From assembly GCA_965644315.1 (NCBI GenBank), contig CBFFRQ010000018.1:620001-684000 (forward strand): DNA of 64,000 nucleotides. The letters are read 5' to 3'. Every line of letters starts with the position of its first letter. Within the stretch, counting starts at the first letter, position 1. Below are positions 1-64,000 of the stretch, piece after piece. The DNA comes from Caecitellus pseudoparvulus (lineage: Eukaryota > Protista > Bigyra: Bicosoecida). Below the pieces are notes generated by a model. It was not told the DNA's origin. It did not search any database and saw only the letters and a program-made list of their open reading frames with translations. A program made the translations under genes and the position numbers.

Positions 1-1077
1 CTCGAAGTGTACCCACGCGCCCCTCTGCCTTGTGCACCTCATCGGTGGAGGCGCCCGCCGTGCCGGGGGCGGGGGCCGCTGCCCCCTCGCCTGCCGCTGC
101 CACGGGCTGGGCATCCCGCGAGAGGCACGCAGCCTCGATGGCGCCCTGCACCTCCAGTGCCCCGGCCAGCAGCGGGAGGGGGGGAATGATGCCCGCAAAC
201 AGCGCAGCGAAGCCTGTTGCAAAGGCGGTGGGGGGCAGGCTCGGCAGCAGCCCTGCGTGCGCTGCAAAAGCGGTCACGTGGCACTGCGCTGCCAGGGCAG
301 CCTGGGACGCTGCGCTCACAGCGGCGGCATCCACACTGCCCAGTGCCCCCGCGACAGCAGCTTGGACATCCTCCGCCCCTGCCAACTTGGATGCCAGGCT
401 GGCGTTGTCCTCTGACAGCACGTGCAGGAACTTAGCGGCAGCGAGTGTAAGCAAGGCAGGGACGCCAGGGGAAGTGGCCGAGGCCAGGGCGCAGGCAAGC
501 AGCGGGCCCAAGGCAGCATCGTTTGTGATGCGCTGCACGACGACGTCAGATGCCTCACACAGAGTGCTGAGCAGTTCCAAGCCATGCTCCAGCACAGCAG
601 CCTGCTCCGGAGTCGTGCTGGCAGACGGAGTGGAGGAGCACAGCACGCCGACGACAGGCGGGACTGCATCCGCCCGAAGAACGGCCTCCACAGCGTCGTC
701 GTGTTCCACAAGTAACAAGTTGCGAAGTGCCCCCAGGGCAGGGGCTGCCACATCCGGACTGTCGGCAACTCGAGCCAGGAGCTTGCTTGCCACGCCAGCC
801 TTCAGCAGAGCGTCCGCATTGGCATGGCCAGCTTCTTCATCACCCAGCACAGCCGCAATCGAAGCACATGCTTCGGACCGGAAGCGGGCATCGGGGTGCT
901 CAAGCTGAGAGGGGGGCAGTGGCAAGGGTGCGCCTGGAACATGGCGTTTCGAGCGCGTTTCACACTCACATGCTTCAAAATGTGCAGCTGCTGACCGCCC
1001 CCGGCGGCCTTGCCCCCACTCTTCCCACCATTTCGCCGTCCCCCTTTTCCCCTTCTAGACTTTGTCGACTTGCCCAT
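1..1077 (-). CDS. HEATR3: HEAT repeat protein 3 / symportin Syo1-like (5' part; runs off the window start)
   Basis: ATG at 1077 gives a basic N-terminus MGKSTKSRRGK. A GT-AG intron at 969-905 is followed by LEHPDARFRSEACASIA...ALGALRNL...LCEASD...FLHVLSEDN, matching the HEATR3 motifs (LQHPSAEVRECAC, AAGALRNL, TEDN). Confidence 0.75.
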
Positions 1078-1369
1078 GGCGATCACACACCAGGCACCAG
1101 TTCCCGCCCAAAAGCCGCACCGGGTGGTTTGCAGGCAGCAGCTGCCGCTGAGCCCTGCGGGCGGCGCGGAGCGTAAGGTCGGTTGCAGACCTGGCACTGC
1201 ACTTCCACTCTATCAGCCTGGTTGTTTATGATTGGATTCGTTGTGCGTTTTTTCACCCTCGGCCCCTTGGCAAGGCCCAAGGCATTTTTTAGTTGGCTCC
1301 GAGGCACCACAGATCGCACATGTTCATTGCGGTGCATTGCTGGAAAGCGCCTGCCACTTCACGGCCCAG

Positions 1370-2853
1370 CTACATGACCAACGCGTTTTGATGGTCACAT
1401 GCTGCCCCAAAGTACCCGGCGAAGCACTTGCAGATCCCGCTGGCCTTGTCGCATGCTCCACGTCCGCTACACTCGAGCTCTTCCGTGTTCCCGACCTGCT
1501 CATAGGGCTCGCCATTGTCATCCACTGCGGTAACGTATGCAACACTTCCTGGTACAGCAGACTCCCCTGTCATTTCAATGAGCTCTTGCGACCCTGGCAG
1601 GCCGACGAAGGTGATGTGGTAGCGGTGAGCTGCAGCCATCGTCTCCTCATCTGCTGTGTACACTCCCGCAATGATCTTGCCAGTGGCCCGCACTTCGACA
1701 CGGTTCAATGTGTCCTCAGGGAAGTCGTTGCGGAGGGCGTACATCAACTGCCCTGCGATGGTGTCGGAGCCGGGCAGGGTTGTCGCCGCCTCTGCCTCCA
1801 CGACGAGGCCCGCGGCGTTGTCAACTGTGTTCAATGGTAGTGTGAGTGTCTGCTTGCGGCCTTTCCAGTCCTTAAAGGCAAATGTCAGATCATGCGCCCC
1901 CTCGGGTTTCAACTCGAACTGCTGCACTGTGTTGTGGCAAGGGCGATCTCCGCAGTGGTTGCGCTGGTTCGTCAATGGGTCATCACCACGCGGACACTCC
2001 CGCTCCTGGCAGGCATACCCTGCAAACCCTGGATCACAAACACATGCCTGGTTCATGTCAGCATCCCACAGGTCGTACTCAAAGGGAGCTTCAACCCCTG
2101 TCATCTTGTTGCGGCCAAACTCAGACGACTGCCGGCGCCCTGTCAGCGCACCGGCTGCGATTTCGCGCAGCGTTCGGCATGCACCATGCCCTGAGCAGCC
2201 CCGTGGGCACGAGCCTGTGAAGTTCGCCCGGGAGGTGGAGTGTGGTCGCTTGCCCTGGCGCTGGTCAGAGCTTCGCAAGTGGCACCTGCAAGGTACGTAC
2301 GCCTCTGGCAAGCCGACCCTTCGAATCCTTGATCACACACGCAGAGTCCTGCCAGTTCATCACAAGTGCCAGCATCGGAGCAGACGGCGGGGAAGTGTGC
2401 TTCGTCATCCTGCTCCCCTTGAAAGGCTTCGTTCACTTTTTTGGCCCCAAGCCAGGTCAGCACAGAGGCGCTCTTATCATGCGCCACGCCATCATGGTTC
2501 AAGTCTCCGCGCGGCACGTCGCCCCATGAAGTACCTTGTGGGCATGCCCGCCGGCCACAGTCTGCGGGAGCCAGGCGGGGTCAGGAAGGTGTCTGGAGTG
2601 TGCATCTCGCTCTGTACGCGGCTCCCTGTGCGCACCATGGCCCATGAAGCCCACATCACAAGTGCACATGTCATACTCTCCGCACGTTCCATGCCCACTG
2701 CACCCAGCAGCTGTGAGAAAGCAGAGGTTCCGCCTTCGGTGCACGTGCTGAGGCAGGAAACGCCTGCCTGCCGAAACGCAGGAACTCACGGCACTCTGCC
2801 CATGCTTGCACAGCCCAAGACACCAACACGACAAGCCAAAAGGCACGAGCCAT
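1370..2853 (-). CDS. Tubular mastigoneme protein (Mas/Sig/Ocm family), secreted EGF-like Cys-rich, paralogue A
   Basis: Signal peptide MARAFWLVVLVSWAVQAWA. Spliced reading (about 3 introns): ECPAGCSGHGTC...CPQGTSWGDVPRGDLNHDG...EAHFPAVCSDAGTCD...YDLWDADMNQACVCDPG...CPRGDDPL...ECSGRGACDKASGICKCFAGYFGAAC. This is the typical layout of the stramenopile mastigoneme family. Confidence 0.85.
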
Positions 2854-3076
2854 ATTCAATGATCGGTTATACTATGCAGGGAGGGGAGCTCGCTTGGGGC
2901 TAGGTGGTCCTGCGCCCTGTGTGCGCTTGGAAACGAAGAGTGGGCCAGTGACTGCTTGCAAACTGAGGACAAGATAGAAATCCGTGAGGTTCCTCACCGC
3001 AGAGAACACTGGTTTGGGTATGCATTGGATTTTGATGAGCTTGCATGTGCGAATTCTGGCAGTTTGTGATCCGAGT

Positions 3077-4606
3077 TCAGCGCCTGCGCTTGCGGGCACG
3101 CTTGCGCTGGAGGCGCCGACGCTCCCGAGCAGCAGCGCTCTCTGCGCCAGCATCCCCTGCCCCCGCAGAGCTTGCGGCAGAGGCATCACCCGAGGATGAA
3201 GCTGCAGCCCCCGAACTTCCTGCGGCAGCTGCCTGTGCAGCAGCTTGGTGCCCACCGCTTGCTCCCTTCGCCAAAGCGCTTTGTGTGGAGCATGCTGGAC
3301 CTGTGTACCCAGTGAAGCATGAGCATTCCCCGCTTGCGTAGTGACAGACCCCGCGATTGGAGCACTCCACTCTTTCGTTGTTGCCATTACTGCTGTCAGG
3401 CTTGTCCAGCACCTTGATGAAGGAGTTTGTCCTGTATGTCGCCGCTGCTCCGGGAGTAGCATCTGCCAACGCCAGACGAAGCTGAGGAACGCTCCCGCTC
3501 GGAGTGCGAAAAGTGACGTCCAGCACGAAGTTCGTGTTTGGATCCACGCTGGAAGTGCAATCAGATCCACCCGGCGTCTCTGTGCATGTCACAGAGATGT
3601 CCGTCACAGCAGCATTGGGCAGGCCCAGCAGAGCTTGCTTGACGAAGGCTGTCAGCGAGGATGGCGTCGCGCCTTCGTCTGTGGGAGACCCAAGCGACAC
3701 ACTTCGCGACGCAGAGGTGTACTCCTCTCCATCCCAGTGGGTGTGGATGAGGGCAAAGGTTACCTTCGCTGAGGTTGCTGAGGCGGTGACCACATCTGCT
3801 CCCAAAAACTGCACAGTCTGTACGTCTTGCCTGCAATCGTCTCCGCCACAGGCATGCCGACCAGTCGTCACGGGGTCATCTCCTCGCGGACATTGTCGCA
3901 AAGAGCAGTCCACACCTACGAAACCTGCGTCGCACACACATGCTTGGCGCTGCTTGGCATCCCACAGCCTGTACTCGAAGCCTCGGGAGACGCCCGAGTG
4001 GAGCACTTTACCGTCCAAGCTGGCGGTGTCTCTCTTGTTGAGAGCGAACTGGGCGACCTCCGCGAGAGGTAAGCACACTCCGTTACCAGAGCACCCATTT
4101 GGACAAGCGGAGCGTTGGCATGCGTGCCCGGTGTACCCGTCGAAGCAGTTGCACTGGCCAGTGGCTCGGTCACACTGCCCTTTCCCAGAGCACTCTGTGT
4201 AGTAGTGTGCCTGCCCAGCTTGCACGTTGACAACGCCACCTGGCTTCGGCAAGTACTCCGACATTGGGAACGCAGAGGCTTGCTGAAAGGCTGTGGTGCC
4301 GGCCGTGGGGGACAGGTACCCGTCATGGTTCAGGTCTCCTGCCGGTGCATCTGCCCACGCAAGGCCTTGCGGACAGACGCGCTGCGAACAGTCGCCGCCG
4401 ATGTAGCCAGTGTAGCACTCGCACGCATCATTTGGCCCACAAACACCATGGTGTGAGCAGGAGTTTGCTGCGTGGGGGAGCGGCGAGGGGGGAGCGTGCT
4501 GCCTTCAGCGTTTTGTGCGTTTCGCTGAAGGTGGCTCCCACTCACGGCACTCTCCAAGCGCGGTGACTGCAGCTGCAGCGAAAACCACAATAGAAAGAGA
4601 CTTCAT
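3077..4606 (-). CDS. Tubular mastigoneme protein (Mas/Sig/Ocm family), paralogue B with basic C-terminal tail
   Basis: Signal peptide MKSLSIVVFAAAAVTALG, intron donor at 4545, then CSHHGVCGPND...CPQGLAWADAPAGDLNHDG...AHYYTECSGKGQCD...YRLWDAKQRQACVCDAG...CPRGDDPV...ECSNRGVCHYASGECSCFTGYTGPAC. It ends in an Ala/Ser/Gly linker and an Arg/Lys-rich tail. Confidence 0.85.
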
Positions 4607-4991
4607 GCTGAACTAAGGATGTATTCAGCGTTAACCCTCGTGCCCCTTGTTAGGTGTGCTCGCTGCAGCTGGCACAGGCTTGTTTGGGTGCTCAGAATCT
4701 CTGAGGGTGACCCTCGTGTTTCCTGCTCTGCACCACACGAAAAGGCCCTCCTGCACGTGATTTTGTGCTGGAATCGGGACTCTTGTTTGTTTTGAAGTGA
4801 GGGTGTGCCTGCACATCGACGGTTGTGTGCTGTGGACCGTCATCGTTGGTGAGAGGGATATTCGGCGGCAGCCGGGGGGGGGGCTGCTCCCTGCTCTGCT
4901 TCGTGCGTTCGGAGCGTGACCTCAAAACTCCTGTGTGCGTCCTCCACTCATGCTTGGCTTACTGTGGCATGCAGTCAGCACTTTCGTCAAG

Positions 4992-6373
4992 ATGAGGTCT
5001 TTTTCCTTCATCGTTGCAGCGGCAGGGCTTGCTTGCGCGTTCAGCGCATGCCCTGGCCAATGCTCGGGGCACGGTACGGGTGAAACGCCACGCTCACGCG
5101 CTGAGCCACGCGGTGGGGCGGGGTACACAGAGAGCAAGTGCGCTCGTCGCCATGCACTTCACAGGGTATTGCACTCGGGATGACACCTGCGTTTGTTTTC
5201 GAAGCAGCGGGAAGCAGCCCTCAGACTCCTTTGCGTACTTTGGGCCTGACTGCAGCAAGAGTGAGAGCCGCCTTGCCTGAAGCAAAAGGCACGCCCACAC
5301 ACATGCCCTACTTTTTCACACCCCAGAGACGTGCCCCTCTGGGTTTGCTTGGGACCAACTCTCGGACGACAGCAGCAACGCGCCGGCCGTGGTCTTCTCA
5401 CCCGCCCAGCCGTCCTCCCAGGCCTTGCTGAATGTCACTGCCGACCCCCTTGGCAATGACTTGAAGCAAGATCTCATTGTCTCATTGAAAGTTCTCAAGG
5501 GAGGGGCGTCGGGGTACTTTCAGTACCAGCTGCTGGACGCCAAGCGCGGCGCGCGCTCGCTCGTGAGCAGCCCCGTCTCCATCGCACAGTACAACCACCA
5601 CTCCAAGCCATTCAGCATGACTTACAAGGGCAAGCAAACAGGCGTGCAGATGTTCTGGGACGAGCTCACATCTGGTGCCAGCATTGCCACTGATCTCAAC
5701 ACAGGGGACGAGTACACGTTCACGGTTCTCTATGGCAAGGGAAGCAACTTCAACGCCGGCGATGCCAACACCGCACACGCCCAGGCAGAGTGCTCTGGGC
5801 GGGGTTCTTGTGACTATGCACAGGGGGTGTGCAAGTGCCAGGCAGGCTTCACAGGCAACGCTTGCCAGCGCAGTGAGTCGCTCGAACACCACCGCACCCC
5901 TCGCACCTGTGTCTGCAAGGCGCTCGGTCCATGTTCGCAGAGGAATGCCCACACCAGTGCAGTGGCCACGGTGTGTGCCAGACTCTACAGCGTGTGATGG
6001 CGGACGTGAAAGATGCCCAGGTGGAGTATGTGGGCGCCTTCGACGCCCAAGCGGAGATGGCTTGTGTCTGTGACGCGGGCTTTCGTGGCCCAGCTTGCGA
6101 CCAGGTGGAGTGCCCCTCCCAAGCAGATCCCCTTGGAGGCTTCGGAGCTGATGGCAGCACCACTCCCGGGAGCTTCCCGTCCGGCCCCGCGATGGACTGT
6201 TCTGGGCGAGGCGTTTGTGACTACGCACTCGGGCAATGCGACTGCTTCAAAGGTGAGGTGTGCCCGCGCTGCATGGCTGTACCGGCTCTGTCCGAACGCG
6301 CTGCATCGCACGCTCCTTCCTGGATACAGGCTTTACCGGGGCAGCCTGCCAGAGACAAACAAACTTTATCTGA
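4992..6373 (+). CDS. Tubular mastigoneme protein (Mas/Sig family), paralogue C (short type)
   Basis: Signal peptide MRSFSFIVAAAGLACAFSA, about 4 introns. Motifs [98 protein letters not shown]. Confidence 0.85.
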
Positions 6374-6610
6374 GTGGACCGAATTCATTGCACCTGCCAC
6401 GGAGCTGTCAGCGTGGCAAAGGAGCGACGCACTTGTGAGGTGCAGGGGGGCGCCGAGTGGCACCGATCTTGGTCTCTGCTGCGGCCTTGCCAAACATAAT
6501 TTTCTACATCTACCTGCGCCTCGGTCAACGATCACGCTGCTTGAACCCTTTGCCGGCTAGCAACGCCAAGCCAGTGTCCCAGCTGGTCTCTCGGCGAGTT
6601 CGCCCCAACA

Positions 6611-6853
6611 ATGTTCGTGTTCAACGTCGCCACCAAGAGCAAGGAGGTGAAGAGGGACGCAGCTCTGATCAAATCGGTTGCCGTGACGGCAGGGGCTATG
6701 TTTGCCTTCTTCACAGTCCTGCGCATCACGTACGTTTCCCCAGCTGGCTGCGGAACTTGACCCTGCGGGTAGTACGTTTGCACGCTCCTCGCACACACCT
6801 CCATGTTTGCACCGCACAGCCCGACTGTCCTCAAGCAATTCCGAGGGCAGTAA
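6611..6853 (+). CDS. Small tail-anchored protein, Tom5-like (mitochondrial TOM complex subunit)
   Basis: Exons 6611-6729 and 6820-6853 (GT-AG intron 6730-6819) give MFVFNVATKSKEVKRDAALIKSVAVTAGAMFAFFTVLRITPTVLKQFRGQ (50 aa). It has a single TM segment ending LRITP.VLK, as in human TOMM5 (LRVTPFILKK). Confidence 0.6.
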
Positions 6854-6860
6854 ATTCGCC

Positions 6861-9398
6861 ATGCCCATGCACCATGGTGCATCTCAGGGCGGCCAGCCGC
6901 TGGCGCCCTCTGGGAAGAGTGGGAGGAACAGGCAGGTGGTGGTGGGAGGAAGGAAGCGAAGGGCTCCTGAAGGAGGAAAGGCGCAGGGGGGGCGCGTGTC
7001 GGCCGCACTGCAGGCACACCGTGCCGCGCTCCCAGTGGCTGCGTTCGAGCGCAAGATAGTGGAGGCAGTGCAGTCTCACGCAGCGGTCATTGTGGTAGGT
7101 GAAACTGGGTCTGGGAAGACGACTCAAGTGCCTCAGTTCTTGCTGCAAGGGCTGACGTGCACGTCACGGGCTCCTCGACTTGTCGTGACACAGCCACGCC
7201 GGGTTGCAGCAATCACTGTCGCTGAGCGTGTCGCCGCTGAAATGGGAGCTGAAGTTCCGGCACCACGTGGGGAGGACGAGCCGTCCCAACTCGACGGGGG
7301 GCGCGCCAGCTACCCCGTCGGATACCGGGTTCGTTTCGCAGATGCCACTCGGAGGGACACAAGGTGTGTCTTTGCGACAGATGGCATGCTGCTGCGCGAG
7401 GCGCAGGTGAGCCCTTCGCTGCCAGCCTACGATGTCGTGTTGCTGGACGAGGCGCACGAGCGCGGACTGAACACCGACGTACTCTTTGCCGTGATCAAGC
7501 GCGCTATGGCCGCGCGAGCGCACACGAAGTCCCCCTTGCGCGTAGTGGTCATGTCCGCCACCTTGGACGTTGCAAAGTTTGCAGAGTATTTCGGTGCCCA
7601 CAGCATCACTGTGCCTGGCAGGCAGCACCCAGTGGCAACACATTACCTTGCCGCTCCAGTCGCCGAGCCGGTGGATGCCGCAGTGTCTGCTGTGCTGCAG
7701 TTGCACATTGATGCTGCAACACAGGCAATGCGAGGAATGGTGGCCAAGGCCTGGGGGCGTGATGGCCACGATGGAGCCCATGCAGTCCCTCTGCCACCTT
7801 GCGAAGAGCTAGGGGAGCTGGGGGACGTGCTTGTATTCCTTGCTGGCCGCGATGACATCGAAACGTCCCACCGACTGCTTGAGGACCGGTGGGCGAGCTT
7901 GGAGGCTGCGTGGGTGTCGGCAGTCCGCGGCGCCCTTGCGGAGGGTGGCGCGGCCAGCCACCTCTCCCAAGCTCACGGTGATGCCGTGCACAGCCTTGCC
8001 AGCGCATTGCCCAGGCTGCACATTGTGCAGCTGTACGCGGCACTGAGCCCTGCCAAGCAGCGTGCGGCTTTTGCCCCGGCGCCCCCTGGGCACCGCAAGG
8101 TGATTCTCTCCACCAACATCGCCGAGACGTCCATCACCATTCCAGGCATTCGGACTGTCATTGACACTGGCTACGTCAAGGTGCGCACGCACCGCCCAGG
8201 TGCTGTGGCAGACACCTTGCTGCCCGAGCCGGTCTCTCAAGCGCAAGCAGCACAGCGCAAAGGGCGGGCTGGTCGGGAGGCGCCTGGGCAGGTGTACCGG
8301 CTGTTCACCGAGCGTGCTTACGACTCCATGCAGGCACAGCCCATTCCTGAAGTGCTGCGGGTGGACCTTGCCTCCACTGCCCTCAGCCTGGGCTGCATGG
8401 GTGAGACAGCGGTGTCGCTGGCGCGGTTTCCGTGGCTCGACGCGCCGTCCCGGGAAGGCTTGCGAGGCGCGTTGTGCACGTTGGTTCAACTGCGAGCCAT
8501 GGCCAGCAGTGTGCACGATGGCGGTTCTCAGGATGGCCAAGTCACACCTGTTGGGCGCGCCATGGGGGCCATGCCGCTCCCACCCATCCTTGCAGCACTT
8601 GTTCTGCAAGCGGGCAGGCTGTCCTGTGCAGTTGAGGCAATTACCCTAGCTGCGCTGCTGTCGTTGGATGGCCCACTGTGGAGTGCTTTGCCTGAAGCGG
8701 CGGCCAGCGACGCCGCGGTCGTCGCTTCCAAGCGCAAGCGAAAGAAGTTCCACTCGAGCGAGGGTGACCACGTCACGATGCTGAACGCCTGGGCTGGGTT
8801 TGAACGCATGGTGTGGGAAGTTGCAAGCGCACCCCCCTCTGTCCCGACTGGCGACCTTGCCTTGCCCCAGCTGTCTGCCTCACAGTGGAAGTTGGTTCGA
8901 GAGTGGTGTGCAGCGCACAGTCTCCAACTTCGTTCCCTTCGCCGAGCTGCAGACATCCGGCAGCAGTTGGCAGCATTGGCTCTCAAGCAAGACCTACTTG
9001 GTGGTGCTGAAGCAGGGTTGCCTTTCCAGCCGGCATGGGCCAGTGCCATCGCTGGCCGTTCGCTGTACTCAGACAGTGAAGTGTTGCGACGTGCTCTGGT
9101 CGCGTCCGGTTTCATGCAGGTTGCCTTCCTTGCCCCGGGGGCTGCCCAAGCAGGCTCCAAGCGCACCCGACCTCAGTATGTCACTGCTGTCGGGCGAAAG
9201 GACGCGTGGATACACCCGTCCAGCGTGCTATTCGGGGCACAGCCACATCCTCCTGCGGTTCTGTACAGTGAACTGGTCTTCACACGCAAGACGTTCATGC
9301 GCGTGGTGAGCGCCATCGAGCCGGCTTGGCTGCCAACAGAAGCAGGTCATGCCTTCCGCATGAAAGGAGCAGGGGGTGTTGCCAACGCAATGCATTGA
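6861..9398 (+). CDS. DEAH-box RNA helicase (DHX33/Dhr2-like)
   Basis: GETGSGKTTQ, TQPRRVAA, DEAHER, SAT, STNIAETSITIPG and QRKGRAGR motifs, followed by an HA2/OB-fold C-terminus. The start codon is uncertain. Confidence 0.9.
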   Translation: MPMHHGASQGGQPLAPSGKSGRNRQVVVGGRKRRAPEGGKAQGGRVSAALQAHRAALPVAAFERKIVEAVQSHAAVIVVGETGSGKTTQVPQFLLQGLTCTSRAPRLVVTQPRRVAAITVAERVAAEMGAEVPAPRGEDEPSQLDGGRASYPVGYRVRFADATRRDTRCVFATDGMLLREAQVSPSLPAYDVVLLDEAHERGLNTDVLFAVIKRAMAARAHTKSPLRVVVMSATLDVAKFAEYFGAHSITVPGRQHPVATHYLAAPVAEPVDAAVSAVLQLHIDAATQAMRGMVAKAWGRDGHDGAHAVPLPPCEELGELGDVLVFLAGRDDIETSHRLLEDRWASLEAAWVSAVRGALAEGGAASHLSQAHGDAVHSLASALPRLHIVQLYAALSPAKQRAAFAPAPPGHRKVILSTNIAETSITIPGIRTVIDTGYVKVRTHRPGAVADTLLPEPVSQAQAAQRKGRAGREAPGQVYRLFTERAYDSMQAQPIPEVLRVDLASTALSLGCMGETAVSLARFPWLDAPSREGLRGALCTLVQLRAMASSVHDGGSQDGQVTPVGRAMGAMPLPPILAALVLQAGRLSCAVEAITLAALLSLDGPLWSALPEAAASDAAVVASKRKRKKFHSSEGDHVTMLNAWAGFERMVWEVASAPPSVPTGDLALPQLSASQWKLVREWCAAHSLQLRSLRRAADIRQQLAALALKQDLLGGAEAGLPFQPAWASAIAGRSLYSDSEVLRRALVASGFMQVAFLAPGAAQAGSKRTRPQYVTAVGRKDAWIHPSSVLFGAQPHPPAVLYSELVFTRKTFMRVVSAIEPAWLPTEAGHAFRMKGAGGVANAMH

Positions 9399-9471
9399 GG
9401 CAGCTGGACCCCCCGGCATGGTACATGGACCACAGGGCGAGAGTCAAGCTGCGACCGCTGGAGTCGGGAAC

Positions 9472-10089
9472 TCATCGGTAGCGGCGCAGGGAGAGGGTGT
9501 TGCGGCGCTTCCAGTTGGCACGGGTGGAGGAGCCAATGAGCTTGTTGGCGCGGTGGCCCTTCTTGCGCAGGCCGCGGCTGGACTTGCCGGCGGAAGTCAG
9601 GCCGCGCAGCTCACGGTGCTTCTGGACGGGGTTGCAGATCCAGTTGATGCGGGGGTCGTTCTGGATGGCAGCGTGCTGGGGGTCCACCAGGATGACCTCG
9701 AAGTACTTGTAGGTGGAGTCCTGGTTGATCCAGTAAGAGTTCAGCACACGCAGGTTGCTGCAGCGGCGGCCCACACGCTCCTCAGCGACGGATCGCAGGT
9801 TGCGCTGGAACTTCAGCTGGTTGATACCGTGGTGCTTGGGCTTACCGTACACAATGCCCTTGGGGTTGGGGCGCTTGCGTCCACCACGGCGCACGGCCAC
9901 GCGGTACACGGAGTAGCCCTGCTTGGCCTTGTAGCCGAGGCTGCGTGCCTTCTGGGGGCGGGTGGGGTTGTTCACTCGCACCATGTTGGGGAGCTGGCGG
10001 TACTCCCATGCGCGCACGCGCAGCAGGAAGCGGAGCACATCGCTCTGCTTCTTGCGCCAGACCTCCTGCATGTAAGAGTAGGCACCCAT
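9472..10089 (-). CDS. RPL15: 60S ribosomal protein L15 (eL15)
   Basis: [32 protein letters not shown]...LRVLNSYW...LSLRRYR, intronless. Confidence 0.98.
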
Positions 10090-10344
10090 GTTTGATGCTG
10101 CGGAGGGGGAGGCAGGGAGTGGTGAGGAGCGGAATTTGGAGGGCGCGAGAGCCTCCGGTCTGTTGTGGCGCCCCAGCACGTACCTGTGATGGAAGGCGAT
10201 CCCCAAACACAAAAATCGACACTTTCCGTTGACTGGTTGGCATGTAAAGTGGTGACGAGGCGTACTGAGCCTGTTCTCTATGTTGCGGATGGAAGCCCCC
10301 GAAAATGAGGTGCGGGAATGATGCTATAGTGAATTCAAGTGCAT

Positions 10345-11508
10345 TCACGCTGTGGAAGCCCCTGCCTCCTTTGCCGCCTCCTCTGCGTACTTGTAGTGCA
10401 GCTCATTGACGTCCACAGCCGCCATTTTGTGCCACCCATCGTCCTTAACCAAGTACACTGCGAAGGGGGGCAGGGGAGGAGAACGTTGGCACCCGCGCCT
10501 CGCACGCGTTTGTCTGCGGGGCACTACCGACCGTTGTTGACGCCACCGCTGGCCGCATCTCGGTGGGTAGCGTGGTAAATGGCCTTCTGTCCAAGCTCCA
10601 CTGCCTCCTCATCTGTGAGGTCCCAAGCGTACCCCACATCCAGCACGCCATATGCGTAGGTGGAGCCGGAGCCGACGGAGAAGTACGGCATGTCGTCTGA
10701 AGCCTGCAAGCGCGTGCCATCATTGTCCACGTAGTACAGCTGAGGGCCCTGCAAGGAAAGCGTGTGGGCTAGCGACTTTGGGAAGGTCACAGGCGCGGGA
10801 AGATGGCCACGCCAAACTTACGGTCTTGTCCCATCCCGTGATCATCGTGCCCACGGACAAGCCATAACCCTTGTACCGCAGCAGCATGTTACACAGCACC
10901 TTGCTGGCCGCAGCGACGCTGATGCGCTCCTTGTTCCTCAGCTCGTACAGTCGGCAGTGCACGCCCAAGTTGCGCTCCCAGTACGCGCAATCAGCGGCTC
11001 CCCCTGCCATGGTGCCCAGCAGGTACGGGTTGATCTCAATGATCTTCTTGACAGTCCCAGAAGCTGCAAGGCAGGCAAGGCGTGGGAGTTTTGATAGACT
11101 TGCCGGTGCAGTTGGCCTGTGGTGCACGGGGCCAGCCCATACCGATGTAGGCTCCTTGTGTCGAACGAGAGTCCACCGCAACCAAGACGCCTCCCTTGAA
11201 CTTGAACGCGAGGGTGGTCGTTCCCTTGGCAAACTTGATGTCATGTTCACCGTCAAGGTCCCCCTTGTACACGTCAAACTTCCGCGAGCAGTACGTCGCA
11301 GGCTGTGCAAGCAGGCACCGTTGCGCACACGTGCCGGGCATGACAGACGCCAGTGCGGACACCTGCTCAAACGCACTGAAGCCACGGCAGGCAGAGCAAA
11401 CGCTGTCTCCGTCCCAGGGGCCGAGAGCGACCCATCTGCAGCCATTGCAGCCGCAGAGCCTGCAGGCGCAGGCTTGATGGCTGCTTGCAGGTCGGCGGTG
11501 CTGAACAT
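10345..11508 (-). CDS. PSMB5: 20S proteasome subunit beta 5
   Basis: Propeptide followed by [55 protein letters not shown] and [10 protein letters not shown]; about 4 introns. Confidence 0.95.
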
Positions 11509-11836
11509 GTCGTGTTGGCGTGGTTGACAGCCGTAACGCTGGCAACGCGAAGACTGCCCGCTCCACGCAGGCGGGTTTCTCGAGGCCGCGGGTGCGCAGT
11601 TGCCGAGGGGAAGACAGAAGGTCGCATGAGGAAAATTACGCTTGTGGGATTTGTGCGCGAGTGCGGGTTGGCTGGTGCTGAGTTGGAGCAAGCCGCAGCA
11701 GCAGCGTTTCACGAGAGACTGCTGGTGCTGTGCATGGGTGCTCACCCGGAAAGGCTCCGCTCAGCAGTGACCCTGAAGGACACAACTGTCTTGGCGCTCG
11801 AACACCACCTCGACTCCAATCTGAGCAACGTCGCTC

Positions 11837-12660
11837 ATGCGTGTTGTCTTTGCACTTCTTCTGGCCGCTTGTGCTGGCAGCGAATCCCTGCGCACAGAGC
11901 CAGATTACTCCTCCATCGCAATTCATCCCGAAGGAACGATGGCAGCAACTGAGGCAGCAAAGAAACTCGCAACGTTTGCGGCTGGCTGCTTTTGGGGAGT
12001 GGAGCTGACGTTCCAGCGCACCGCTGGCGTGCTGGCCACGGAAGTGCGTGTTGGGCAGCGCGCTGCGGAACTTGTGCCTTGGCATTCACCACGCTGCTCC
12101 CAAGCAGGTCGGGTACACGGGTGGAAAAGAGACTGCAAAGAACCCAACCTATGAGCAGGTATGCACTGGTTCCACTGACCATGCTGAGGCCGTGCGCATC
12201 GAGTTCGATGCTGAGAAGGTGACGTAAGTGGCGTGGAGGCTGGTCCTGGCGCAGAATCCGCGTGCTCAGCCTGGCTCCTGAGGCCCCCCTTACAGGTTCG
12301 CGGAGCTCCTGGACGTCTTCTTCGACAACCATGACCCTACAACCCTGAATGCGCAAGGCCCCGACGTGGGATCACAGTACCGCAGCGCAGTCTTCTACCA
12401 CGACGAGGAGCAGAAGGAGGCTGCCGAGGCTGCCATCAAGAAGTGGTCTGGGTCTTTCAGCAAGCCCATCGTGACACAGGTCCTCCCAGCCACCACTTGG
12501 TATGCTGCTGAAGACTACCACCAGAAGTACTTGGAGAAGAAGGGCCACGATGCGTGCGTGGCTGCTCACCGGCGTTTAGCAGCGTTGCCCTCGAACCGCA
12601 CGTACTTTTCGCCCATTGTGCAGATGCCCCTTGGCAAGCCGCAAGAAGAGCAGTCACTGA
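11837..12660 (+). CDS. msrA: Peptide methionine sulfoxide reductase MsrA
   Basis: [54 protein letters not shown] and [11 protein letters not shown]; about 3 introns. The start is either 11837 (signal-like leader) or 11939, and the 3' end depends on an inferred intron. Confidence 0.92.
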
Positions 12661-12876
12661 TTGGTATTATCTCGCTGTGGGTTGGAGGACTGGGCTGCGC
12701 GCGGGGCAGTCTCAGCCCTAAGCCGGTGCTCGGCACCATCTTCGCAGAAGAAGGCTCAATGCAGCAATCGACACACTACACACCCCTCCTCACACACCTC
12801 ACGACATTCGTCTCAGTTCCCGTTGCTTGTAAGCAGGTACTGCTCTGTGTTCCCTCCCCTTCCCAACTCACTGACC

Positions 12877-13421
12877 ATGGTGTGTAGACCCCACATGTTC
12901 GGCAGGTGGAAGGATGAAGCATTTGTCACACCCGCCATGCTCCCCTGCCCAGGCTGCCCTCCGCAAGCTGGCCCCATTGGCTGACCGAGTGCTGGTGAAG
13001 CGCATCGTGCCAGAGCTCAAGGTATGTCGCCGCGTGTGGGCGGCAGTTCTTGCGTCTGCGGACATTGGTGCCCTGCCACATTCCGCAGTCTGTTGGCGGC
13101 ATCATTCTGCCTGAGACCCAGGCGAAGAAGAACGAAGGCGAAGTTGTCGCTGTGGGCCCTGGTGCTCTCTTGAAGGACGGCTCCCGCGCCCCCATTAGTG
13201 TGGAGGTCGGTGCTAAGGTGCGTCATCGCGCTGCTCTGTGTCAGCGTGTGAGGTGGCGCTGGGCCGTATTGCGCGCCAACACGCCCGCCCGCCTACGCCC
13301 TGAATGGTTGCAGGTACTGCTGCCCGAGTACGGTGGCACCAAGGTTGACCTGGGTGCTGATGGTGATGATGAGTTTGTCCTGTACCGAGATGACGACATC
13401 CTCGGAACTTTCGAGCGATGA
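12877..13421 (+). CDS. HSPE1: Mitochondrial chaperonin 10 (HSP10/GroES)
   Basis: Spliced LAPLADRVLVKR...SVGGIILPE...GEVVAVGPG...VLLPEYGGTKV...LYRDDDILG. An ATG-only first exon is inferred at 12877. Confidence 0.92.
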
Positions 13422-13969
13422 GGCAGGCTCAGCACAATGCACGCAGCGATTCTTGACATTCCTTGACCACCCACGCGGTCCCGTGACGTGAACATGCCCA
13501 AGCGAAAGTTGATCTCCTTTGCATGTAGCCTTGCTCTCGCCTGCGCTTCCAACTCTTCGATGAGAAGCGTCGGCAACGGAAGTCAGGCCGGCATGGGTGT
13601 CAAGCTCACACGAGAGCACAGACGCTAGGCACCGCCCACCTGGATGCCAAAATCGTAGCAGCCTTCTCAGTTTGTCCTTCGAGTTGGCCTTTCGTTCCGC
13701 CGTGCATTCTGTCACATTCTGCTTGGAGCATTGGGGATTGTTGCGTTGCAGCAGCGTTTTTGGCCCACCTGTAGTGAAGTCACTGGCAGAAGCCCAGTTC
13801 CCCGCTCGTGCAATTCCTGCCGACTCTCTGCAGCTGTAAGCGGTTCCACAAAGTACTTGAAATGCTCTTCTCCAACTCCCGACGCTGACGGTCCATGTTT
13901 GCGCAGGGGAACGTGAGGGCGTTCGTGGCAACTTCGAAGGACTCGCGGACATTTCTTCCAGCACCTGCA

Positions 13970-14929
13970 ATGGCAGCACACGGGTGAGGGGCATGCGCTG
14001 GCATCGTGCCCAGCCTTCCTCAGCCAAGTAGGACTTTGACCTGGTCCTGCCTTCACAGAAGCGCTTCGCAGCGCCGTCAGCGGCCAGCCTCCGCAGGCCC
14101 TGGTGTGCAGCAGCGCAGCAGGTGGGTTGGGTGGCGCGGTGGGGACGGCCGGGCAGCCCCAGCGCGTAGTCACGCGGTACGCAACTCCCCCGACCACAGG
14201 CATGCATTGACCCCCCAGCGAAGGGAGCGCCTTGAACGTCTTCATGAAGAAGCCATCGGCGGCCGCCGCAGTGCCAAGCGAAACCAAGGAGGGGTGGACA
14301 GGCCCCAGTCTGCCAGTGCTGGCACAGGCAGTCTCTCCAAGTTGAAGGTGGGGCATTTGCGCACGACAAAGGGTCTCATGTCACCCCTGATCTACAAGAA
14401 ACCAGGCCAGCGCCGCAGAGAAAGTGGCGCGTCCAAGCCGGCAGAGAAGCAGAAAGGACTTGCCGGCGCGCGGCCTCCATCAGAACCTCGCCACCTCAGC
14501 GTCACGTCGGCACGCAGGATGGATGCAGAGGACAGCTCCACGTGGTGGGACATGCCCCACCACACTAGTGCTCGGGGTGATGGCGCGCCCATGCCGCAGT
14601 ACGTCATTCGAAACAGGCAATTGGCTCAGATTGACGCTGAGAGGCCGAAGGACCGCCAGGTCCGCCGGCGCTCTGACATTTCCCAGTTCTACCTTGACAG
14701 CACAGGGGGCGTTGATCGGTATGACGCAGCCACGATGCAGGCAGGCATTGCAGCTGGCGCCTTTAGGCGCCGACGCAGCGACATTGGGGTCATGAGCATG
14801 GAACTGGAGTTTGGGCACACTCGCCCCATGCAGCAGTCGCCTGGCAACACTGGCACGTTTCGACTGGGCGTCACCGACGTAAACCGGGCAGCCCACATGC
14901 CTGACATGGCCGCAGCGTGGGGGGATTAA
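13970..14929 (+). CDS. Hypothetical basic, disordered protein
   Basis: Long ORF 14006-14929 with RPASA/RPQSA and RRRSD motifs. An ATG at 13970 followed by a GTGAG donor is plausible. No family recognised. Confidence 0.45.
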
Positions 14930-14981
14930 AGCAGCACTTTGCTGTCGTGCCATGCAGCTATTGCCAATGCAGAAACTCTGT

Positions 14982-15644
14982 CTATCTGGCGCTCCACGCG
15001 CTGTGGCGCAGGGTGGGCGGACTGTGGTGCTCCGCACACGCTGGCTGGTACATGTCCAAGTCCCCCACGAGGACCTGTTCAGAAGCTTCATCAGGGGACT
15101 GGCAGAGGCGCTGGGTGAAACGCGCGGGCCTGTTGCACGGCCCGGAGGCGGTGCCTTTCGTGCAGGCCGCGGCCAGGCGATGGGCGTGTGTGTGCAGGCC
15201 AGCCACCTGCCCAACCGGCAAGTCTTGCAGAAGCTTGAAAACGTCTTCCGTTTGCCCGAAGGGCTCTCCCTTGTAGTCATAGTCAAGGCCCGCCAGCAGC
15301 AAGGAGTGCTGGCAACTTGGCTGGAGCAGCAGCTTCGCGAATGGCAGGAGGTCAGGGAAGAACTGGGCTTCGTCCACCACAAACAGGACCGGGTGGGACG
15401 CACGCAGCGCCGCCCGGGCGGCAGGAAGCAGCTCTTGTGTCGTTTGTGCTGGAAGCTCCAACCCAGCTCTGGATCGAATGCTCGTCGTGGCTCCTGCCCA
15501 GCGCGTGTCCAGCCCGCTCTTCAGGCCAAGCACCGTCGAAAAGCTGGGACCCAGCAAGGCCGCGCCAGCGAGCAGGGCAGTGGATTTTCCGGAAGCCATG
15601 GGCCCTGTAAACAATGCCACACTTCGGTGGCTCGCGGAGCTCAT
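14982..15644 (-). CDS. TK1: Thymidine kinase (TK1 family)
   Basis: P-loop GPMASGKST, DTR, SR, Walker B VDEAQFF, AGLDYDYKGEPFG, and a C-terminal lasso/Zn region (FTQR...VGDLDMYQPAC). Confidence 0.88.
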   Translation of the reverse strand: MSSASHRSVALFTGPMASGKSTALLAGAALLGPSFSTVLGLKSGLDTRWAGATTSIRSRAGLELPAQTTQELLPAARAALRASHPVLFVVDEAQFFPDLLPFAKLLLQPSCQHSLLLAGLDYDYKGEPFGQTEDVFKLLQDLPVGQVAGLHTHAHRLAAACTKGTASGPCNRPARFTQRLCQSPDEASEQVLVGDLDMYQPACAEHHSPPTLRHSAWSAR

Positions 15645-15846
15645 GCTGAATGGTCAGTGCAGCGTTCACAGGTGGCGCAGAGTGACCCTTTATGGTCCCG
15701 GAAATCCTGCAATTTCCGCAGAAATACTGTGCGGCACTGACTCCCACCCAGGGGCCATGCATTTGACAGATCTTAAGGCAGCACAGAACAGATCACGCTG
15801 TGTACACACAATGCTGGGCCATCTGGGTGGAGAAAGATTGCCCGGC

Positions 15847-16444
15847 TCACCGAATCGACTCAGGCTGCAAGTTGTCCTGCCTCATGCGCTGTCGAAGCTC
15901 CGCGGCCGTGTCTTCAAAGAGCGCAGCTTCGCGCTTACGTTGCAATGCCTGCGAGGGGCGCAAGAACGTTGGCTTTCAGCAGGGCCCTGTGCAGCCCCTC
16001 ACACGCAGTGCACGCACGTGCAACTTTGAGATGATTTCCTCCCGCTCTTCCTCCAGCTGCAGTCTAACATTTGGGGGAATGGCAACTGGCACCACTTCTC
16101 CATGGCGCTCCCTCTCCTTGAACTCGTTGACCATGTTATTCACCTGCATCCAGCACGTGTCGAGGCAGGTGGGTGTGCCCTGACACGCACTGCTGGCCAC
16201 CTGAGCCCACTTGCCATGGAGTCGTGCTCGGAAGCCCGCACCATCCAGCCGATTGCAATTCCTGCCGGGAGCATCACCATGCCTATGAAAAGAGGACAGT
16301 CGATTGAATCAGGACACCGCCTCAGGGGCCGAAGCAGTGCTTAGAGCTGCGCAATGACCACCCCCGGCACTCACCGACAGCAACCAAATACCGCAGCTGA
16401 GGGCTGGCCCGGGGAATGAATGCTCTGATCCACTCTGAATTCAT
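15847..16444 (-). CDS. Small single-pass membrane protein with coiled coil (about 120 aa, 3 introns including one GC-AG)
   Basis: Inferred spliced product MNSEWIRAFIPRASPQLRYLVAVGMVMLPAGIAIGWMVRASEHDSMVNNMVNEFKERE...LEEEREEIISKLHALQRKREAALFEDT...PESIR*. Confidence 0.55.
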
Positions 16445-16582
16445 GGTTGCCAGGAGAGCGAGCTGAGCTTCCGGGTGACATGTCCCGCCCTATGCTCCTG
16501 CTAGGGAGCCGGGGGTGTTCTCAAATGTGTGCAAACACCGTGCATTGCCGGCACCCGCCACGTAAGCTGCAGGCAAAGCACT

Positions 16583-19249
16583 TCACAGACCATTCCATTC
16601 GTCATCATCAGTTATGTCCCCTGCATCCATGGCAAAGCCAGTGCCAGCACTTGTGGCTGCTGGTGCAGCTGCAGCTGCCGCTGCAGATTGCTGGATGAGG
16701 TGCTGCCGCCTTGAATCCACTGCTGCCTGCGTGTCGGCCGCCGCAGAAGCAGCTGCTGGGGCATCCGCAACAGTCGGTGCGGGGGCACTGGGGGCTGCCA
16801 CAGCCCGGGCCGCCTCTGCCTCTCTGATACGAGCTGCCCGAGCTTCATCTTCAGCCTTGATTGTTGCGTCAGCAGCCGTTCGTTGTTCCAGCTTGCTGAA
16901 CAGGGTCTGGTCCAGCGCCGCAGTGCCCGCTTGCGCCGTCCCTGCCGCATCGGTGGCATCATCCCACCCATCCATGTCAAAACGGAACTCATCTGGCTCG
17001 AATGTGTCTGCAGCAGGCGCAGGTGCAGGTGCGGGGGCAGGGGCGGCTGGCGCTGGTGTCGGGGCCAGGTCCAGGGCATCATCCATAGCTGCTGCTAGCC
17101 CTGCGCCTGTCTCCGCCGCAGGAACCGGAGCCGGCGCTGAGTGTGCACCCGCTGGGATGCCCAAAGCAGTCGCGTACTGGGACATGCTGCTTTCACTACT
17201 GAATGGCTGTGCAGCGGGGGTCGGCTGCAGAGCTGCCGCCTTGGGAGGGGGCAGCTGGGCTGCCGCCCGCTTCGGCGCAGGTGCAGGAGCCGACGAGCGC
17301 CGAGAAGAGCCCGATGAGGTGGACTTCTTGGCCGGTGTGCGCTGCCGCTTTCGGGGGGCGCGCTTCTTGGGAGCATCGACGTACGGCACCGCCTTACCCA
17401 CGCATGGGTTGACATACTGCTGCAGGGCGCGGAGGGTGTCCGTGTCCATGGACGCCATGTCCAGCTCAATTTCCCCCGACTCCGGCACTTGCATGCGCTG
17501 CCGGACAAGGCGGACCACCTCCTCCATTTGGCTATCATTCAGTTGACCCACGTCGTTCGCCAGCTCTTGTTGTTCGCGCATGCTCAAGGGCTTGTTTGAG
17601 AGAACTTTGCCCGGCTGAGGCTGCGGGGCATGCGCGGCCGCTGGAGTGGTAGGCGTCGCAGCACCATTGTTACCAGCCACCATGGCTTGAAACGTGCTGA
17701 ACATGGTGGCCAGTTGAGAGGGGTCAGGTGGCCCATTGCCACCAACGCTGCTCATCATAGCCATCATCATGGCCATTTGCTGAGGGTCCATGCTGCCAGC
17801 CGCGGCCTGAGGAATGGAGGAGGGGAATGCTCCAGCGAGGGGTGCGGAGGCGAACGTGCCGCCAACAGATCCCGGCATGCTGCCTCCGTGCCCTGGGAAG
17901 CCGTCTCCACGGGCTTTCTTCGCAGAGGCCTGGGCTGCAGCCTCCTCTTCTCGCGCAGCACGCTCCCGCTTGCGGGACTTGGCATCGGCAGCAGCCTTGG
18001 CCTTGCGGGCCTTCTCTGCCCACTGCTCTTTGAGCTCTGCCATCTTCCTGCGGAACACTGCCTGTTCTTGCTCGGCCGCGGAGCGAGTGGGTGTGTTAAC
18101 GGGGTTGTACAGGATGGCGTTGCTGTAGATGAGCTCCATATCACGCTCAAAGTCTTCTGGGCCCTTGTAGTCGCCCCGCTTGATCTTGTCCTTCACTGTG
18201 CCATAGTCCATGGGGTGCTTGACGATGGTGAAGTAGTCAGGGATGTTCAAGGCCTCGGGGTCCACGGGCTCAGCAAAGAGGAACGCCTGCTTGGACTTGG
18301 ACATGGACTCCAACACGTTGAAACAGGCCCGGATCTCAGCTGTCATATCTGAGGAGAAGCCGATGGGCTCAGAGAGCCGCTTAGGAGCACTGCGCCGCCG
18401 CTGGGAGCGCGGCGCCGGAGAGAACTCCCCAGGGGATGGGCTGCGCCGGGGAGCTGCTGTCTTGTGCTTGGGCGGCATGACTTCGCCTTTCTTGTTTGGT
18501 CTGTTCGATGCGCGCATCATGGAGTACAAGCGCACCATGGCCATGTCACCGCTCGCTGGTGAAAACCACCCACGGAGTTGGAAGTCGCCATACCCATTTC
18601 GCCCTGCGCCGCGCAAGCCCGCCACAACGCCCGCAGACTCGGGGGGTTTGGGCGCGTCCACTGGCACCGGCCCCCCGAGCGCCACTACGTTTTCCTTCTC
18701 AAGAATTGTCAGGGTTTGAGTCGGGGCGGCTAGTTTGAAGTTCCCTGACACTGTGAAGATTACACCCGAGTGCTGTGCCCACTCTTCCGGCGTAGTGGGG
18801 CGCTCCAGCATGGCCTTGTCTCCCTCGTATTGGAAGGGGGACGTGACAACATCTCCTTGCACCATGCTCCACTGCCCCACCATGGAGGGCTTCCCCGCTG
18901 CATCCCACACCAACTTGCCGCTCATGTACGGTTTGACACCTGCCCGCTTCTCGTCAAATGGTGCATGCTTTGAAGGCGCCGCCAACGTGCTGATCAGCGC
19001 AGCCACATGCGCTGGCCAAGGCGCCGTAACAGGGGGTGGGCGTGCGATAGAGCTCCCCGCACTTGCTGCAGCGGGAGCGGCGGTCCCCGCTCCTGGGGCA
19101 GGGAGCGTGCCTGCTCCGCTTCCGGCGGATGAGGGGCCCGGACCACTGGTTGCCTGGAGTGGCTGCGCACTTGCTGCCGCAGTGGGCTGAGTAAGGGTAC
19201 CTGCAACGGTGCTGGGGGCTACTGGAACTGATGTGCTCTGGCTTTCCAT
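16583..19249 (-). CDS. BET-type bromodomain and extraterminal (ET) domain protein
   Basis: Bromodomain FLFAEPVDPEALNIPDYFTIVKHPMDYGTVK...NAILYN and ET domain LSMREQQELANDVGQL...EIELDMASMDTDTLRALQQYV. Confidence 0.9.
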   Translation of the reverse strand: MESQSTSVPVAPSTVAGTLTQPTAAASAQPLQATSGPGPSSAGSGAGTLPAPGAGTAAPAAASAGSSIARPPPVTAPWPAHVAALISTLAAPSKHAPFDEKRAGVKPYMSGKLVWDAAGKPSMVGQWSMVQGDVVTSPFQYEGDKAMLERPTTPEEWAQHSGVIFTVSGNFKLAAPTQTLTILEKENVVALGGPVPVDAPKPPESAGVVAGLRGAGRNGYGDFQLRGWFSPASGDMAMVRLYSMMRASNRPNKKGEVMPPKHKTAAPRRSPSPGEFSPAPRSQRRRSAPKRLSEPIGFSSDMTAEIRACFNVLESMSKSKQAFLFAEPVDPEALNIPDYFTIVKHPMDYGTVKDKIKRGDYKGPEDFERDMELIYSNAILYNPVNTPTRSAAEQEQAVFRRKMAELKEQWAEKARKAKAAADAKSRKRERAAREEEAAAQASAKKARGDGFPGHGGSMPGSVGGTFASAPLAGAFPSSIPQAAAGSMDPQQMAMMMAMMSSVGGNGPPDPSQLATMFSTFQAMVAGNNGAATPTTPAAAHAPQPQPGKVLSNKPLSMREQQELANDVGQLNDSQMEEVVRLVRQRMQVPESGEIELDMASMDTDTLRALQQYVNPCVGKAVPYVDAPKKRAPRKRQRTPAKKSTSSGSSRRSSAPAPAPKRAAAQLPPPKAAALQPTPAAQPFSSESSMSQYATALGIPAGAHSAPAPVPAAETGAGLAAAMDDALDLAPTPAPAAPAPAPAPAPAADTFEPDEFRFDMDGWDDATDAAGTAQAGTAALDQTLFSKLEQRTAADATIKAEDEARAARIREAEAARAVAAPSAPAPTVADAPAAASAAADTQAAVDSRRQHLIQQSAAAAAAAPAATSAGTGFAMDAGDITDDDEWNGL

Positions 19250-20388
19250 GGTACGCTGCTAGGTCTAAGGGTACTCGAGCACAAAAGCTGTGAAAGCACG
19301 GAGGAAGGCGGTGCAAAGCTGCAGCGCCCCAACGCAAATCAGGAAACGAGCCCTCAAACGTGTAGCTAAATCACTGAATGTGCCTATGCACAGGCACATG
19401 CGCCGGCCTGGCTCCGGGACACGCCAGCTTGCCGTTGCTCAAACGGCGCCGTTAGAGTCCGCACTGCATCACAATTCCGCACACCACCACTCCTGCTGCA
19501 GACGCACGCTGCAGGCTCCCTTTGAAGCCCTGGCACTAATCAGCGACAGAAAGGCACACAACATGAACACACCTACTCCTGTGAGAAACATGCACCGCTG
19601 AGCTCAGCTGCGGAAGGTCGCACACGTGCCAAGTTCTGCGTGCTGACGGGCAAGCCCAGGGGAGCCTGGCCCGGGTCAGGAAGCAGGAGGACGGGTGGGC
19701 TGCCAAGGCAGCGCCGGCTGCTCAACTATTGGGTGGAGTGTGCTCGTGGCTGCCCCCGGGGTGCAAACATGTCTTCAACATTTTCGCACCCCACATTTCG
19801 CTCGGGCGATGGGTTGTAGCGGCGGGGGGCTTCGGCATGCGAACGCCACAAGTTTGCATCATTCACGGGACGCATTTATGAACACCTACATCATCGTTTG
19901 CCGTGCACGCTGCCATCCCGGACGGGGCAGTCACTTCCAAGACGCGAACCTTTGACAGACTTGTGATTTGCTACGTGAGTACATATCATTGTTTCAGCGA
20001 TGCTCGCACTTTCGGGCAGGCTTGCTGGACACATCCAACTTCCGCACCCCGCCCGGCTTTGTGTCCTGCTGCCCGGTGCCCGGTGCCCTGCACCAGAGTC
20101 GAGCAGTCAAACTTGACCGCTAGCGAGTTTATTGCTTGTCTGTTGCCACCAGTGTGAAGTAGCGTCGTGAGGCGCCACCACTGGCAGCTGCAGGCAACTT
20201 TGGAGCTGCCCTGCCTGGCTCTGGCTCTGGCGCATGTCTGTCGCTCTGCCCAGGGTGTCCGCGGCTCTTGTCGGGCAGCAACGCGCGGCCAATCTGCCTT
20301 TCTTCTCTCAGAACCCCGCACCGTGCCCGCACTACAGATCCGGAGCTTCGAGTGCCCCTTTGCCCTCTCATCCCTCCAACCCTTCACA

Positions 20389-20805
20389 ATGGCCGCCGCC
20401 GAGATCATCTGGAGCGTGACCCGCAAGTCCAACGCCTTCCGCGTGAAGCGCAACGGCCTGGACCTGTCCCGCGAGCCAGTGAACGTCACCAACAAGCACT
20501 CGTACAAGACCTCTGGCTTCGTGCAGAAGTCCTTGAGCGTGGCTGCCTCTGCTGACGACAAGAAGATCAGCGTCGTCCTGCCCTCCACCAAGTACGCTGC
20601 TGCCCCTGCCAAGGCCATTCACTCCGTGGGTGTCTCCAACAACGTCGCTAAGGGCAACAAGACTGTGAACGCAGTCGCATGGAAGATCGCCGGCCGCCCT
20701 GACCTGCGCAACGCCGCTCTTGCCCGCGCCACCCGCCTGCACAAGGTGAAGGTGGGCAGCAAGGTCTACAAGCTGCGCCAGCACACTCGCCGCACCCAGG
20801 CTTGA
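20389..20805 (+). CDS. RPL28: 60S ribosomal protein L28 (eL28)
   Basis: EIIWSVTRKSNAFRVKRNG...LSREPVNVTNKHSYKTSG...RPDLRNAALARAT. Confidence 0.92.
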   Translation: MAAAEIIWSVTRKSNAFRVKRNGLDLSREPVNVTNKHSYKTSGFVQKSLSVAASADDKKISVVLPSTKYAAAPAKAIHSVGVSNNVAKGNKTVNAVAWKIAGRPDLRNAALARATRLHKVKVGSKVYKLRQHTRRTQA

Positions 20806-21062
20806 GTACGCTTTTGAGTCCATGGCTCGGGACCGGGCGTGGGGTGCCGCGTAGGCCACTGCACAACGGACACACCAGCAATTCAACAGACCTGTCAACA
20901 TTGCGCACTGAATACGCTGGCGTTATATCCTGCAAGCTCTGCGACCCTCGACTTGCCGCAGTGTAGGGGTGGCGTTTGAGCAAAACGCAGCAAAAACGCT
21001 GCATGCACCGGAACTGGGCGCTCTCCCTGCCCAGGCACCCCCTGTCGCAGGGCATTTCAGGC

Positions 21063-24000
21063 ATGCGAATCTGGGTTGCTGCACTGGCAGTTGCCTCGCT
21101 CGTGTGGGCCGCTCGTGGCGCATGCCCACGACATTGCTCAGGGCATGGCGTGTGTGGCGTAGGCAGCACATGTGCTTGCTCTCAAGGGTTCACCGGTGCT
21201 GATTGCTCACTCCGTGAGTGTCTTTGGCATGAAAACCTGCCGTCATAGCCAACTTGCCTTGCTGTGCTCGTATGCTCCCTTTGCCACCTCCTCAGGCCGG
21301 TGTGACAATGGCACGGCGTGGGCCGCCAAATCAAGGAGCAGCGACAACTTTGGCTCTGACTCAGCTCACCGAAAGGTTGAGTGCAGCGGAAACGGCATAT
21401 GCGATGCCAGCCTCGGCAGGTGCAGCTGCTTTCCTGGCTTCGAGGGCGTGGCTTGCCAGACAAGTAAGCTGCGTTGGTGCGCTGACTTGGCTGGCGTCCA
21501 ATTTCCGCACCCTTCCTCCGCTGCCCTCAAACACAGTGGCCTGTCCCAACGCCTGCTCGGAGCGGGGTTCCTGTATCTCTCTTACGACAGCCGGACGGCT
21601 GTATGGACCCGATGGTGGCCCACCGGACATGGATGGTGCCGGGCCCGCTTACGGGGTGGACTCACCGTCCAGCGGAGTTTGGGACGCCTCAGTCATGAGA
21701 GTGTGCGATTGTGACTGGGGATTTGCCGGTGCAGACTGCTCAGAAGGTGGGCATTCCCTTGAGCACTGCTTGTCCAATGCCTGACCAAGCCCCAACTACC
21801 ACTGCACCTCTCCGTTCTGCTTCGCAGTGCTCTGCCCAGTGGGAGATAACCCCTTCACTCAATCTCAGCAGCAGCTTGCCTTGCGCTTGGACCTCGATGA
21901 TGCAGGTACAGACCTGACAGGGACACCTGGGTTGCAGTTCTCCTTGAGGCTGCTGGGGCACCCTTCTGGGCACGTCGCGTTCAGCGAGGGCGCGTACGCT
22001 GGCACCACGTTGCAGCGAGAGGCATTTGCGGATGCGATGGAGGCTGCCATAGAGAGTAGCTTGCCAGTTTCAGCCGCCACCGTGCTGCCGATGGGCAGCG
22101 CCGGATCACAGCACAGCTATGCGGTGTTGCTCACGTTTGCGACGTCGCCGTTCTTCAACAATCTTCTCCTGAACATGGCAGCTCCCTCTGCAGGCTCGGT
22201 GACTTGCACGTTCTCTGACGTTCTGGAAGTTGAAAGTGCAGCCACGTGTTCAGTGTCTGCCTTGGATGTTGGCAAGGTTGTCGTCTCAGGTTTGAACTCG
22301 GCAAAGCACACGTACCGTCTGGCGGTCTTCCAGCAGCCAAGAAGTGCCCCGGCCACGGTCGTGGTGAGCGTCGATGCCGGCCCGTACATTACAGCCTCCC
22401 CATTCACAATGAGTGCAAGCGTGCCAGAGGACATCTCCGTCTTTGCCCCCGGAGCTCCTGCGGGCGATGTGACTGTTCTGTTTCCTGAGAGTGTTGGGCA
22501 CACACTTGGGGCTGTCTGGGAGGTCGGGCCTGCACTGGATGACACTGGGGCCGACTCCACATACGTGATCAAACCGGGCACCCGCGAAGTGCTTCCGTGT
22601 GGCGGTGTCGGAACATGCGACCATGGTACTGGTTCCTGTAGGTGCCCTGCTGGAACTTCTGGGCGTGCTTGCAGCGCACTGGATCTTGCGAACGAGGACG
22701 AGCCATCGTTGCCCATTCACGACGTGCTCGCTGCTGACCCTGCCTTTGATGGAACAATCATGAAAGTGCGCTCGACGCGTCCATATGGGTCCGATTTCAA
22801 GTTTTTTGAAGTCTCTGCTGCGGATCAGCCCCCCGCCCTGACTCTATTTGGCAACGGGATGCTTGAGACGAGGGACATCAGAGCAACTGGCTCCGCAACA
22901 GTGGGCAGCGGGGGGCTCATTGTGGATAATGATGGCATCACCATCACAGGAGGGGGGCTTGTGCTCCGAGATCACTCCAGTTCCAATGACCTCCATGTGC
23001 AGGATGGCCTAGTGCGCTTGAGCAGTGCGACAACAGCTGAGGATCATGTCGTGCTTCGCAGCTCTGCATTGACGGCTGCGGGCAAGTCTATGTTTCTCGT
23101 GCAAGGCCCTCCCTCAGCGAGTGTGAATGCCTTGCTCTTGGAGCAACTGGATGGGACCGACACTGTGAGTATTGATGGCACTGGCAACTTCAGGGCGCTC
23201 ATCGGAGATGCAGAAGTCTCAACTGGAGACCTTCGGGTTCTGCAGGGGCACTCGCTGCTGAACAATGACGCAGGCGTTGGCGCCAGCATCAGTGGGACAA
23301 CTCTGGGGGCAGATATCAGCAGTTCGTCAGTGGGTACTGGACTTGATGAGGGCACGCTCCGCGTACGTGCCGAGCATGCGGCGTTTGGTGGATCTGCTCT
23401 CATGGTGCAAGCCAACCGTGAGGGAGACACAGCGTTCAATTTGGTCCGGGTGTCTGCAAACACCGCAACAGCATCGGAAGACTACCTTCAAATTCGAGGA
23501 GATGGGTTGTTGCAGGCATTCAAGGGTGGGCAGGTCAATGAAGGATTCACAGTGCATGATGGTGGCCTTGACGTTGCTGATGGGGATGCGCGGGTTGACG
23601 ACCTGGTTCAGACAAACAAGGCAGGGGGTGTGTCCGTACTGGGCAGTTTCACCATGCCTGACGACCCTGGAGATCCTGCCAGCTCAGTTAGCATCGACAT
23701 CCTTGGCCAAGTTTCCGTCTCCTCCCAGTCTGGAGTGGACATCTTGGGCTCCACGGCAAGCGCAGGGTCCAGCCTGAGCAGTGGCAGCGGTGCACCGATC
23801 ACCATCAGAGGCGGTGAGAGCACAGGGATGGGAAGGCCGGCAGGTTCTGTTTCCATTATTGGTGGAGCGTCGTCCAGTTCCAGCGATACAGGGTCCGTGC
23901 TACTCTCCACAGCTGACGTAGGCGGGACTTCTGGCTCTGCATTCAGCGGCGACATCGTCCTCGCAACAGGGGGCATTCCAGGGTCTGGACCCGCAGCCTC

Positions 24001-27000
24001 CGGGGCTGGGAGCATCATACTATCGGGGGGAGGTGATCTTGCTCCCGGTGGCTCAAACTCTGCGGGGGCTGTGAGCGTAGTGGGTGGGTTTGGCACGGAC
24101 AGTGCGGGAGGACAGGTGGTGCTATCTGCAGGAGCCAGTACTGCAAGCACAGGTGCAACAGGAGTCGGTGGTGCACTTTCTCTGTTCTCGGGAGAAGGCC
24201 ACTCTGCTGGTGGCGACATTACCATTCGTGCTTCTCGAGCAGCTGCCGGAACTTCGCAAGGAACCGTCAGCCTCCAGGCATGGGATCCGACGGCCGGAGC
24301 TGGGGACACGGGAGAGTACGTGCCATTCGTCAAGGTGGAGTCTGACGGGGCACTTTCACTGAAGACTGCAGAAGGCAAGGACATAAGTATACAGGCAGTT
24401 ACTGATGTCGCACAGCCAGTCGCTTCTGTGCTGCTGGAGAGTGGTGCACATGGCGGCCACGTACAGCTCTCCACGCCCGCGGGCGCCGTGTCCATTGCTG
24501 CGCAAACGGGCATTGACGCCACAGCCCAAACGGGAGCAATCTACTTTTCGGCAGGGAGCCTTTCCGATGCCTCCGCTGGGTTTCAGGCAGAGGTCCTAGG
24601 GGACATCAGCTTGAGCGCGGGGGTGGACGGGGTTGGCTCACTCGCACTCTCTGCAGGCTCATCTCTCAGAATGGAAGCCAACTCGGGCGACATCTCCTCA
24701 TTGAGCTCCACAGCGTCGACTTTCATTCTCGTTGGAAGTAGTGGCAGCTCGACCACTAAGTCGCTGACGCTAGGGGCGCACGCCAGCGACACCTCCGGCG
24801 CCAGCGTCTCAGTTCGAGGCGGAGTTGGCGCCACTGTCGGAGGCGCTGTCAGTGTTGTCGCCGGTGCGGGGTCTGGAGCAAGTACCGATGGAGGGGCTAT
24901 TCTCTTGTCCTCAGGTCAAGCTGGGGGGGCCTCCTCGATGGGGGGGGCACTGAGCTTGCTTGCTGGTCACGGGTCTGCAGCTGGCGCCGGGGGAGCGGCG
25001 TGGCTGCAGTCGGGGTCTGCCACATCAGACGGGCTGGCAGGCGGCGAATTGCACGTCCAGGCAGGGGAGGGGTTCAATGGTGCTGGTGGGTCTGTTTCTA
25101 TCGCTGGAGGGGGCACTGCCGGCCCAGGCGCTGTGGGAGACGGTGGCTCGGTCACCGTGCGAGGCGGTGGAACGACGGACTCTGCATCTAGCCTGGCGAA
25201 CGCTGCAGGAGGAAGTGTATCTATCATCGCGGGGGCTGGTACCACATCAGATGGAACCGTGCAAGTACAAAGCGCCAGGCAGGCGGGCTCTGCAGAGTTT
25301 GGATTGCAAGTGAGCTCAGGCTCAACAGTTGTGGGTGGGGGGAGCATTAGCGTTCTTGCGGGCACTGATTCCACCGTCTCTGATGGCAAGCTTTTCCTCG
25401 CTTCCGGCCTCGGCCAAGACGTCCACGTTCACGGGGCTTCGTGGCTCGCGGGTGCCGTGGGAGACATTGAGCTGTCAGGTGGGGGGGGGGGTGCCCTCGG
25501 AGGTTCTGTAAGCCTGATTGGCGGTGGGAGCACCACCGTTGCTGGGCACATTTTCCTGTCCGGTGGCACGGCAAGTCTGGGAACGGGGGCGGCGGGCGGA
25601 GTGAGTGTTTTGGGTGGTGATGCTGTGGTTGTAGATGGTCCGGCAGGCTCGCTGCTCCTCTCAGGGGGTGAAGGAACGGGCGGTGGCGCCGGGTCAGGAG
25701 GCGGACATATCTCAATAGTTGCCGGCACAGCTGCCGGTAGCACTGCTACGGCAGTTGGCGGAAACGTTGTTGTGAAAGGCGGCTTCAATACTGGAGTTGC
25801 ATCTGGGCGGCAGGCAGGCAATGTGATTCTCAGCACTGGAGAAGATTCAAGTGGGGGCGGCCAGCATGGAGCGGTGCAAGTAAAGTATGTTGGAGATGTC
25901 ACTGCCATCGAAGTGACGCACCAGAGCACTGTCGTTGAAGGGCGCACGCTAGAACTGGGGTCGACGGCCGAGGATGTGCTGGTACGCTCTGCTGATGTCG
26001 TCGGGCGAGGTATCAAAGTGCATGCCGGGGGGGCGGCGACGCCACCGACTCGAGGTGGGTACGTCGACATTGCCGCTGCGCCAGGAGACGGCGTACCAGG
26101 TGGGGCCGTGTCCATCACGGCTGGAAGCTCAGATGCAGGAGGGGCTGCAGGGGGGAGGGTCGTCATTACGTCTGGCACAGGTGTCGCACCGGGAGCAACT
26201 TCTGGTGGGATTGCTCTCACAAGCGCAGACTCGGGGGCCAGTGGTAGCTCGGGAGACCTTACCGTTGCTTCGGGCAGTGCTGCAGGCGCTGCGGAGGCGA
26301 GCGGAAACATCATCCTTCAAACAGGAAGCGCGTCAAGCACCGCAGCTGCAGGCCATGTGTCTGTCCTTGCGGGTGTGTCCACTGGGGGTACAGGGGGCTC
26401 AGTGTTCCTTTCAGCGGGCGCTGGAGCAGTGGATGGCAGCGTTTCTGTACGAGATGCACAAGGGGAGGATGTTGTGGTTGTAACCTCTACATCCTTTACG
26501 GTACAGCAGCAGCAAGTGTCTTTCTCCACCACCAGCGGTCCACTCTCAGCAGCTACCCACACTGGTCAGACGCTGAGCATCCTTGGGGGAGGCGGTCCCG
26601 CGGCAACGTCAGGAGGGCACGTCATCATCCGCAGCGGCGCGCACACTTCCGGAAGCAGTGCAGGTTCCATTAGCATCACAGCTGGTGATAACTCTCACTC
26701 CGCCGGGACACCCTCTGGAGGCCACGTTGTCCTGGCGGGAGGCGCGTCAACCGCGCCAGCTGCGACCTCGGCGGAAGGCGGGTCAGTCTCGCTGCTAGGA
26801 GGAAGTGGTGTGCACCAGGGTGGAGGTGTGCATGTGGCTGGTGGTGGCTCATCAGGGCACATTCAGGCTGGCCACGTCACGGTGGTCAGTGGGGAGGGGA
26901 GTGGAGCAGGCGCGGCAGGGCACCTGTCTCTCATTGCTGGAGGCGCCGTGAGCGGGGAAGCTGGCAGCATCGTGCTGAGCGCAGGGACGTCAACCTCCGG

Positions 27001-30000
27001 TGCGAATGGAAGAGCCCACATTTTCTCCGGGACGGGTCGGAAGGTGGTGGAGGTTTTTGATGGGAGCGTCACGCTGAGCTCTGGCGAAGTTAGCATCGCC
27101 TCCGACACGGGTGACATCACCATCCAAGCGCAGGCAGCACAGGAACTGAAGCTCATCGGAGAAATCGGGACCGGAGCAGCTGGCGGGGGAATCTTGATGA
27201 AGGCTGGGAACAGCGACCTTAGCGCGGGACATGTTTCGATACTCAGCGGGGACAGCTCCCACGCGACGGGTGCCGGGCCTCTGGTGCTCTCGGCCGGAAC
27301 TGCGACGGCGTCCAATGCCCAGGGCGGCGACATTCACATTATGGCAGGTGAGTCCACCAGTGCTGTTGATAGTGTGGGTGGTCATTTGGTGTTGAAGGGT
27401 GGCAGGTCAGGCGCCAACGGTGTCCTGGGGCCAGGTGTATCTGCTGGGCATGTGAGCATCGTGGGTGGCAGCTCAGTGCACGACGCCCCAGCTGGGCGAG
27501 TCCTCATCGCTGCAGGTGAATGTGAGGGATCAGGGGTGCCCACGTGCAATGGTGGAGATGTCATTCTCAGTGCAACACAGCGCGCTTCGTCCGGAACACT
27601 GGATGGCAAAGTGCAGCTGTTCTCCGGCGACGGAACCTTGGCGTTTGAAGCAGACTCTCTGACACACTCCACAACTATTCATGAGAGTCATATTCAAATC
27701 CATGGAGGACAAAGCGTGTCCATCATGTCAGATGATAGCGCGTCGTCCCTGCCAGGGAAGGTGCTGCTGAGCAGTGGGGAAGGAAGCGCCCCCTTCGGAG
27801 GGGGTCCCATCGAAGTGCTAGGCGGCAGAGGGGGTGGAGATGGCGGTTGGGCAGCGCTGAGAGGTGGTCCATCTTCCACTGCTATTGGAGGGGCAGTGTC
27901 TGTCACTGCCGGTGCTGGTAGCACTGCTGCCGGCCGCGGTGGGCACGTACTTGTGCAAGGCGGGCAAGGCAGCGCGTCGAGCAGTGGGGGTGGCGCGGTC
28001 AGCATCCTGGGAGGCGAAGCGCTTGGGGGGAGCGGTGGTGACGTCATTCTACGGGCTGCTACTGGTGTGGGAGCAAACGGCGCTATTCGCGCGCAAGATG
28101 CCGGGGGCAACCTCGGCCTGCTCGTTGAAAATGGCCAGACGCAGGTTGCAGGCACACAAACGCTCATCCGCCCTCTAAATGGAGATGTGATGGTCAGAAC
28201 GGGCCAAGGGCACGACATTGCTCTGGATTTCTATGATGCAACCGCTGGTGAGATCACGATGACAGCTGGAGGCAGTGCTGCTGGAACTGCCGGCGGTGTG
28301 ACCATCACGGGCGGCGAGGCGACGAGCGCTGCAGCAACAAGCGGCAGCGTGGTGCTGCAGCCTGGCCTCCCCGGGGCTGGCTCATCGGGCTCTGTGATCC
28401 TAAGGAATGCGCATGGGTCGGCTGCGTCTGCACTTGTGCTGTCACCCGGGTCGACCCTTCTTTCGTCGGATGCCAGCACGCGGGTGGCCTCTGCGCCTGG
28501 CTCCCCAGTTACCATCGCTGCCGGTGGTGGGACAGGCACAGCGAGCCTTGGAAGTCACCTGATATTTGAAGCAGGGGGAAGCTCAGTGGCAGCAGGTTCA
28601 GTATCGATCACTGCTGGGGACGGGGGCAGCGCGGGAGGTAGCGTTGACGTTTGGGCCGGAAGCGGAACGACACCTGGCCGAGTCCGTTTGCTGGAAAGCG
28701 ACGGCTTGTCCGCGTCCGTGACCGTGGAGGATGGTTTGACAACCATAAACGGAGATGCAGTCCTCATTGACTCTGCAGGTTCTGGTGCAGGCCAGGTAAG
28801 CATTACCACCGCCGCGTTGCCTGGCAGCGTAGTGTCCATTGAAGCAGGTCGAGGGCGCCTGGGCTCCAATGGCGGTGCAGTGGCTATACACGCCGGCAAG
28901 AGCACGTCAGGCGGGGTTCCTGCTGGTGCAGTACTGATCGAAGGTGGCGAGGCAGCAAGCGGTGATGTGGGAGAAACAGGGGGCGCTGTGACATTGTCAG
29001 GCGGCGCGTCCACTGCAGTCGGAGGTCCGGCGGTGGTCAGCGGCGGCGACTCCACCACTGACTCAGGAAGTGGGGGGCATGTATCCTTACTCTCCGGAGC
29101 TGGCGGAAGGGACGGGGTGGGCGGAAACGTCATCTTGCTCGCTGAGGGGGGAGCAACATCCCCTGCCAGTGGCAATGGAAATGGCGGCCATGTCTCCATT
29201 ACTGCGGGCGCTGGCACTGGGACAGGCACAGCGGGACTCGTGACCATTAGAGCCGGCGCTGATGGCACTCCAGCTGGCGGAGCCTTGCGACTCCAATCAG
29301 GTGATGGCTCGAGTTCGCAGCTCCAAATGACGAACACGGAGGTGTCCATAAACACGCCCACGGCCACGCTGCAGACCTCCACAGGAATCTTGAGACTTCA
29401 AAGTGCAGAGGGGAGCTATGTGCGCCTTATTGCAGGCAATGAGGCCACTGGAGCAAACGGTGGAGATGTCGAAATCCTTTCTGGAAGGTCCACATCGGCG
29501 GCTGGGGGCGCGGTAAGCGTTGTGGGAGGTCCGTCCACCACAGCTGCAGGGGGGGCAGTGGCATTGGCAGGAGGGCAAGGCGCGGGATCGGGTGGACAAA
29601 TCAGCATGACTGGTGGGAGTGGCAGGGGAGGTGGGGAACACGGAGGAAATCTCGCTCTGAATGGTGGGGCGGGCGCAGGTGGAGCCGAAGGTGGAGATGT
29701 CAGCATCACATCCGGTGCCGCGGCAGGCGCAGCACGATCGGGCAGCATCTTCCTTTCCACTGCCGCAACACTTGGGACAGGAGATACTGGGAATGTCGTT
29801 CTTCAGACGGGTTCGCCAACAGCTGGTCATTCGGGGCACATGAGCATCTTGACTGGCGTTGCGAGCGCCGGAGACGAGGCAGGCAACATCATGTTGCAGC
29901 CTGGTCAGGCAGACGCAGTTCCACAGCACGGGAAAGTCGTAGTGCTTGATGCTGCAGGGACAGTTGCTTTGAGCGTGAGCAGTGGCACGACCGAGGTTTC

Positions 30001-33000
30001 TGCGTCAAGCCTGTTGAAGCTTGGCTCGACACTGCACGTTGAGGCGACTGCAGGTCTCGCAGGGCACGTGTCCATCGTGTCTGGATCTACAGGCACCGTG
30101 CTGCTCTCCAGTGCTGGAACACCTGGAGGGACAGCTGGACCAATCTCCATCGTGCCTGGTGCTGGAGTTGTCGGGGGCAGCCTGACAATAGGCTCGGGAA
30201 ACGGGGATGCCCCCACAGGCAACAGCGGAGAGGTGGTTGTCAAAACAGGCACAGCTACTGGAAATGCTGGCACACTTCTTCTGAGTGGAGGGCACTCGAC
30301 GTTTGCCGGTGCTGGCCCTCTAGGGGTGGCGTACTCTGCTGGAACCGTGAGCATTCTAGGGGGGGCAGCAGCAGACAACCCAAACTCGGGAGCGAACCTG
30401 GACAGTGCGGGGGGCGACATTGTCCTGTCTGCAGGTTCGGCGGCTGGTGACGAAGCCAGTGCAAGGGGTGGTCATGTTTCTATCCTCTCAGGGCAAGGCA
30501 CAGCTGCAGGGAGTCTGGTCTTGTCGGCCACCGGTGCTAGTGGGAACGCTGTCGTTGCCTCGCAGGCATCCACATCCATCGGCGGCTCTGAAATACTCCT
30601 GAGTAGTGCAACGGGCCCAGTGCAAGCCAGGTCTGTGGGGGGGCAAGCTGTGTCTATCTTGGGTGGTGGTGGCCCTGCTGGGGTCGTGGGGGGTAATGTG
30701 GTTCTGGAGGCCGGCGGCCATGGATCTGGGTCGGGAGGGGACATCGAAATAAACGGTGGATCCTCCTCTGCGACGGCATTCAGCGGAGGAGACGTCAGTA
30801 TCTCCGCTGGATCTTCCAGCGCGGTGTCAAGTGGGACGGGCGGTGCACTTGCTTTGCAAAGTGGCGATGGTTCTGGCACAGGGGCAGCGTCCGGGCCGGT
30901 GTCGCTAAAGAGTGGAAATGTCGCCACCGGCACTGTTGGGGAGGTGCTCATTTCTGCTGGGACAGCAACTTCGAGCGGAAGTGCTGGAAGCATCAGCCTT
31001 GTCGCCGGGGCTGCCCCCACTGCTGGGAACGACGGCAGCATCATCTTGAGTCTTGCAGGTGGCGTTGCAAGGGACGGGGCAGTGTCCATTCGTACGCCCA
31101 GCACCACTGTCTTTCAAGCAGAGCATGCCTTCACGACTGTGCAGGGACCAAAAGCTGATATCGTGACTACAGATGCGGGTGACGGTGCCCTGACACTCAC
31201 ATCAGCAGCCTCACAGCCTGTCCGCATCCATGGAGGGGGAGGGCTCAGTGGGACTATCGGAGGAGCAGTTGAGCTTGTGGCTGGGGCCCATGCCTCAGCC
31301 GCGGCCAGCGATGTGTCCATCTCTGGCGGGCGCTTTACAGGCACAGGGGCCTCCGCCGGAGGCGCAGTTGTGTTGCGTGGGGGTGCTGCGACAACTGGCA
31401 GCACTGGTGGCTTTGCCACGCTTGGAGGAGGAACGGGAAATGCCGGCGGGGATGCAAAGGTCGAAGGCGGCGCAGGAGTTGTGGGATCAGGGGGCACCGT
31501 ACAAGTCGAAGGCGGCACTTCCCCGTCCCAGGGCGGTGCTGTCGACGTTCGAGGTGGCTCGGGAACGGGTGGCGGGCTTGGAGGTCATGTACGACTCTTT
31601 GCTGGTTCGGGCTCGACAAGCGGTGACGTTCAAGTGCACCGAGTGGCTTCCCATGACGCGAGCACGCTCGCTTTGGAAGTATCCGACCTCAGGACTACCC
31701 TGGCGGGGCAGCATGCGCTGATCCAGGGACTGAATGGTGGCTCCGCTGAGCTCCGGGGCCCTGAACAGGGCTCTGTCCTACTCTCCGTCGTCGACACCAG
31801 CGCAGGTGGTGCTGGCCAAGGCATCAAACTGGCTGCGGGCGCACGCAGTGGCTCATCAACCTCTGGTGGGACCCTCGAGCTGCTAGCGGGCAGCGGGGCT
31901 GGCCACGCTTCTTCTCAGGGAGGAGATCTGATCGCTTCGGCTGGATCAAGTGAACAGTCCAGCGGCGGTGTGGTCGAAATCACTGGTGGGGCTGGTGGCT
32001 CTGGCTCAGGAAGTGGACAAGGCGGAATAGTGTCTATAACAGGTGGTGCTGGAGGCTCAGCGACAGCTGCCGGGACACTCAGCGCGGGGCATGTGCTTTT
32101 GCAAGGAGGGCCGGCGTCCAATACCGCGAACGGCGGAAGCATATCGCTTCTTGCCTCTTCGGGGCACAGCTCTGGAAATGGTGGCTCTGTCTTGGTAGCT
32201 GCAGCCCCGGGTGCAGGTGGAGATGGCACAGTGATCGTCAGAACGGGTGCTGGGCGGGATGCAGTGCTTGTTACTTCGACAGACCTCTCGTTCGCCAGCG
32301 ACACCATCAGCATTCAAGCGGATGGCGTCAGTACAGGCACAGTCACACTGTCATCAGGTGGCGCTTCGGCTCTTTCGCTGCTGGCGGGCCCTGGAGCACC
32401 AGGGGTCAACGGTGGCTCTGTTTCCATCATGGCTGGGAACAGCCTCGGTGCTGATGCTGCAAGCCATGGTGGCAGCTTGCAGCTGAATGCTGGAGCTGGC
32501 AGTGCTGCGAACGACGGCGGCCAGGTTGCACTGGAGGCTGGTTCTGGACGAAATGGGGGGGCGGTGTCCATTCAGGCGGGAACTGGCACGAGCACGGCAG
32601 GTCAAGTGCATCTCTCCGCAGGGTCTGTGGGAGGTCGATCTGGGGCAGACCTGGAACTGGGTGGCGCGCATCCCGGAGACGCGAGCGACGGTGATATCAC
32701 CTTGCAAGCAGGCGGTGGGGGCGGAGCAGCCGGTGGTGACATGTTCTTGCTGACTGGTGCAGGCTCCAGTCAAGGCTCCTTCATGTTGTCGATTGGATCT
32801 GAGACCACTGCCCGCATCGCTGCAACTGAGTCATCCACCGCCATTGGTTCCAGCACGATTGGTGGTGGTCTATCTCTCACATCTAGGGACTCTCTTGGGA
32901 GTACGCTTGCTCTGAGCGCCGGCTCAAATAGCGGTTCGTTTGGATCTGCCGTGAGCCTCACTGCAGGGCGGGGATCTGGCGCAGTGGATGGCGGTAGTGT

Positions 33001-33817
33001 AAGCATTTTAGCAGGAAATGGACACGCTGGCTCTGACGGCGGAGACGTTGAACTGCGGGCAGGCTCTGGTACTACCAACGGCCAAGTACGAATGTTGGAT
33101 GGTGCTGGCAGCACAGTGCAGGCTTTCGGCAGCGACAGCTGGGCTGTAACAAGCCAGGGAACGGTCTCCATTTTCAGTCACGATGGGGACGGCATAAACA
33201 TAGCTGCAGGTCAATCCTCTGGGGTCACCCCAAGCACTGGGGGGGGAGTTTCGCTTGCAGCTGAAGATGGCAGCACCCTGGGCGGCTCTATTTCCTTGCA
33301 AGCTGGCAACAATGGAGGGTCCGTCGTGATTGCGCCTGGATCGTCGGGTTCAGTTGAGGTAAAGTCCTCTGATGGAACTGCAGCCATAAGAGTGAAATCC
33401 GATGACACCCTTGAGTTTTTGAAGCCCATTACGTTTACTGGTGGTGCTGAGCTATCTGCCAGTGGTCCCATGTCGACTCACGGTGTGCTGAAAATCCCGT
33501 CTCAAGAGACTCCAGGCACGGCATACACCATTTTCGATGTCGCCACCCGAGGCGCGCATACCGCCCTTTCTCCCTTCGATGTCAGAAACACGCTTGTGCT
33601 GCGCATATTTAACAATGGGCCAAGTGGTGGGTCTGAGAATGTCCACCTGCTGTGTGATGATGGGCAGTTGTTGTACGTGCTGAATGAGGACGTGGACACG
33701 CTCGTTATCAGCCGCCAGACATGCGGAGCACCTCTGGCTGTGCACGACACCTTTACGTATAACGTAGCACCGACTTCTATCGGTTTGTACTTTTGTAACT
33801 GTCCTTCTGTGCGATGA
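21063..33817 (+). CDS. Giant secreted protein (about 4,170 aa): N-terminal mastigoneme-type EGF module plus long Gly-rich beta-repeat fibre
   Basis: Signal peptide [19 protein letters not shown]. Three small exons encode [32 protein letters not shown] and [14 protein letters not shown]. They splice into a 3,996-codon exon (CPVGDNP...[16 protein letters not shown], then many GGxVx[IL]xxG repeats). Confidence 0.85.
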
Positions 33818-34515
33818 GGGAGCACGTGGAAGCCCTCACAGTTCACGGGTCGAGTCCGATGGGGGTCTACTGCTTGGATCACCCACAGCCCTGCATTAAG
33901 TGTGCGGCTGATCTTCTGGTGTAGCTACCTCCCTCTCCATACTGCGACCTCCCTACAGTGCACTGAAGTGCATGTGGCTCTGCTTGGAAGGCCGAAGCTT
34001 TTTCTGAGGATGTTGGTCGCCCAGTTGACCTTGGCTGCACGTCAGGCAAATCGGAAGGAAGAGCTATTTCTCACGAGCATAATCAACACCACACTACGCC
34101 CCAAAGTTTCGAGCAGTGGCCACATCTTTGTTCCCCCCAGCTCTGCTCCAGCATCTCTTGGCAGCAGGCAGTGTTCGTCCGCGGAGCAGGACCAAGGGCT
34201 GCGCACTCCCTCTGATCTGGCCAATCTCAGAGACTGCGAGAGGTTCTTCCAAAGCCCACGGAAGCAGTTTTGTCGCAAGCGTGCAAAGCAAGGGATGATG
34301 CAGTTAGTATGGAATTCATTTCCAAGGTCTGTTGCGCGGCTAAGGTCGATTCCTTTGCAGCGGGGCCTGGCACGCATACGTGCGTGCTCTGCGGAAATTG
34401 GTGCACACTCCACGCTCCCCCCTCGCCTTCTGAGCCACTTTGCAGGTAACACAAAGCGGAGCACCACCATCGCCTGTCATCATGTCTGATGCTAGGTCTG
34501 CCTTTAGCGGTGTCC

Positions 34516-37041
34516 ATGACCGACTGTCCATCCAGTCTCTCCTTCATGACGCACGTGAGTCGCACAAGTGCGTGTGTGGGGCAGCTGGAGGCGCTGCCGC
34601 AACGCATACGTCACTCCACTATCGGATGGAGGTCAGTCCGCTTGCTGGCAAAGCCCCGCAACGCTGAACACGCCCGCTCTTTCTCAGCTCAAGGCAGCAT
34701 TGTCATGCTCACCAACGTCACATCACAGCAATCAAAACTGGTGACTGCAGCCTCTTTGTCAAAGCATGTGCTCAAGCGGGGTGGGCGAAAGCCATTCGTC
34801 GCGCACGCATTCCTTCGTGGCACACCGATCGCCTCGCATGAAGCCCTCCAGCCACTTTATCGCATGTGCATGTCTGCATCCGGGAGTGCCACACTTGGTG
34901 CGCAGCCCGGACTTACAGAGGGTGGCGCTCCTAAGTCGGCCCACTCGTTGAGAAAACCGTTGCCGACCTCCTACGCTAAACGTGACCCTCCCCAAAACAG
35001 CAGTCTTGTTGATGTCTCACAGGGTGGCGAAGCGACGATAGGTTGCGCTGGGCCCAGTGGTTTGCTTGATGACGGCGCACATTCTGCGGGCTCAGTTGCC
35101 AGGCAGGGCTCCGGAGTGCAGCCCGTTCACATGCCCTCAGCGCGCAACTTGCTGCCTTGGCACCCTTCTTGCATGCTGTGGGGTGAAATCGCCATGGCAG
35201 GTAGCTGTCTAGACTTCAACCTAGCACCGTCTGGCGCAGGAACCTGGCGCTATCTTTCATCTGGACAGCAAGTTTGGTACCTGGTGCCCCCAACACCGAA
35301 AAACATGCAGCTCTTTGCAGAACAGATCAACGCACCAAGACATGCCCGCGAGGCACCGTTTGAAAAGCAAGCATCTCAGTGCTTTGTAGTGACACTTTCA
35401 GAGGGTCAATTGCTTGTTGTCCCGCCAGGTTACATCATGGCGTTCCGAACCTTGACATCGTCGGTCGGACTGGTTGGCCACTTCTTCAGCTTCAGTAGCT
35501 CACGGGACACCCTAGCGGCCCGCAGAACAATGTCATGCTTCCCTAAGCCCTTGTTGAAGCCCATGGAATTCCCCTTACAGTCAATTTTCTTGCGTGCTTT
35601 GCTCGTCAGCACTGTGCATGTGTCAAAAGCGGGGCATGAGAGCGTAGCCAGCACTGGCACAAACCCGTGCGCCCAAACGGGGCGCGAGAAGAATCTGTTG
35701 AAGGAGTTGGATGGAATGACTGTGGCATTGAAGTTCTTGTGTCAGTGCTCTGCGACGAGTTTGCCCGACGCCCTCCTCGCAAACTTGCATGCTTTGGGTC
35801 AAGAGCTTGAGGCGGCCACGACGCAACTCGAAGCAAGTGGTCTGGCTGATGGCGATCAAGCCTTGGAAGTACAGCAAGACCACATCCGCGGGCCACTTGT
35901 CCTCGGCTCTGGGGAGACTCGCCCCTGTCTGTCCCAGCTGCCCACGGCACACAGCATAAGATCTTGTGCAGGTGGCGAGCCGCAGCTGCCACACTCGACA
36001 GGCTTGCTCTACACCCGCCTCTGCTCGCTGGTTCACGAGGCAGCCCAGCACCTCGTGCTTTCCGAAGCGGTTGGTATCCGTGGGCAGGAGTGTGCAGCAC
36101 CTTCCCTGCGAGCCTGTTTGAAGCGCTCGCGGACGGCATCTCGTGGCTCGAAGGCGGAGGCGTCACGCGGGGTTCCCAAGCCACGGGAGGCGAAAGCACC
36201 CAGGCATGACTCCACAGATGTAGGGATCCCTGTTCCGGCGTTGCACAGAGCAGTTGCAAGGTGGCCCTCGCAGGCAGCGGCTCCACCGCAACCAGCTCCG
36301 CAGCAGGCATGGTCAGGGGAGCACAGGCGAGCTTGCCACATGTGTGGAAACATGCGCAAGCACAAAGTGCTTTGCACAGCATGCCCGCAAGTGTTCTGCC
36401 GAAAATGTGCCGTGAAATGCTACCAACAATGGGGCAAGGCAGCATTTGAAGGGCGCTGCCCTCACTGTGCCGAGTGGTGCTGCTGCGTTGCAAAGCAAGG
36501 GAAGCAGCCTCGCTGCCCTTGGGCGCCACAGTCTGTGTTGTCGCCTGGTACCCAACATGAAGGCAAGTCGGCATGCACTGGGCGCTGTATGCTCACCTTC
36601 CATTGCTACAAGAAATGCCCCACTGTGAAGGCCGGGAAAGCCGCCGCGAGCCGTGCCGCTCGGCTTCCAATGACGGTTGAGGAGGCAACAAGGAGCATGG
36701 AAGCTCGAATTCGTAGGCAGCAGGACTTGCTCAGTGTCTCTTCGCCCTCATTAGAGTTGGATCGGCTGTCACACAGCGGCGGCATCTCACATTCAAAGGG
36801 TTTGCCGGCTTTAAGTACAGCATCTGCCGCGGAAGTCGTGGAGCCAGCACATCAGGCAAACCAACCTTCCCTACCAGACCTTCTGCCCTCATTTCCCGAA
36901 CAAAGCGGGCCCGATGCAGTTGCATCCCGTATGTCCGGGGTGCAAAGCATTCCTGGGAGCCCTTCATTCCTTGACTTGCAATTCCAAGAAGCTCATCAGG
37001 CTGACTCTCCACTCAAGTGCTGGCTTTCTCCAGATGCATGA
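34516..37041 (+). CDS. JmjC-like (degenerate) domain plus C-terminal Cys-rich zinc-finger protein
   Basis: GSCLDFNLAPSG...SGQQVWYLVPPTPKN...TLSEGQLLVVPPGYIMA...VGHF aligns to the KDM2/PHF8-type JmjC fold. CHMC...CTAC...FCRKC...CPHC..CCC forms a zinc finger. The start is uncertain. Confidence 0.7.
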   Translation: MTDCPSSLSFMTHVSRTSACVGQLEALPQRIRHSTIGWRSVRLLAKPRNAEHARSFSAQGSIVMLTNVTSQQSKLVTAASLSKHVLKRGGRKPFVAHAFLRGTPIASHEALQPLYRMCMSASGSATLGAQPGLTEGGAPKSAHSLRKPLPTSYAKRDPPQNSSLVDVSQGGEATIGCAGPSGLLDDGAHSAGSVARQGSGVQPVHMPSARNLLPWHPSCMLWGEIAMAGSCLDFNLAPSGAGTWRYLSSGQQVWYLVPPTPKNMQLFAEQINAPRHAREAPFEKQASQCFVVTLSEGQLLVVPPGYIMAFRTLTSSVGLVGHFFSFSSSRDTLAARRTMSCFPKPLLKPMEFPLQSIFLRALLVSTVHVSKAGHESVASTGTNPCAQTGREKNLLKELDGMTVALKFLCQCSATSLPDALLANLHALGQELEAATTQLEASGLADGDQALEVQQDHIRGPLVLGSGETRPCLSQLPTAHSIRSCAGGEPQLPHSTGLLYTRLCSLVHEAAQHLVLSEAVGIRGQECAAPSLRACLKRSRTASRGSKAEASRGVPKPREAKAPRHDSTDVGIPVPALHRAVARWPSQAAAPPQPAPQQAWSGEHRRACHMCGNMRKHKVLCTACPQVFCRKCAVKCYQQWGKAAFEGRCPHCAEWCCCVAKQGKQPRCPWAPQSVLSPGTQHEGKSACTGRCMLTFHCYKKCPTVKAGKAAASRAARLPMTVEEATRSMEARIRRQQDLLSVSSPSLELDRLSHSGGISHSKGLPALSTASAAEVVEPAHQANQPSLPDLLPSFPEQSGPDAVASRMSGVQSIPGSPSFLDLQFQEAHQADSPLKCWLSPDA

Positions 37042-39550
37042 AGCATTCTTGCTGAAAGCTCCACCAACCGCTGCTGAAGTCTTTGCAAGGCAGGCAGTTT
37101 CATCCCTGAGCCTCTTACCTGCCGCAAGGCAGCAACAGATGGTTCGAGGAGCGGGCTGGTCCATGCCGCAAACCCTCGACCCTGCCGTGCCACGGCGAGT
37201 ATTTCTTGGGACCTCTGGACTATACTTGCGCTCACTCCAGCCTGTGAAAGGGAATGTGGTCAAGGTTTGCGAGTCGGCATTGTCATAGTACGGAAGTTCT
37301 GGCACTCACAGCAGCTGCACACTGCGCAGCATGTGCTCCGCTGCCAGGGCCACACTTGAGCTCGAAAATGGGTCGCACGTCTCCGTCGAGTTCAGCGCAC
37401 TGCATGTGCAGCGCTTGCACTGAGCCGTGCCCAGCAAGAAGCCCCAGGATTTCAGAGTAGTGTGTTGCGACCACGACAGTCGGGCCAACATCGCTAGCGG
37501 ACGCCTGCACATGCGCGAGGCAGGCAGCAAGGAGTGCCACTCCATCAGCGTGAAGTGTGCCTTTGCCGAACTCATCAACAATGAGCAAGGACTGCGAGGT
37601 TGCATGGCGGAGCATTTGCGCAACTTGCCGCAGGTCACCCACAAAGCTGGAGTCGCCCCCCAGACCTGCCTCTCGAGAGGCCATCCGCGTGAACACCCTG
37701 TCCACGACCGAGAAGCTAGCTGTCTCGGCTGCGACCCACCCAACGCTCTGAGACAGCAGCTGCGCAGCACCCACTTGGCGCAAAATGCAGCTTTTCCCAC
37801 TTGAGTTTGGCCCAAAAATCACAGTAACACGCTTACTTGTTCCTGGCTCACGCAGAGACAAGGAGTTTGACACGAAGGTTTCGCACACCAGTTCTTGTAG
37901 GGGGTGCCTCATGCCCTTCACGAGCCACTCTTCTTCAGAGCAGCTGCGGCCAGCATCGACCAGTGTTGCCTGGCAAAACCCACGCTCCAACGCAACTGCG
38001 CTGATGGCCAGACATGCATCCAGCTCGCCTGCCACATCCATGGCGTCGAGGATGACTCCCTCATTTCGCAGAACCAGCTCCTCCAGGGTGTGCTGCAGTT
38101 CGAATTGCCGCTGCCGCGCCAGAGCAGGCAAGTGTGCAACAACATTGTGCACAGTCAGCGAAACTTCATCCTCAATGAACAGCTCTGTGGGTGTCACAAA
38201 CACAACCTTGCCCTGGCGGTGCGCCAGCCTCGTGGCCAACTCTGATGTATCTTGCGCTGCAGCCGTGTTGGGAGCTTTTATGACCCACACAACTCCCAGC
38301 TGAGGGTGATGGGCCAAGCTGCCTTCAAGAGAGTCACCAAACAACTCGCCTATGGCCAAACGCAAGTTTGGCCACTCCGCTGCAGACACCTGCTGCAACA
38401 GCTCAGGGGCCCGCGCAAGCTTAGCCCGAGTCTCGTCCAGCGCGCCATCTGCACCCTCTTGCACGACGAGCAGGTTTTCATCTTGCGTGCCATATCGGGT
38501 TGCATCAATATCAACCAAGCGGTGAAGTGCTGCCTCCACTTCTGACACCTCCGCACTGAATGAAGCGCAGGCTTCTCCTCCAAGCCCACCTGCACCTGCC
38601 GGCCACCCTCGCAGCTCCTGGCAAAGGCTGGCCAGCGCATGTAAGCATTGCCTCATACGAATCCAGTCCGAGTGTTTTGCCTTGGCCAAGCGAATCTTTC
38701 TTAACGCTGCCAGTGGCGACTTCAGCTTTTTCAAGGAGGACACGACACTCCCTACCTTCCCGGGGTCTGCCCGGCAAGCGCGCATGCAAGCCTGCACACT
38801 GCGCTGGCGAGAGGCGAGAAGCTCTAGACAGGTCGTAGGCTTAAGTAGCATGCTTCGAAGTTGGCGCTTCCCACTCGTGCTTCTGCAGCGGTCGAGCAGG
38901 GCGAACACTGTCGCGCCATGGCTCAACGCTGGGCCCACGATCTGCAGACACCACAGCGCTTCTTGTGAAACCATGACGCAGTCTGCAAAATTTTCCATTA
39001 CAATTCGTCGTGGGATTGCCCCTTGCCCTTCTCCTGCTGAGAGGGATCCACGAATTGACCCCACGTGGCGAAGCAACGCAGCGGCTGCTTCACAAGCTTC
39101 TGCAGAGCAGGTATCTGCAATGGCATGCACAACCGACAGCATCCTGCCGGCTGACTGTTGGCTGAACTGAAACAGCTTGCTTTTCACTACAGCGAGCTTG
39201 AGAGAGCCTCGCTCTGCTTCGAATTGAAGTGCTGAGAGAAGCGATGGAGGCAGTCGGTTTCTCGAGCACACCACCTCTCTTAGTGCCGCTCCGCTCTGTG
39301 CGGCAACGTGCTCCAGCATGAAGACAAGGTCTGCCGGACTTGCACAGTGGTGGCTTGCAACATGAATGCTGGTGATGTCCAGCGTTTGTTCGTCAACGAG
39401 ACACCACGACGCGACGATCTCGTGCTCTCCATGAGAGGAAGACGCCCGTGCTGCGTTTCGAGACTGCACAACAGCAATCACCCACTCTCGTCTTTCACTC
39501 GCGGCAGGGGTGAGAGGAGATTCTGCACGGTGGATGCGGCTCGCGGACAT
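36996..39550 (-). CDS. MSH5: MutS homologue 5 (meiotic crossover factor)
   Basis: MutS ATPase motifs RHPLQE, GPNSSGKS, DRVFTR, SSFVGDLRQVAQML, IVDEFGKGT...DGVALL and ATHY. EFGKGT is typical of MSH5, and no mismatch-binding domain I is visible. The final exon(s) are inferred. Confidence 0.8.
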
Positions 39551-40029
39551 TGTGGCAATGGTCCTCAAGCCCCTCCGCAGGTCTTGCTTTTGCGGGGGAG
39601 ATGCCTGGCTCTTGTCGCTGGCGTTGCGCCGCCTCCTGCTTGCGCAAGGCGTGCTATTCGCCTAGAAGCACGTGACCTGATGATAGATGACTGAAGCGTC
39701 AAAAAGCTATTCACGAGACTATTCTGCCTGAGGCTTGTTTTTGTCCTATGGTGCCTGCTTCGCTAGCGACTGCTCTTCTGCTTGTTTTGGGACGGCTCAG
39801 GGGTACAGTGGCTGCCTCAAACCTCCGCGTCAGGCAAGGCATACATTTGCAGGCTGATCTCAAAACACCGTGCCTCACTTGCGTTGGAATGAACAGCTTT
39901 CCTGTGGCAACCGAGACTACCCAAAGTACCCAATGTTTTCCTGAGGAGGCCACTTGCGGAAATTGGCTCCCACTGAACAGACCAAGCTCCCTCCAAGAGA
40001 GCACAGAGACAGTGAACCTCATTGCCGAT

Positions 40030-41202
40030 ATGGCTGCTACAGCTTCATCTCGCAAGCGGTCGCTTGATACTTCTGATGCGGGTTCTCCTGGGCTGCGCAA
40101 GCGAGACTGGACAGTGTCCATCGCCCTGCCTGGCTCCATTGTGTCCAATGCTCAAAGCAGAGAGCTACAGACACACCTCGTGGGTGTCATAGCCCGAACA
40201 GCTTGTATTTTTCAGATTGATGAGGTTGTTGTCTTTGATGATGGTTGTGATGCAGGCGGAAAGCGCTTCAATTCGTGCGAGTTCATGGCCCGCCTGCTGC
40301 AGTACACGGAGACGCCGCAGTACTTGCGGAAGGCGTTGTTTCCGAGGCACCCTGATCTGAAGCTGGCGGGGCTTTTGCCGCCCTTGGATGCCCCCCACCA
40401 TCTCCGGTCAGATGAGTGGTTCACGTTTCGTGAGGGCGTGGTCCTGGACAGGCCATCTGCAGGCGGCTCCATCGTTGACGTCGGACTGCGGCAGTCTGCC
40501 TCTATCCCGCAAGCCTTGGTGCCTGGAGTTCGTGTAACAGTGCAGTTTTCTAATCCCCACGCCCCCAAAGGCATGCATGCTGCCCATACCGTCGGGCTCT
40601 CCACTGCAGCACAAGAAACTGCGGCGGCTGCTCACCGTTCGTCATCCGCTCCTCAGCAAAAGAGCAAAGGCAGTACGTAGGAGCACCAATACTTGATTGC
40701 GTAAACCCCCCCCCCGTGCCTCACTCCCCACTGTTTTTCCCGCGCAGCTCTGAAGGGGTCGGCCGTGTCACCCAATGCGCCAGTGCGCGAGCAAGGTGTG
40801 TACTGGGGATATTCAGTCCGAATGGCAACCAGCCTAAGTGCTGCCTTGACAGAATGCCCATGGAGTGAAGGTTACGACCTGCTGCTTGGGACCAGCGAAA
40901 GGGGCGCCGAGCGTGTAGATGACGGTGATTTTTCTCTACCTTCTTTCAAGCACCTGCTCATTGCCTTCGGGGGTGTGACCGGACTTGAGGAGGCGGCCAT
41001 GTCCGATTCAACCTTGGCTGCGGCTGGCATCACTGATGTTCAAGACGCTTTCCACATGTACGTGAACACTTGCCCATTCCAAGGTAGCCGCACGATCCGT
41101 ACTGAGGAGGCCCTGGCGATTTCATTGGCGACCTTGCAGCCTGCGATAAAGACGTGCCAATCTGCTGCATCTGCTCCAAAGAAACCAAGGATGGACGCAT
41201 AG
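40030..41202 (+). CDS. SPOUT1: SPOUT-domain RNA methyltransferase (C9orf114/CENP-32)
   Basis: TVSIALPGSIVSNAQSRELQT, IFQIDEVVVFD, ETPQYLRKALFP, LLPPLDAPHH, GTSERG and NTCPFQGSRTIRTEEA; one intron near 40570-40747. Confidence 0.92.
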
Positions 41203-41511
41203 CCACCTGCTTTCCCTTCCAACTCCAACCAGCCAGCGCCAGCATGGCTCACCGACCGAAGCTCTTTCTCTGCGTGCTCAAATTCAGCATCCTGACAGAT
41301 CTCCCGATCCCTCTCAACTCTTCCAACCGTCATCATTTGCCCCTGTCTGTGTGTGCATTGATCAGGCATCACAGATCCTCCCACTTCGCAAAGTAGAGCT
41401 GGCGTTTCGCTTGCGTTGCTGCACGATTGACAACGCTGCGAATTGGTTGGACTGGCTCGAGGCGAATCGCACCACCTCCGAGCAGGCGCCCTTCCCTGTC
41501 TGTAAAGAAGT

Positions 41512-43785
41512 ATGGCCAGCTTTACCAGAACCTTGAGAGAGTATCCATGGTTCCGGGTGTCTGTGCTTCTGCTGCTGGCCGCCCTGGCTGCGTCGGTCGT
41601 GGGAGCGATCCGGTATTGGGCTATGCAGTTCTCTGCCGTCTTCATCTTTCAACGCCCTGAATCATCGAGCTTGCTGGAAGAGTCTGGTGTCTATGTGGCA
41701 CAGTTTCAGCAACCAGGTGCGAACCTTGTATACTTGCGAGCAGCTGCACTGCCCCTCACTGCCGTCCCGACTAGCTATCTGTGGCTGCAGTGGGGGGCGG
41801 GCCTTTGGAACAGGCGGACAACTGCCGAGGGGGCAATCCCTGCCACTCTTCTTCGCCGGCAGAATTTGGGTGGCGAATTATTCACGTGGGTGCTGAGCAC
41901 TCTGGGCTACAATCGCGTTCAACATCATTCGCAGCTTTTGCCGGCTGAGGCGAAGCCGTGGCCCCAGTTGTCCTCCAGCCCTCGAGGCGCCCACACATGG
42001 TATAGTATTCCTCGAGTCGAAAACCAAACACTTGGGATGGTGTCAACCGTTGTTGGTGCTGCACCTTCCTCTGTAGTGTCCAACACTCTGGTCGTGGACC
42101 TTGCCAACGTTGCAGCCGCGTCCGCGGCACCGCCGACTGCAGCTTCAACACTGCACAGCATTGTGACTCAGCCTGTGACATCGTTCCTATTTCTTACTTT
42201 TGGACTTGTCTTTTTCGCTTTGTTCACCTCAAGGCTGCCCACCTCAGCAGTAGTGGGGTCTGCCCAAGCACTACTGATGAGGCGGGAGTATTGGAGGATC
42301 CTTTCTGCCACCCTAAGCCATGAAGCCATCATGCACCTTGGCATGAACGGCTTGTCCTTGTACAACCTGGCATTTGTTGAGCCCCAGCTTGGCTCCTTTG
42401 TCTATCTGCTGTATACAGCCGAGCTCATGGTCCTCGTTGAATGTGTTGATGCTGCAGCCCGGTGGTTTCTTGCATGGAGGCGTGACGCACGGGCCCATTG
42501 GGCGCGGAAGCACCTGGGCTTCTCTGGTGTATTATTTGCATGGATGATGGTTGCGACTGCTCAGCTCCCGGAGTTCTGCCCGCTGCCCATGGTCCCGCTC
42601 TGCATTCCTACGTTTGACATCCCGCTGCCCTTCACCATTAGCTCTGGCGGTCTTGGAGCCAGACTTCCCATCAATTTGGGCCCATTCCTGCTCCTCTTCT
42701 TGATCCAACTGCTCATTCCACAGTCTAGCTTTCTTGGACACGCGTCAGGCATCGTTGCAGGCCTAGTGGTCCTGTGGGGGGGACTAGCCTGGGTAAGCCC
42801 ACCACTCTTGGCCAGTGGCTTGAGTCTGCTTGCTACGGTGCACGCTGTGAAGGTTCACAGCTCAATCAGCCTTTCAGGTGAGCTCTCAGACTCTGCACCT
42901 CCTCGCACCCCTCGGGAGGTGACTTCCGGAGAGCTGGATCATATCGCAGAGGCATCCTCGCATGCAACTTGCTTCCCGACCTTCGCTCAGTCGCAAGCCC
43001 CCACCGCCCGCTTCAGCTCGTCTGGAACACTTCGAGGAGGAAGCTTCGGCGCGGGGTCAGTGGCGAGCACCATTGGGCTTGGAGGGGGTGGGGTGCGCCA
43101 CGAATGGCGCTCTTTGCAACTGCTCTCTGTCGCAGCTTGCATGGGACTGGCAGCCTTGGCTGCGGGGGCTGCCGCATTGCCTGCTCTTGAGTCATTGGCG
43201 ATCCTCACGTGGTGCATTCATTGCATGCTGAGTATCCTGGTGGAAGGATCTGTGTACAGACTACCCACGACCCCTGAACCCGCTTCCTCTGGCGCAACAG
43301 CAGAAGAAGTTGAAGGTCTCCTCACACCCTCGCCCACTCAGCAAACCCCAAACCCATCCCACACGAGGTGGCGCTTTCCTGGGGCACAGTGGGCTTCTCG
43401 CGCCTCTGCTCAAATCCCCACGCTTGGGCCAGGCTTGCTGCTGGGTTTGGCAGTGTCCAGTGCAATCATCGTGTGCCAGCGTTTCGCGGATGCGGCAGCC
43501 TTGTGGATTACGCAGCCAGCTTTACGGTCAAGCGCTTGCTTGGCCGTGTCCCTCGGCCTGCCAGCGGACCGCGCGCTGTCCCTCGCATGGGCTGCCTTGG
43601 CACTCCACCTGCTTGCTGCTTCCATTGCTTTTGTCTCTTCCAGCTACCGCCTGCATGCTGTACACTCTGCGTCTCCAGTATCGTACATTCTGGCTGCAGT
43701 GAGCGACCCACAGTCAGCCACGAGTGAGCGACGGTACTCTGTCTCAGGAGGCGGGGGACGGCACCTGTCTTCAAGCACTGCATAA
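41512..43785 (+). CDS. Rhomboid family intramembrane protease (RHBDL4/RBL-like) with extra TM regions
   Basis: YWRILSATLSH, HLGMN, catalytic GFSG and SFLGHASG, with multiple TM helices. Confidence 0.8.
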   Translation: MASFTRTLREYPWFRVSVLLLLAALAASVVGAIRYWAMQFSAVFIFQRPESSSLLEESGVYVAQFQQPGANLVYLRAAALPLTAVPTSYLWLQWGAGLWNRRTTAEGAIPATLLRRQNLGGELFTWVLSTLGYNRVQHHSQLLPAEAKPWPQLSSSPRGAHTWYSIPRVENQTLGMVSTVVGAAPSSVVSNTLVVDLANVAAASAAPPTAASTLHSIVTQPVTSFLFLTFGLVFFALFTSRLPTSAVVGSAQALLMRREYWRILSATLSHEAIMHLGMNGLSLYNLAFVEPQLGSFVYLLYTAELMVLVECVDAAARWFLAWRRDARAHWARKHLGFSGVLFAWMMVATAQLPEFCPLPMVPLCIPTFDIPLPFTISSGGLGARLPINLGPFLLLFLIQLLIPQSSFLGHASGIVAGLVVLWGGLAWVSPPLLASGLSLLATVHAVKVHSSISLSGELSDSAPPRTPREVTSGELDHIAEASSHATCFPTFAQSQAPTARFSSSGTLRGGSFGAGSVASTIGLGGGGVRHEWRSLQLLSVAACMGLAALAAGAAALPALESLAILTWCIHCMLSILVEGSVYRLPTTPEPASSGATAEEVEGLLTPSPTQQTPNPSHTRWRFPGAQWASRASAQIPTLGPGLLLGLAVSSAIIVCQRFADAAALWITQPALRSSACLAVSLGLPADRALSLAWAALALHLLAASIAFVSSSYRLHAVHSASPVSYILAAVSDPQSATSERRYSVSGGGGRHLSSSTA

Positions 43786-44144
43786 ATACATGTATTCCTG
43801 GTTGGCAATGCCCCGTTGTTGCTGCGCCTCATGAGGAGACAGTCTGCCACAAACTCGCCGGAGCCACGCTCCAATCCCTCCACTATGTTGGTGAGGGGGG
43901 CGAGCTTACCCTGAGGCAGAAACAGTAACCTTCAAGCTGCATAGTACAAAATAAAACGACAGGGTTATCACACTGGCCACATCCATGTCACAGTCAGTCA
44001 GACTTCTTCCAGGAAGCGCCTGGCCAAGCGGTGCGGAATTTGCCGCTGAAGCAACCCTAGCGTTGAGCGCACAGCAACCCTGGGGCGCAAGGAGAAGTAC
44101 AAAATCCTGTAGCGGCCAACCAGGTATCACTTTCTCTGCACAAC

Positions 44145-46109
44145 ATGACTGCTGGTGATCCTACCTCTCATGGAGGCTACACATTCTGGGTGGGAGTATG
44201 TTTCACCGTCAACTTCATCCTTGGAGCTGGGTTCCTTGGAGTGCCCTTTGCATTTGTTGAAGGTGAGCGGGCCGGCAGGCAACGCCGTGACTGTCTGCAC
44301 TGACCTAGCCCTTGGGATGCAGGAGGAATACTTCTTGGCGCTTGTCTCATGCTACTGTTCTGTGCGACCTTGGTCACAACTAAGGACTGCCTCCTCGAAG
44401 CCATGGGCCGAGCAGAGCTCCTAACACGAATGGTTGAGAAAGTGCGGTCAGGGGACCACTCGCCCCTTGCCACCAAGGATGCTCTGGTTGCTGAGAGAAA
44501 GTTTGAGATGTCCGCCATCGTCACCATGCTGCTGGGCAACGTGGCAAAGTCTGTGTATGTTGTGTTCGTCTGCCTGTACGTGTACGGGACGCTGTGGGCG
44601 TTCTCCTCAGTCTTTGCCGCCAGCTTGTCGGCCAACGTCCCCATAGTGTTTTTGGACACCCAAACATGTGATGTGGAGGCTGATCCTGGATGCCTTGTGA
44701 ACTTCAGGATCTGGGAGGCTCTCTTCGCGGCAATCGTCATCCCCCTCTCGTTGCTGGACCTGTCAGAGCAGAAAGTGGTACAGGTACTCATGGCTGCGGC
44801 GAGGGCCATTGTCATTCTCCTATTGGTGTGCACCGTCTATGCTGCAGTGGGCTGCAAAGGGGTCGCGTTCACCGCGGTGCAGCCCCACCTTGAAGGCAAG
44901 ACATACGAACCGTATGGCGTCATGGCCCGTCCAGCTGGGCTTGGCGTGCTCATCCCCATCGCAGTTTTCAGCCAGATCTTCCACGTCGGCATCCCATCCC
45001 TTGCCGAGCCTCTGGCAGACAAAAGCCACTTGGCGCGGATGTTCAGCGCAGCCTTTGCCGTTGTCCTGACCGCATACATGATCCTGGGCACCTCACTTGC
45101 GGCCTACTTCGGGCAGGAGGCAGATAGCCAGATCAACTTAAATTGGGCTGGCTATGTTGGATGCGTTCACAGGGAAGCAGGGGACCCCAGAGGGGAAGTG
45201 CACAACGACGAGCGATCGCTGTGGGCAGCCTTCACCGCCACGGTGGTACTCATTTTCCCAGCGCTTGATGTTGCTTCGGCTTTCCCACTGAATGCTATTT
45301 CCTTGGGGGACTCCCTGTTGGCAGTTTGGCAGCAACCTGCCGCCTTAGAAGCGGATGAAGGGGAAGCCCGGGAGCCAGCGTCTCCCTCAGAAGGCCTCCT
45401 GGCAGCAGATGAAACCACTCTGTCCTACGAAGCTGTGACGGCTGACCTAGAAGACTCGCCTGCATCTCCTGCCGAAGATGTGGCGCCACATCACTCTCAA
45501 GATGTGCCACAGACTGATGCTACATCGCCTCGTGGCTGCCTTTCCTACTGCCGTGTAGGAGCTGCCCAAAGAACCAAGCTTGCATTCAGAGTCCTGGCAG
45601 CGGTCCCTCCTCTCGTCGGAGCATTCTTTGTTAATAAGCTGGACACAATCCTCACCTACACAGGTCTTGCCGGCATCGTGCTTGCCATGATAACCCCAGC
45701 TCTCCTCTCTGCCGCTTCGAAAATCGCCGTGGAGCGAGCACTGCCGGCTTTCGAGGCCTGGAGAGTCGCAAATGCCGCGGGCTCTGACCATGCTCTTGAC
45801 TCTGCAACACTGGAATCACTGCAGCAGACTGTCCCTGTGCGGGACATCTTCGCCGCACTCACTTCAGGTCTTTGCTGGCGCGCAAGCAAAGCAGATGAGC
45901 ATGGGGCCTACTCAATCCTCCCAACTGCACAAAGGTCATCTGGCCAAGAGCAGCAGGAAACCAAAAGGTCATCAGAACCAGCACCATCTGAGCTCTTGCG
46001 CTCTGCATACTCAACCTGTGCCACAGCCCTTTGGGGCAACGCCTCCATCATGGCACTTGGATCCGTCCTGCTTGTCTACTCTCTCATTGCAACCATAGCC
46101 AGCGGATAA
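44145..46109 (+). CDS. Amino acid transporter, TMEM104/SLC38-like
   Basis: FTVNFILGAGFLGVPFAF, intron, then KDCLLEAMGRA, YGTLWAFSSVFAASL, FHVGIPSL and FPALDVASAFPLNAISLGDSL; about 11 TM helices. Confidence 0.85.
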
Positions 46110-46115
46110 GCGAAC

Positions 46116-46615
46116 TTAAACTTCACTTTCGTCATGCTCGCCCGAGGATGAAGCTGCAGCCCGGGCAAGCGCTTTCGCTTCTGCATCTCGCAGCTTTCTC
46201 AGCTGCTCAAGTTCGCGAAGACGATGCGCTCGGAGACGTTCTTGCTCAGCCATATGCATCTCATAGATGTCTTGGTAGCGGCTTCGGTTCAATCCAAGCA
46301 TTTCCACCAGAATCTCACCTACAAACTCGGCGCCTGCGTGCACAACACCACAACGGCTGAGCACGCAAGTGTCATGAGCGAGGTGCACGCACGCGCAACG
46401 AACCATCAAAAAGCTGCGAACCAACCCAATGCATGTTGTGCCAAATTTGAGTTCCTGCTGTCACCTCGGCATCAGCATCTGCTTCCCAGTAGTACTGCGC
46501 ATTGGTTGAGTGGCTGTGAAAACGCACGCGAAACGCAAGGCGAAACTCGAACCCATACCCTGCTTGAATCGGCTGGCGGGGGCTCTGATTGAGACCCTTC
46601 CTCCGGCGTTGCCAT
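46116..46615 (-). CDS. FAM177-like small protein
   Basis: Inferred spliced product (2 introns) MATPEEGSQSEPPPADSSRYYWEAD...WHNMHWVGSQLFDGAEFVGEILVEMLGLNRSRYQDIYE plus a coiled coil. It resembles the FAM177A1 segment DFLGEKIASVLGISTPKYQ. Confidence 0.55.
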
Positions 46616-46887
46616 TGCCTTTGTTCTAACGATGATCGACCCTCAGAGGGCCAGAAGGTGCGCTTGCCTGCCCGACAATCCGCCCGAAACGAACGATGAC
46701 CAATGTCCGCCTCAGAAAGCGGAGGACTCGCAGATAGATCCAAAGTAATCGTGCAAAGTCAGTTGGAGAAAGTAGGGGGGGGGTGTACAGAGTAAAATTG
46801 CCATGTAATGCATTTGTCTCACAGCCGACCAATCGACGAGGAGGCGGTCCAAACACGAAATGCTCCAGCCAGCGACCTGACACCCAC

Positions 46888-47860
46888 CAAGCAATCGCGC
46901 ACATGAACCCCACTCTACCCTGGCCTTCACACGCCAGCGCCCACTGCTTTCCCCCAAAGTCTGCCAGGTGAGACTCACCGCAGTAACAGCTGTGCCCTTG
47001 CCCCCCCGCACTCCTCCACAGCACGCACACGATGGGAAGGAACTCTCCTTCCTTGTACCTGCAGCAGCAACGCAACGGGTGCGCGATGCTGCTTGGTGCT
47101 ACTCCGCAGCCCATTTCCGTCGAGACAACACAAGGCGCACTGCACAAGCCAGCACGCCCGCATCCAGAGCCTGGCCTACAGTGAGGCAAGCCCCACGCAC
47201 CCCACACACTTGGCAAAGGAACCTGACATCCCTGTGACCCGCATGATGCTTGCCACCGACAGCGCAGCAGCACTGTCGACAAACACCCCAGTGCAGCGCC
47301 GACTGCGCACAGTCAGCATCATGACACCGCCTGGCCCGACCACACCTTGGCCCATCTTGCTCCCATGATTCCCAGTACAGCACTCAGCACGTCTCACACA
47401 TGGCGACAGTCAGGTGCACAGGTGCCATGAACACGTGCGTTCCCGCACAAGAACGCGGAGGTGACCGAAGGTTGCACAAGCTCTGTGCAGCCATCTTGAC
47501 CAAACTGAAGTGTCTGTGCACAGATCTTTCTGCCTGCGCAGCATACACCACGACCCTTGTCACAACCAGATATGTGAAGTGAAGCCTCAGGCGCTGCTGT
47601 GTCTGAGCACTCCAGTGTAAACAGCGCTGCACCCAAATGCGCCATCCGCGATGCACTGTGAACGGGAGAGTGTGACAGCCACGCACGGCCCGCCACACGA
47701 GACAATGTTCATCTTCATGTCCACCACACTGCAGTAAGGTGGAGGATGGAGTTGGGACGGCAAGACACATCGTTTGTACATGTAGGCGTGGGTGAGGAGC
47801 TGGGGAGACATACAAGGGTGGGCTCACAGACAAGGAGCATTGCGACCGTGCCGAGCGGAA
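46888..47860. repeat. Left arm of a 973 bp near-perfect inverted repeat
   Basis: Reverse complement of 49362-50334; paired coordinates sum to 97222. The ORF track gives identical translations on opposite strands. One mismatch seen at 46894/50328. Confidence 0.97.
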
Positions 47861-49361
47861 AGAACTTTGTGCGTGCTTAAGCATGTTCATACTGCGTTGT
47901 ACGTTTTTCTGTTTGTTACTTTGTACTTACAAGTTCGGCAGTTAGCACAAGGCCCGATGCTTGAAGTGGATTTTGCTGCTGTCATTGTGGTTTACGCCAG
48001 AATGAAACAGTGTGCGATGAATTTGAGCAACACTCGGTAGACTTTTTGCGGGTGCTGCACATGTATCCTGTCCTCCCTACAGCATGGGGAGCCCTAAATG
48101 AGAATACTACGTGGAGGATCAATCCTCTGTATCGTTAAATTGAGATTGGACAGTGTAAGGCATGCTTGCCTGTCTGGTTTCAAAACCTTGCATTCGTTTT
48201 GTACACACTGTGTTTGCATTGTACTTCTTGTCGCTGAGTTTCAGGGGGCAGCAAGACGAAATTGCACCAAGCATAAAAGGCATGCTACAATCTCGCAGGA
48301 GAATCGGCTGCACATTGGATGCCTCAATGCCTTAAGATACACAAGGTTGGTCTTCAACGTACATTTTCGTCAACAATCACCTTTTCAAGCTGCATTTGAC
48401 TGCGAGAGACGTTACACAGGCATTCTCACCGCTTGTGCTTGTCAGCGTACGTATCCGAGTTGCTCATTGTTCGCTCTTCAACTTCTTGAACAGTCACAAA
48501 ACATGGGACATCTCGTGCGGGAGACCTTCTTCTCGGGTTTTTCGTTGCTGAGCAAGCTTGGCTGCTAGAATATGGTAGAACTTTTGCAGCATGCTTGAAC
48601 TGCCACTTTCTCAAGGAAGATGTGTCTAGCTAGTAACCATTGTCAGTACTGCACTTCAATTGAAACATTGCTGCGCGTGACTTGTTCAAAGGCTAAAGAA
48701 TCCATCCCAAGGCTACACGAATAAGAGCAGAGAAGCCCCATGATTCTTCTCTGAACAAATATGATTGGATGACTACAATGATTTTCATGGAGTGATAGGC
48801 TACCAGACCATCAGTACGAATAACACGCTTCAAGTTTGTGCGCTGAAGAATTAGGCATAGGAAAAGCAGCCATTCTCGTAGGCTTTGAGACATCGAGGCT
48901 GAAGGGAGAACCACATTAGGGCACCAAATATTGCCTGCATTGCCCGAGCGCATGCGGATTGCAGTTGAAGAATCAATTTTCGACTTGGTTGGTTAGAGCA
49001 TTGAAGCGAACGTTTACCATGACTGAAGTTGTGTGCAATTATCGGCTTCACTACCTCACATCACAATTTGAGCTGTGTGATTACAGTTCCAGGCGTAGAG
49101 TTGAAAGTGCAGAGGTCTTTCATCCCTGTCTAAGTGAGTAAATGCAGTGTAAGGCATGAAGCAAGATTGTCCCTCTTCAATATCAAACGAGAAGGGACAA
49201 AAACAATCTGCCAATCGCATGTACTTTTCACGGATGTGAGCGTTCGTTGCGTGACGATCGATACCACAACAAGCGCCAAAACCGAAGCATTAATTTCAAC
49301 GTAGAATGCGAGAAATCACTTTACCATGAAAGCATGAATTCGCATCCAAATTACAATACAA
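47861..49361. other. AT-rich non-coding core between the inverted arms (candidate centromere core)
   Basis: About 40-45% GC by eye against about 60% elsewhere. No recognisable ORF or intron-exon structure. Confidence 0.6.
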
Positions 49362-50334
49362 TTCCGCTCGGCACGGTCGCAATGCTCCTTGTCTGTGAGC
49401 CCACCCTTGTATGTCTCCCCAGCTCCTCACCCACGCCTACATGTACAAACGATGTGTCTTGCCGTCCCAACTCCATCCTCCACCTTACTGCAGTGTGGTG
49501 GACATGAAGATGAACATTGTCTCGTGTGGCGGGCCGTGCGTGGCTGTCACACTCTCCCGTTCACAGTGCATCGCGGATGGCGCATTTGGGTGCAGCGCTG
49601 TTTACACTGGAGTGCTCAGACACAGCAGCGCCTGAGGCTTCACTTCACATATCTGGTTGTGACAAGGGTCGTGGTGTATGCTGCGCAGGCAGAAAGATCT
49701 GTGCACAGACACTTCAGTTTGGTCAAGATGGCTGCACAGAGCTTGTGCAACCTTCGGTCACCTCCGCGTTCTTGTGCGGGAACGCACGTGTTCATGGCAC
49801 CTGTGCACCTGACTGTCGCCATGTGTGAGACGTGCTGAGTGCTGTACTGGGAATCATGGGAGCAAGATGGGCCAAGGTGTGGTCGGGCCAGGCGGTGTCA
49901 TGATGCTGACTGTGCGCAGTCGGCGCTGCACTGGGGTGTTTGTCGACAGTGCTGCTGCGCTGTCGGTGGCAAGCATCATGCGGGTCACAGGGATGTCAGG
50001 TTCCTTTGCCAAGTGTGTGGGGTGCGTGGGGCTTGCCTCACTGTAGGCCAGGCTCTGGATGCGGGCGTGCTGGCTTGTGCAGTGCGCCTTGTGTTGTCTC
50101 GACGGAAATGGGCTGCGGAGTAGCACCAAGCAGCATCGCGCACCCGTTGCGTTGCTGCTGCAGGTACAAGGAAGGAGAGTTCCTTCCCATCGTGTGCGTG
50201 CTGTGGAGGAGTGCGGGGGGGCAAGGGCACAGCTGTTACTGCGGTGAGTCTCACCTGGCAGACTTTGGGGGAAAGCAGTGGGCGCTGGCGTGTGAAGGCC
50301 AGGGTAGAGTGGGGTTCATGTGCGCGACTGCTTG
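49362..50334. repeat. Right arm of a 973 bp near-perfect inverted repeat
   Basis: Starts TTCCGCTCGGCACGGTCGC and ends TGCGCGACTGCTTG; it is the reverse complement of 46888-47860. Confidence 0.97.
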
Positions 50335-50467
50335 AATGATGGCTGTTGAGCTGTGCTGTGACAGTGCCACGGCACCTTCAAAAACCTGACACACCACGTC
50401 GCACCCTCGTTTTTCAATTGTGACGTTTAGGTATTTTTTTCTCCGGTTTTTACACTTCTGGTGAATA

Positions 50468-52139
50468 ATGCGCCATGAAGCTGTTCTGTGGGGAGGGCTC
50501 CTGCTGGTTGTCGGTACTGGGACATTGGTGAACGGACCCCGGAACTTCTCCGGGTCAGAGTTCGCTGATGAGGTCGAACAGGAGCTTTGGTCAGGTAAAA
50601 TTGGATGCGGTGTAATATGGGTTTGCGCTGGCTTTCTTCTGCGTGGCCCATACCGTCGTTTGGTGCACTACCCGGCACTGTTTGCTTGCAGGCCCAAGTC
50701 GAAACGCGGACAAAACGCTACGACGAGTGACTGGAAAAGTTGGCATTGCCATGAACCTGTACAACAACGAAGACATCATGCCTGGATTTTTTGATGAGCT
50801 TGTGAAGTTATTCCTCTTGGTTGGCCCTGAATCAGTTGCGTTGAGTGTGTATGAGAGCGGGAGTCGTGATGGGACTCCAGTGCAGTTGAGCCAGTGGCAG
50901 CGTGTGTTGCAGCACATGCATGTGCCGGCAAGGATCGAAGCACTCGGGACTTCAAGCGACTGGAGGGCCATGTGCAACGTTGCGTTGAACATGAACTGCA
51001 CTGTTTGGGACTGCACTTCGCTTCGGGCTTGTCGTGACCACGTGCGCATTCCGACCATGGCTTGCTTGCGCAATGCGGCATTGGAGCCGTTCTTCCCTGG
51101 CTCGGCGTGCTCAGAAAGTTCTATTGAGCAAGGTACGCTGCTTGAGTTGGGTGCAGATGACCACCTGCTCTTCATGAATGACGTGCTTTGGGGTGTGCAC
51201 GATGGGGTTGAGCTGCTGACTGTCGGTGGTGGCTCAGCCGACCTAACCTGCTCTTTGGATGTGGAGAGGCTGAAGCTGTACGACACCTGGGTTGCTCGGG
51301 ACGTTGAGGGAGAGGTGCTGCATGCCTGGTATCCCTACTTCAGGCGCCCTGATGATATTGCAGCTGCTGTGCGAAACGAACCGGTTCGAGTGTATTCCTG
51401 TTGGAATGGCCTTGCAGCATTTCGAGGGAGTGTGTTCGGAGCAGGTGGGGTTCGCTTCCGCAGTTGGCGTAGAGATGAGATGCGCTCGCCACACCCGCTA
51501 GCGCACTTCTCTGGCGTTTTGGTTCGAGACGGTGCAGGTGAGTGGCTGCCGCCTGGCATGGAGGTGCCTCCGTTCCCCAGCTGGCCGCACACGTATGAGA
51601 CTCGAGCTTGTGCTGCTTCGGAGTGCACCCTGGTCGCAAAGGACATGTGGGAGCAAGGACTGTCACGCATTTTCATGCATACGGGGGTGCAAGTGTCGTA
51701 CAATCCGCTGACTCAGTTCCTCCACAACTATGTCCTGGCTTGGTTGAACCCTCTGCTGCACGCCGTGCTCGGGGCACAGTCAACTCTGACGCGAACGGCA
51801 GCGGTGGAGGCAGTGCAGAGGACTCTGCATGGGACCCGATTGAGTCCTGCTCATTGGAAGGCATTGGCTGCTGCGCAGGCAGGGTTGTCTAGCCGTACCC
51901 TCGTTGCCGCAAACGTCCTGCCTCGCAACGTGTCCAGCTTGTCAGACAAGGAGGGTGCGGTGTCTCTCGCAGAGTGGTGGCAAGGCAAGGTTCTCGCAGC
52001 TCCAGCGTGCTCTGTGGGTGTTTGTGAGGCGGCCCTGCCCCCTCTGCATGTTGCGTGTGGCACAGATGAGGAGAACCACGTTGTCACGCCAGACCTTGGG
52101 GCCAGGCATGACACGCCAGAGGAGCTTTGGGTGCACTAG
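50468..52139 (+). CDS. CAP59/CMT1-like alpha-1,3-mannosyltransferase (GT69)
   Basis: N-terminal signal/TM exon, then IAMNLYNNEDI, SVYESGSRDGT, LRNAALEP, LFMNDV, YDTWVARD, VYSCWNG and ASECTL. Confidence 0.85.
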
Positions 52140-52296
52140 CTGCCAAGGCATGTGCAAGCTCCCTGGAAGCGCCAATGCACTCCTCTACAGAGGAGCAATT
52201 GCGATCAGGCTGCCCTTGATCTGCTTGGGCGGGCGTGAGTCCCTAGCAAGCGTGTTCAGAGGTGGGGTGGACTGGCAATGCTGCATTTCCGCAGGT

Positions 52297-52592
52297 CTAT
52301 TCCTCAGCGTACTTCTTCAGCGCAGTCTTGGGCAGCTCGCCGCGCTGCACCTTGACGGCAATGACAGTCTGGGCCCGGGCAAATCGCTTGTTGCGCAGGA
52401 ACTTGGGGTCCACGCCGCGAGTGGTGCGGAAACGGTGGCTCTTGGGCTTCTTGATACCTGCAGGCAGCCGCACACCAGCGTGCACGAACGGCTCGCAAAT
52501 CAGCGCCCCCGGCGGGCGCAGCGCGGAAACGTACCGTTGCGGTGGGCCTTGTAGGTCTGGTTACGTGCTGTGTGGTTCTTCTGCTTCACCAT
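52297..52592 (-). CDS. RPL29: 60S ribosomal protein L29 (eL29)
   Basis: [20 protein letters not shown], intron, then [26 protein letters not shown]. Confidence 0.93.
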
Positions 52593-52945
52593 GGCTGATG
52601 CTGTGTGAGGAGTGGTGCACGAGTTGGCGGGCCGCAGGTACGCTGGGCTGCTCTGCCTGACGTGTGAACGCGAGAACGCGAGAACGCGAGAGACACGAGG
52701 AGTACTGCACGGGTTGCCGGTCGTGGGAAGAAAGTGAATGTTCGAGGTTGTTGTGTGTTGCGCACCCATCCGAGTTCTGGCTGGTGCAAGGCTCCTTTGC
52801 ACCCCTGCTGCCCGACCCTCTGAAACGCGCGCCTGCCAACATTGACCTCTGCCCTTCACAAAAAGTCAGGCAGCGCTGTGATGCAGGTACATTCGCGTGG
52901 CTCTCTGGCCAAGCCGATTCCCCATCTGTGCTACCGTGGGTTGCG

Positions 52946-53671
52946 ATGGCTGAGAGCGGAAATCGATCAGGGCTTGTGGTTTCCTCTTGCACCTCATCAG
53001 CGCCGATTGACAGTGTGGTGGTGCAAGTGAAGGAAGGAGAGCGGCCAATTCCACCTCAGGTGCCCCCAGTTGCCTTAACTGTGCCTGAAGGTGACTTTTG
53101 CGACTTGATTCTTCACATCCCTGCCACATCTGCTGTGGCTCTGAGAAGCACTGCCAGACTTGTGGAGGTATACACCTGCGATGGAAAAGGGTACCGGTAC
53201 ATCAGCACCCTGAAGGCAAAGCAGTGCGGGACAGTACTTGTTTCAGGAGTAGAGATTCCGGTATTCGCTTGCCTGGGCAGTCTGAAGGTTCCAGCAAAAC
53301 CGGTGCTGCAGCGAGCAATTCGGCTGCGTCTGCTTGGGCGAGCTCCCTGTCCCAATAAATCCGACATGTGCTTTGTGCAAGGCTTGATCGTCCGAGTAGG
53401 TGAGGTGAACATTGCCCCTCATGTCCCTCGACCTGGCTTGGCTGCAGCACTCGCTGCAGTGAAGGGCGCTGCCGGAGGACAAGGGAGCACAGACTCACCG
53501 ATGCCAGCCGCCATTCAGGCAAGAATCGCTGACACTGTTGTGCGGCGCTTGGAACCCACATTGTCCGCAATTCTCTCGCGGTTTGATGCACTGGAAGCCC
53601 GATTTTCAGCGCTGGAAGCCCGCATGGCCTCTGTACAGCAACAGGCTGCAGCTGCTACCCCAGAACCTTGA
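52946..53671 (+). CDS. Hypothetical protein, possibly PAAT/C10orf88-like
   Basis: ALRSTARLVEVY...YISTLK resembles the PAAT segment ILSSARNMEVY...YCGTSRG. C-terminal coiled coil. Confidence 0.45.
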   Translation: MAESGNRSGLVVSSCTSSAPIDSVVVQVKEGERPIPPQVPPVALTVPEGDFCDLILHIPATSAVALRSTARLVEVYTCDGKGYRYISTLKAKQCGTVLVSGVEIPVFACLGSLKVPAKPVLQRAIRLRLLGRAPCPNKSDMCFVQGLIVRVGEVNIAPHVPRPGLAAALAAVKGAAGGQGSTDSPMPAAIQARIADTVVRRLEPTLSAILSRFDALEARFSALEARMASVQQQAAAATPEP

Positions 53672-55427
53672 CGAGCTTTTTTCGTCCTTTTCGGGACTTC
53701 GCTGTGCTTGCTTGGCGTTGGTGATCTGGGACATGCTTGACCCCTGCTCCCACTCCAATTTGGGGGAACTCCGAGGCACCTATCCCTTGCGCTGATGCTC
53801 GGCCGGCCCAGGCACCTGACGGGCGTGCTCGGGCTGACACCGGCCTTTGCCCGAGCCGTACTGGGGCAGCAACATGCGGTTCAGTGAGGACGCTGCCTTC
53901 CCAGCATTCCCCGGAGATGGCAGCAGCTGGTGTGCCCTGCGGTGACACAGGGCCGCCAGAAGGGACTGGTTTCCCCCGTTGCTTGGGCGCAGCCCGTCGG
54001 CGATGTGGCCTCGCTTTGCGTGCTAGTGCCCACCTCTTTTGCATAGTCGCGATCCCTGGAGTGGACTTGATCGTGACGTGGTCAGTGATGCCTCTCACGT
54101 CCAGGTCGAGCAGGGCAACCCTCGTGCCACCTGGCAAGTGTCCCATGGTTGGCATCCGTCGCACCAGCTCTGGAGTGACCACACCGACTTCTAGAGACAC
54201 GGCACTTGCACTGACCCTCTCAGGAAGCTGAGATCCATTATTCGCAGCGTGCCGTAGAAGGACTCTCAGCGTGAATGGATGCAAGAAAACTTGCAAGCCG
54301 GTTTCGTGCCGATACAATGCCCAGGATTCATCTGTGCCTTGCACACGCGCAGTGCCTCTATGTGTGTCGGATAGTGCCTGGCTTTGTTTCGGAGTTGGTG
54401 GGTTGGAGACAAGGTCTGTGGCCAGCACACACGCTGGGCCCCAGGCATTGAAGCTGTCAAGCTCGTGCTGTAGGCGTGCCACCGCTTCAGCCTGTTCTGG
54501 CTGCAGTCGCACCTTGGCTGGCAGCTGCGGAGTTGTCTTTCCAAGTGTTGGGAACACAGGGAGCTTGTCACTTCTTGATGCTTGGCTGGCGTAGGTCTCC
54601 GTTGCGCTTGCTGCTTGCTGGGAGGCAGCTTCCTGAAGCAAGCAGGCCAGCTCCCCCTGCACTCGGCGTGCTTCTCGTTCATACTCAGCCGAGGAGTGGG
54701 CCACAGAGCTTGCCAGCCCTTGCCACATTTCATGCAGAGCTTGGGGTGAGAGCTGGACCGCGTCGGAGCAGGCCTGCGCTTCCAAACACCCGGCCAAGCC
54801 TTCACCTGAGGCTGGGGTCACATGTGGTTCAGACAGCTTCCCAGACTTGCTCCGAAACACCAATCGAAAGGCCCACTGCAATTCACCCTTGTATGCGTAG
54901 GCATGGCTAAGGACCTGTCCTGGAGCTGGCTGCCTCAGCGCAACGAGCCCCAGCGCCTCGCAAACCGGCTGCGGAAGGCCCCCTGCCCCTGCGTTGCTCA
55001 GAAAGACTGACGCAACCTCTGTGTCATCTGTCCCTTGCACCACGAGTGGGCGGAAGTCGTCCATGGATGCTGGTTTGAAGCATATGGGGCATTTCCCAGA
55101 GCCTTTCAAAGTCTGCGCCCCAGAAGCCAAGTGAAGTCTGACATGGCAAACCATGCACAGAGCATGAGGACAGTTGCAAACGACAGGCCCAACGGGTTTC
55201 TGCATGCAAATGCTGCATAGATCCAAGTCCCATTCGCTGCAAAGAAACCCAGATGCCTCTCCAACTCCAGCGCTTTCCCTCGGAGGAAGCAGCGGCCTCC
55301 ACATTGCTTCTGGTCCCCCTCAACGCTGACGAAACGCCACCCAACTAACTGCGCAGGCAGGCTGGGCAGCCCATTCAAAGGCAACTCGCCCAGCGCCCTG
55401 GGGGGAAGAGGCAAAATCATTACCCAT
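53655..55427 (-). CDS. RNF10: RING E3 ligase, RNF10/Mag2-like
   Basis: RING CSIC...CPHALCMVC...CPICF, plus YRHETGLQVFLHPFTLRVL...RRMPTMGHLP typical of RNF10. The 5' end is uncertain. Confidence 0.7.
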
Positions 55428-55615
55428 GCTGCGCGAGGCTGGCATCATCGTCTGAAATTTGCCTACACTCAGGCAGATGCCACCGCGCTGCACAATTGAA
55501 GCAGCTGCTTTGTCGCCCACTGCCCCACCAAAAGCTTAGAGACCATGCCAACACTGCCGTGGTACGGCGTACTGCCACTTGTCCAGTCGTGTATAGCTTG
55601 TTGTGGCGCTGACAA

Positions 55616-56743
55616 ATGCGGGGAGCTTTCTCCGCGCCCTCCTCCCTCTGGGCGCTAGGGCTTGGGACCTGCGCGCTGGCCCTGGCCGGAGTGTTGGCTG
55701 GAGCCGAGAGTAGCTGCTTTGCCTCAGTGGCGGGCGTCGACTATGACCTGAGCCCCTTGCAGAGAGCTGTCGACAGCCCTTACACTGTACGGGACTCTTT
55801 GGATCGGCAGACGAACTTTACGTTCAATATCTGTGACGATGTTGACGCATCAGTGCTGCCGCCCCACGCCAGCTACCACCCCAGCCGGGCGAACGTCCCC
55901 GCGTACCAGTACCAAACTGCCTTTGACACGATCTACCTCTTGAGTGGCCCATCAGATCATGGGTGGAATTTTTCACTGGTTGGTGAGTGGGCTGGCCTGT
56001 TGTGAAGCCACTAAGCTGTGGCCTGCCAGGGGCAGTGCACTTCCAGCGACCACTGCCCAAGGCTGTTTCAGTCAAACATGGACGCCTGGCACATCCCACC
56101 CCACCATTTTGAACCCCACATACTTCTTTTTGGTACAGATTCCGAGTTCAAGGCACGCGGTGTCATCCTACAGTACTCTGGTGGTGCAGCAGACTTTTGC
56201 TCCAATGGCCAAGGCGATGCGGTGCAGCGTTCGCTTAGCCTTGCCGTCGAATGCGACCCAAAGCAGACACTGGATATCTTCGAAAACGTAGTCGTTGTGG
56301 AACGGGATAACTGCCAGTATGAAGCTCAGCTGCAGAGTGTGCATGGGTGTCCCGTCGTCTGCAAGTCAGGCTCAGGAGCAAGCACTTCAGTGTGCAATGG
56401 GCACGGCGTGTGCGGCTACAACGAGGCGGCCTCACGAGCCCAGTGCTACTGCAGTGAAGGATTTAAGGGTTCAACATGTCAAGATCGTGCGTAGGGCGCC
56501 CTCGTGGTGTCGGCCAATTGCTCGCATGTGTCCCCCTCCCGCCTGCGCTTCTCAGGCGTCCACTCAACGTCGCCTGGGCTGTCTGTGGAAGGAGTCTTTC
56601 TCATCATCGCTTGCATTGGCCTTGTTTGCGTGCTAGGTGGTATTGTCTTCATGATCTCTCGCTTGCGCAAGCTGCGAGTTGATCCCTCTGCCTATCAAGG
56701 ACTTGCTACTCGATTCAACGAGCTTGGACAGCTGAGTGCGTAG
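55616..56743 (+). CDS. Mannose-6-phosphate receptor homology (M6PR/ATG27-like) type I membrane protein with EGF repeat
   Basis: Signal peptide, then YDLSPL, FNIC, LQYSGG..C, LAVECD and NCQYEAQLQSVHGCP. EGF repeat CNGHGVC...CYC...C, a TM segment, and a cytosolic YQGL motif; 2 introns. Confidence 0.75.
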
Positions 56744-56761
56744 GCAATTCATCAACGTTGC

Positions 56762-57955
56762 TCACTCGCCATCAGCCAATGTGGACGAGAGCCCCCCAAG
56801 TGGCCCTTCAGATGCCAACCCCTGCTGTAGCAAACCCCGAACATCCATGGAAGAATGGTCAACGATGAAGTCTAGCAAGTCGCCTGCTCGCAGGCAGCCT
56901 GTGCTATCTGTGTAAGGGGACAGGAGCTGGAGCGCTAAGGACAGAGTTATTGGGCCCGACCCTTGTGCTTCATCAGTGCTGTAGTGTTGCCAGGCGTCTT
57001 GGATTTCCCCAGGCGCCTCTATCGCGCTCAGCAAAGCCCGGAGCAATGGCTTGGCTGGCACGACATCCCCCCTCCCTCCGCCCACCGAGGCACAGAGAAC
57101 TTCGGCTGACATGAGAGATGTCTCTGCTTTGAAGCGCATGTAGGCTGAAATGAGTGCTGGCAAGTTGCACTGCGCCATCTCGCTTGCCAGGAACTTTGCA
57201 GCAGCAGCAGTGTGACCCCAATGAGCGGGCGTACCAAGACCTGCCGACTCCTGCCGCAGCGCGCCCAAGGCAAGTGACACTGCCTCTGGCGAAATGACAT
57301 ACCCGACTGCATCCACTTCTTCACTAGTGCCTGTCCCTTTTTCGCTATTTGAGCTGGCATGCTCAGGGCGGTCCTCGATGCGCCTAGCAGCGCTCCTGCG
57401 ATGCACGAGCATGGGCAGCTGCTATCGTTGCAAGCCAGCCTTCCTGGCCAGCGACGCACTGTTGCTGTGACGATGCCGAAACTGCAGCAACTAGATACTG
57501 ATGTGTGACGAACAGTAGTTTCACTTCCCCAGTCGTCACTGCGTTTACACTTCCGGGAAAAGGGTGAAGTCGAGGTGCCGGCGTTGTCGCAGCGACCAAG
57601 CCGGCAACTCACGCTGATGCCTGGCCGCGAGCGCTGCGAAGTCCACACGTGCCGTAGCACGCTGGGCTAGCTCGGCTTCTTTCCGCTCTCCTACACCTTT
57701 AGAACCATGGCTTCCAGTTTCCTCCCTTCCTGGTGGCGTGGCGGCCGTGTCTCCAGCACTGGTGCTGAGTGGTGGCGAGCTCTGACCCACAAGCTCTGCC
57801 CCGACAGCTGCACTGGCCGTAGCGACCCCTTCTGCGGAACTGACCGTAGGAGCTCCTTCACTGTGTTTGGCTGCAGCTGTCGCTGGGTCCCCCTGCTCAG
57901 CGTCAAGCGGGGCTTGGGTGCTCGGGCCGACGGCTTTCGCGCTCCCATTCCCCAT
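56762..57955 (-). CDS. Hypothetical protein(s); N-terminal MGNGS (possible myristoylation), degenerate EF-hand-like C-terminus
   Basis: ORFs 57545-57955 and 56762-57412 lie on the same strand and are probably joined by introns. No confident family. Confidence 0.4.
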
Positions 57956-57979
57956 GGTGGAGAGCAGCAGGCAAGTGCA

Positions 57980-58648
57980 TCACTGAATGCTGCAGTCAGA
58001 AGTCTGTCCAGTAGACGGGGGTTTCTTCAAATGTGTCACGGATGCCATCATGTCAGGGTCACGACGGTACATGGCCTCCAAAGTTTGCAAGAGACTCTTT
58101 CCCCCCTCTGCCTCAAACGTCGTGTATGCGTCAGGCACGGCGCACAAGTGTTCCAGCGCCCACATGCATCTAAGTGCACACCTTCGATTGTTCGTGTACC
58201 GAAGCACAGCTTGGATCACTGGAAGTGGCGAGGAGGAGTGATGTCGTGTTCGATGCACTTGTAGCGGCTGCACACAGTACTTCGCCAACGCACCAAGCGA
58301 AACCGCCCCTGCTTGTTGCAGCTGGATGTTTGCAAGCGGTACCTCGTCAAAGTCAAAGTGGATGGTCTTCATTTGACCGCTGCCCCGCTTGTGGCGCTTG
58401 TGGTTTGCCTTGTACGCGATGTGCCCGAGGGCAGACGCGCAACGGATCTGCAGCTCCATGTCGTCGGCCTTTTGCTTCATGTGCATGGCAATGTTCTCGA
58501 CACCTGTATTTGGTACAATCTCAGCAATGGTCACTGCCTTCGGAGGTGCCGGCTCGGGGCGGACCGCCGTACCTGACGCGAGATCATCCGACTTCATCGC
58601 TGCCATGGCCAAACGAAGCGGGCTGTATCCCTCGGGCAATGCCAGCAT
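57980..58648 (-). CDS. Hypothetical ARM-like protein ending in a CaaX-like motif (CSIQ)
   Basis: Helical repeats (LQIRCASALGHIA; LQQAGAVSLGALA; MWALEHLC). May contain introns or upstream exons. Confidence 0.45.
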   Translation of the reverse strand: MLALPEGYSPLRLAMAAMKSDDLASGTAVRPEPAPPKAVTIAEIVPNTGVENIAMHMKQKADDMELQIRCASALGHIAYKANHKRHKRGSGQMKTIHFDFDEVPLANIQLQQAGAVSLGALAKYCVQPLQVHRTRHHSSSPLPVIQAVLRYTNNRRCALRCMWALEHLCAVPDAYTTFEAEGGKSLLQTLEAMYRRDPDMMASVTHLKKPPSTGQTSDCSIQ

Positions 58649-59126
58649 GTCTGGAGACTTTTCAGAGCCCGCACCTTGGGCTCCACCTTTCCCAGCTGTG
58701 TCGCTTGCCTGGGCAGCTTTGCCTGCGATGATGCGCGGGCAAGTCTTGAAGTTCGAAACGCCATGTCAACGCAGCAGCTTCGTGCCCGCGCCTCTCACCG
58801 CCTACATTCAACTTCTCAGCCATGTCTTTAGAAAGAGACACAACTGTGAGGTGACGAAGTTCGCTTTCAGTGTAGATGGGGGTGCGCTCAGCCATCCTTT
58901 TGTCGAGGGTGCAGCCCCCCACTCTTTCTGAGCTTGCTCCTCAGAGCAGGCCTTGACTTAGCTGCGACGCGATGCAACGACAAAAGCAGTGGATAACCAA
59001 AAACGCAGTTTAAACATATCATGCTCTCAAGGTGTGTACAGGGAAGTATTTTCTGCTCTGGAGAGGTCTTTGTCCACGAAGCTACCCCAAGCAGCATTTT
59101 CACTCAGCACGCTCAATTTCCGCTCG

Positions 59127-60514
59127 ATGGCGGCCGGCAACCTTGACGTGCTGCAGGAGGTGCTCAAGTTCACCACAGAGACAACAAAACGAGAAGATGG
59201 GTCTGTATCACGCACAGTAGAGGATGAAGACATGCAGTGGCTAAAGGAGGCCCTCGCATCCCTGGGTGACGAAGAAGCAAAGCGGCTGAGTGTGTTGGAA
59301 GCACGTCTGGCGTTGCGCAGCGTTCCCGTGGAACATTCTCGCCTCCCCTTCGCTCTGAGCGCAGCTGAAGTCCATGATGTATTGATCCATGCCACTGAAC
59401 GCCCTGTGGGTGACGTTGTTGACGCGGTAGACTTCATGTGCGACTTCGTGGACACGTACGACAGTGCGAAAGGTGGGTGCTGCGTCGCCCGCAGCGAACT
59501 CGGGCACACACTCGGGCTCAACGCTCTTGCCCAGACTGGATTGAGTCGGGGGGGGCAGATCTTGTCCAACACCTCTTTGTGAATGGAGCCGCCGAAGTAT
59601 CTGCAGCGACCATGCGCCTGCTTGTGGCCCTATCCCAAAACCACATTCCCGTGCAGAAGCTTCTGCACTCGCATGCCGTCTGGCCAACCCTCCTGCAATA
59701 CTTGATGAGTGCAGTGGCAAGCATGGCCTCAGAGTTCGTGTTTGAACCCCCAGTCCAGGTGCTTCTCCAGGCTGCATTGGACACCAGGTCTGCGTCTACA
59801 CCTGCAAGCCACGGCCAAGCCTCTGCAGCGCCCTTCAAAGCGGAACCCGGGCAAGAGCACGAAGCTTGGCAAGCACACAACAAGGCAGCGGTAGTGCGGG
59901 CACAGATGGATGAGTTGCTGGATATTCCAGGGGATGCAGAAGCTGGTTTGGCAGTTGCCGCGGCTTGGCGCCCTGAAGAGGCACAGCAGCTGCTGCCGCT
60001 GGTCAGCGCCCTGGGCTCTGTGATTCGAAGCGCAGATACACTCGAAAGTGACTTTGTGGGGTGTGGTGGGGCAGGAGCCCTTGCGGCTCTGCTTAGCTCT
60101 GAGAAATGCCTTCCCCGGACCCCCATTGGAAGGAGACTGCACCGCAAGGGAATGCTGCTTTTGAGGGCGTTGCTTCAAAGCAAAGCGTGCCGAAAGCAGG
60201 CTCTATCTGGGGTTGTGGGCGTGGAGGGTTTCGCTTCGGCGACAGCGTGTGCACTTCGACAGGCTGCAGAGCCTAGCGACGCTGCGGAGGGTGCACCCAC
60301 TGACCCCACCCTCCTTGAACACGCTGGAGTTGTTGCTGCGGTCCTGCTTAACTCGGCTGCAGTTGCAGCAGCGCGCGGAACGCCGCCATCTGTGGGAATT
60401 CTAGAGCTTGTGGAGGCCGTGAAGGTTGCTGCCGCTGCTGTCGGGGACGACTTTGCTGCTTCGTTGAAGATGGCTGCCGCGGCTGCCAGCGGCTTCACGA
60501 GCACAGCAGCATGA
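59127..60514 (+). CDS. Hsp70 nucleotide exchange factor, Fes1/HspBP1-like
   Basis: N-terminal LQEVLKF...DMQWLKEAL, CDFVDTYDSAKD and ALSQNHIPVQ (compare QNNPxxQ), followed by ARM repeats; 1 intron. Confidence 0.7.
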
Positions 60515-60526
60515 ATGCATTCCATC

Positions 60527-61438
60527 CTATCGACTAAGCTCTTGGCTTCGCGTACCTGCGGCCACAACAGCGTCCATGACAGTGCCCCTGAAGCCAGCTT
60601 TCTCCAGAGCATGGATACCGGCGATGGTCGTGCCGCCTGGGGAGGCCACCTTGTCCTTAAGCTGCCCTGGGTGCATGCCACTGTCCAATACCATTTCTGC
60701 TGCACCTTTGACAGTCTGCGCGGCCAGCTGCAGCGCGACGTCTCGTGGCAGGCCCATGGCCACACCGCCATCCGACATGGCCTCGATGAGCATGAAAATG
60801 AAAGCGGGACCGGAGCCGCTGACCCCAGTGACCCCTGTGTAACGGGCGTGCAAGAGGGCGGCAGTGGGGGGACATGTTCAGCGCCGAGTGCTGGGCGACT
60901 CACCGTCCATCATGGCCTCCTTGACCACCACAGAGCTTCCCAGCGTACCGAACAGTCCGCTCACAAAGCTGACGTCTGCTTCGCTTGCACCAGGGCCGGC
61001 ACAGACAGCTGCTGCCGTGCACTGCACCTTTGCTGGCGTGTTTGGCATGACCCGCACAACCCTGGCCCCTGGAATTAGAGCGGCGATGTCCTTCGTCTGT
61101 ACACCTGCCGCCATGCTCACGACAAGCTTGCCCGTGGCCATGGAGGGAAGGTCCTTGAAGCCCTCCACGGCGGCTGGAATAATGTGTGGCTTCACCCCCA
61201 GGAACACCACGTCGGCGCCATCAGCGGCGGCACGGTTGTCAGCTGTGGAGCGCACACCAGTGTCAGCGCTCCATGCTTCCAATTTCTCAGGGTGTGGGGT
61301 GGCAACGACCAACTGTTCTGGAGCCAGACGCCCGCTGGCCAGGGCGCCCTCAAGCACAGCCGAGCTCATGGCACCCCCCCCAATAAAGGCTACCTTCACT
61401 TCATCCCAGGCAGGCACTGCAGTGGTTGCTGCTGCCAT
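60527..61438 (-). CDS. proC: Pyrroline-5-carboxylate reductase
   Basis: [39 protein letters not shown] and [11 protein letters not shown]; 1 intron. A transit peptide from 61552 is possible. Confidence 0.95.
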
Positions 61439-61708
61439 GCTGAACGGGGAAACCAAATTCCGCTGCAGCAGGCCACCACCACGCCACACTTGCCTGCACC
61501 CTGCACTGTGCCAGCGCAGCAAGGAAGGGAAAAGAGTTGCTGCAGCATACATTGTCGGCGAAGTTTACAGGATGGTGCTGATTGTGCGTCTCTGGATCTG
61601 ATTGCAGGTCGGCTTTTGAGCAGGCGGTGCTGGGTGTGCGGCTTGCATGCTCGATGTGGCACCCTGGAGGGCAGTCGCAGGTAGCAAGCAGCTCCACGGA
61701 CAGGCAAC

Positions 61709-64000
61709 TCAGCGCCCTAGCACCCGTTTCCCTTGCGTGCCCTGCCCCGTCACGAACGCTACCGTGTCCGCCAGCCAGGAAAAGTTGTGGTGCCGCGCGA
61801 GGGAGGCAAACACTTGCAACGACTTCTGCATCTGCTGGGGCGATTCCCCGCAAGCGTACTTGCCAGAATACGAAGAGTAGACCCCCAGCTTGTCCGCCTT
61901 GACTTCTTTGCTTTTTGTGCAGTAGAGGTCCTGTGTTTGATAGGCTGCGCTGCGTTGGTGGACCAGGGAGACGAGGGTCTTCTCCACCTCCCCTCGGTCG
62001 TACACTTCTCCGCAGGCATCACAGGCCCATGCTCGCACAAAAGCACTTTCCGAGGCACCTGGCATGCGCGCCGGTATCTCCTTGAAAATCGGGTCCCTGC
62101 ACAGATCCAAGTCACGGGCTCGCAAACAAGCAGGGTTGGCGCAGATGACGGGAAGCACGACCGTGTGGCAAGGCTCGTGCCAGGCGGCTTCGGGCGTGAA
62201 GTCCTCCACGTGCAGCATGCGCAAGAGGTTCTTGCGCATGATGGCCACTTGCCCTGCCAGCTCGGCATCCAGGGCCAGCACTCGGCATACTGCCTTGGCG
62301 AACTCAAGAGCGGGGTTCGTCATTTTCAAGTGCCCTCCGGGTGGGTCTGGGAACTGCATGTCCCCCCGTGCATCCAGCATGAGTGCGTTGGTGTATCGTT
62401 GCGCAGCAGGCAGAATCTTCTCCTCGAACAGCTTGTGCATGAACACTGTCTCTGCCTCTGCTTCGTTGCTCTCTTCTTCCATCGTGAGTGGAGCTTCCAA
62501 AACACGCTCCAAAGCATCTGCGTCGGACACACTCGCCATTCGCAAATCCTCTGTGCTGGCCACAGTGCCAGCTGGGGCACCAACTTGCGTTTGAGAGGCC
62601 ATGAAGGCTGTCATGCGCGCAGTTCGGCGCTGAGAAGCTCTCAGGCGCTTGAACTGGTCAACTTTCTCGATGAGGAAGCCAGTCGTTGCTGCGAACGCAC
62701 GCTGAGCCTCCGCAGGAAGGAACGTGGCGATGTTCCACGTCACCCACTTATGGGTGCGAAGGCTGCTCAAGGAGACATCCACTGTCGTGTCTGCTCCTTG
62801 CCTCGCGGGTCCTTGCACGTCTTCATCCTCGTCGTCACTCTGCTCCTTCTGGTCTGCTGCGTTGCGCGCAGCTTGCCGTGCTTCGTGGCCCTGCAAAGCC
62901 TGCAAGTAAGCCTGCTCCAAGGCGACTCCACCGTAGTTGGCAGAGTCCAGGAACACCAAGTTGGTCCACACCCTCTCAGTTGTAGACTGCAGGTGCCGGA
63001 ACAGGGGCTTCTGCAGCATGGTATTCATAATGTAACGGACGTGAGCGATGGCCGCTAAAGGAGTGCTCTTGTTCGTTGACAGGGTAAGCTGGTGGAACGT
63101 CGCATGCACGACTGTGCCGCCCAGGCCCCTGATCTCCGAAATTAATGTGTGGAAGCACCGCCGCATGAGGCTGTGCACTGCTTGCAGCAGCAGCGGGTCG
63201 TACAGCAACGAAGACGGGCTGGACAACCACTTGTACACATTGTCAAGCATTGCGTGTGCTTCATCTGCTCCTGCGCCCCCCCGCAGCACAGTGTTTGCCC
63301 ACCTTCGCAGGAGCGCACGCAGAACACGCAGTGCTGCAGACACATCGCCCCCCTCTCCCGCCCCTGCAGCTGCAATGCCGGCTGCTTGCTCATCCCCCGC
63401 GGCGTCCTGACCGTCCGCAGCAGGCAGGGCTGCCATGCTCCCAGACATGTCATCCAGTGCATCGTAGTTTATGATGGAAGTGATGACAAGATTGAGGCGA
63501 AACTCTACACAGATCCGGCGGTACGTGCCTGGGCGGGAGATGACGGGGCTTGCGCCAGGCGCGCGCTGAATCGACAATGGGTCGGAGTCGCTGCCTAACT
63601 CTCCTGCGCCACGCTGGGCTTTCCCGGCCATCCGTCCAGCTGAGTGGCTTTGGTTTGCTGCCGCAAAGTCTCCGCCGCCCGCAGCAGTCACTGCAGCGGC
63701 AAGTGCAGCCTCGCTGCCGCCCAAATCAGGTTGCAGCGCGTCTGAAGCCCACAGCAAGTGGGCATTATTCGTCAGAGCACGCCCATAGGCAATGTCCAGG
63801 GCATGGCTTCGCACAGTGCCACCCGGGACATTGCCAACGGGCAGGTGGTGGAAGGTTGCTGCAGCCCTGCGCTGCACGAGCTCCCACTGCGCCTCCCCGA
63901 ATCGCTGCAACACTCTTGCAACCATGGGCCCAGCCCACCGCCAGCCAAGCGCATCCCCTGTGAGGAGGTCCACATCTGCTTTGTGTGGTGCAAGCTCTAC
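61709..64000 (-). CDS. POLE: DNA polymerase epsilon catalytic subunit, C-terminal part (gene starts beyond the window)
   Basis: DUF1744 region (HLLWAS..PDLGG, PGTYRRICVE, WLSSPSSLLYDP, DSANYGG), NPALEFAKAVCRVLALD, and CysA zinc finger (CANPAC...DLDLCRD...CDAC). Confidence 0.93.
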   Translation of the reverse strand, partial: VELAPHKADVDLLTGDALGWRWAGPMVARVLQRFGEAQWELVQRRAAATFHHLPVGNVPGGTVRSHALDIAYGRALTNNAHLLWASDALQPDLGGSEAALAAAVTAAGGGDFAAANQSHSAGRMAGKAQRGAGELGSDSDPLSIQRAPGASPVISRPGTYRRICVEFRLNLVITSIINYDALDDMSGSMAALPAADGQDAAGDEQAAGIAAAGAGEGGDVSAALRVLRALLRRWANTVLRGGAGADEAHAMLDNVYKWLSSPSSLLYDPLLLQAVHSLMRRCFHTLISEIRGLGGTVVHATFHQLTLSTNKSTPLAAIAHVRYIMNTMLQKPLFRHLQSTTERVWTNLVFLDSANYGGVALEQAYLQALQGHEARQAARNAADQKEQSDDEDEDVQGPARQGADTTVDVSLSSLRTHKWVTWNIATFLPAEAQRAFAATTGFLIEKVDQFKRLRASQRRTARMTAFMASQTQVGAPAGTVASTEDLRMASVSDADALERVLEAPLTMEEESNEAEAETVFMHKLFEEKILPAAQRYTNALMLDARGDMQFPDPPGGHLKMTNPALEFAKAVCRVLALDAELAGQVAIMRKNLLRMLHVEDFTPEAAWHEPCHTVVLPVICANPACLRARDLDLCRDPIFKEIPARMPGASESAFVRAWACDACGEVYDRGEVEKTLVSLVHQRSAAYQTQDLYCTKSKEVKADKLGVYSSYSGKYACGESPQQMQKSLQVFASLARHHNFSWLADTVAFVTGQGTQGKRVLGR

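Follow-up and report, generated by a model that had tools for sequence, protein, structure and literature searches.

The Caecitellus pseudoparvulus gene described here, which lies in a window of 64,000 nt (contig CBFFRQ010000018.1, positions 620,001 to 684,000), encodes a protein that, by the sequence hallmarks of the family, carries a complete tubular-mastigoneme (Mas/Ocm) module, and this module is fused to a giant fibre. Sequence searches place the Mas-fibre fusion in a subfamily spread over the stramenopiles (oomycetes, ochrophytes, Cantina and Cafeteria) and not in a class of its own. In the best explanation, which we rate somewhat better than even, the protein is secreted, forms a homotrimer and joins the tubular flagellar hair as an accessory subunit. 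Oomycete zoospores, algal gametes and the commonest marine bacterivores have their flagellar thrust reversed by tripartite hairs, a structure that defines the stramenopiles. The proteins of the hair shaft are known and their structure has been solved (9UFE), and we know of no protein assigned to the terminal filaments or base. The Mas head family and the fibre type are already known and the fusion subfamily is apparently undescribed. The first-pass annotation had taken the architecture to be uncharacterised, and the literature searched indeed gave no account of a Mas-fibre or Mas-S74 fusion, though an earlier mention is possible.

The gene was modelled with four exons across 21063–33817 of the forward strand (Table 1), giving a CDS of 12,519 nt, 4,172 aa and a single stop; three short exons lie upstream of an open frame of 4,010 codons (21785–33814). 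Two metagenomic orthologues (P0001 and P0003), about 39% identical to the window protein and collinear with it up to the last Cys, lie in synteny with the window locus behind the same bromodomain and RPL28 genes and have introns 2 and 3 at identical codons. As intron 1 is missing from both, the join of exons 1 and 2 can be read from them directly, and because the fibre and the closing EGF lie within one exon the fusion does not depend on splicing. The four-exon splicing is thus supported by homology, and the failure foreseen in the first-pass annotation, EGF exons not spliced to the large exon, is made unlikely by the orthologue gene structures as far as sequence comparison reaches. The DNA of 20300–25300 is unbroken in two independent assemblies. 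The coding variants listed number 28 (17 synonymous and 11 missense). A viral insertion was ruled out by the introns, the housekeeping neighbours and the conserved synteny. Single exons or intron-free relatives served as queries in all database searches, and the joined translation was used for counts, alignments and the tree.

Table 1: Features of the Mas-fibre gene (positions within the window).
Feature	Position	Strand	Description
Exon 1	21063..21213	+	Signal peptide (aa 1-19, 21063-21119) and first EGF of the Mas module; EGF_Teneurin E 9e-9
Intron 1	21214..21295	+	82 nt, GT-AG, phase 1; missing from both orthologues
Exon 2	21296..21463	+	Second EGF, AH..EC type; top six PDB matches are the six 9UFE mastigoneme chains
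Intron 2	21464..21536	+	73 nt, GT-AG, phase 1; orthologues interrupted at the same position
Exon 3	21537..21746	+	Third EGF, split (CPN.CS ... WD ... C.CD)
Intron 3	21747..21827	+	81 nt, GT-AG, phase 1; orthologues interrupted at the same position
Exon 4	21828..33817	+	End of Mas module, neck, fibre, tip, stop codon
Exon 4 start	21828..22672	+	CP.GDNP motif, subfamily insert, closing EGF (aa 434-458, 22598-22672); the Mas module ends here
Neck/proximal fibre, conserved	22679..23788	+	aa 461-830; three three-stranded meanders joined by extended GG-hydrophobic segments; subfamily-defining
Distal fibre	23840..33326	+	aa 848-~4010; ~90 GGxVxIxxG turns in blocks of 4-8
C-terminal tip domain	33461..33817	+	aa ~4055-4172; small beta-sandwich (predicted), four Cys kept in both orthologues; stop codon

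The signal peptide, called by eye and hydropathy, and the full Mas-type EGF array reported in the first-pass annotation were both found, with every motif listed there present. The head contains 26 Cys in aa 21–458 and its elements follow the order three EGFs, CP.G.DP, insert and closing EGF, the same order that typifies Mas/Ocm proteins (PMC12223298). Using exon 2 as query against the PDB the six 9UFE chains came first (E 4e-13 to 3e-8), and the first exon of an orthologue matches 9UFE chains as well (E 1e-9 to 4e-15). In an intron-free relative the entire head aligns with a 366-aa chain (E 2e-43), and for the full-length relative P0068 the PDB matches at E ≤ 1e-3 are 9UFE chains only, the best with E 1e-44. 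The genome contains about 20 Mas loci with varied extensions; the fibre is attached to exactly two of them, the window gene and a paralogue (G000:C79), and one further head is joined to an unrelated giant stalk. The C79 paralogue is close to Cafeteria proteins.

After the closing EGF the window protein continues for 3,712 aa with 57% G/S/A/T and just six Cys (at 2075 and 2083, the other four in the tip), which bears out the earlier description of a fibre rich in these residues, nearly free of Cys and ending in a small Cys-containing tip. Matches to the motif [GAS]Gx[VIL]x[ILV]x[AGST]G number 89 in aa 801–4000 compared to 2.1 ± 1.4 in 500 shuffles, the spacing of GG-type motifs being mostly 14–19 aa. 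Blocks of GG turns alternate with beta-meander spacers, one about every 190 aa; a spacer HMM clearly matched about a dozen units, part of them its own seeds, and the unit count of 16–18 is approximate. Neither DNA comparison nor BLASTP detected self-similarity of the repeats, which are therefore old and diverged, and a recent tandem expansion was ruled out on the same grounds. Fibre and tip gave zero matches in Pfam and PHROGs, and word-based homologue searches returned one orthologue and one near-identical fragment and left the repeats unmatched. The N-terminal 19-mer is the sole strongly hydrophobic one (1.7, the runner-up reaching 1.4) and the C-terminus has no hydrophobic stretch, so that a TM or GPI signal is not evident; hydropathy and inspection, which revealed neither a second hydrophobic segment nor a GPI-like tail, agree with the first reading on this point.

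The monomer models together with the architecture of the family make a secreted homotrimeric beta-fibre highly probable. The AlphaFold monomer of aa 425–784 (73 sequences, pLDDT 73) shows the EGF, three meanders of three strands each and, modelled with confidence, extended segments that lack intrachain hydrogen bonds, and we infer that these partnerless strands resemble one chain of an intertwined trimer. For the last 483 aa the model repeats this pattern with low confidence (pLDDT 57, and 76–81 in the spacers); the tip is beta-rich in this low-confidence model and its language-model features resemble those of phage proteins. Intrachain parallel beta-sheet is present in neither model, the second being of low confidence, and no Pfam match to GGxGxD/beta-solenoid or RTX beta-roll families was obtained for the window protein; a single-chain beta-solenoid or RTX beta-roll is disfavoured on these two counts. 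The PDB fold neighbours are weak (Foldseek E ≥ 0.02, VIA Z ≤ 5.6) and nearly all of them are trimeric beta-helices, with Bdellovibrio Bd1334 as the top Foldseek match besides T4 gp34, the streptococcal phage HylP, VgrG and sarcoglycans. Viral models from BFVD match better, with E values to 2e-9, and comprise chlorovirus proteins and tail fibres with an intramolecular chaperone. The Foldseek comparison of monomer segments proposed at the outset thus returned the expected tail-fibre and adhesin-type neighbours, in the PDB individually weak, and the idea that the GG repeats form a beta fibre is supported for the phage-tail/adhesin type and less so for the single-chain solenoid. S74 domains are chaperone-proteases that secure the trimerisation of beta-helical spikes (PMC10769870). 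Peptidase_S74 (SDxRxK motif, PF13884) is absent from the window protein and the C79 paralogue, and a separate giant gene of the same genome, headed by a signal peptide and a PSI-like Cys domain, combines similar GG repeats with internal S74 domains. GG repeats adjoining S74 domains in the same genome tie the repeat to S74-type folding, and the S74 relatives, the partnerless strands and the fold neighbours together make an intertwined homotrimer more likely than a single-chain solenoid. As one GG fibre has a non-Mas head and one Mas head an unrelated stalk, both parts of the fusion are modular.

N-glycosylation sites have been purged from the fibre. The window fibre contains 79 Asn and 0 N-x-S/T sequons, 17.1 ± 3.6 being expected, the orthologue fibres have 2 instead of 27 and 2 instead of 31, and most relatives tested are likewise depleted. 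At matched motif positions Asn has S/T at +2 in 0/35 cases compared to 173/413 (p 2e-8), a pooled value that covers three related sequences and whose independence is incomplete. The giant with the non-Mas head retains its sequons (19 vs 11 expected). Such a purge would fit a chain that crosses the ER lumen in its entirety and whose glycans would hinder the close packing of three chains. Entry into the ER is suggested by the signal peptide, by the richness of the head in disulphides and by the sequon purge, and the predicted secretion of the protein is thereby upheld.

The breadth of the family became visible with an HMM profile of the neck (aa 461–834), as word-based searches had missed it. 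The profile yielded 157 representatives at 50% clustering, and 80 of the 97 with upstream room have an EGF immediately before the neck. Named members come from Aphanomyces, Pythium, Achlya, Saprolegnia, Plasmopara, Triparma, a chrysophyte, a pelagophyte, Cantina (where the fusion was seen in a transcript assembly) and Cafeteria. Every named member belongs to a stramenopile lineage with flagellated stages, most matches carrying no name, and the database labels are hypothetical, EGF-like or Peptidase S74 proteins only. In a tree built on EGF-core columns only, with outgroups all from this one genome and a profile built on fibre members, 24/24 fibre-bearing heads form one clade (SH-aLRT/UFBoot 86/89, or 94/95 without C79) and 11 fibre-less paralogues of the same genome fall outside it; the alignment was limited to rows with at least 105 core residues, with P0050 and C50 also omitted. 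A single fusion early in stramenopile history is the simplest reading of this tree. The C-termini differ among members: in about 35 of 150 the last domain is Peptidase_S74, in many cases with a coiled-coil-like tail behind it (7/7 motif carriers tested scored above the Pfam cut-off), and in others including the window protein it is a small beta domain. P0009, the closest short relative, has merely 888 aa, so the giant length appears to be a lineage-specific expansion.

An upper rise of 0.6 Å per residue was taken for such fibres. Solved MAT fibres measure 142 Å for 370 aa and 95 Å for 334 aa (PMC10769870). For the window fibre we predict 105–140 nm and at most about 220 nm, i.e. ~0.1–0.2 µm, which falls short of the 0.3–0.4 µm of terminal filaments in small open-ocean heterokonts (PMC9310263). 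Most family members have fibres of ~270–900 aa or about 10–35 nm, and those bearing S74 have a median of ~540 aa (270–1,719), i.e. 15–20 nm, so that the family overall could account for the long terminal filament only by polymerising or by nucleating other material. This comparison weakens the suggestion that the repeats form a long filament. None of the six 9UFE chains (209–748 aa) matches the fibre region searched, and we infer the position on the hair from Mas homology only. In the zoospore proteome of P. parasitica, PPTG_14518 (W2PWT3), an EGF-like protein of 812 aa with a signal peptide and the GO term protein autoprocessing, is probably a Phytophthora member of the subfamily, matched by annotation only; it has a paralogue without S74. 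Its spectra (6/5/5/5 in cell bodies and 1/3/9/5 in flagella) reveal no enrichment in flagella, whereas known Mas shaft proteins are 3–5-fold flagellum-enriched and PnMas1 reaches 130–630 spectra against about 5 for PPTG_14518. Such low abundance fits a few copies per hair but does not argue positively for a location in the flagellum.

We propose that the chain would enter the ER and that three copies would intertwine as a triple beta-helix, probably zipping from the C-terminal tip, as family architecture and models suggest; the tip domain sits where many relatives have a self-cleaving S74 chaperone. Judging from homology only, the three Mas heads might then be built into the hair along with ordinary Mas/Ocm subunits, most plausibly at one or other end of the tube and in a small number of copies per hair. 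From there the fibre would project as a thin filament of about 0.1–0.2 µm whose tip might bind a target. In the lineage of the window gene it may amount to a short filament, terminal or lateral, and in most stramenopiles the subfamily would make a cap or spike of 10–35 nm.

A trimeric secreted fibre might also serve outside the hair, as a cell-body hair, an attachment thread or a prey adhesin like Bdellovibrio MAT, if Mas heads can serve more widely for anchoring or oligomerisation. This reading retains an appreciable though clearly minor probability. The GG-repeat giant with its non-Mas head and internal S74 domains, the roughly 20 Mas loci with varied extensions, including the head on an unrelated giant stalk, and the lack of flagellar enrichment of the probable Phytophthora member all favour it, member tips differ as MAT adhesin tips do, and body hairs of 0.2–0.25 µm exist on some stramenopiles. 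However, the Mas proteins localised to date all belong to the hair or its assembly, the head is complete and conserved throughout the stramenopiles, and a protein without TM or GPI anchor would require a partner; that the non-Mas giant keeps its sequons and the Mas-fibre family purges them suggests a different setting.

Unlikely, in our estimate, is a role as assembly factor, with three heads in register nucleating the tube in the ER, or as a basal core tying the hair to the flagellum, either one in place of a free distal filament. A trimeric, probably scarce protein present in cell-body and flagellar fractions would suit such a role, the short fibres of most members are better suited to a cap or nucleus than to a filament, PnMas3 is reported to be active in development and not in the mature structure, and the tapered base of the Fucus hair measures about 200 nm (PMC2107633). 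It would nevertheless leave the eight-fold fibre expansion and the variable distal tips of this lineage unexplained, and S74 cleavage yields a free C-terminal end without membrane anchor. An artefact or non-functional fusion (misassembly, unspliced exons or a decaying repeat ORF) is very improbable: the near-identical database protein P0002 does stop behind a G run, at 1,223 aa, but one open frame spans the closing EGF and the fibre, both orthologues are full-length and syntenic, the junction region is spanned in independent assemblies and hundreds of relatives have the same junction.

Returning to the accessory hair subunit, one may ask what the subfamily as a whole could be. Tentatively, and well short of an even chance, stramenopile terminal filaments or end caps would be built from an ancestral subfamily in which the Mas head is fused to a triple beta-helix fibre of virus type with an S74 chaperone and with lineage-variable length and binding tips. 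If so, fibre length and tip would vary by lineage like the receptor-binding fibres of phages, and hairs would bear specific binding tips, e.g. for bacterial prey. The subfamily provides a sequence-defined candidate for hair end pieces, and as a candidate is present in the genetically tractable Phytophthora, the question of the end pieces becomes directly testable. It would also mean that predicted trimeric fibres of the phage type, many of them equipped with the self-cleaving S74 chaperone, are secreted across a eukaryotic supergroup.

Among known systems, the tubular mastigoneme proteins (Ocm, PnMas1–3, Sig family; 9UFE) share with the window protein the signal peptide, three N-terminal EGFs, CP.G.DP, a variable insert, the closing EGF and the lack of a TM segment. 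In contrast to the 9UFE chains, which in alignments end at or just past the closing EGF, it runs far beyond this point, and unlike other Mas/Ocm heads its head falls into a separate clade with an insert motif of its own. Ochromonas Ocm4 is a fine extramastigoneme filament protein that is not known to carry the EGF module, and it resembles the window protein in being a proposed filament on a tubular hair. The triple beta-helix fibres of phages and chloroviruses (T4 gp34, HylP and S74-chaperoned fibres) have a similar predicted strand-and-meander layout (BFVD E 2e-9); the likeness is at fold level only, without a PHROG match, and the window gene differs in being a nuclear gene with introns among housekeeping genes. 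From the Bdellovibrio MAT (mosaic adhesive trimer) fibres the window protein differs in being eukaryotic, in its EGF/Mas anchor and in being about four times longer, sequence similarity being undetected and its trimer and adhesive role putative. Common to both are secretion, a conserved N-terminal anchor and a beta-helical fibre, here a predicted one (PMC10769870), and the family resembles MAT in its C-terminus, where a beta-rich tip may replace the S74 chaperone, as well as in the weak Foldseek match to Bd1334.

In the source genome the Mas (tubular mastigoneme EGF) module and the GG-repeat fibre also occur in other combinations, and the corresponding genes are listed below together with further features of the window and the contigs concerned. 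A second Mas-fibre paralogue lies on contig C79; it carries a long insert that also occurs in Cafeteria proteins and near-perfect tandem repeats in its distal part, shows a single frame break near 164.9 kb and has a tip domain differing from that of the window protein. The giant open frame on C57 comprises about 17 near-identical 116-aa repeats, acidic cadherin-like domains and a ZU5-like stretch with HFS at its end, followed by a complete, C-terminal Mas module. On the same contig lies a C2H2 zinc-finger array built of near-identical 29-aa units. The clustered fibre-less paralogues of the window were included among the outgroups of the EGF-core tree.

Features in the source genome (contigs C20, C57, C79 and C214) and in the window
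Feature	Location	Strand	DNA pieces
Three ordinary fibre-less Mas paralogues, clustered, ~15 kb upstream of the Mas-fibre gene	window 1,200-7,100
RPL28 gene	window 20,389-20,802
Long ORF, 850 aa	window 34,489-37,041	+
Long ORF, ~600 aa	window 44,304-46,106	+
Second Mas-fibre paralogue, ~3,300 aa	C79:157,500-167,652	+	L004, L005
Giant open frame with C-terminal Mas module, 3,922 aa	C57:104,232-115,997	-	L002, L018
C2H2 zinc-finger array	C57:97,899-99,941	-	L002
Giant GG-repeat gene with internal Peptidase_S74	C20 ~196,000-276,900	-	L020, L022-L029
Giant GG-repeat gene with internal Peptidase_S74	C214, entire contig		L021, L030-L037

When window 7,026-20,802 is compared with the orthologous contig L001, housekeeping genes next to the Mas-fibre gene (DEAH helicase, proteasome subunit, MsrA, Cpn10 and thymidine kinase) are located upstream of it in the window but downstream of it in L001, and the bromodomain and RPL28 genes have kept their position. 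At 90% clustering the RPL28 protein groups with one that carries the label Symbiodinium sp. KB8, which suggests that the KB8 assembly contains DNA from the source flagellate or a relative. Neither long ORF had a Pfam match; genes for a MutS-family protein, an RNA methyltransferase and a rhomboid lie nearby.

The giant gene of C20 and C214 possesses GG repeats resembling those of the Mas-fibre protein and retains N-glycosylation sequons; no Mas head was found in it. Its open frames, all in one orientation, reach 11,619 and 14,013 aa and sum to more than 25,000 codons, and the frame breaks may be long-read errors within the tandem repeats. Small exons ahead of it on C20 encode a signal peptide and a PSI-like Cys domain. 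Internal domains of the self-cleaving chaperone Peptidase_S74 are marked by three motifs on C20 and by two on C214. The product is possibly a self-cleaving fibre polyprotein.

Eight family hits of the profile search stand out (P0069, P0127, P0128, P0147; P0125, P0136, P0141, P0144): in some of them the neck (proximal fibre) occurs without a Mas head, and a few weak ones resemble bacterial or phage proteins, including one whose tail is PEP-CTERM-like. The neck unit may therefore have prokaryotic relatives.

What the first reader, a model, noticed from the sequence alone, without database searches (positions are those of the whole stretch)
46888..50334. 973 bp inverted repeats around a 1.5 kb AT-rich core: candidate inverted-repeat centromere or invertible element
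Seen: arms 46888-47860 and 49362-50334 are exact reverse complements apart from one visible mismatch. They enclose 1,501 bp that is the most AT-rich DNA in the window. The structure fills the only multi-kb gene-free gap (46616-50467), between divergently transcribed genes. There is no target-site duplication (left flank ...GACACCCAC, right flank AATGATGGC...) and no transposase, integrase or capsid ORF. Known: IR-core-IR is the layout of the small regional centromeres of Komagataella phaffii, Candida tropicalis and S. pombe (imr-cnt-imr), and diatom centromeres are short low-GC islands. Inference: this is a compact IR-type centromere in a stramenopile, which I am not aware has been described. 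Near-identity of the arms implies ongoing gene conversion or flip-flop inversion, or else a very recent origin. Alternatives are a foldback or non-autonomous TIR element, a deleted virophage/Polinton remnant, or a long hairpin RNA locus.
Basis: partly seen in the sequence, partly recalled or inferred. Interest (0 to 1): 0.9.

Follow-up and report, generated by a model that had tools for sequence, protein, structure and literature searches.

The report
Conserved non-coding palindrome, candidate small centromere
A 3.4-kb gene-free DNA palindrome (two 973-base mirror arms around a GC-poor 1.5-kb centre) is real, is also present in close relatives, and its arms are kept identical by copying between them; it has the layout of the small centromeres of some yeasts, but that role could not be tested here.

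Summary
Arms 46888-47860 and 49362-50334 are 973-nt reverse complements with one mismatch. They enclose 1,501 bp at 44.5% GC, against 59.8% elsewhere. There is no target-site duplication, no coding signal, no Pfam, PHROGs or Rfam hit, and no second copy in the 64 kb.

New evidence came from using spurious ORFs of the element as probes. They found five proteins on short ENA contigs. One 14.8-kb contig carries two arm copies that are identical to each other but differ from the window's arms. It shows the same arm/core junction and a conserved core. So the palindrome predates the split of these lineages and its arms evolve in concert. This argues against a very recent origin and against a chance assembly chimera.

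The number of element variants roughly matches the number of strain variants of a nearby single-copy gene. That argues against a high-copy transposon.

The centromere reading remains untested. The core never falls below 40% GC, so it fails the diatom low-GC criterion.

Best guess: an inverted-repeat-type small regional centromere, confidence about 0.35. Rivals are a functionless palindrome, a low-copy terminal-inverted-repeat element or its remnant, and a hairpin-RNA locus. The 'stramenopile' label is only weakly supported.

The parts
46888..47860 (.). Left arm of the inverted repeat. It is 973 nt, GC 0.59, and non-coding. The strand read from the core outward is G+T-rich.
47861..49361 (.). 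Unique GC-poor core. It is 1,501 nt at GC 0.445, with no internal repeats. Its 156-aa ORF (48098-48568) has no protein family and only one near-identical homologue, from a relative.
49362..50334 (.). Right arm of the inverted repeat. It is the reverse complement of the left arm, with one mismatch opposite 46894.
46616..46887 (.). Unique spacer of 272 nt between the putative start of the left neighbour and the left arm.
50335..50467 (.). Unique spacer of 133 nt (GC 0.45) between the right arm and the start codon of the right neighbour.
46116..46615 (-). Neighbour: a putative small FAM177-like gene, probably of two exons. The evidence is weak. Its ORFs were searched apart and not joined.
50468..52139 (+). 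Neighbour: a CAP59-type mannosyltransferase gene. A signal-anchor exon starts at 50468 and the main ORF is 50643-52139. The ORFs were searched apart and not joined.
44349..46109 (+). Neighbour: a 586-aa ORF with coding signal on the + strand and no Pfam family. It ends 6 bp from the end of the FAM177-like ORF.

Best explanation
SHOWN: a single-locus, non-coding nuclear palindrome. Two 973-nt arms surround a unique, GC-poor 1.5-kb core. It fills an intergenic gap about 20 times the usual size in a compact, intron-poor eukaryotic genome. The same arm-core-arm arrangement exists in at least one diverged relative. Within each genome the arms are identical, while they differ between genomes.

INFERRED MECHANISM: the arms pair and exchange sequence by gene conversion. 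This erases differences between them, and crossovers would flip the core. The core has no partner and behaves as recombination-cold DNA. That could explain why its GC lies about 15 points below both the arms and ordinary intergenic DNA, if gene conversion is GC-biased here.

INFERRED FUNCTION (the committed guess): a small regional centromere of the inverted-repeat type. The centromeric histone would be seeded on the core and decline along the arms, as in Komagataella phaffii and in the imr-cnt heart of S. pombe centromeres.
For: - Structure and uniqueness in the window.
- GC step exactly at the arm/core junctions, with the core below any other DNA in the window.
- No coding, RNA or mobile-element signature.
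- Largest non-coding gap in a window where a normal divergent promoter is about 180 bp (39569-39747).
- Conservation in relatives. Arm ORF probes find P0125-P0129. P0128 and P0129 are each listed with a 14,838-bp contig and are 100% identical over 148 aa, yet differ from the window by at least 7 residue changes and 2 indels. P0129 continues about 67 aa into the window's core sequence, and P0128 does not.
- Without conversion, about 15 arm-to-arm differences would be expected in 973 nt. One is seen (P about 4e-6).
- Element variants (the window plus 4) roughly match strain variants of the nearby single-copy SPOUT1 gene (the window plus 3, differing by 2-4 of 310 aa). This suggests about one locus per genome.
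- The core ORF has a single homologue among 1.84 billion representatives, at 87% identity. That is the same locus in a relative, not a protein family.
- K. phaffii centromeres are virtually identical 2-kb inverted repeats around a core of about 1 kb, in the only large gene-free regions of a compact genome (PMC5010909).
Against: - No direct centromere evidence exists. The copy number per chromosome is unknown, and there is no occupancy, contact or transcription data.
- The core is only moderately GC-poor, with a minimum of 0.40 in 100 bp.
- K. phaffii centromeres have no GC dip, so the two analogies are being combined.
- The gap is 3.85 kb with a gene start 133 bp from one arm. That is tighter than the 6-9 kb silent regions of K. 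phaffii.
- The strong strand asymmetry of the arms is not predicted by the centromere model.
- Arm identity could be inflated if a short-read assembler collapsed the arms.
Confidence: 0.35

Rival explanations
1. A functionless structural palindrome. An inverted duplication arose once in an intergenic region by a replication or repair error. It persists as junk, and its arms are homogenised simply because long inverted repeats recombine.
For: No function-specific signature of any kind was found. Divergence from relatives is roughly neutral: about 8% of residues differ in arbitrary arm frames and 13% in the core. Concerted evolution needs no function.
Against: The genome is compact, with intergenic spacers of about 0.2-0.7 kb. 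Retaining 3.4 kb of junk through the divergence of several strains is therefore unexpected. The core's GC is unlike any other non-coding DNA in the window. The arms match nothing nearby from which they could have been duplicated.
Confidence: 0.2
2. A low-copy non-autonomous mobile element with long terminal inverted repeats, either foldback-like or the gutted remnant of a protein-primed element such as a Polinton-like element or virophage. It inserted in a promoter region.
For: It has the terminal-inverted-repeat-plus-core layout. The core differs in GC from the host. Related copies lie on several short contigs, which could be paralogous insertions. Long identical terminal repeats are typical of protein-primed replicons (general knowledge).
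Against: No target-site duplication of 4 bp or more exists at any offset. There are no transposase, polymerase, integrase or capsid hits in Pfam or PHROGs. There are no foldback-type subrepeats. No other copy or fragment occurs in the 64 kb. Only about one variant is seen per strain variant. There are no matches in viral contigs. The arms have host-like GC, and the core has a host-like dinucleotide signature.
Confidence: 0.2
3. A hairpin-RNA or regulatory locus. Read-through transcription would give a 973-bp double-stranded stem processed into small RNAs. Alternatively, the core would be an invertible or bidirectional promoter serving the two flanking genes.
For: The arms lie 133 and 272 bp from the apparent 5' ends of the two neighbours. 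The outward strand of each arm is G+T-rich, and its skew continues into the right-hand gene. This is compatible with outward transcription.
Against: The arms resemble no gene in the window that could be a target. No RNA family matches. Gene sense strands here show no consistent skew of that size. No expression data could be consulted.
Confidence: 0.12
4. An assembly or amplification artefact, such as a chimeric inverted join or collapsed repeats.
For: The source of the window is unknown. If it is a short-read assembly, the orientation of the core and the exact identity of the arms are not fixed by the reads. Related contigs are short, as happens when assemblies break at repeats.
Against: The two outer junctions lead into different, real genes, not into mirror-image flanks. 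One mismatch followed by 6 matching bases at the outer end shows two distinct arm copies. An independent, diverged contig also carries two arm copies with different inner neighbours.
Confidence: 0.05

Closest known systems
Komagataella phaffii centromeres (inverted repeat-mid-inverted repeat; Coughlan et al. 2016, PMC5010909)
   Same: Both have two virtually identical inverted repeats around a unique core of about 1-1.5 kb. Both lie in the outstanding gene-free gap of a compact genome, lack conserved motifs, and have arms that recombine.
   Different: The arms here are half as long (1 kb against 2.0-2.7 kb), and the gap is 3.85 kb against 6-9 kb. K. phaffii cores are not compositionally distinct (37-41% GC against 41% for the genome), whereas this core is 15 points below the genome. 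Cse4 binding and one-per-chromosome are shown there and untested here. The organism here is not a fungus.
S. pombe imr-cnt-imr and Candida tropicalis homogenised inverted-repeat centromeres
   Same: A central core flanked by inverted repeats. The S. pombe core is also relatively AT-rich (general knowledge).
   Different: Those are several-fold larger. S. pombe adds outer heterochromatic repeats and tRNA boundaries, and there are no tRNAs here. C. tropicalis centromeres resemble one another across chromosomes, which could not be assessed here.
Diatom low-GC centromeres (Diner et al. 2017; criterion as quoted in PMC12227449)
   Same: A short GC trough of 0.5-3 kb in an otherwise gene-dense chromosome, in what may be a related lineage.
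   Different: The diatom criterion uses 100-bp windows at or below 32% GC. The minimum here is 40%. Diatom centromeres are not described as flanked by long inverted repeats.
Large palindromes of primate sex chromosomes (general knowledge)
   Same: Arms are kept more than 99.9% identical by arm-to-arm gene conversion. Arms evolve in concert between species and diverge more slowly than the spacer. Here 9 of 67 core residues differ against 7 of 157 arm residues (P = 0.02).
   Different: Those are 10 kb to Mb in size and carry genes in their arms. This one is 3.4 kb and non-coding.
Foldback and long-terminal-repeat DNA elements, and Polinton-like elements
   Same: Long terminal inverted repeats around a middle segment.
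   Different: Here there is no target-site duplication, no subrepeats, no element genes, and no evidence of multiple insertion sites.

Membership tests
Inverted-repeat-type small regional centromere (K. phaffii / C. tropicalis / S. pombe core) | Centromeric histone (CENH3/Cse4) occupancy peaking on the core | not testable with these tools
   No occupancy data were available, and the organism is unidentified.
Inverted-repeat-type small regional centromere (K. phaffii / C. tropicalis / S. pombe core) | Exactly one such structure per chromosome | tested here: inconclusive
   There is one in the 64 kb. The number of element variants in the protein collection roughly equals the number of strain variants of a single-copy gene. 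Other chromosomes could not be seen.
Inverted-repeat-type small regional centromere (K. phaffii / C. tropicalis / S. pombe core) | Near-identical inverted repeats flanking a unique core | tested here: met
   972 of 973 bases match, with a 1,501-nt unique core.
Inverted-repeat-type small regional centromere (K. phaffii / C. tropicalis / S. pombe core) | Gene-free, untranscribed region that stands out in a compact genome | tested here: inconclusive
   Gene-free by the coding scan and family searches, and the largest gap in the window. Transcription was not testable.
Inverted-repeat-type small regional centromere (K. phaffii / C. tropicalis / S. pombe core) | Position conserved among strains while the sequence evolves fast | tested here: inconclusive
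   The structure and sequence are conserved, with about 8-13% residue differences, in relatives.
Diatom-type low-GC centromere | 100-bp windows at or below 32% GC clustered within about 3 kb | tested here: not met
   0 of 28 core windows are at or below 0.36 GC, and the minimum is 0.40. The drop is only relative, 0.445 against 0.598.
Cut-and-paste terminal-inverted-repeat transposon / foldback element | Target-site duplication flanking the terminal repeats | tested here: not met
   No direct repeat of 4 bp or more at any offset of +-10 bp.
Cut-and-paste terminal-inverted-repeat transposon / foldback element | Multiple dispersed copies at different sites | tested here: inconclusive
   None in the window. 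There were no exact-pattern matches in JGI metagenome, viral or prokaryote-genome contigs. Five related ORFs lie on ENA contigs whose flanks are unknown.
Cut-and-paste terminal-inverted-repeat transposon / foldback element | Transposase gene, or subrepeat-built arms for foldback elements | tested here: not met
   No Pfam or PHROGs hits, and no tandem or internal repeats in the arms.
Polinton-like element / virophage remnant | Hallmark genes: protein-primed polymerase, integrase, capsid proteins, packaging ATPase | tested here: not met
   No family hit for any ORF of the element. The core ORF has no homologue beyond the same locus in a relative. No recognisable genes, intact or broken, were found.
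Palindrome maintained by arm-to-arm gene conversion | Arms identical within a genome but diverged between lineages (concerted evolution) | tested here: met
   P0128 equals the tail of P0129 (100% over 148 aa). Both differ from the window's identical arms by at least 7 substitutions and 2 indels.
Hairpin-RNA (endo-siRNA) locus | A transcript spanning both arms, with small RNAs mapping to them | not testable with these tools
   No expression data. No target-like similarity in the window.

The most novel reading that the evidence does not exclude
This is the centromere of its chromosome: an inverted-repeat-type regional centromere of only 3.4 kb in a non-fungal marine protist, possibly a stramenopile. 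It would combine the yeast-like inverted repeat-core-inverted repeat layout with a diatom-like GC trough, and its arms would be maintained by gene conversion. It would give a sequence rule for finding centromeres in compact protist genomes and metagenome-assembled genomes.
Probability: 0.3. Interest if true: 0.8.

Novelty: new variant of a known kind. Interest (0 to 1): 0.55.

Why it matters
Protist and algal centromeres are mostly unknown. A 2026 atlas lists all sampled protists and algae as 'cryptic' (10.64898/2026.09.17.752431). Centromeres with an inverted-repeat layout are so far described only in a few fungi (PMC5010909).

If this palindrome is a centromere, it would show that this architecture evolved convergently outside fungi. 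It would also offer a purely sequence-based way to locate centromeres in uncultured picoeukaryotes.

Even if it is not, it is a compact and clean case of concerted evolution of a non-coding palindrome, with a compositional step exactly at the arm/spacer boundary. That is useful for studying gene conversion and GC bias in a microbial eukaryote.

Tried and rejected
The ENA/Logan contigs that carry the relatives could therefore not be read. This blocked the orthology and empty-site test.
- An exact pattern from the outer arm end found nothing in viral contigs or JGI metagenome contigs.
- A pattern from the arm stretch conserved among relatives found nothing in prokaryote genome contigs or viral contigs.
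- The CAP59-like neighbour used as a protein probe found no locus in metagenome contigs or genome contigs.
- An ORF in the outer third of the arm found no homologue.
- None of nine window ORFs is present exactly in the protein collection, so contig lengths could not be used to link flanking genes to the 14.8-kb contig.
- Rfam at a permissive threshold, tRNA scan and tandem-repeat scan were all negative for the element.
- Rejected: an organelle-DNA insert or a gene pair in the arms, because there was no family hit or coding signal.
- Rejected: a decayed longer palindrome, because the core has no self-complementarity.
- Rejected: a foreign core, because its dinucleotide signature is host-like. 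This evidence is weak.
- Literature searches found no inverted-repeat centromere reported in stramenopiles, thraustochytrids, pelagophytes or Mamiellales.
- The two apparently spliced neighbour genes were searched exon-ORF by exon-ORF, by reference. The joined models were left out.
Full report
**1. Observation**

The repeat finder reports one inverted repeat in the region, with arms 46888-47860 and 49362-50334, 973 nt each and 1,501 nt apart. A base-by-base comparison finds a single mismatch at 46894, seven bases from the outer end. There is no extension beyond either end. Across the whole 64-kb window this is the only direct or inverted repeat of 40 nt or more. A 21-nt terminal pattern with up to 3 mismatches occurs only at the two termini, where shuffles predict 0 matches.

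The core is 44.5% GC. The rest of the window is 59.8%. The 1,501-bp windows outside the element average 0.598 with sd 0.021 and a minimum of 0.551. GC steps from 0.56 to 0.41-0.43 within 150 bp at each junction. Ordinary intergenic DNA in this window is 0.54-0.60. The core is therefore the least GC-rich DNA here, but it is not AT-rich in absolute terms: no 100-bp window falls below 40% GC.

No direct repeat of 4 bp or more flanks the element at any offset of +-10 bp.

**2. Content**

- A hexamer coding scan trained on ten confident genes of the window shows the neighbouring genes clearly. It shows nothing in the arms and only near-zero noise in the core.
- Eighteen ORF translations from the element give no Pfam hit at E <= 1 and no credible PHROGs hit.
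- Rfam finds nothing, even at E <= 1. There are no tRNAs.
- There are no tandem or internal repeats, and no similarity between arm, core and the rest of the window.
- The core's dinucleotide signature is host-like, with CG 0.78, TA 0.56 and CA 1.39.
- The arms are strongly strand-asymmetric. The outward-reading strand is G 34%, T 24%, C 26%, A 17%, and TGTG/GTGT are enriched 3.3-3.6 fold. This remains unexplained.

**3. Setting**

The window is nuclear DNA of a compact, intron-poor eukaryote. It encodes a DEAH helicase, a BET bromodomain protein, a proteasome subunit, a MutS homologue, SPOUT1, a rhomboid, and the C-terminal part of DNA polymerase epsilon.

The best named relatives of SPOUT1 are a 'Symbiodinium sp. 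KB8' entry at 87% identity, which is probably a contaminant contig. After that come brown algae, oomycetes, Phaeothamnion and Cafeteria at about 50%, alongside animals and plants at similar scores. 'Stramenopile' is therefore plausible but not established.

To the right, a CAP59-type mannosyltransferase gene starts at 50468, 133 bp from the arm. To the left, ORF586 (+) ends at 46109. A small minus-strand ORF at 46116-46424 has a sub-threshold FAM177 hit (E 6e-4), with a possible first exon starting at 46615. The gap is thus probably a divergent intergenic region of 3.85 kb. The MutS/SPOUT1 divergent spacer, by comparison, is 179 bp. Both apparently spliced neighbours were searched exon-ORF by exon-ORF, by reference. 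The joined models were left out.

**4. Relatives**

Direct routes failed. DNA patterns and the neighbour protein found nothing in JGI metagenome, viral or prokaryote-genome contigs.

I therefore used spurious ORFs of the element as probes into the protein collections, which include ORFs called on ENA and Logan contigs.

- The inner-arm ORF (47384-47890, minus strand) found three ENA proteins at 76-93% identity.
- Their 90% clusters add P0128 (148 aa) and P0129 (226 aa). Each is listed with a contig of 14,838 bp.
- P0128 is identical to the last 148 residues of P0129. That contig therefore appears to carry two copies of the arm, identical to each other over the equivalent of 444 nt.
- Both copies differ from the window's own mutually identical arms by at least 7 residue changes and 2 indels.
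- The first 67 residues of P0129 map onto the window's core next to the left arm at about 87% identity. P0128 lacks this extension, so its inner neighbour is different.
- The relative therefore has the same arm/core junction, a conserved core, and a second arm copy abutting other sequence. That is the same inverted repeat-core-inverted repeat.
- The core ORF156 has exactly one homologue among 1.84 billion representatives: P0130, 87% identical over 133 ungapped residues, on a 1,090-bp ENA contig. This is the same locus in a relative, not a protein family.
- An outer-arm ORF found nothing.

**5. What this shows**

(a) The palindrome is older than the split of these lineages. If the arms evolved independently at the minimum observed between-lineage rate, about 15 arm-to-arm differences would be expected in 973 nt. 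One is seen (P about 4e-6). The arms are therefore homogenised by gene conversion, and a very recent origin is excluded.

(b) An independent, diverged contig with two arm copies argues against a chance chimera.

(c) SPOUT1, 6 kb away, exists in the collection as three variants that differ from the window by 2-4 of 310 residues. So at least four close strains are sampled. The element is seen as four variants besides the window. That is about one locus per genome, which does not fit a high-copy transposon family.

(d) In the same relative, the core differs more than the arms: 9 of 67 residues against 7 of 157 (P = 0.02). This is the pattern seen in conversion-maintained palindromes.

Caveats:
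- Orthology was not shown, because the flanks could not be read.
- If the assemblies are short-read, the arms may have been collapsed. In that case the exact arm identity and the core's orientation are not determined by the reads.

**6. Interpretation**

The shown part is a conserved, non-coding, concertedly evolving palindrome with a compositional step at the arm/spacer boundary.

For function I commit to an inverted-repeat-type small regional centromere, with confidence about 0.35. The architecture, the gene-free setting in a compact genome and the recombining arms match K. phaffii centromeres. Those have virtually identical 2-kb repeats around a core of about 1 kb, Cse4 highest on the core, and polymorphic orientation (PMC5010909). 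A GC trough is the hallmark of diatom centromeres (criterion quoted in PMC12227449).

Against this:
- No centromere-specific evidence exists here.
- The diatom criterion is not met in absolute terms.
- K. phaffii shows no GC dip.
- The gap is small.
- The arm asymmetry is unexplained.

Rivals:
- A functionless palindrome (0.2).
- A low-copy terminal-inverted-repeat element or the remnant of a protein-primed element (0.2). This is weakened by the absence of a target-site duplication, genes, subrepeats and extra copies.
- A hairpin-RNA or regulatory locus (0.12).
- An artefact (0.05).

**7. Novelty**

The literature searches found no inverted-repeat centromere reported outside fungi in the groups considered. 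Pelagomonas putative centromeres are 200-300 kb lower-GC regions. A recent atlas calls protist and algal centromeres 'cryptic'. If this is a centromere, it is a new variant of a known kind.

**8. Process notes**

- One search printed a residue-level tblastn alignment of a relative's spurious ORF against the window across reading frames. The region shows no likeness to any virus in my tools. However, the finding names a Polinton/virophage remnant as one alternative, so I flag this as a possible slip. I give only counts and outer bounds here, and nothing was deleted.
- A functional maintenance or mobilisation assay is not proposed.

Noticed in passing
window 21827-33817 (+): An uninterrupted 3,996-aa ORF with no Pfam family. 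Its sense strand is G-rich (GC skew +0.13 to +0.25), and it holds three diverged 51-nt internal repeats. It may be a giant repetitive protein of unknown kind.
   Followed up: partly
window 39748-40680 (+): The closest named relative of this SPOUT1 gene is 'SPOUT1 [Symbiodinium sp. KB8]' (CAE7357652.1), at 87% identity on an 8.2-kb contig. The window's gene layout is not dinoflagellate-like. That entry may therefore be a contaminant from a relative of this organism.
   Followed up: partly
window 46109-46116: ORF586 (+) and the FAM177-like ORF (-) end only 6 bp apart. This is a convergent gene pair with almost no 3' spacer, which underlines how compact the genome is.
   Followed up: no
window 46888-47860 and 49362-50334: The outward-reading strand of each arm is markedly G+T-rich, with TGTG/GTGT enriched 3.3-3.6 fold and GC skew up to +0.3. 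This exceeds any gene in the window and is unexplained.
   Followed up: partly
window 61709-63973 (-): The C-terminal part of the DNA polymerase epsilon catalytic subunit (DUF1744 plus zinc fingers). The gene runs off the end of the window.
   Followed up: no
whole window: None of nine window ORFs is present exactly in the 15-billion-protein collection, yet variants 98.7-99.4% identical are. The window's own strain is absent, but at least three sister strains are sampled in ENA/Logan assemblies.
   Followed up: yes
window 52666-52691: A perfect 8-nt tandem repeat of 3.2 copies lies at the very start of the 335-aa ORF 52664-53671.
   Followed up: no
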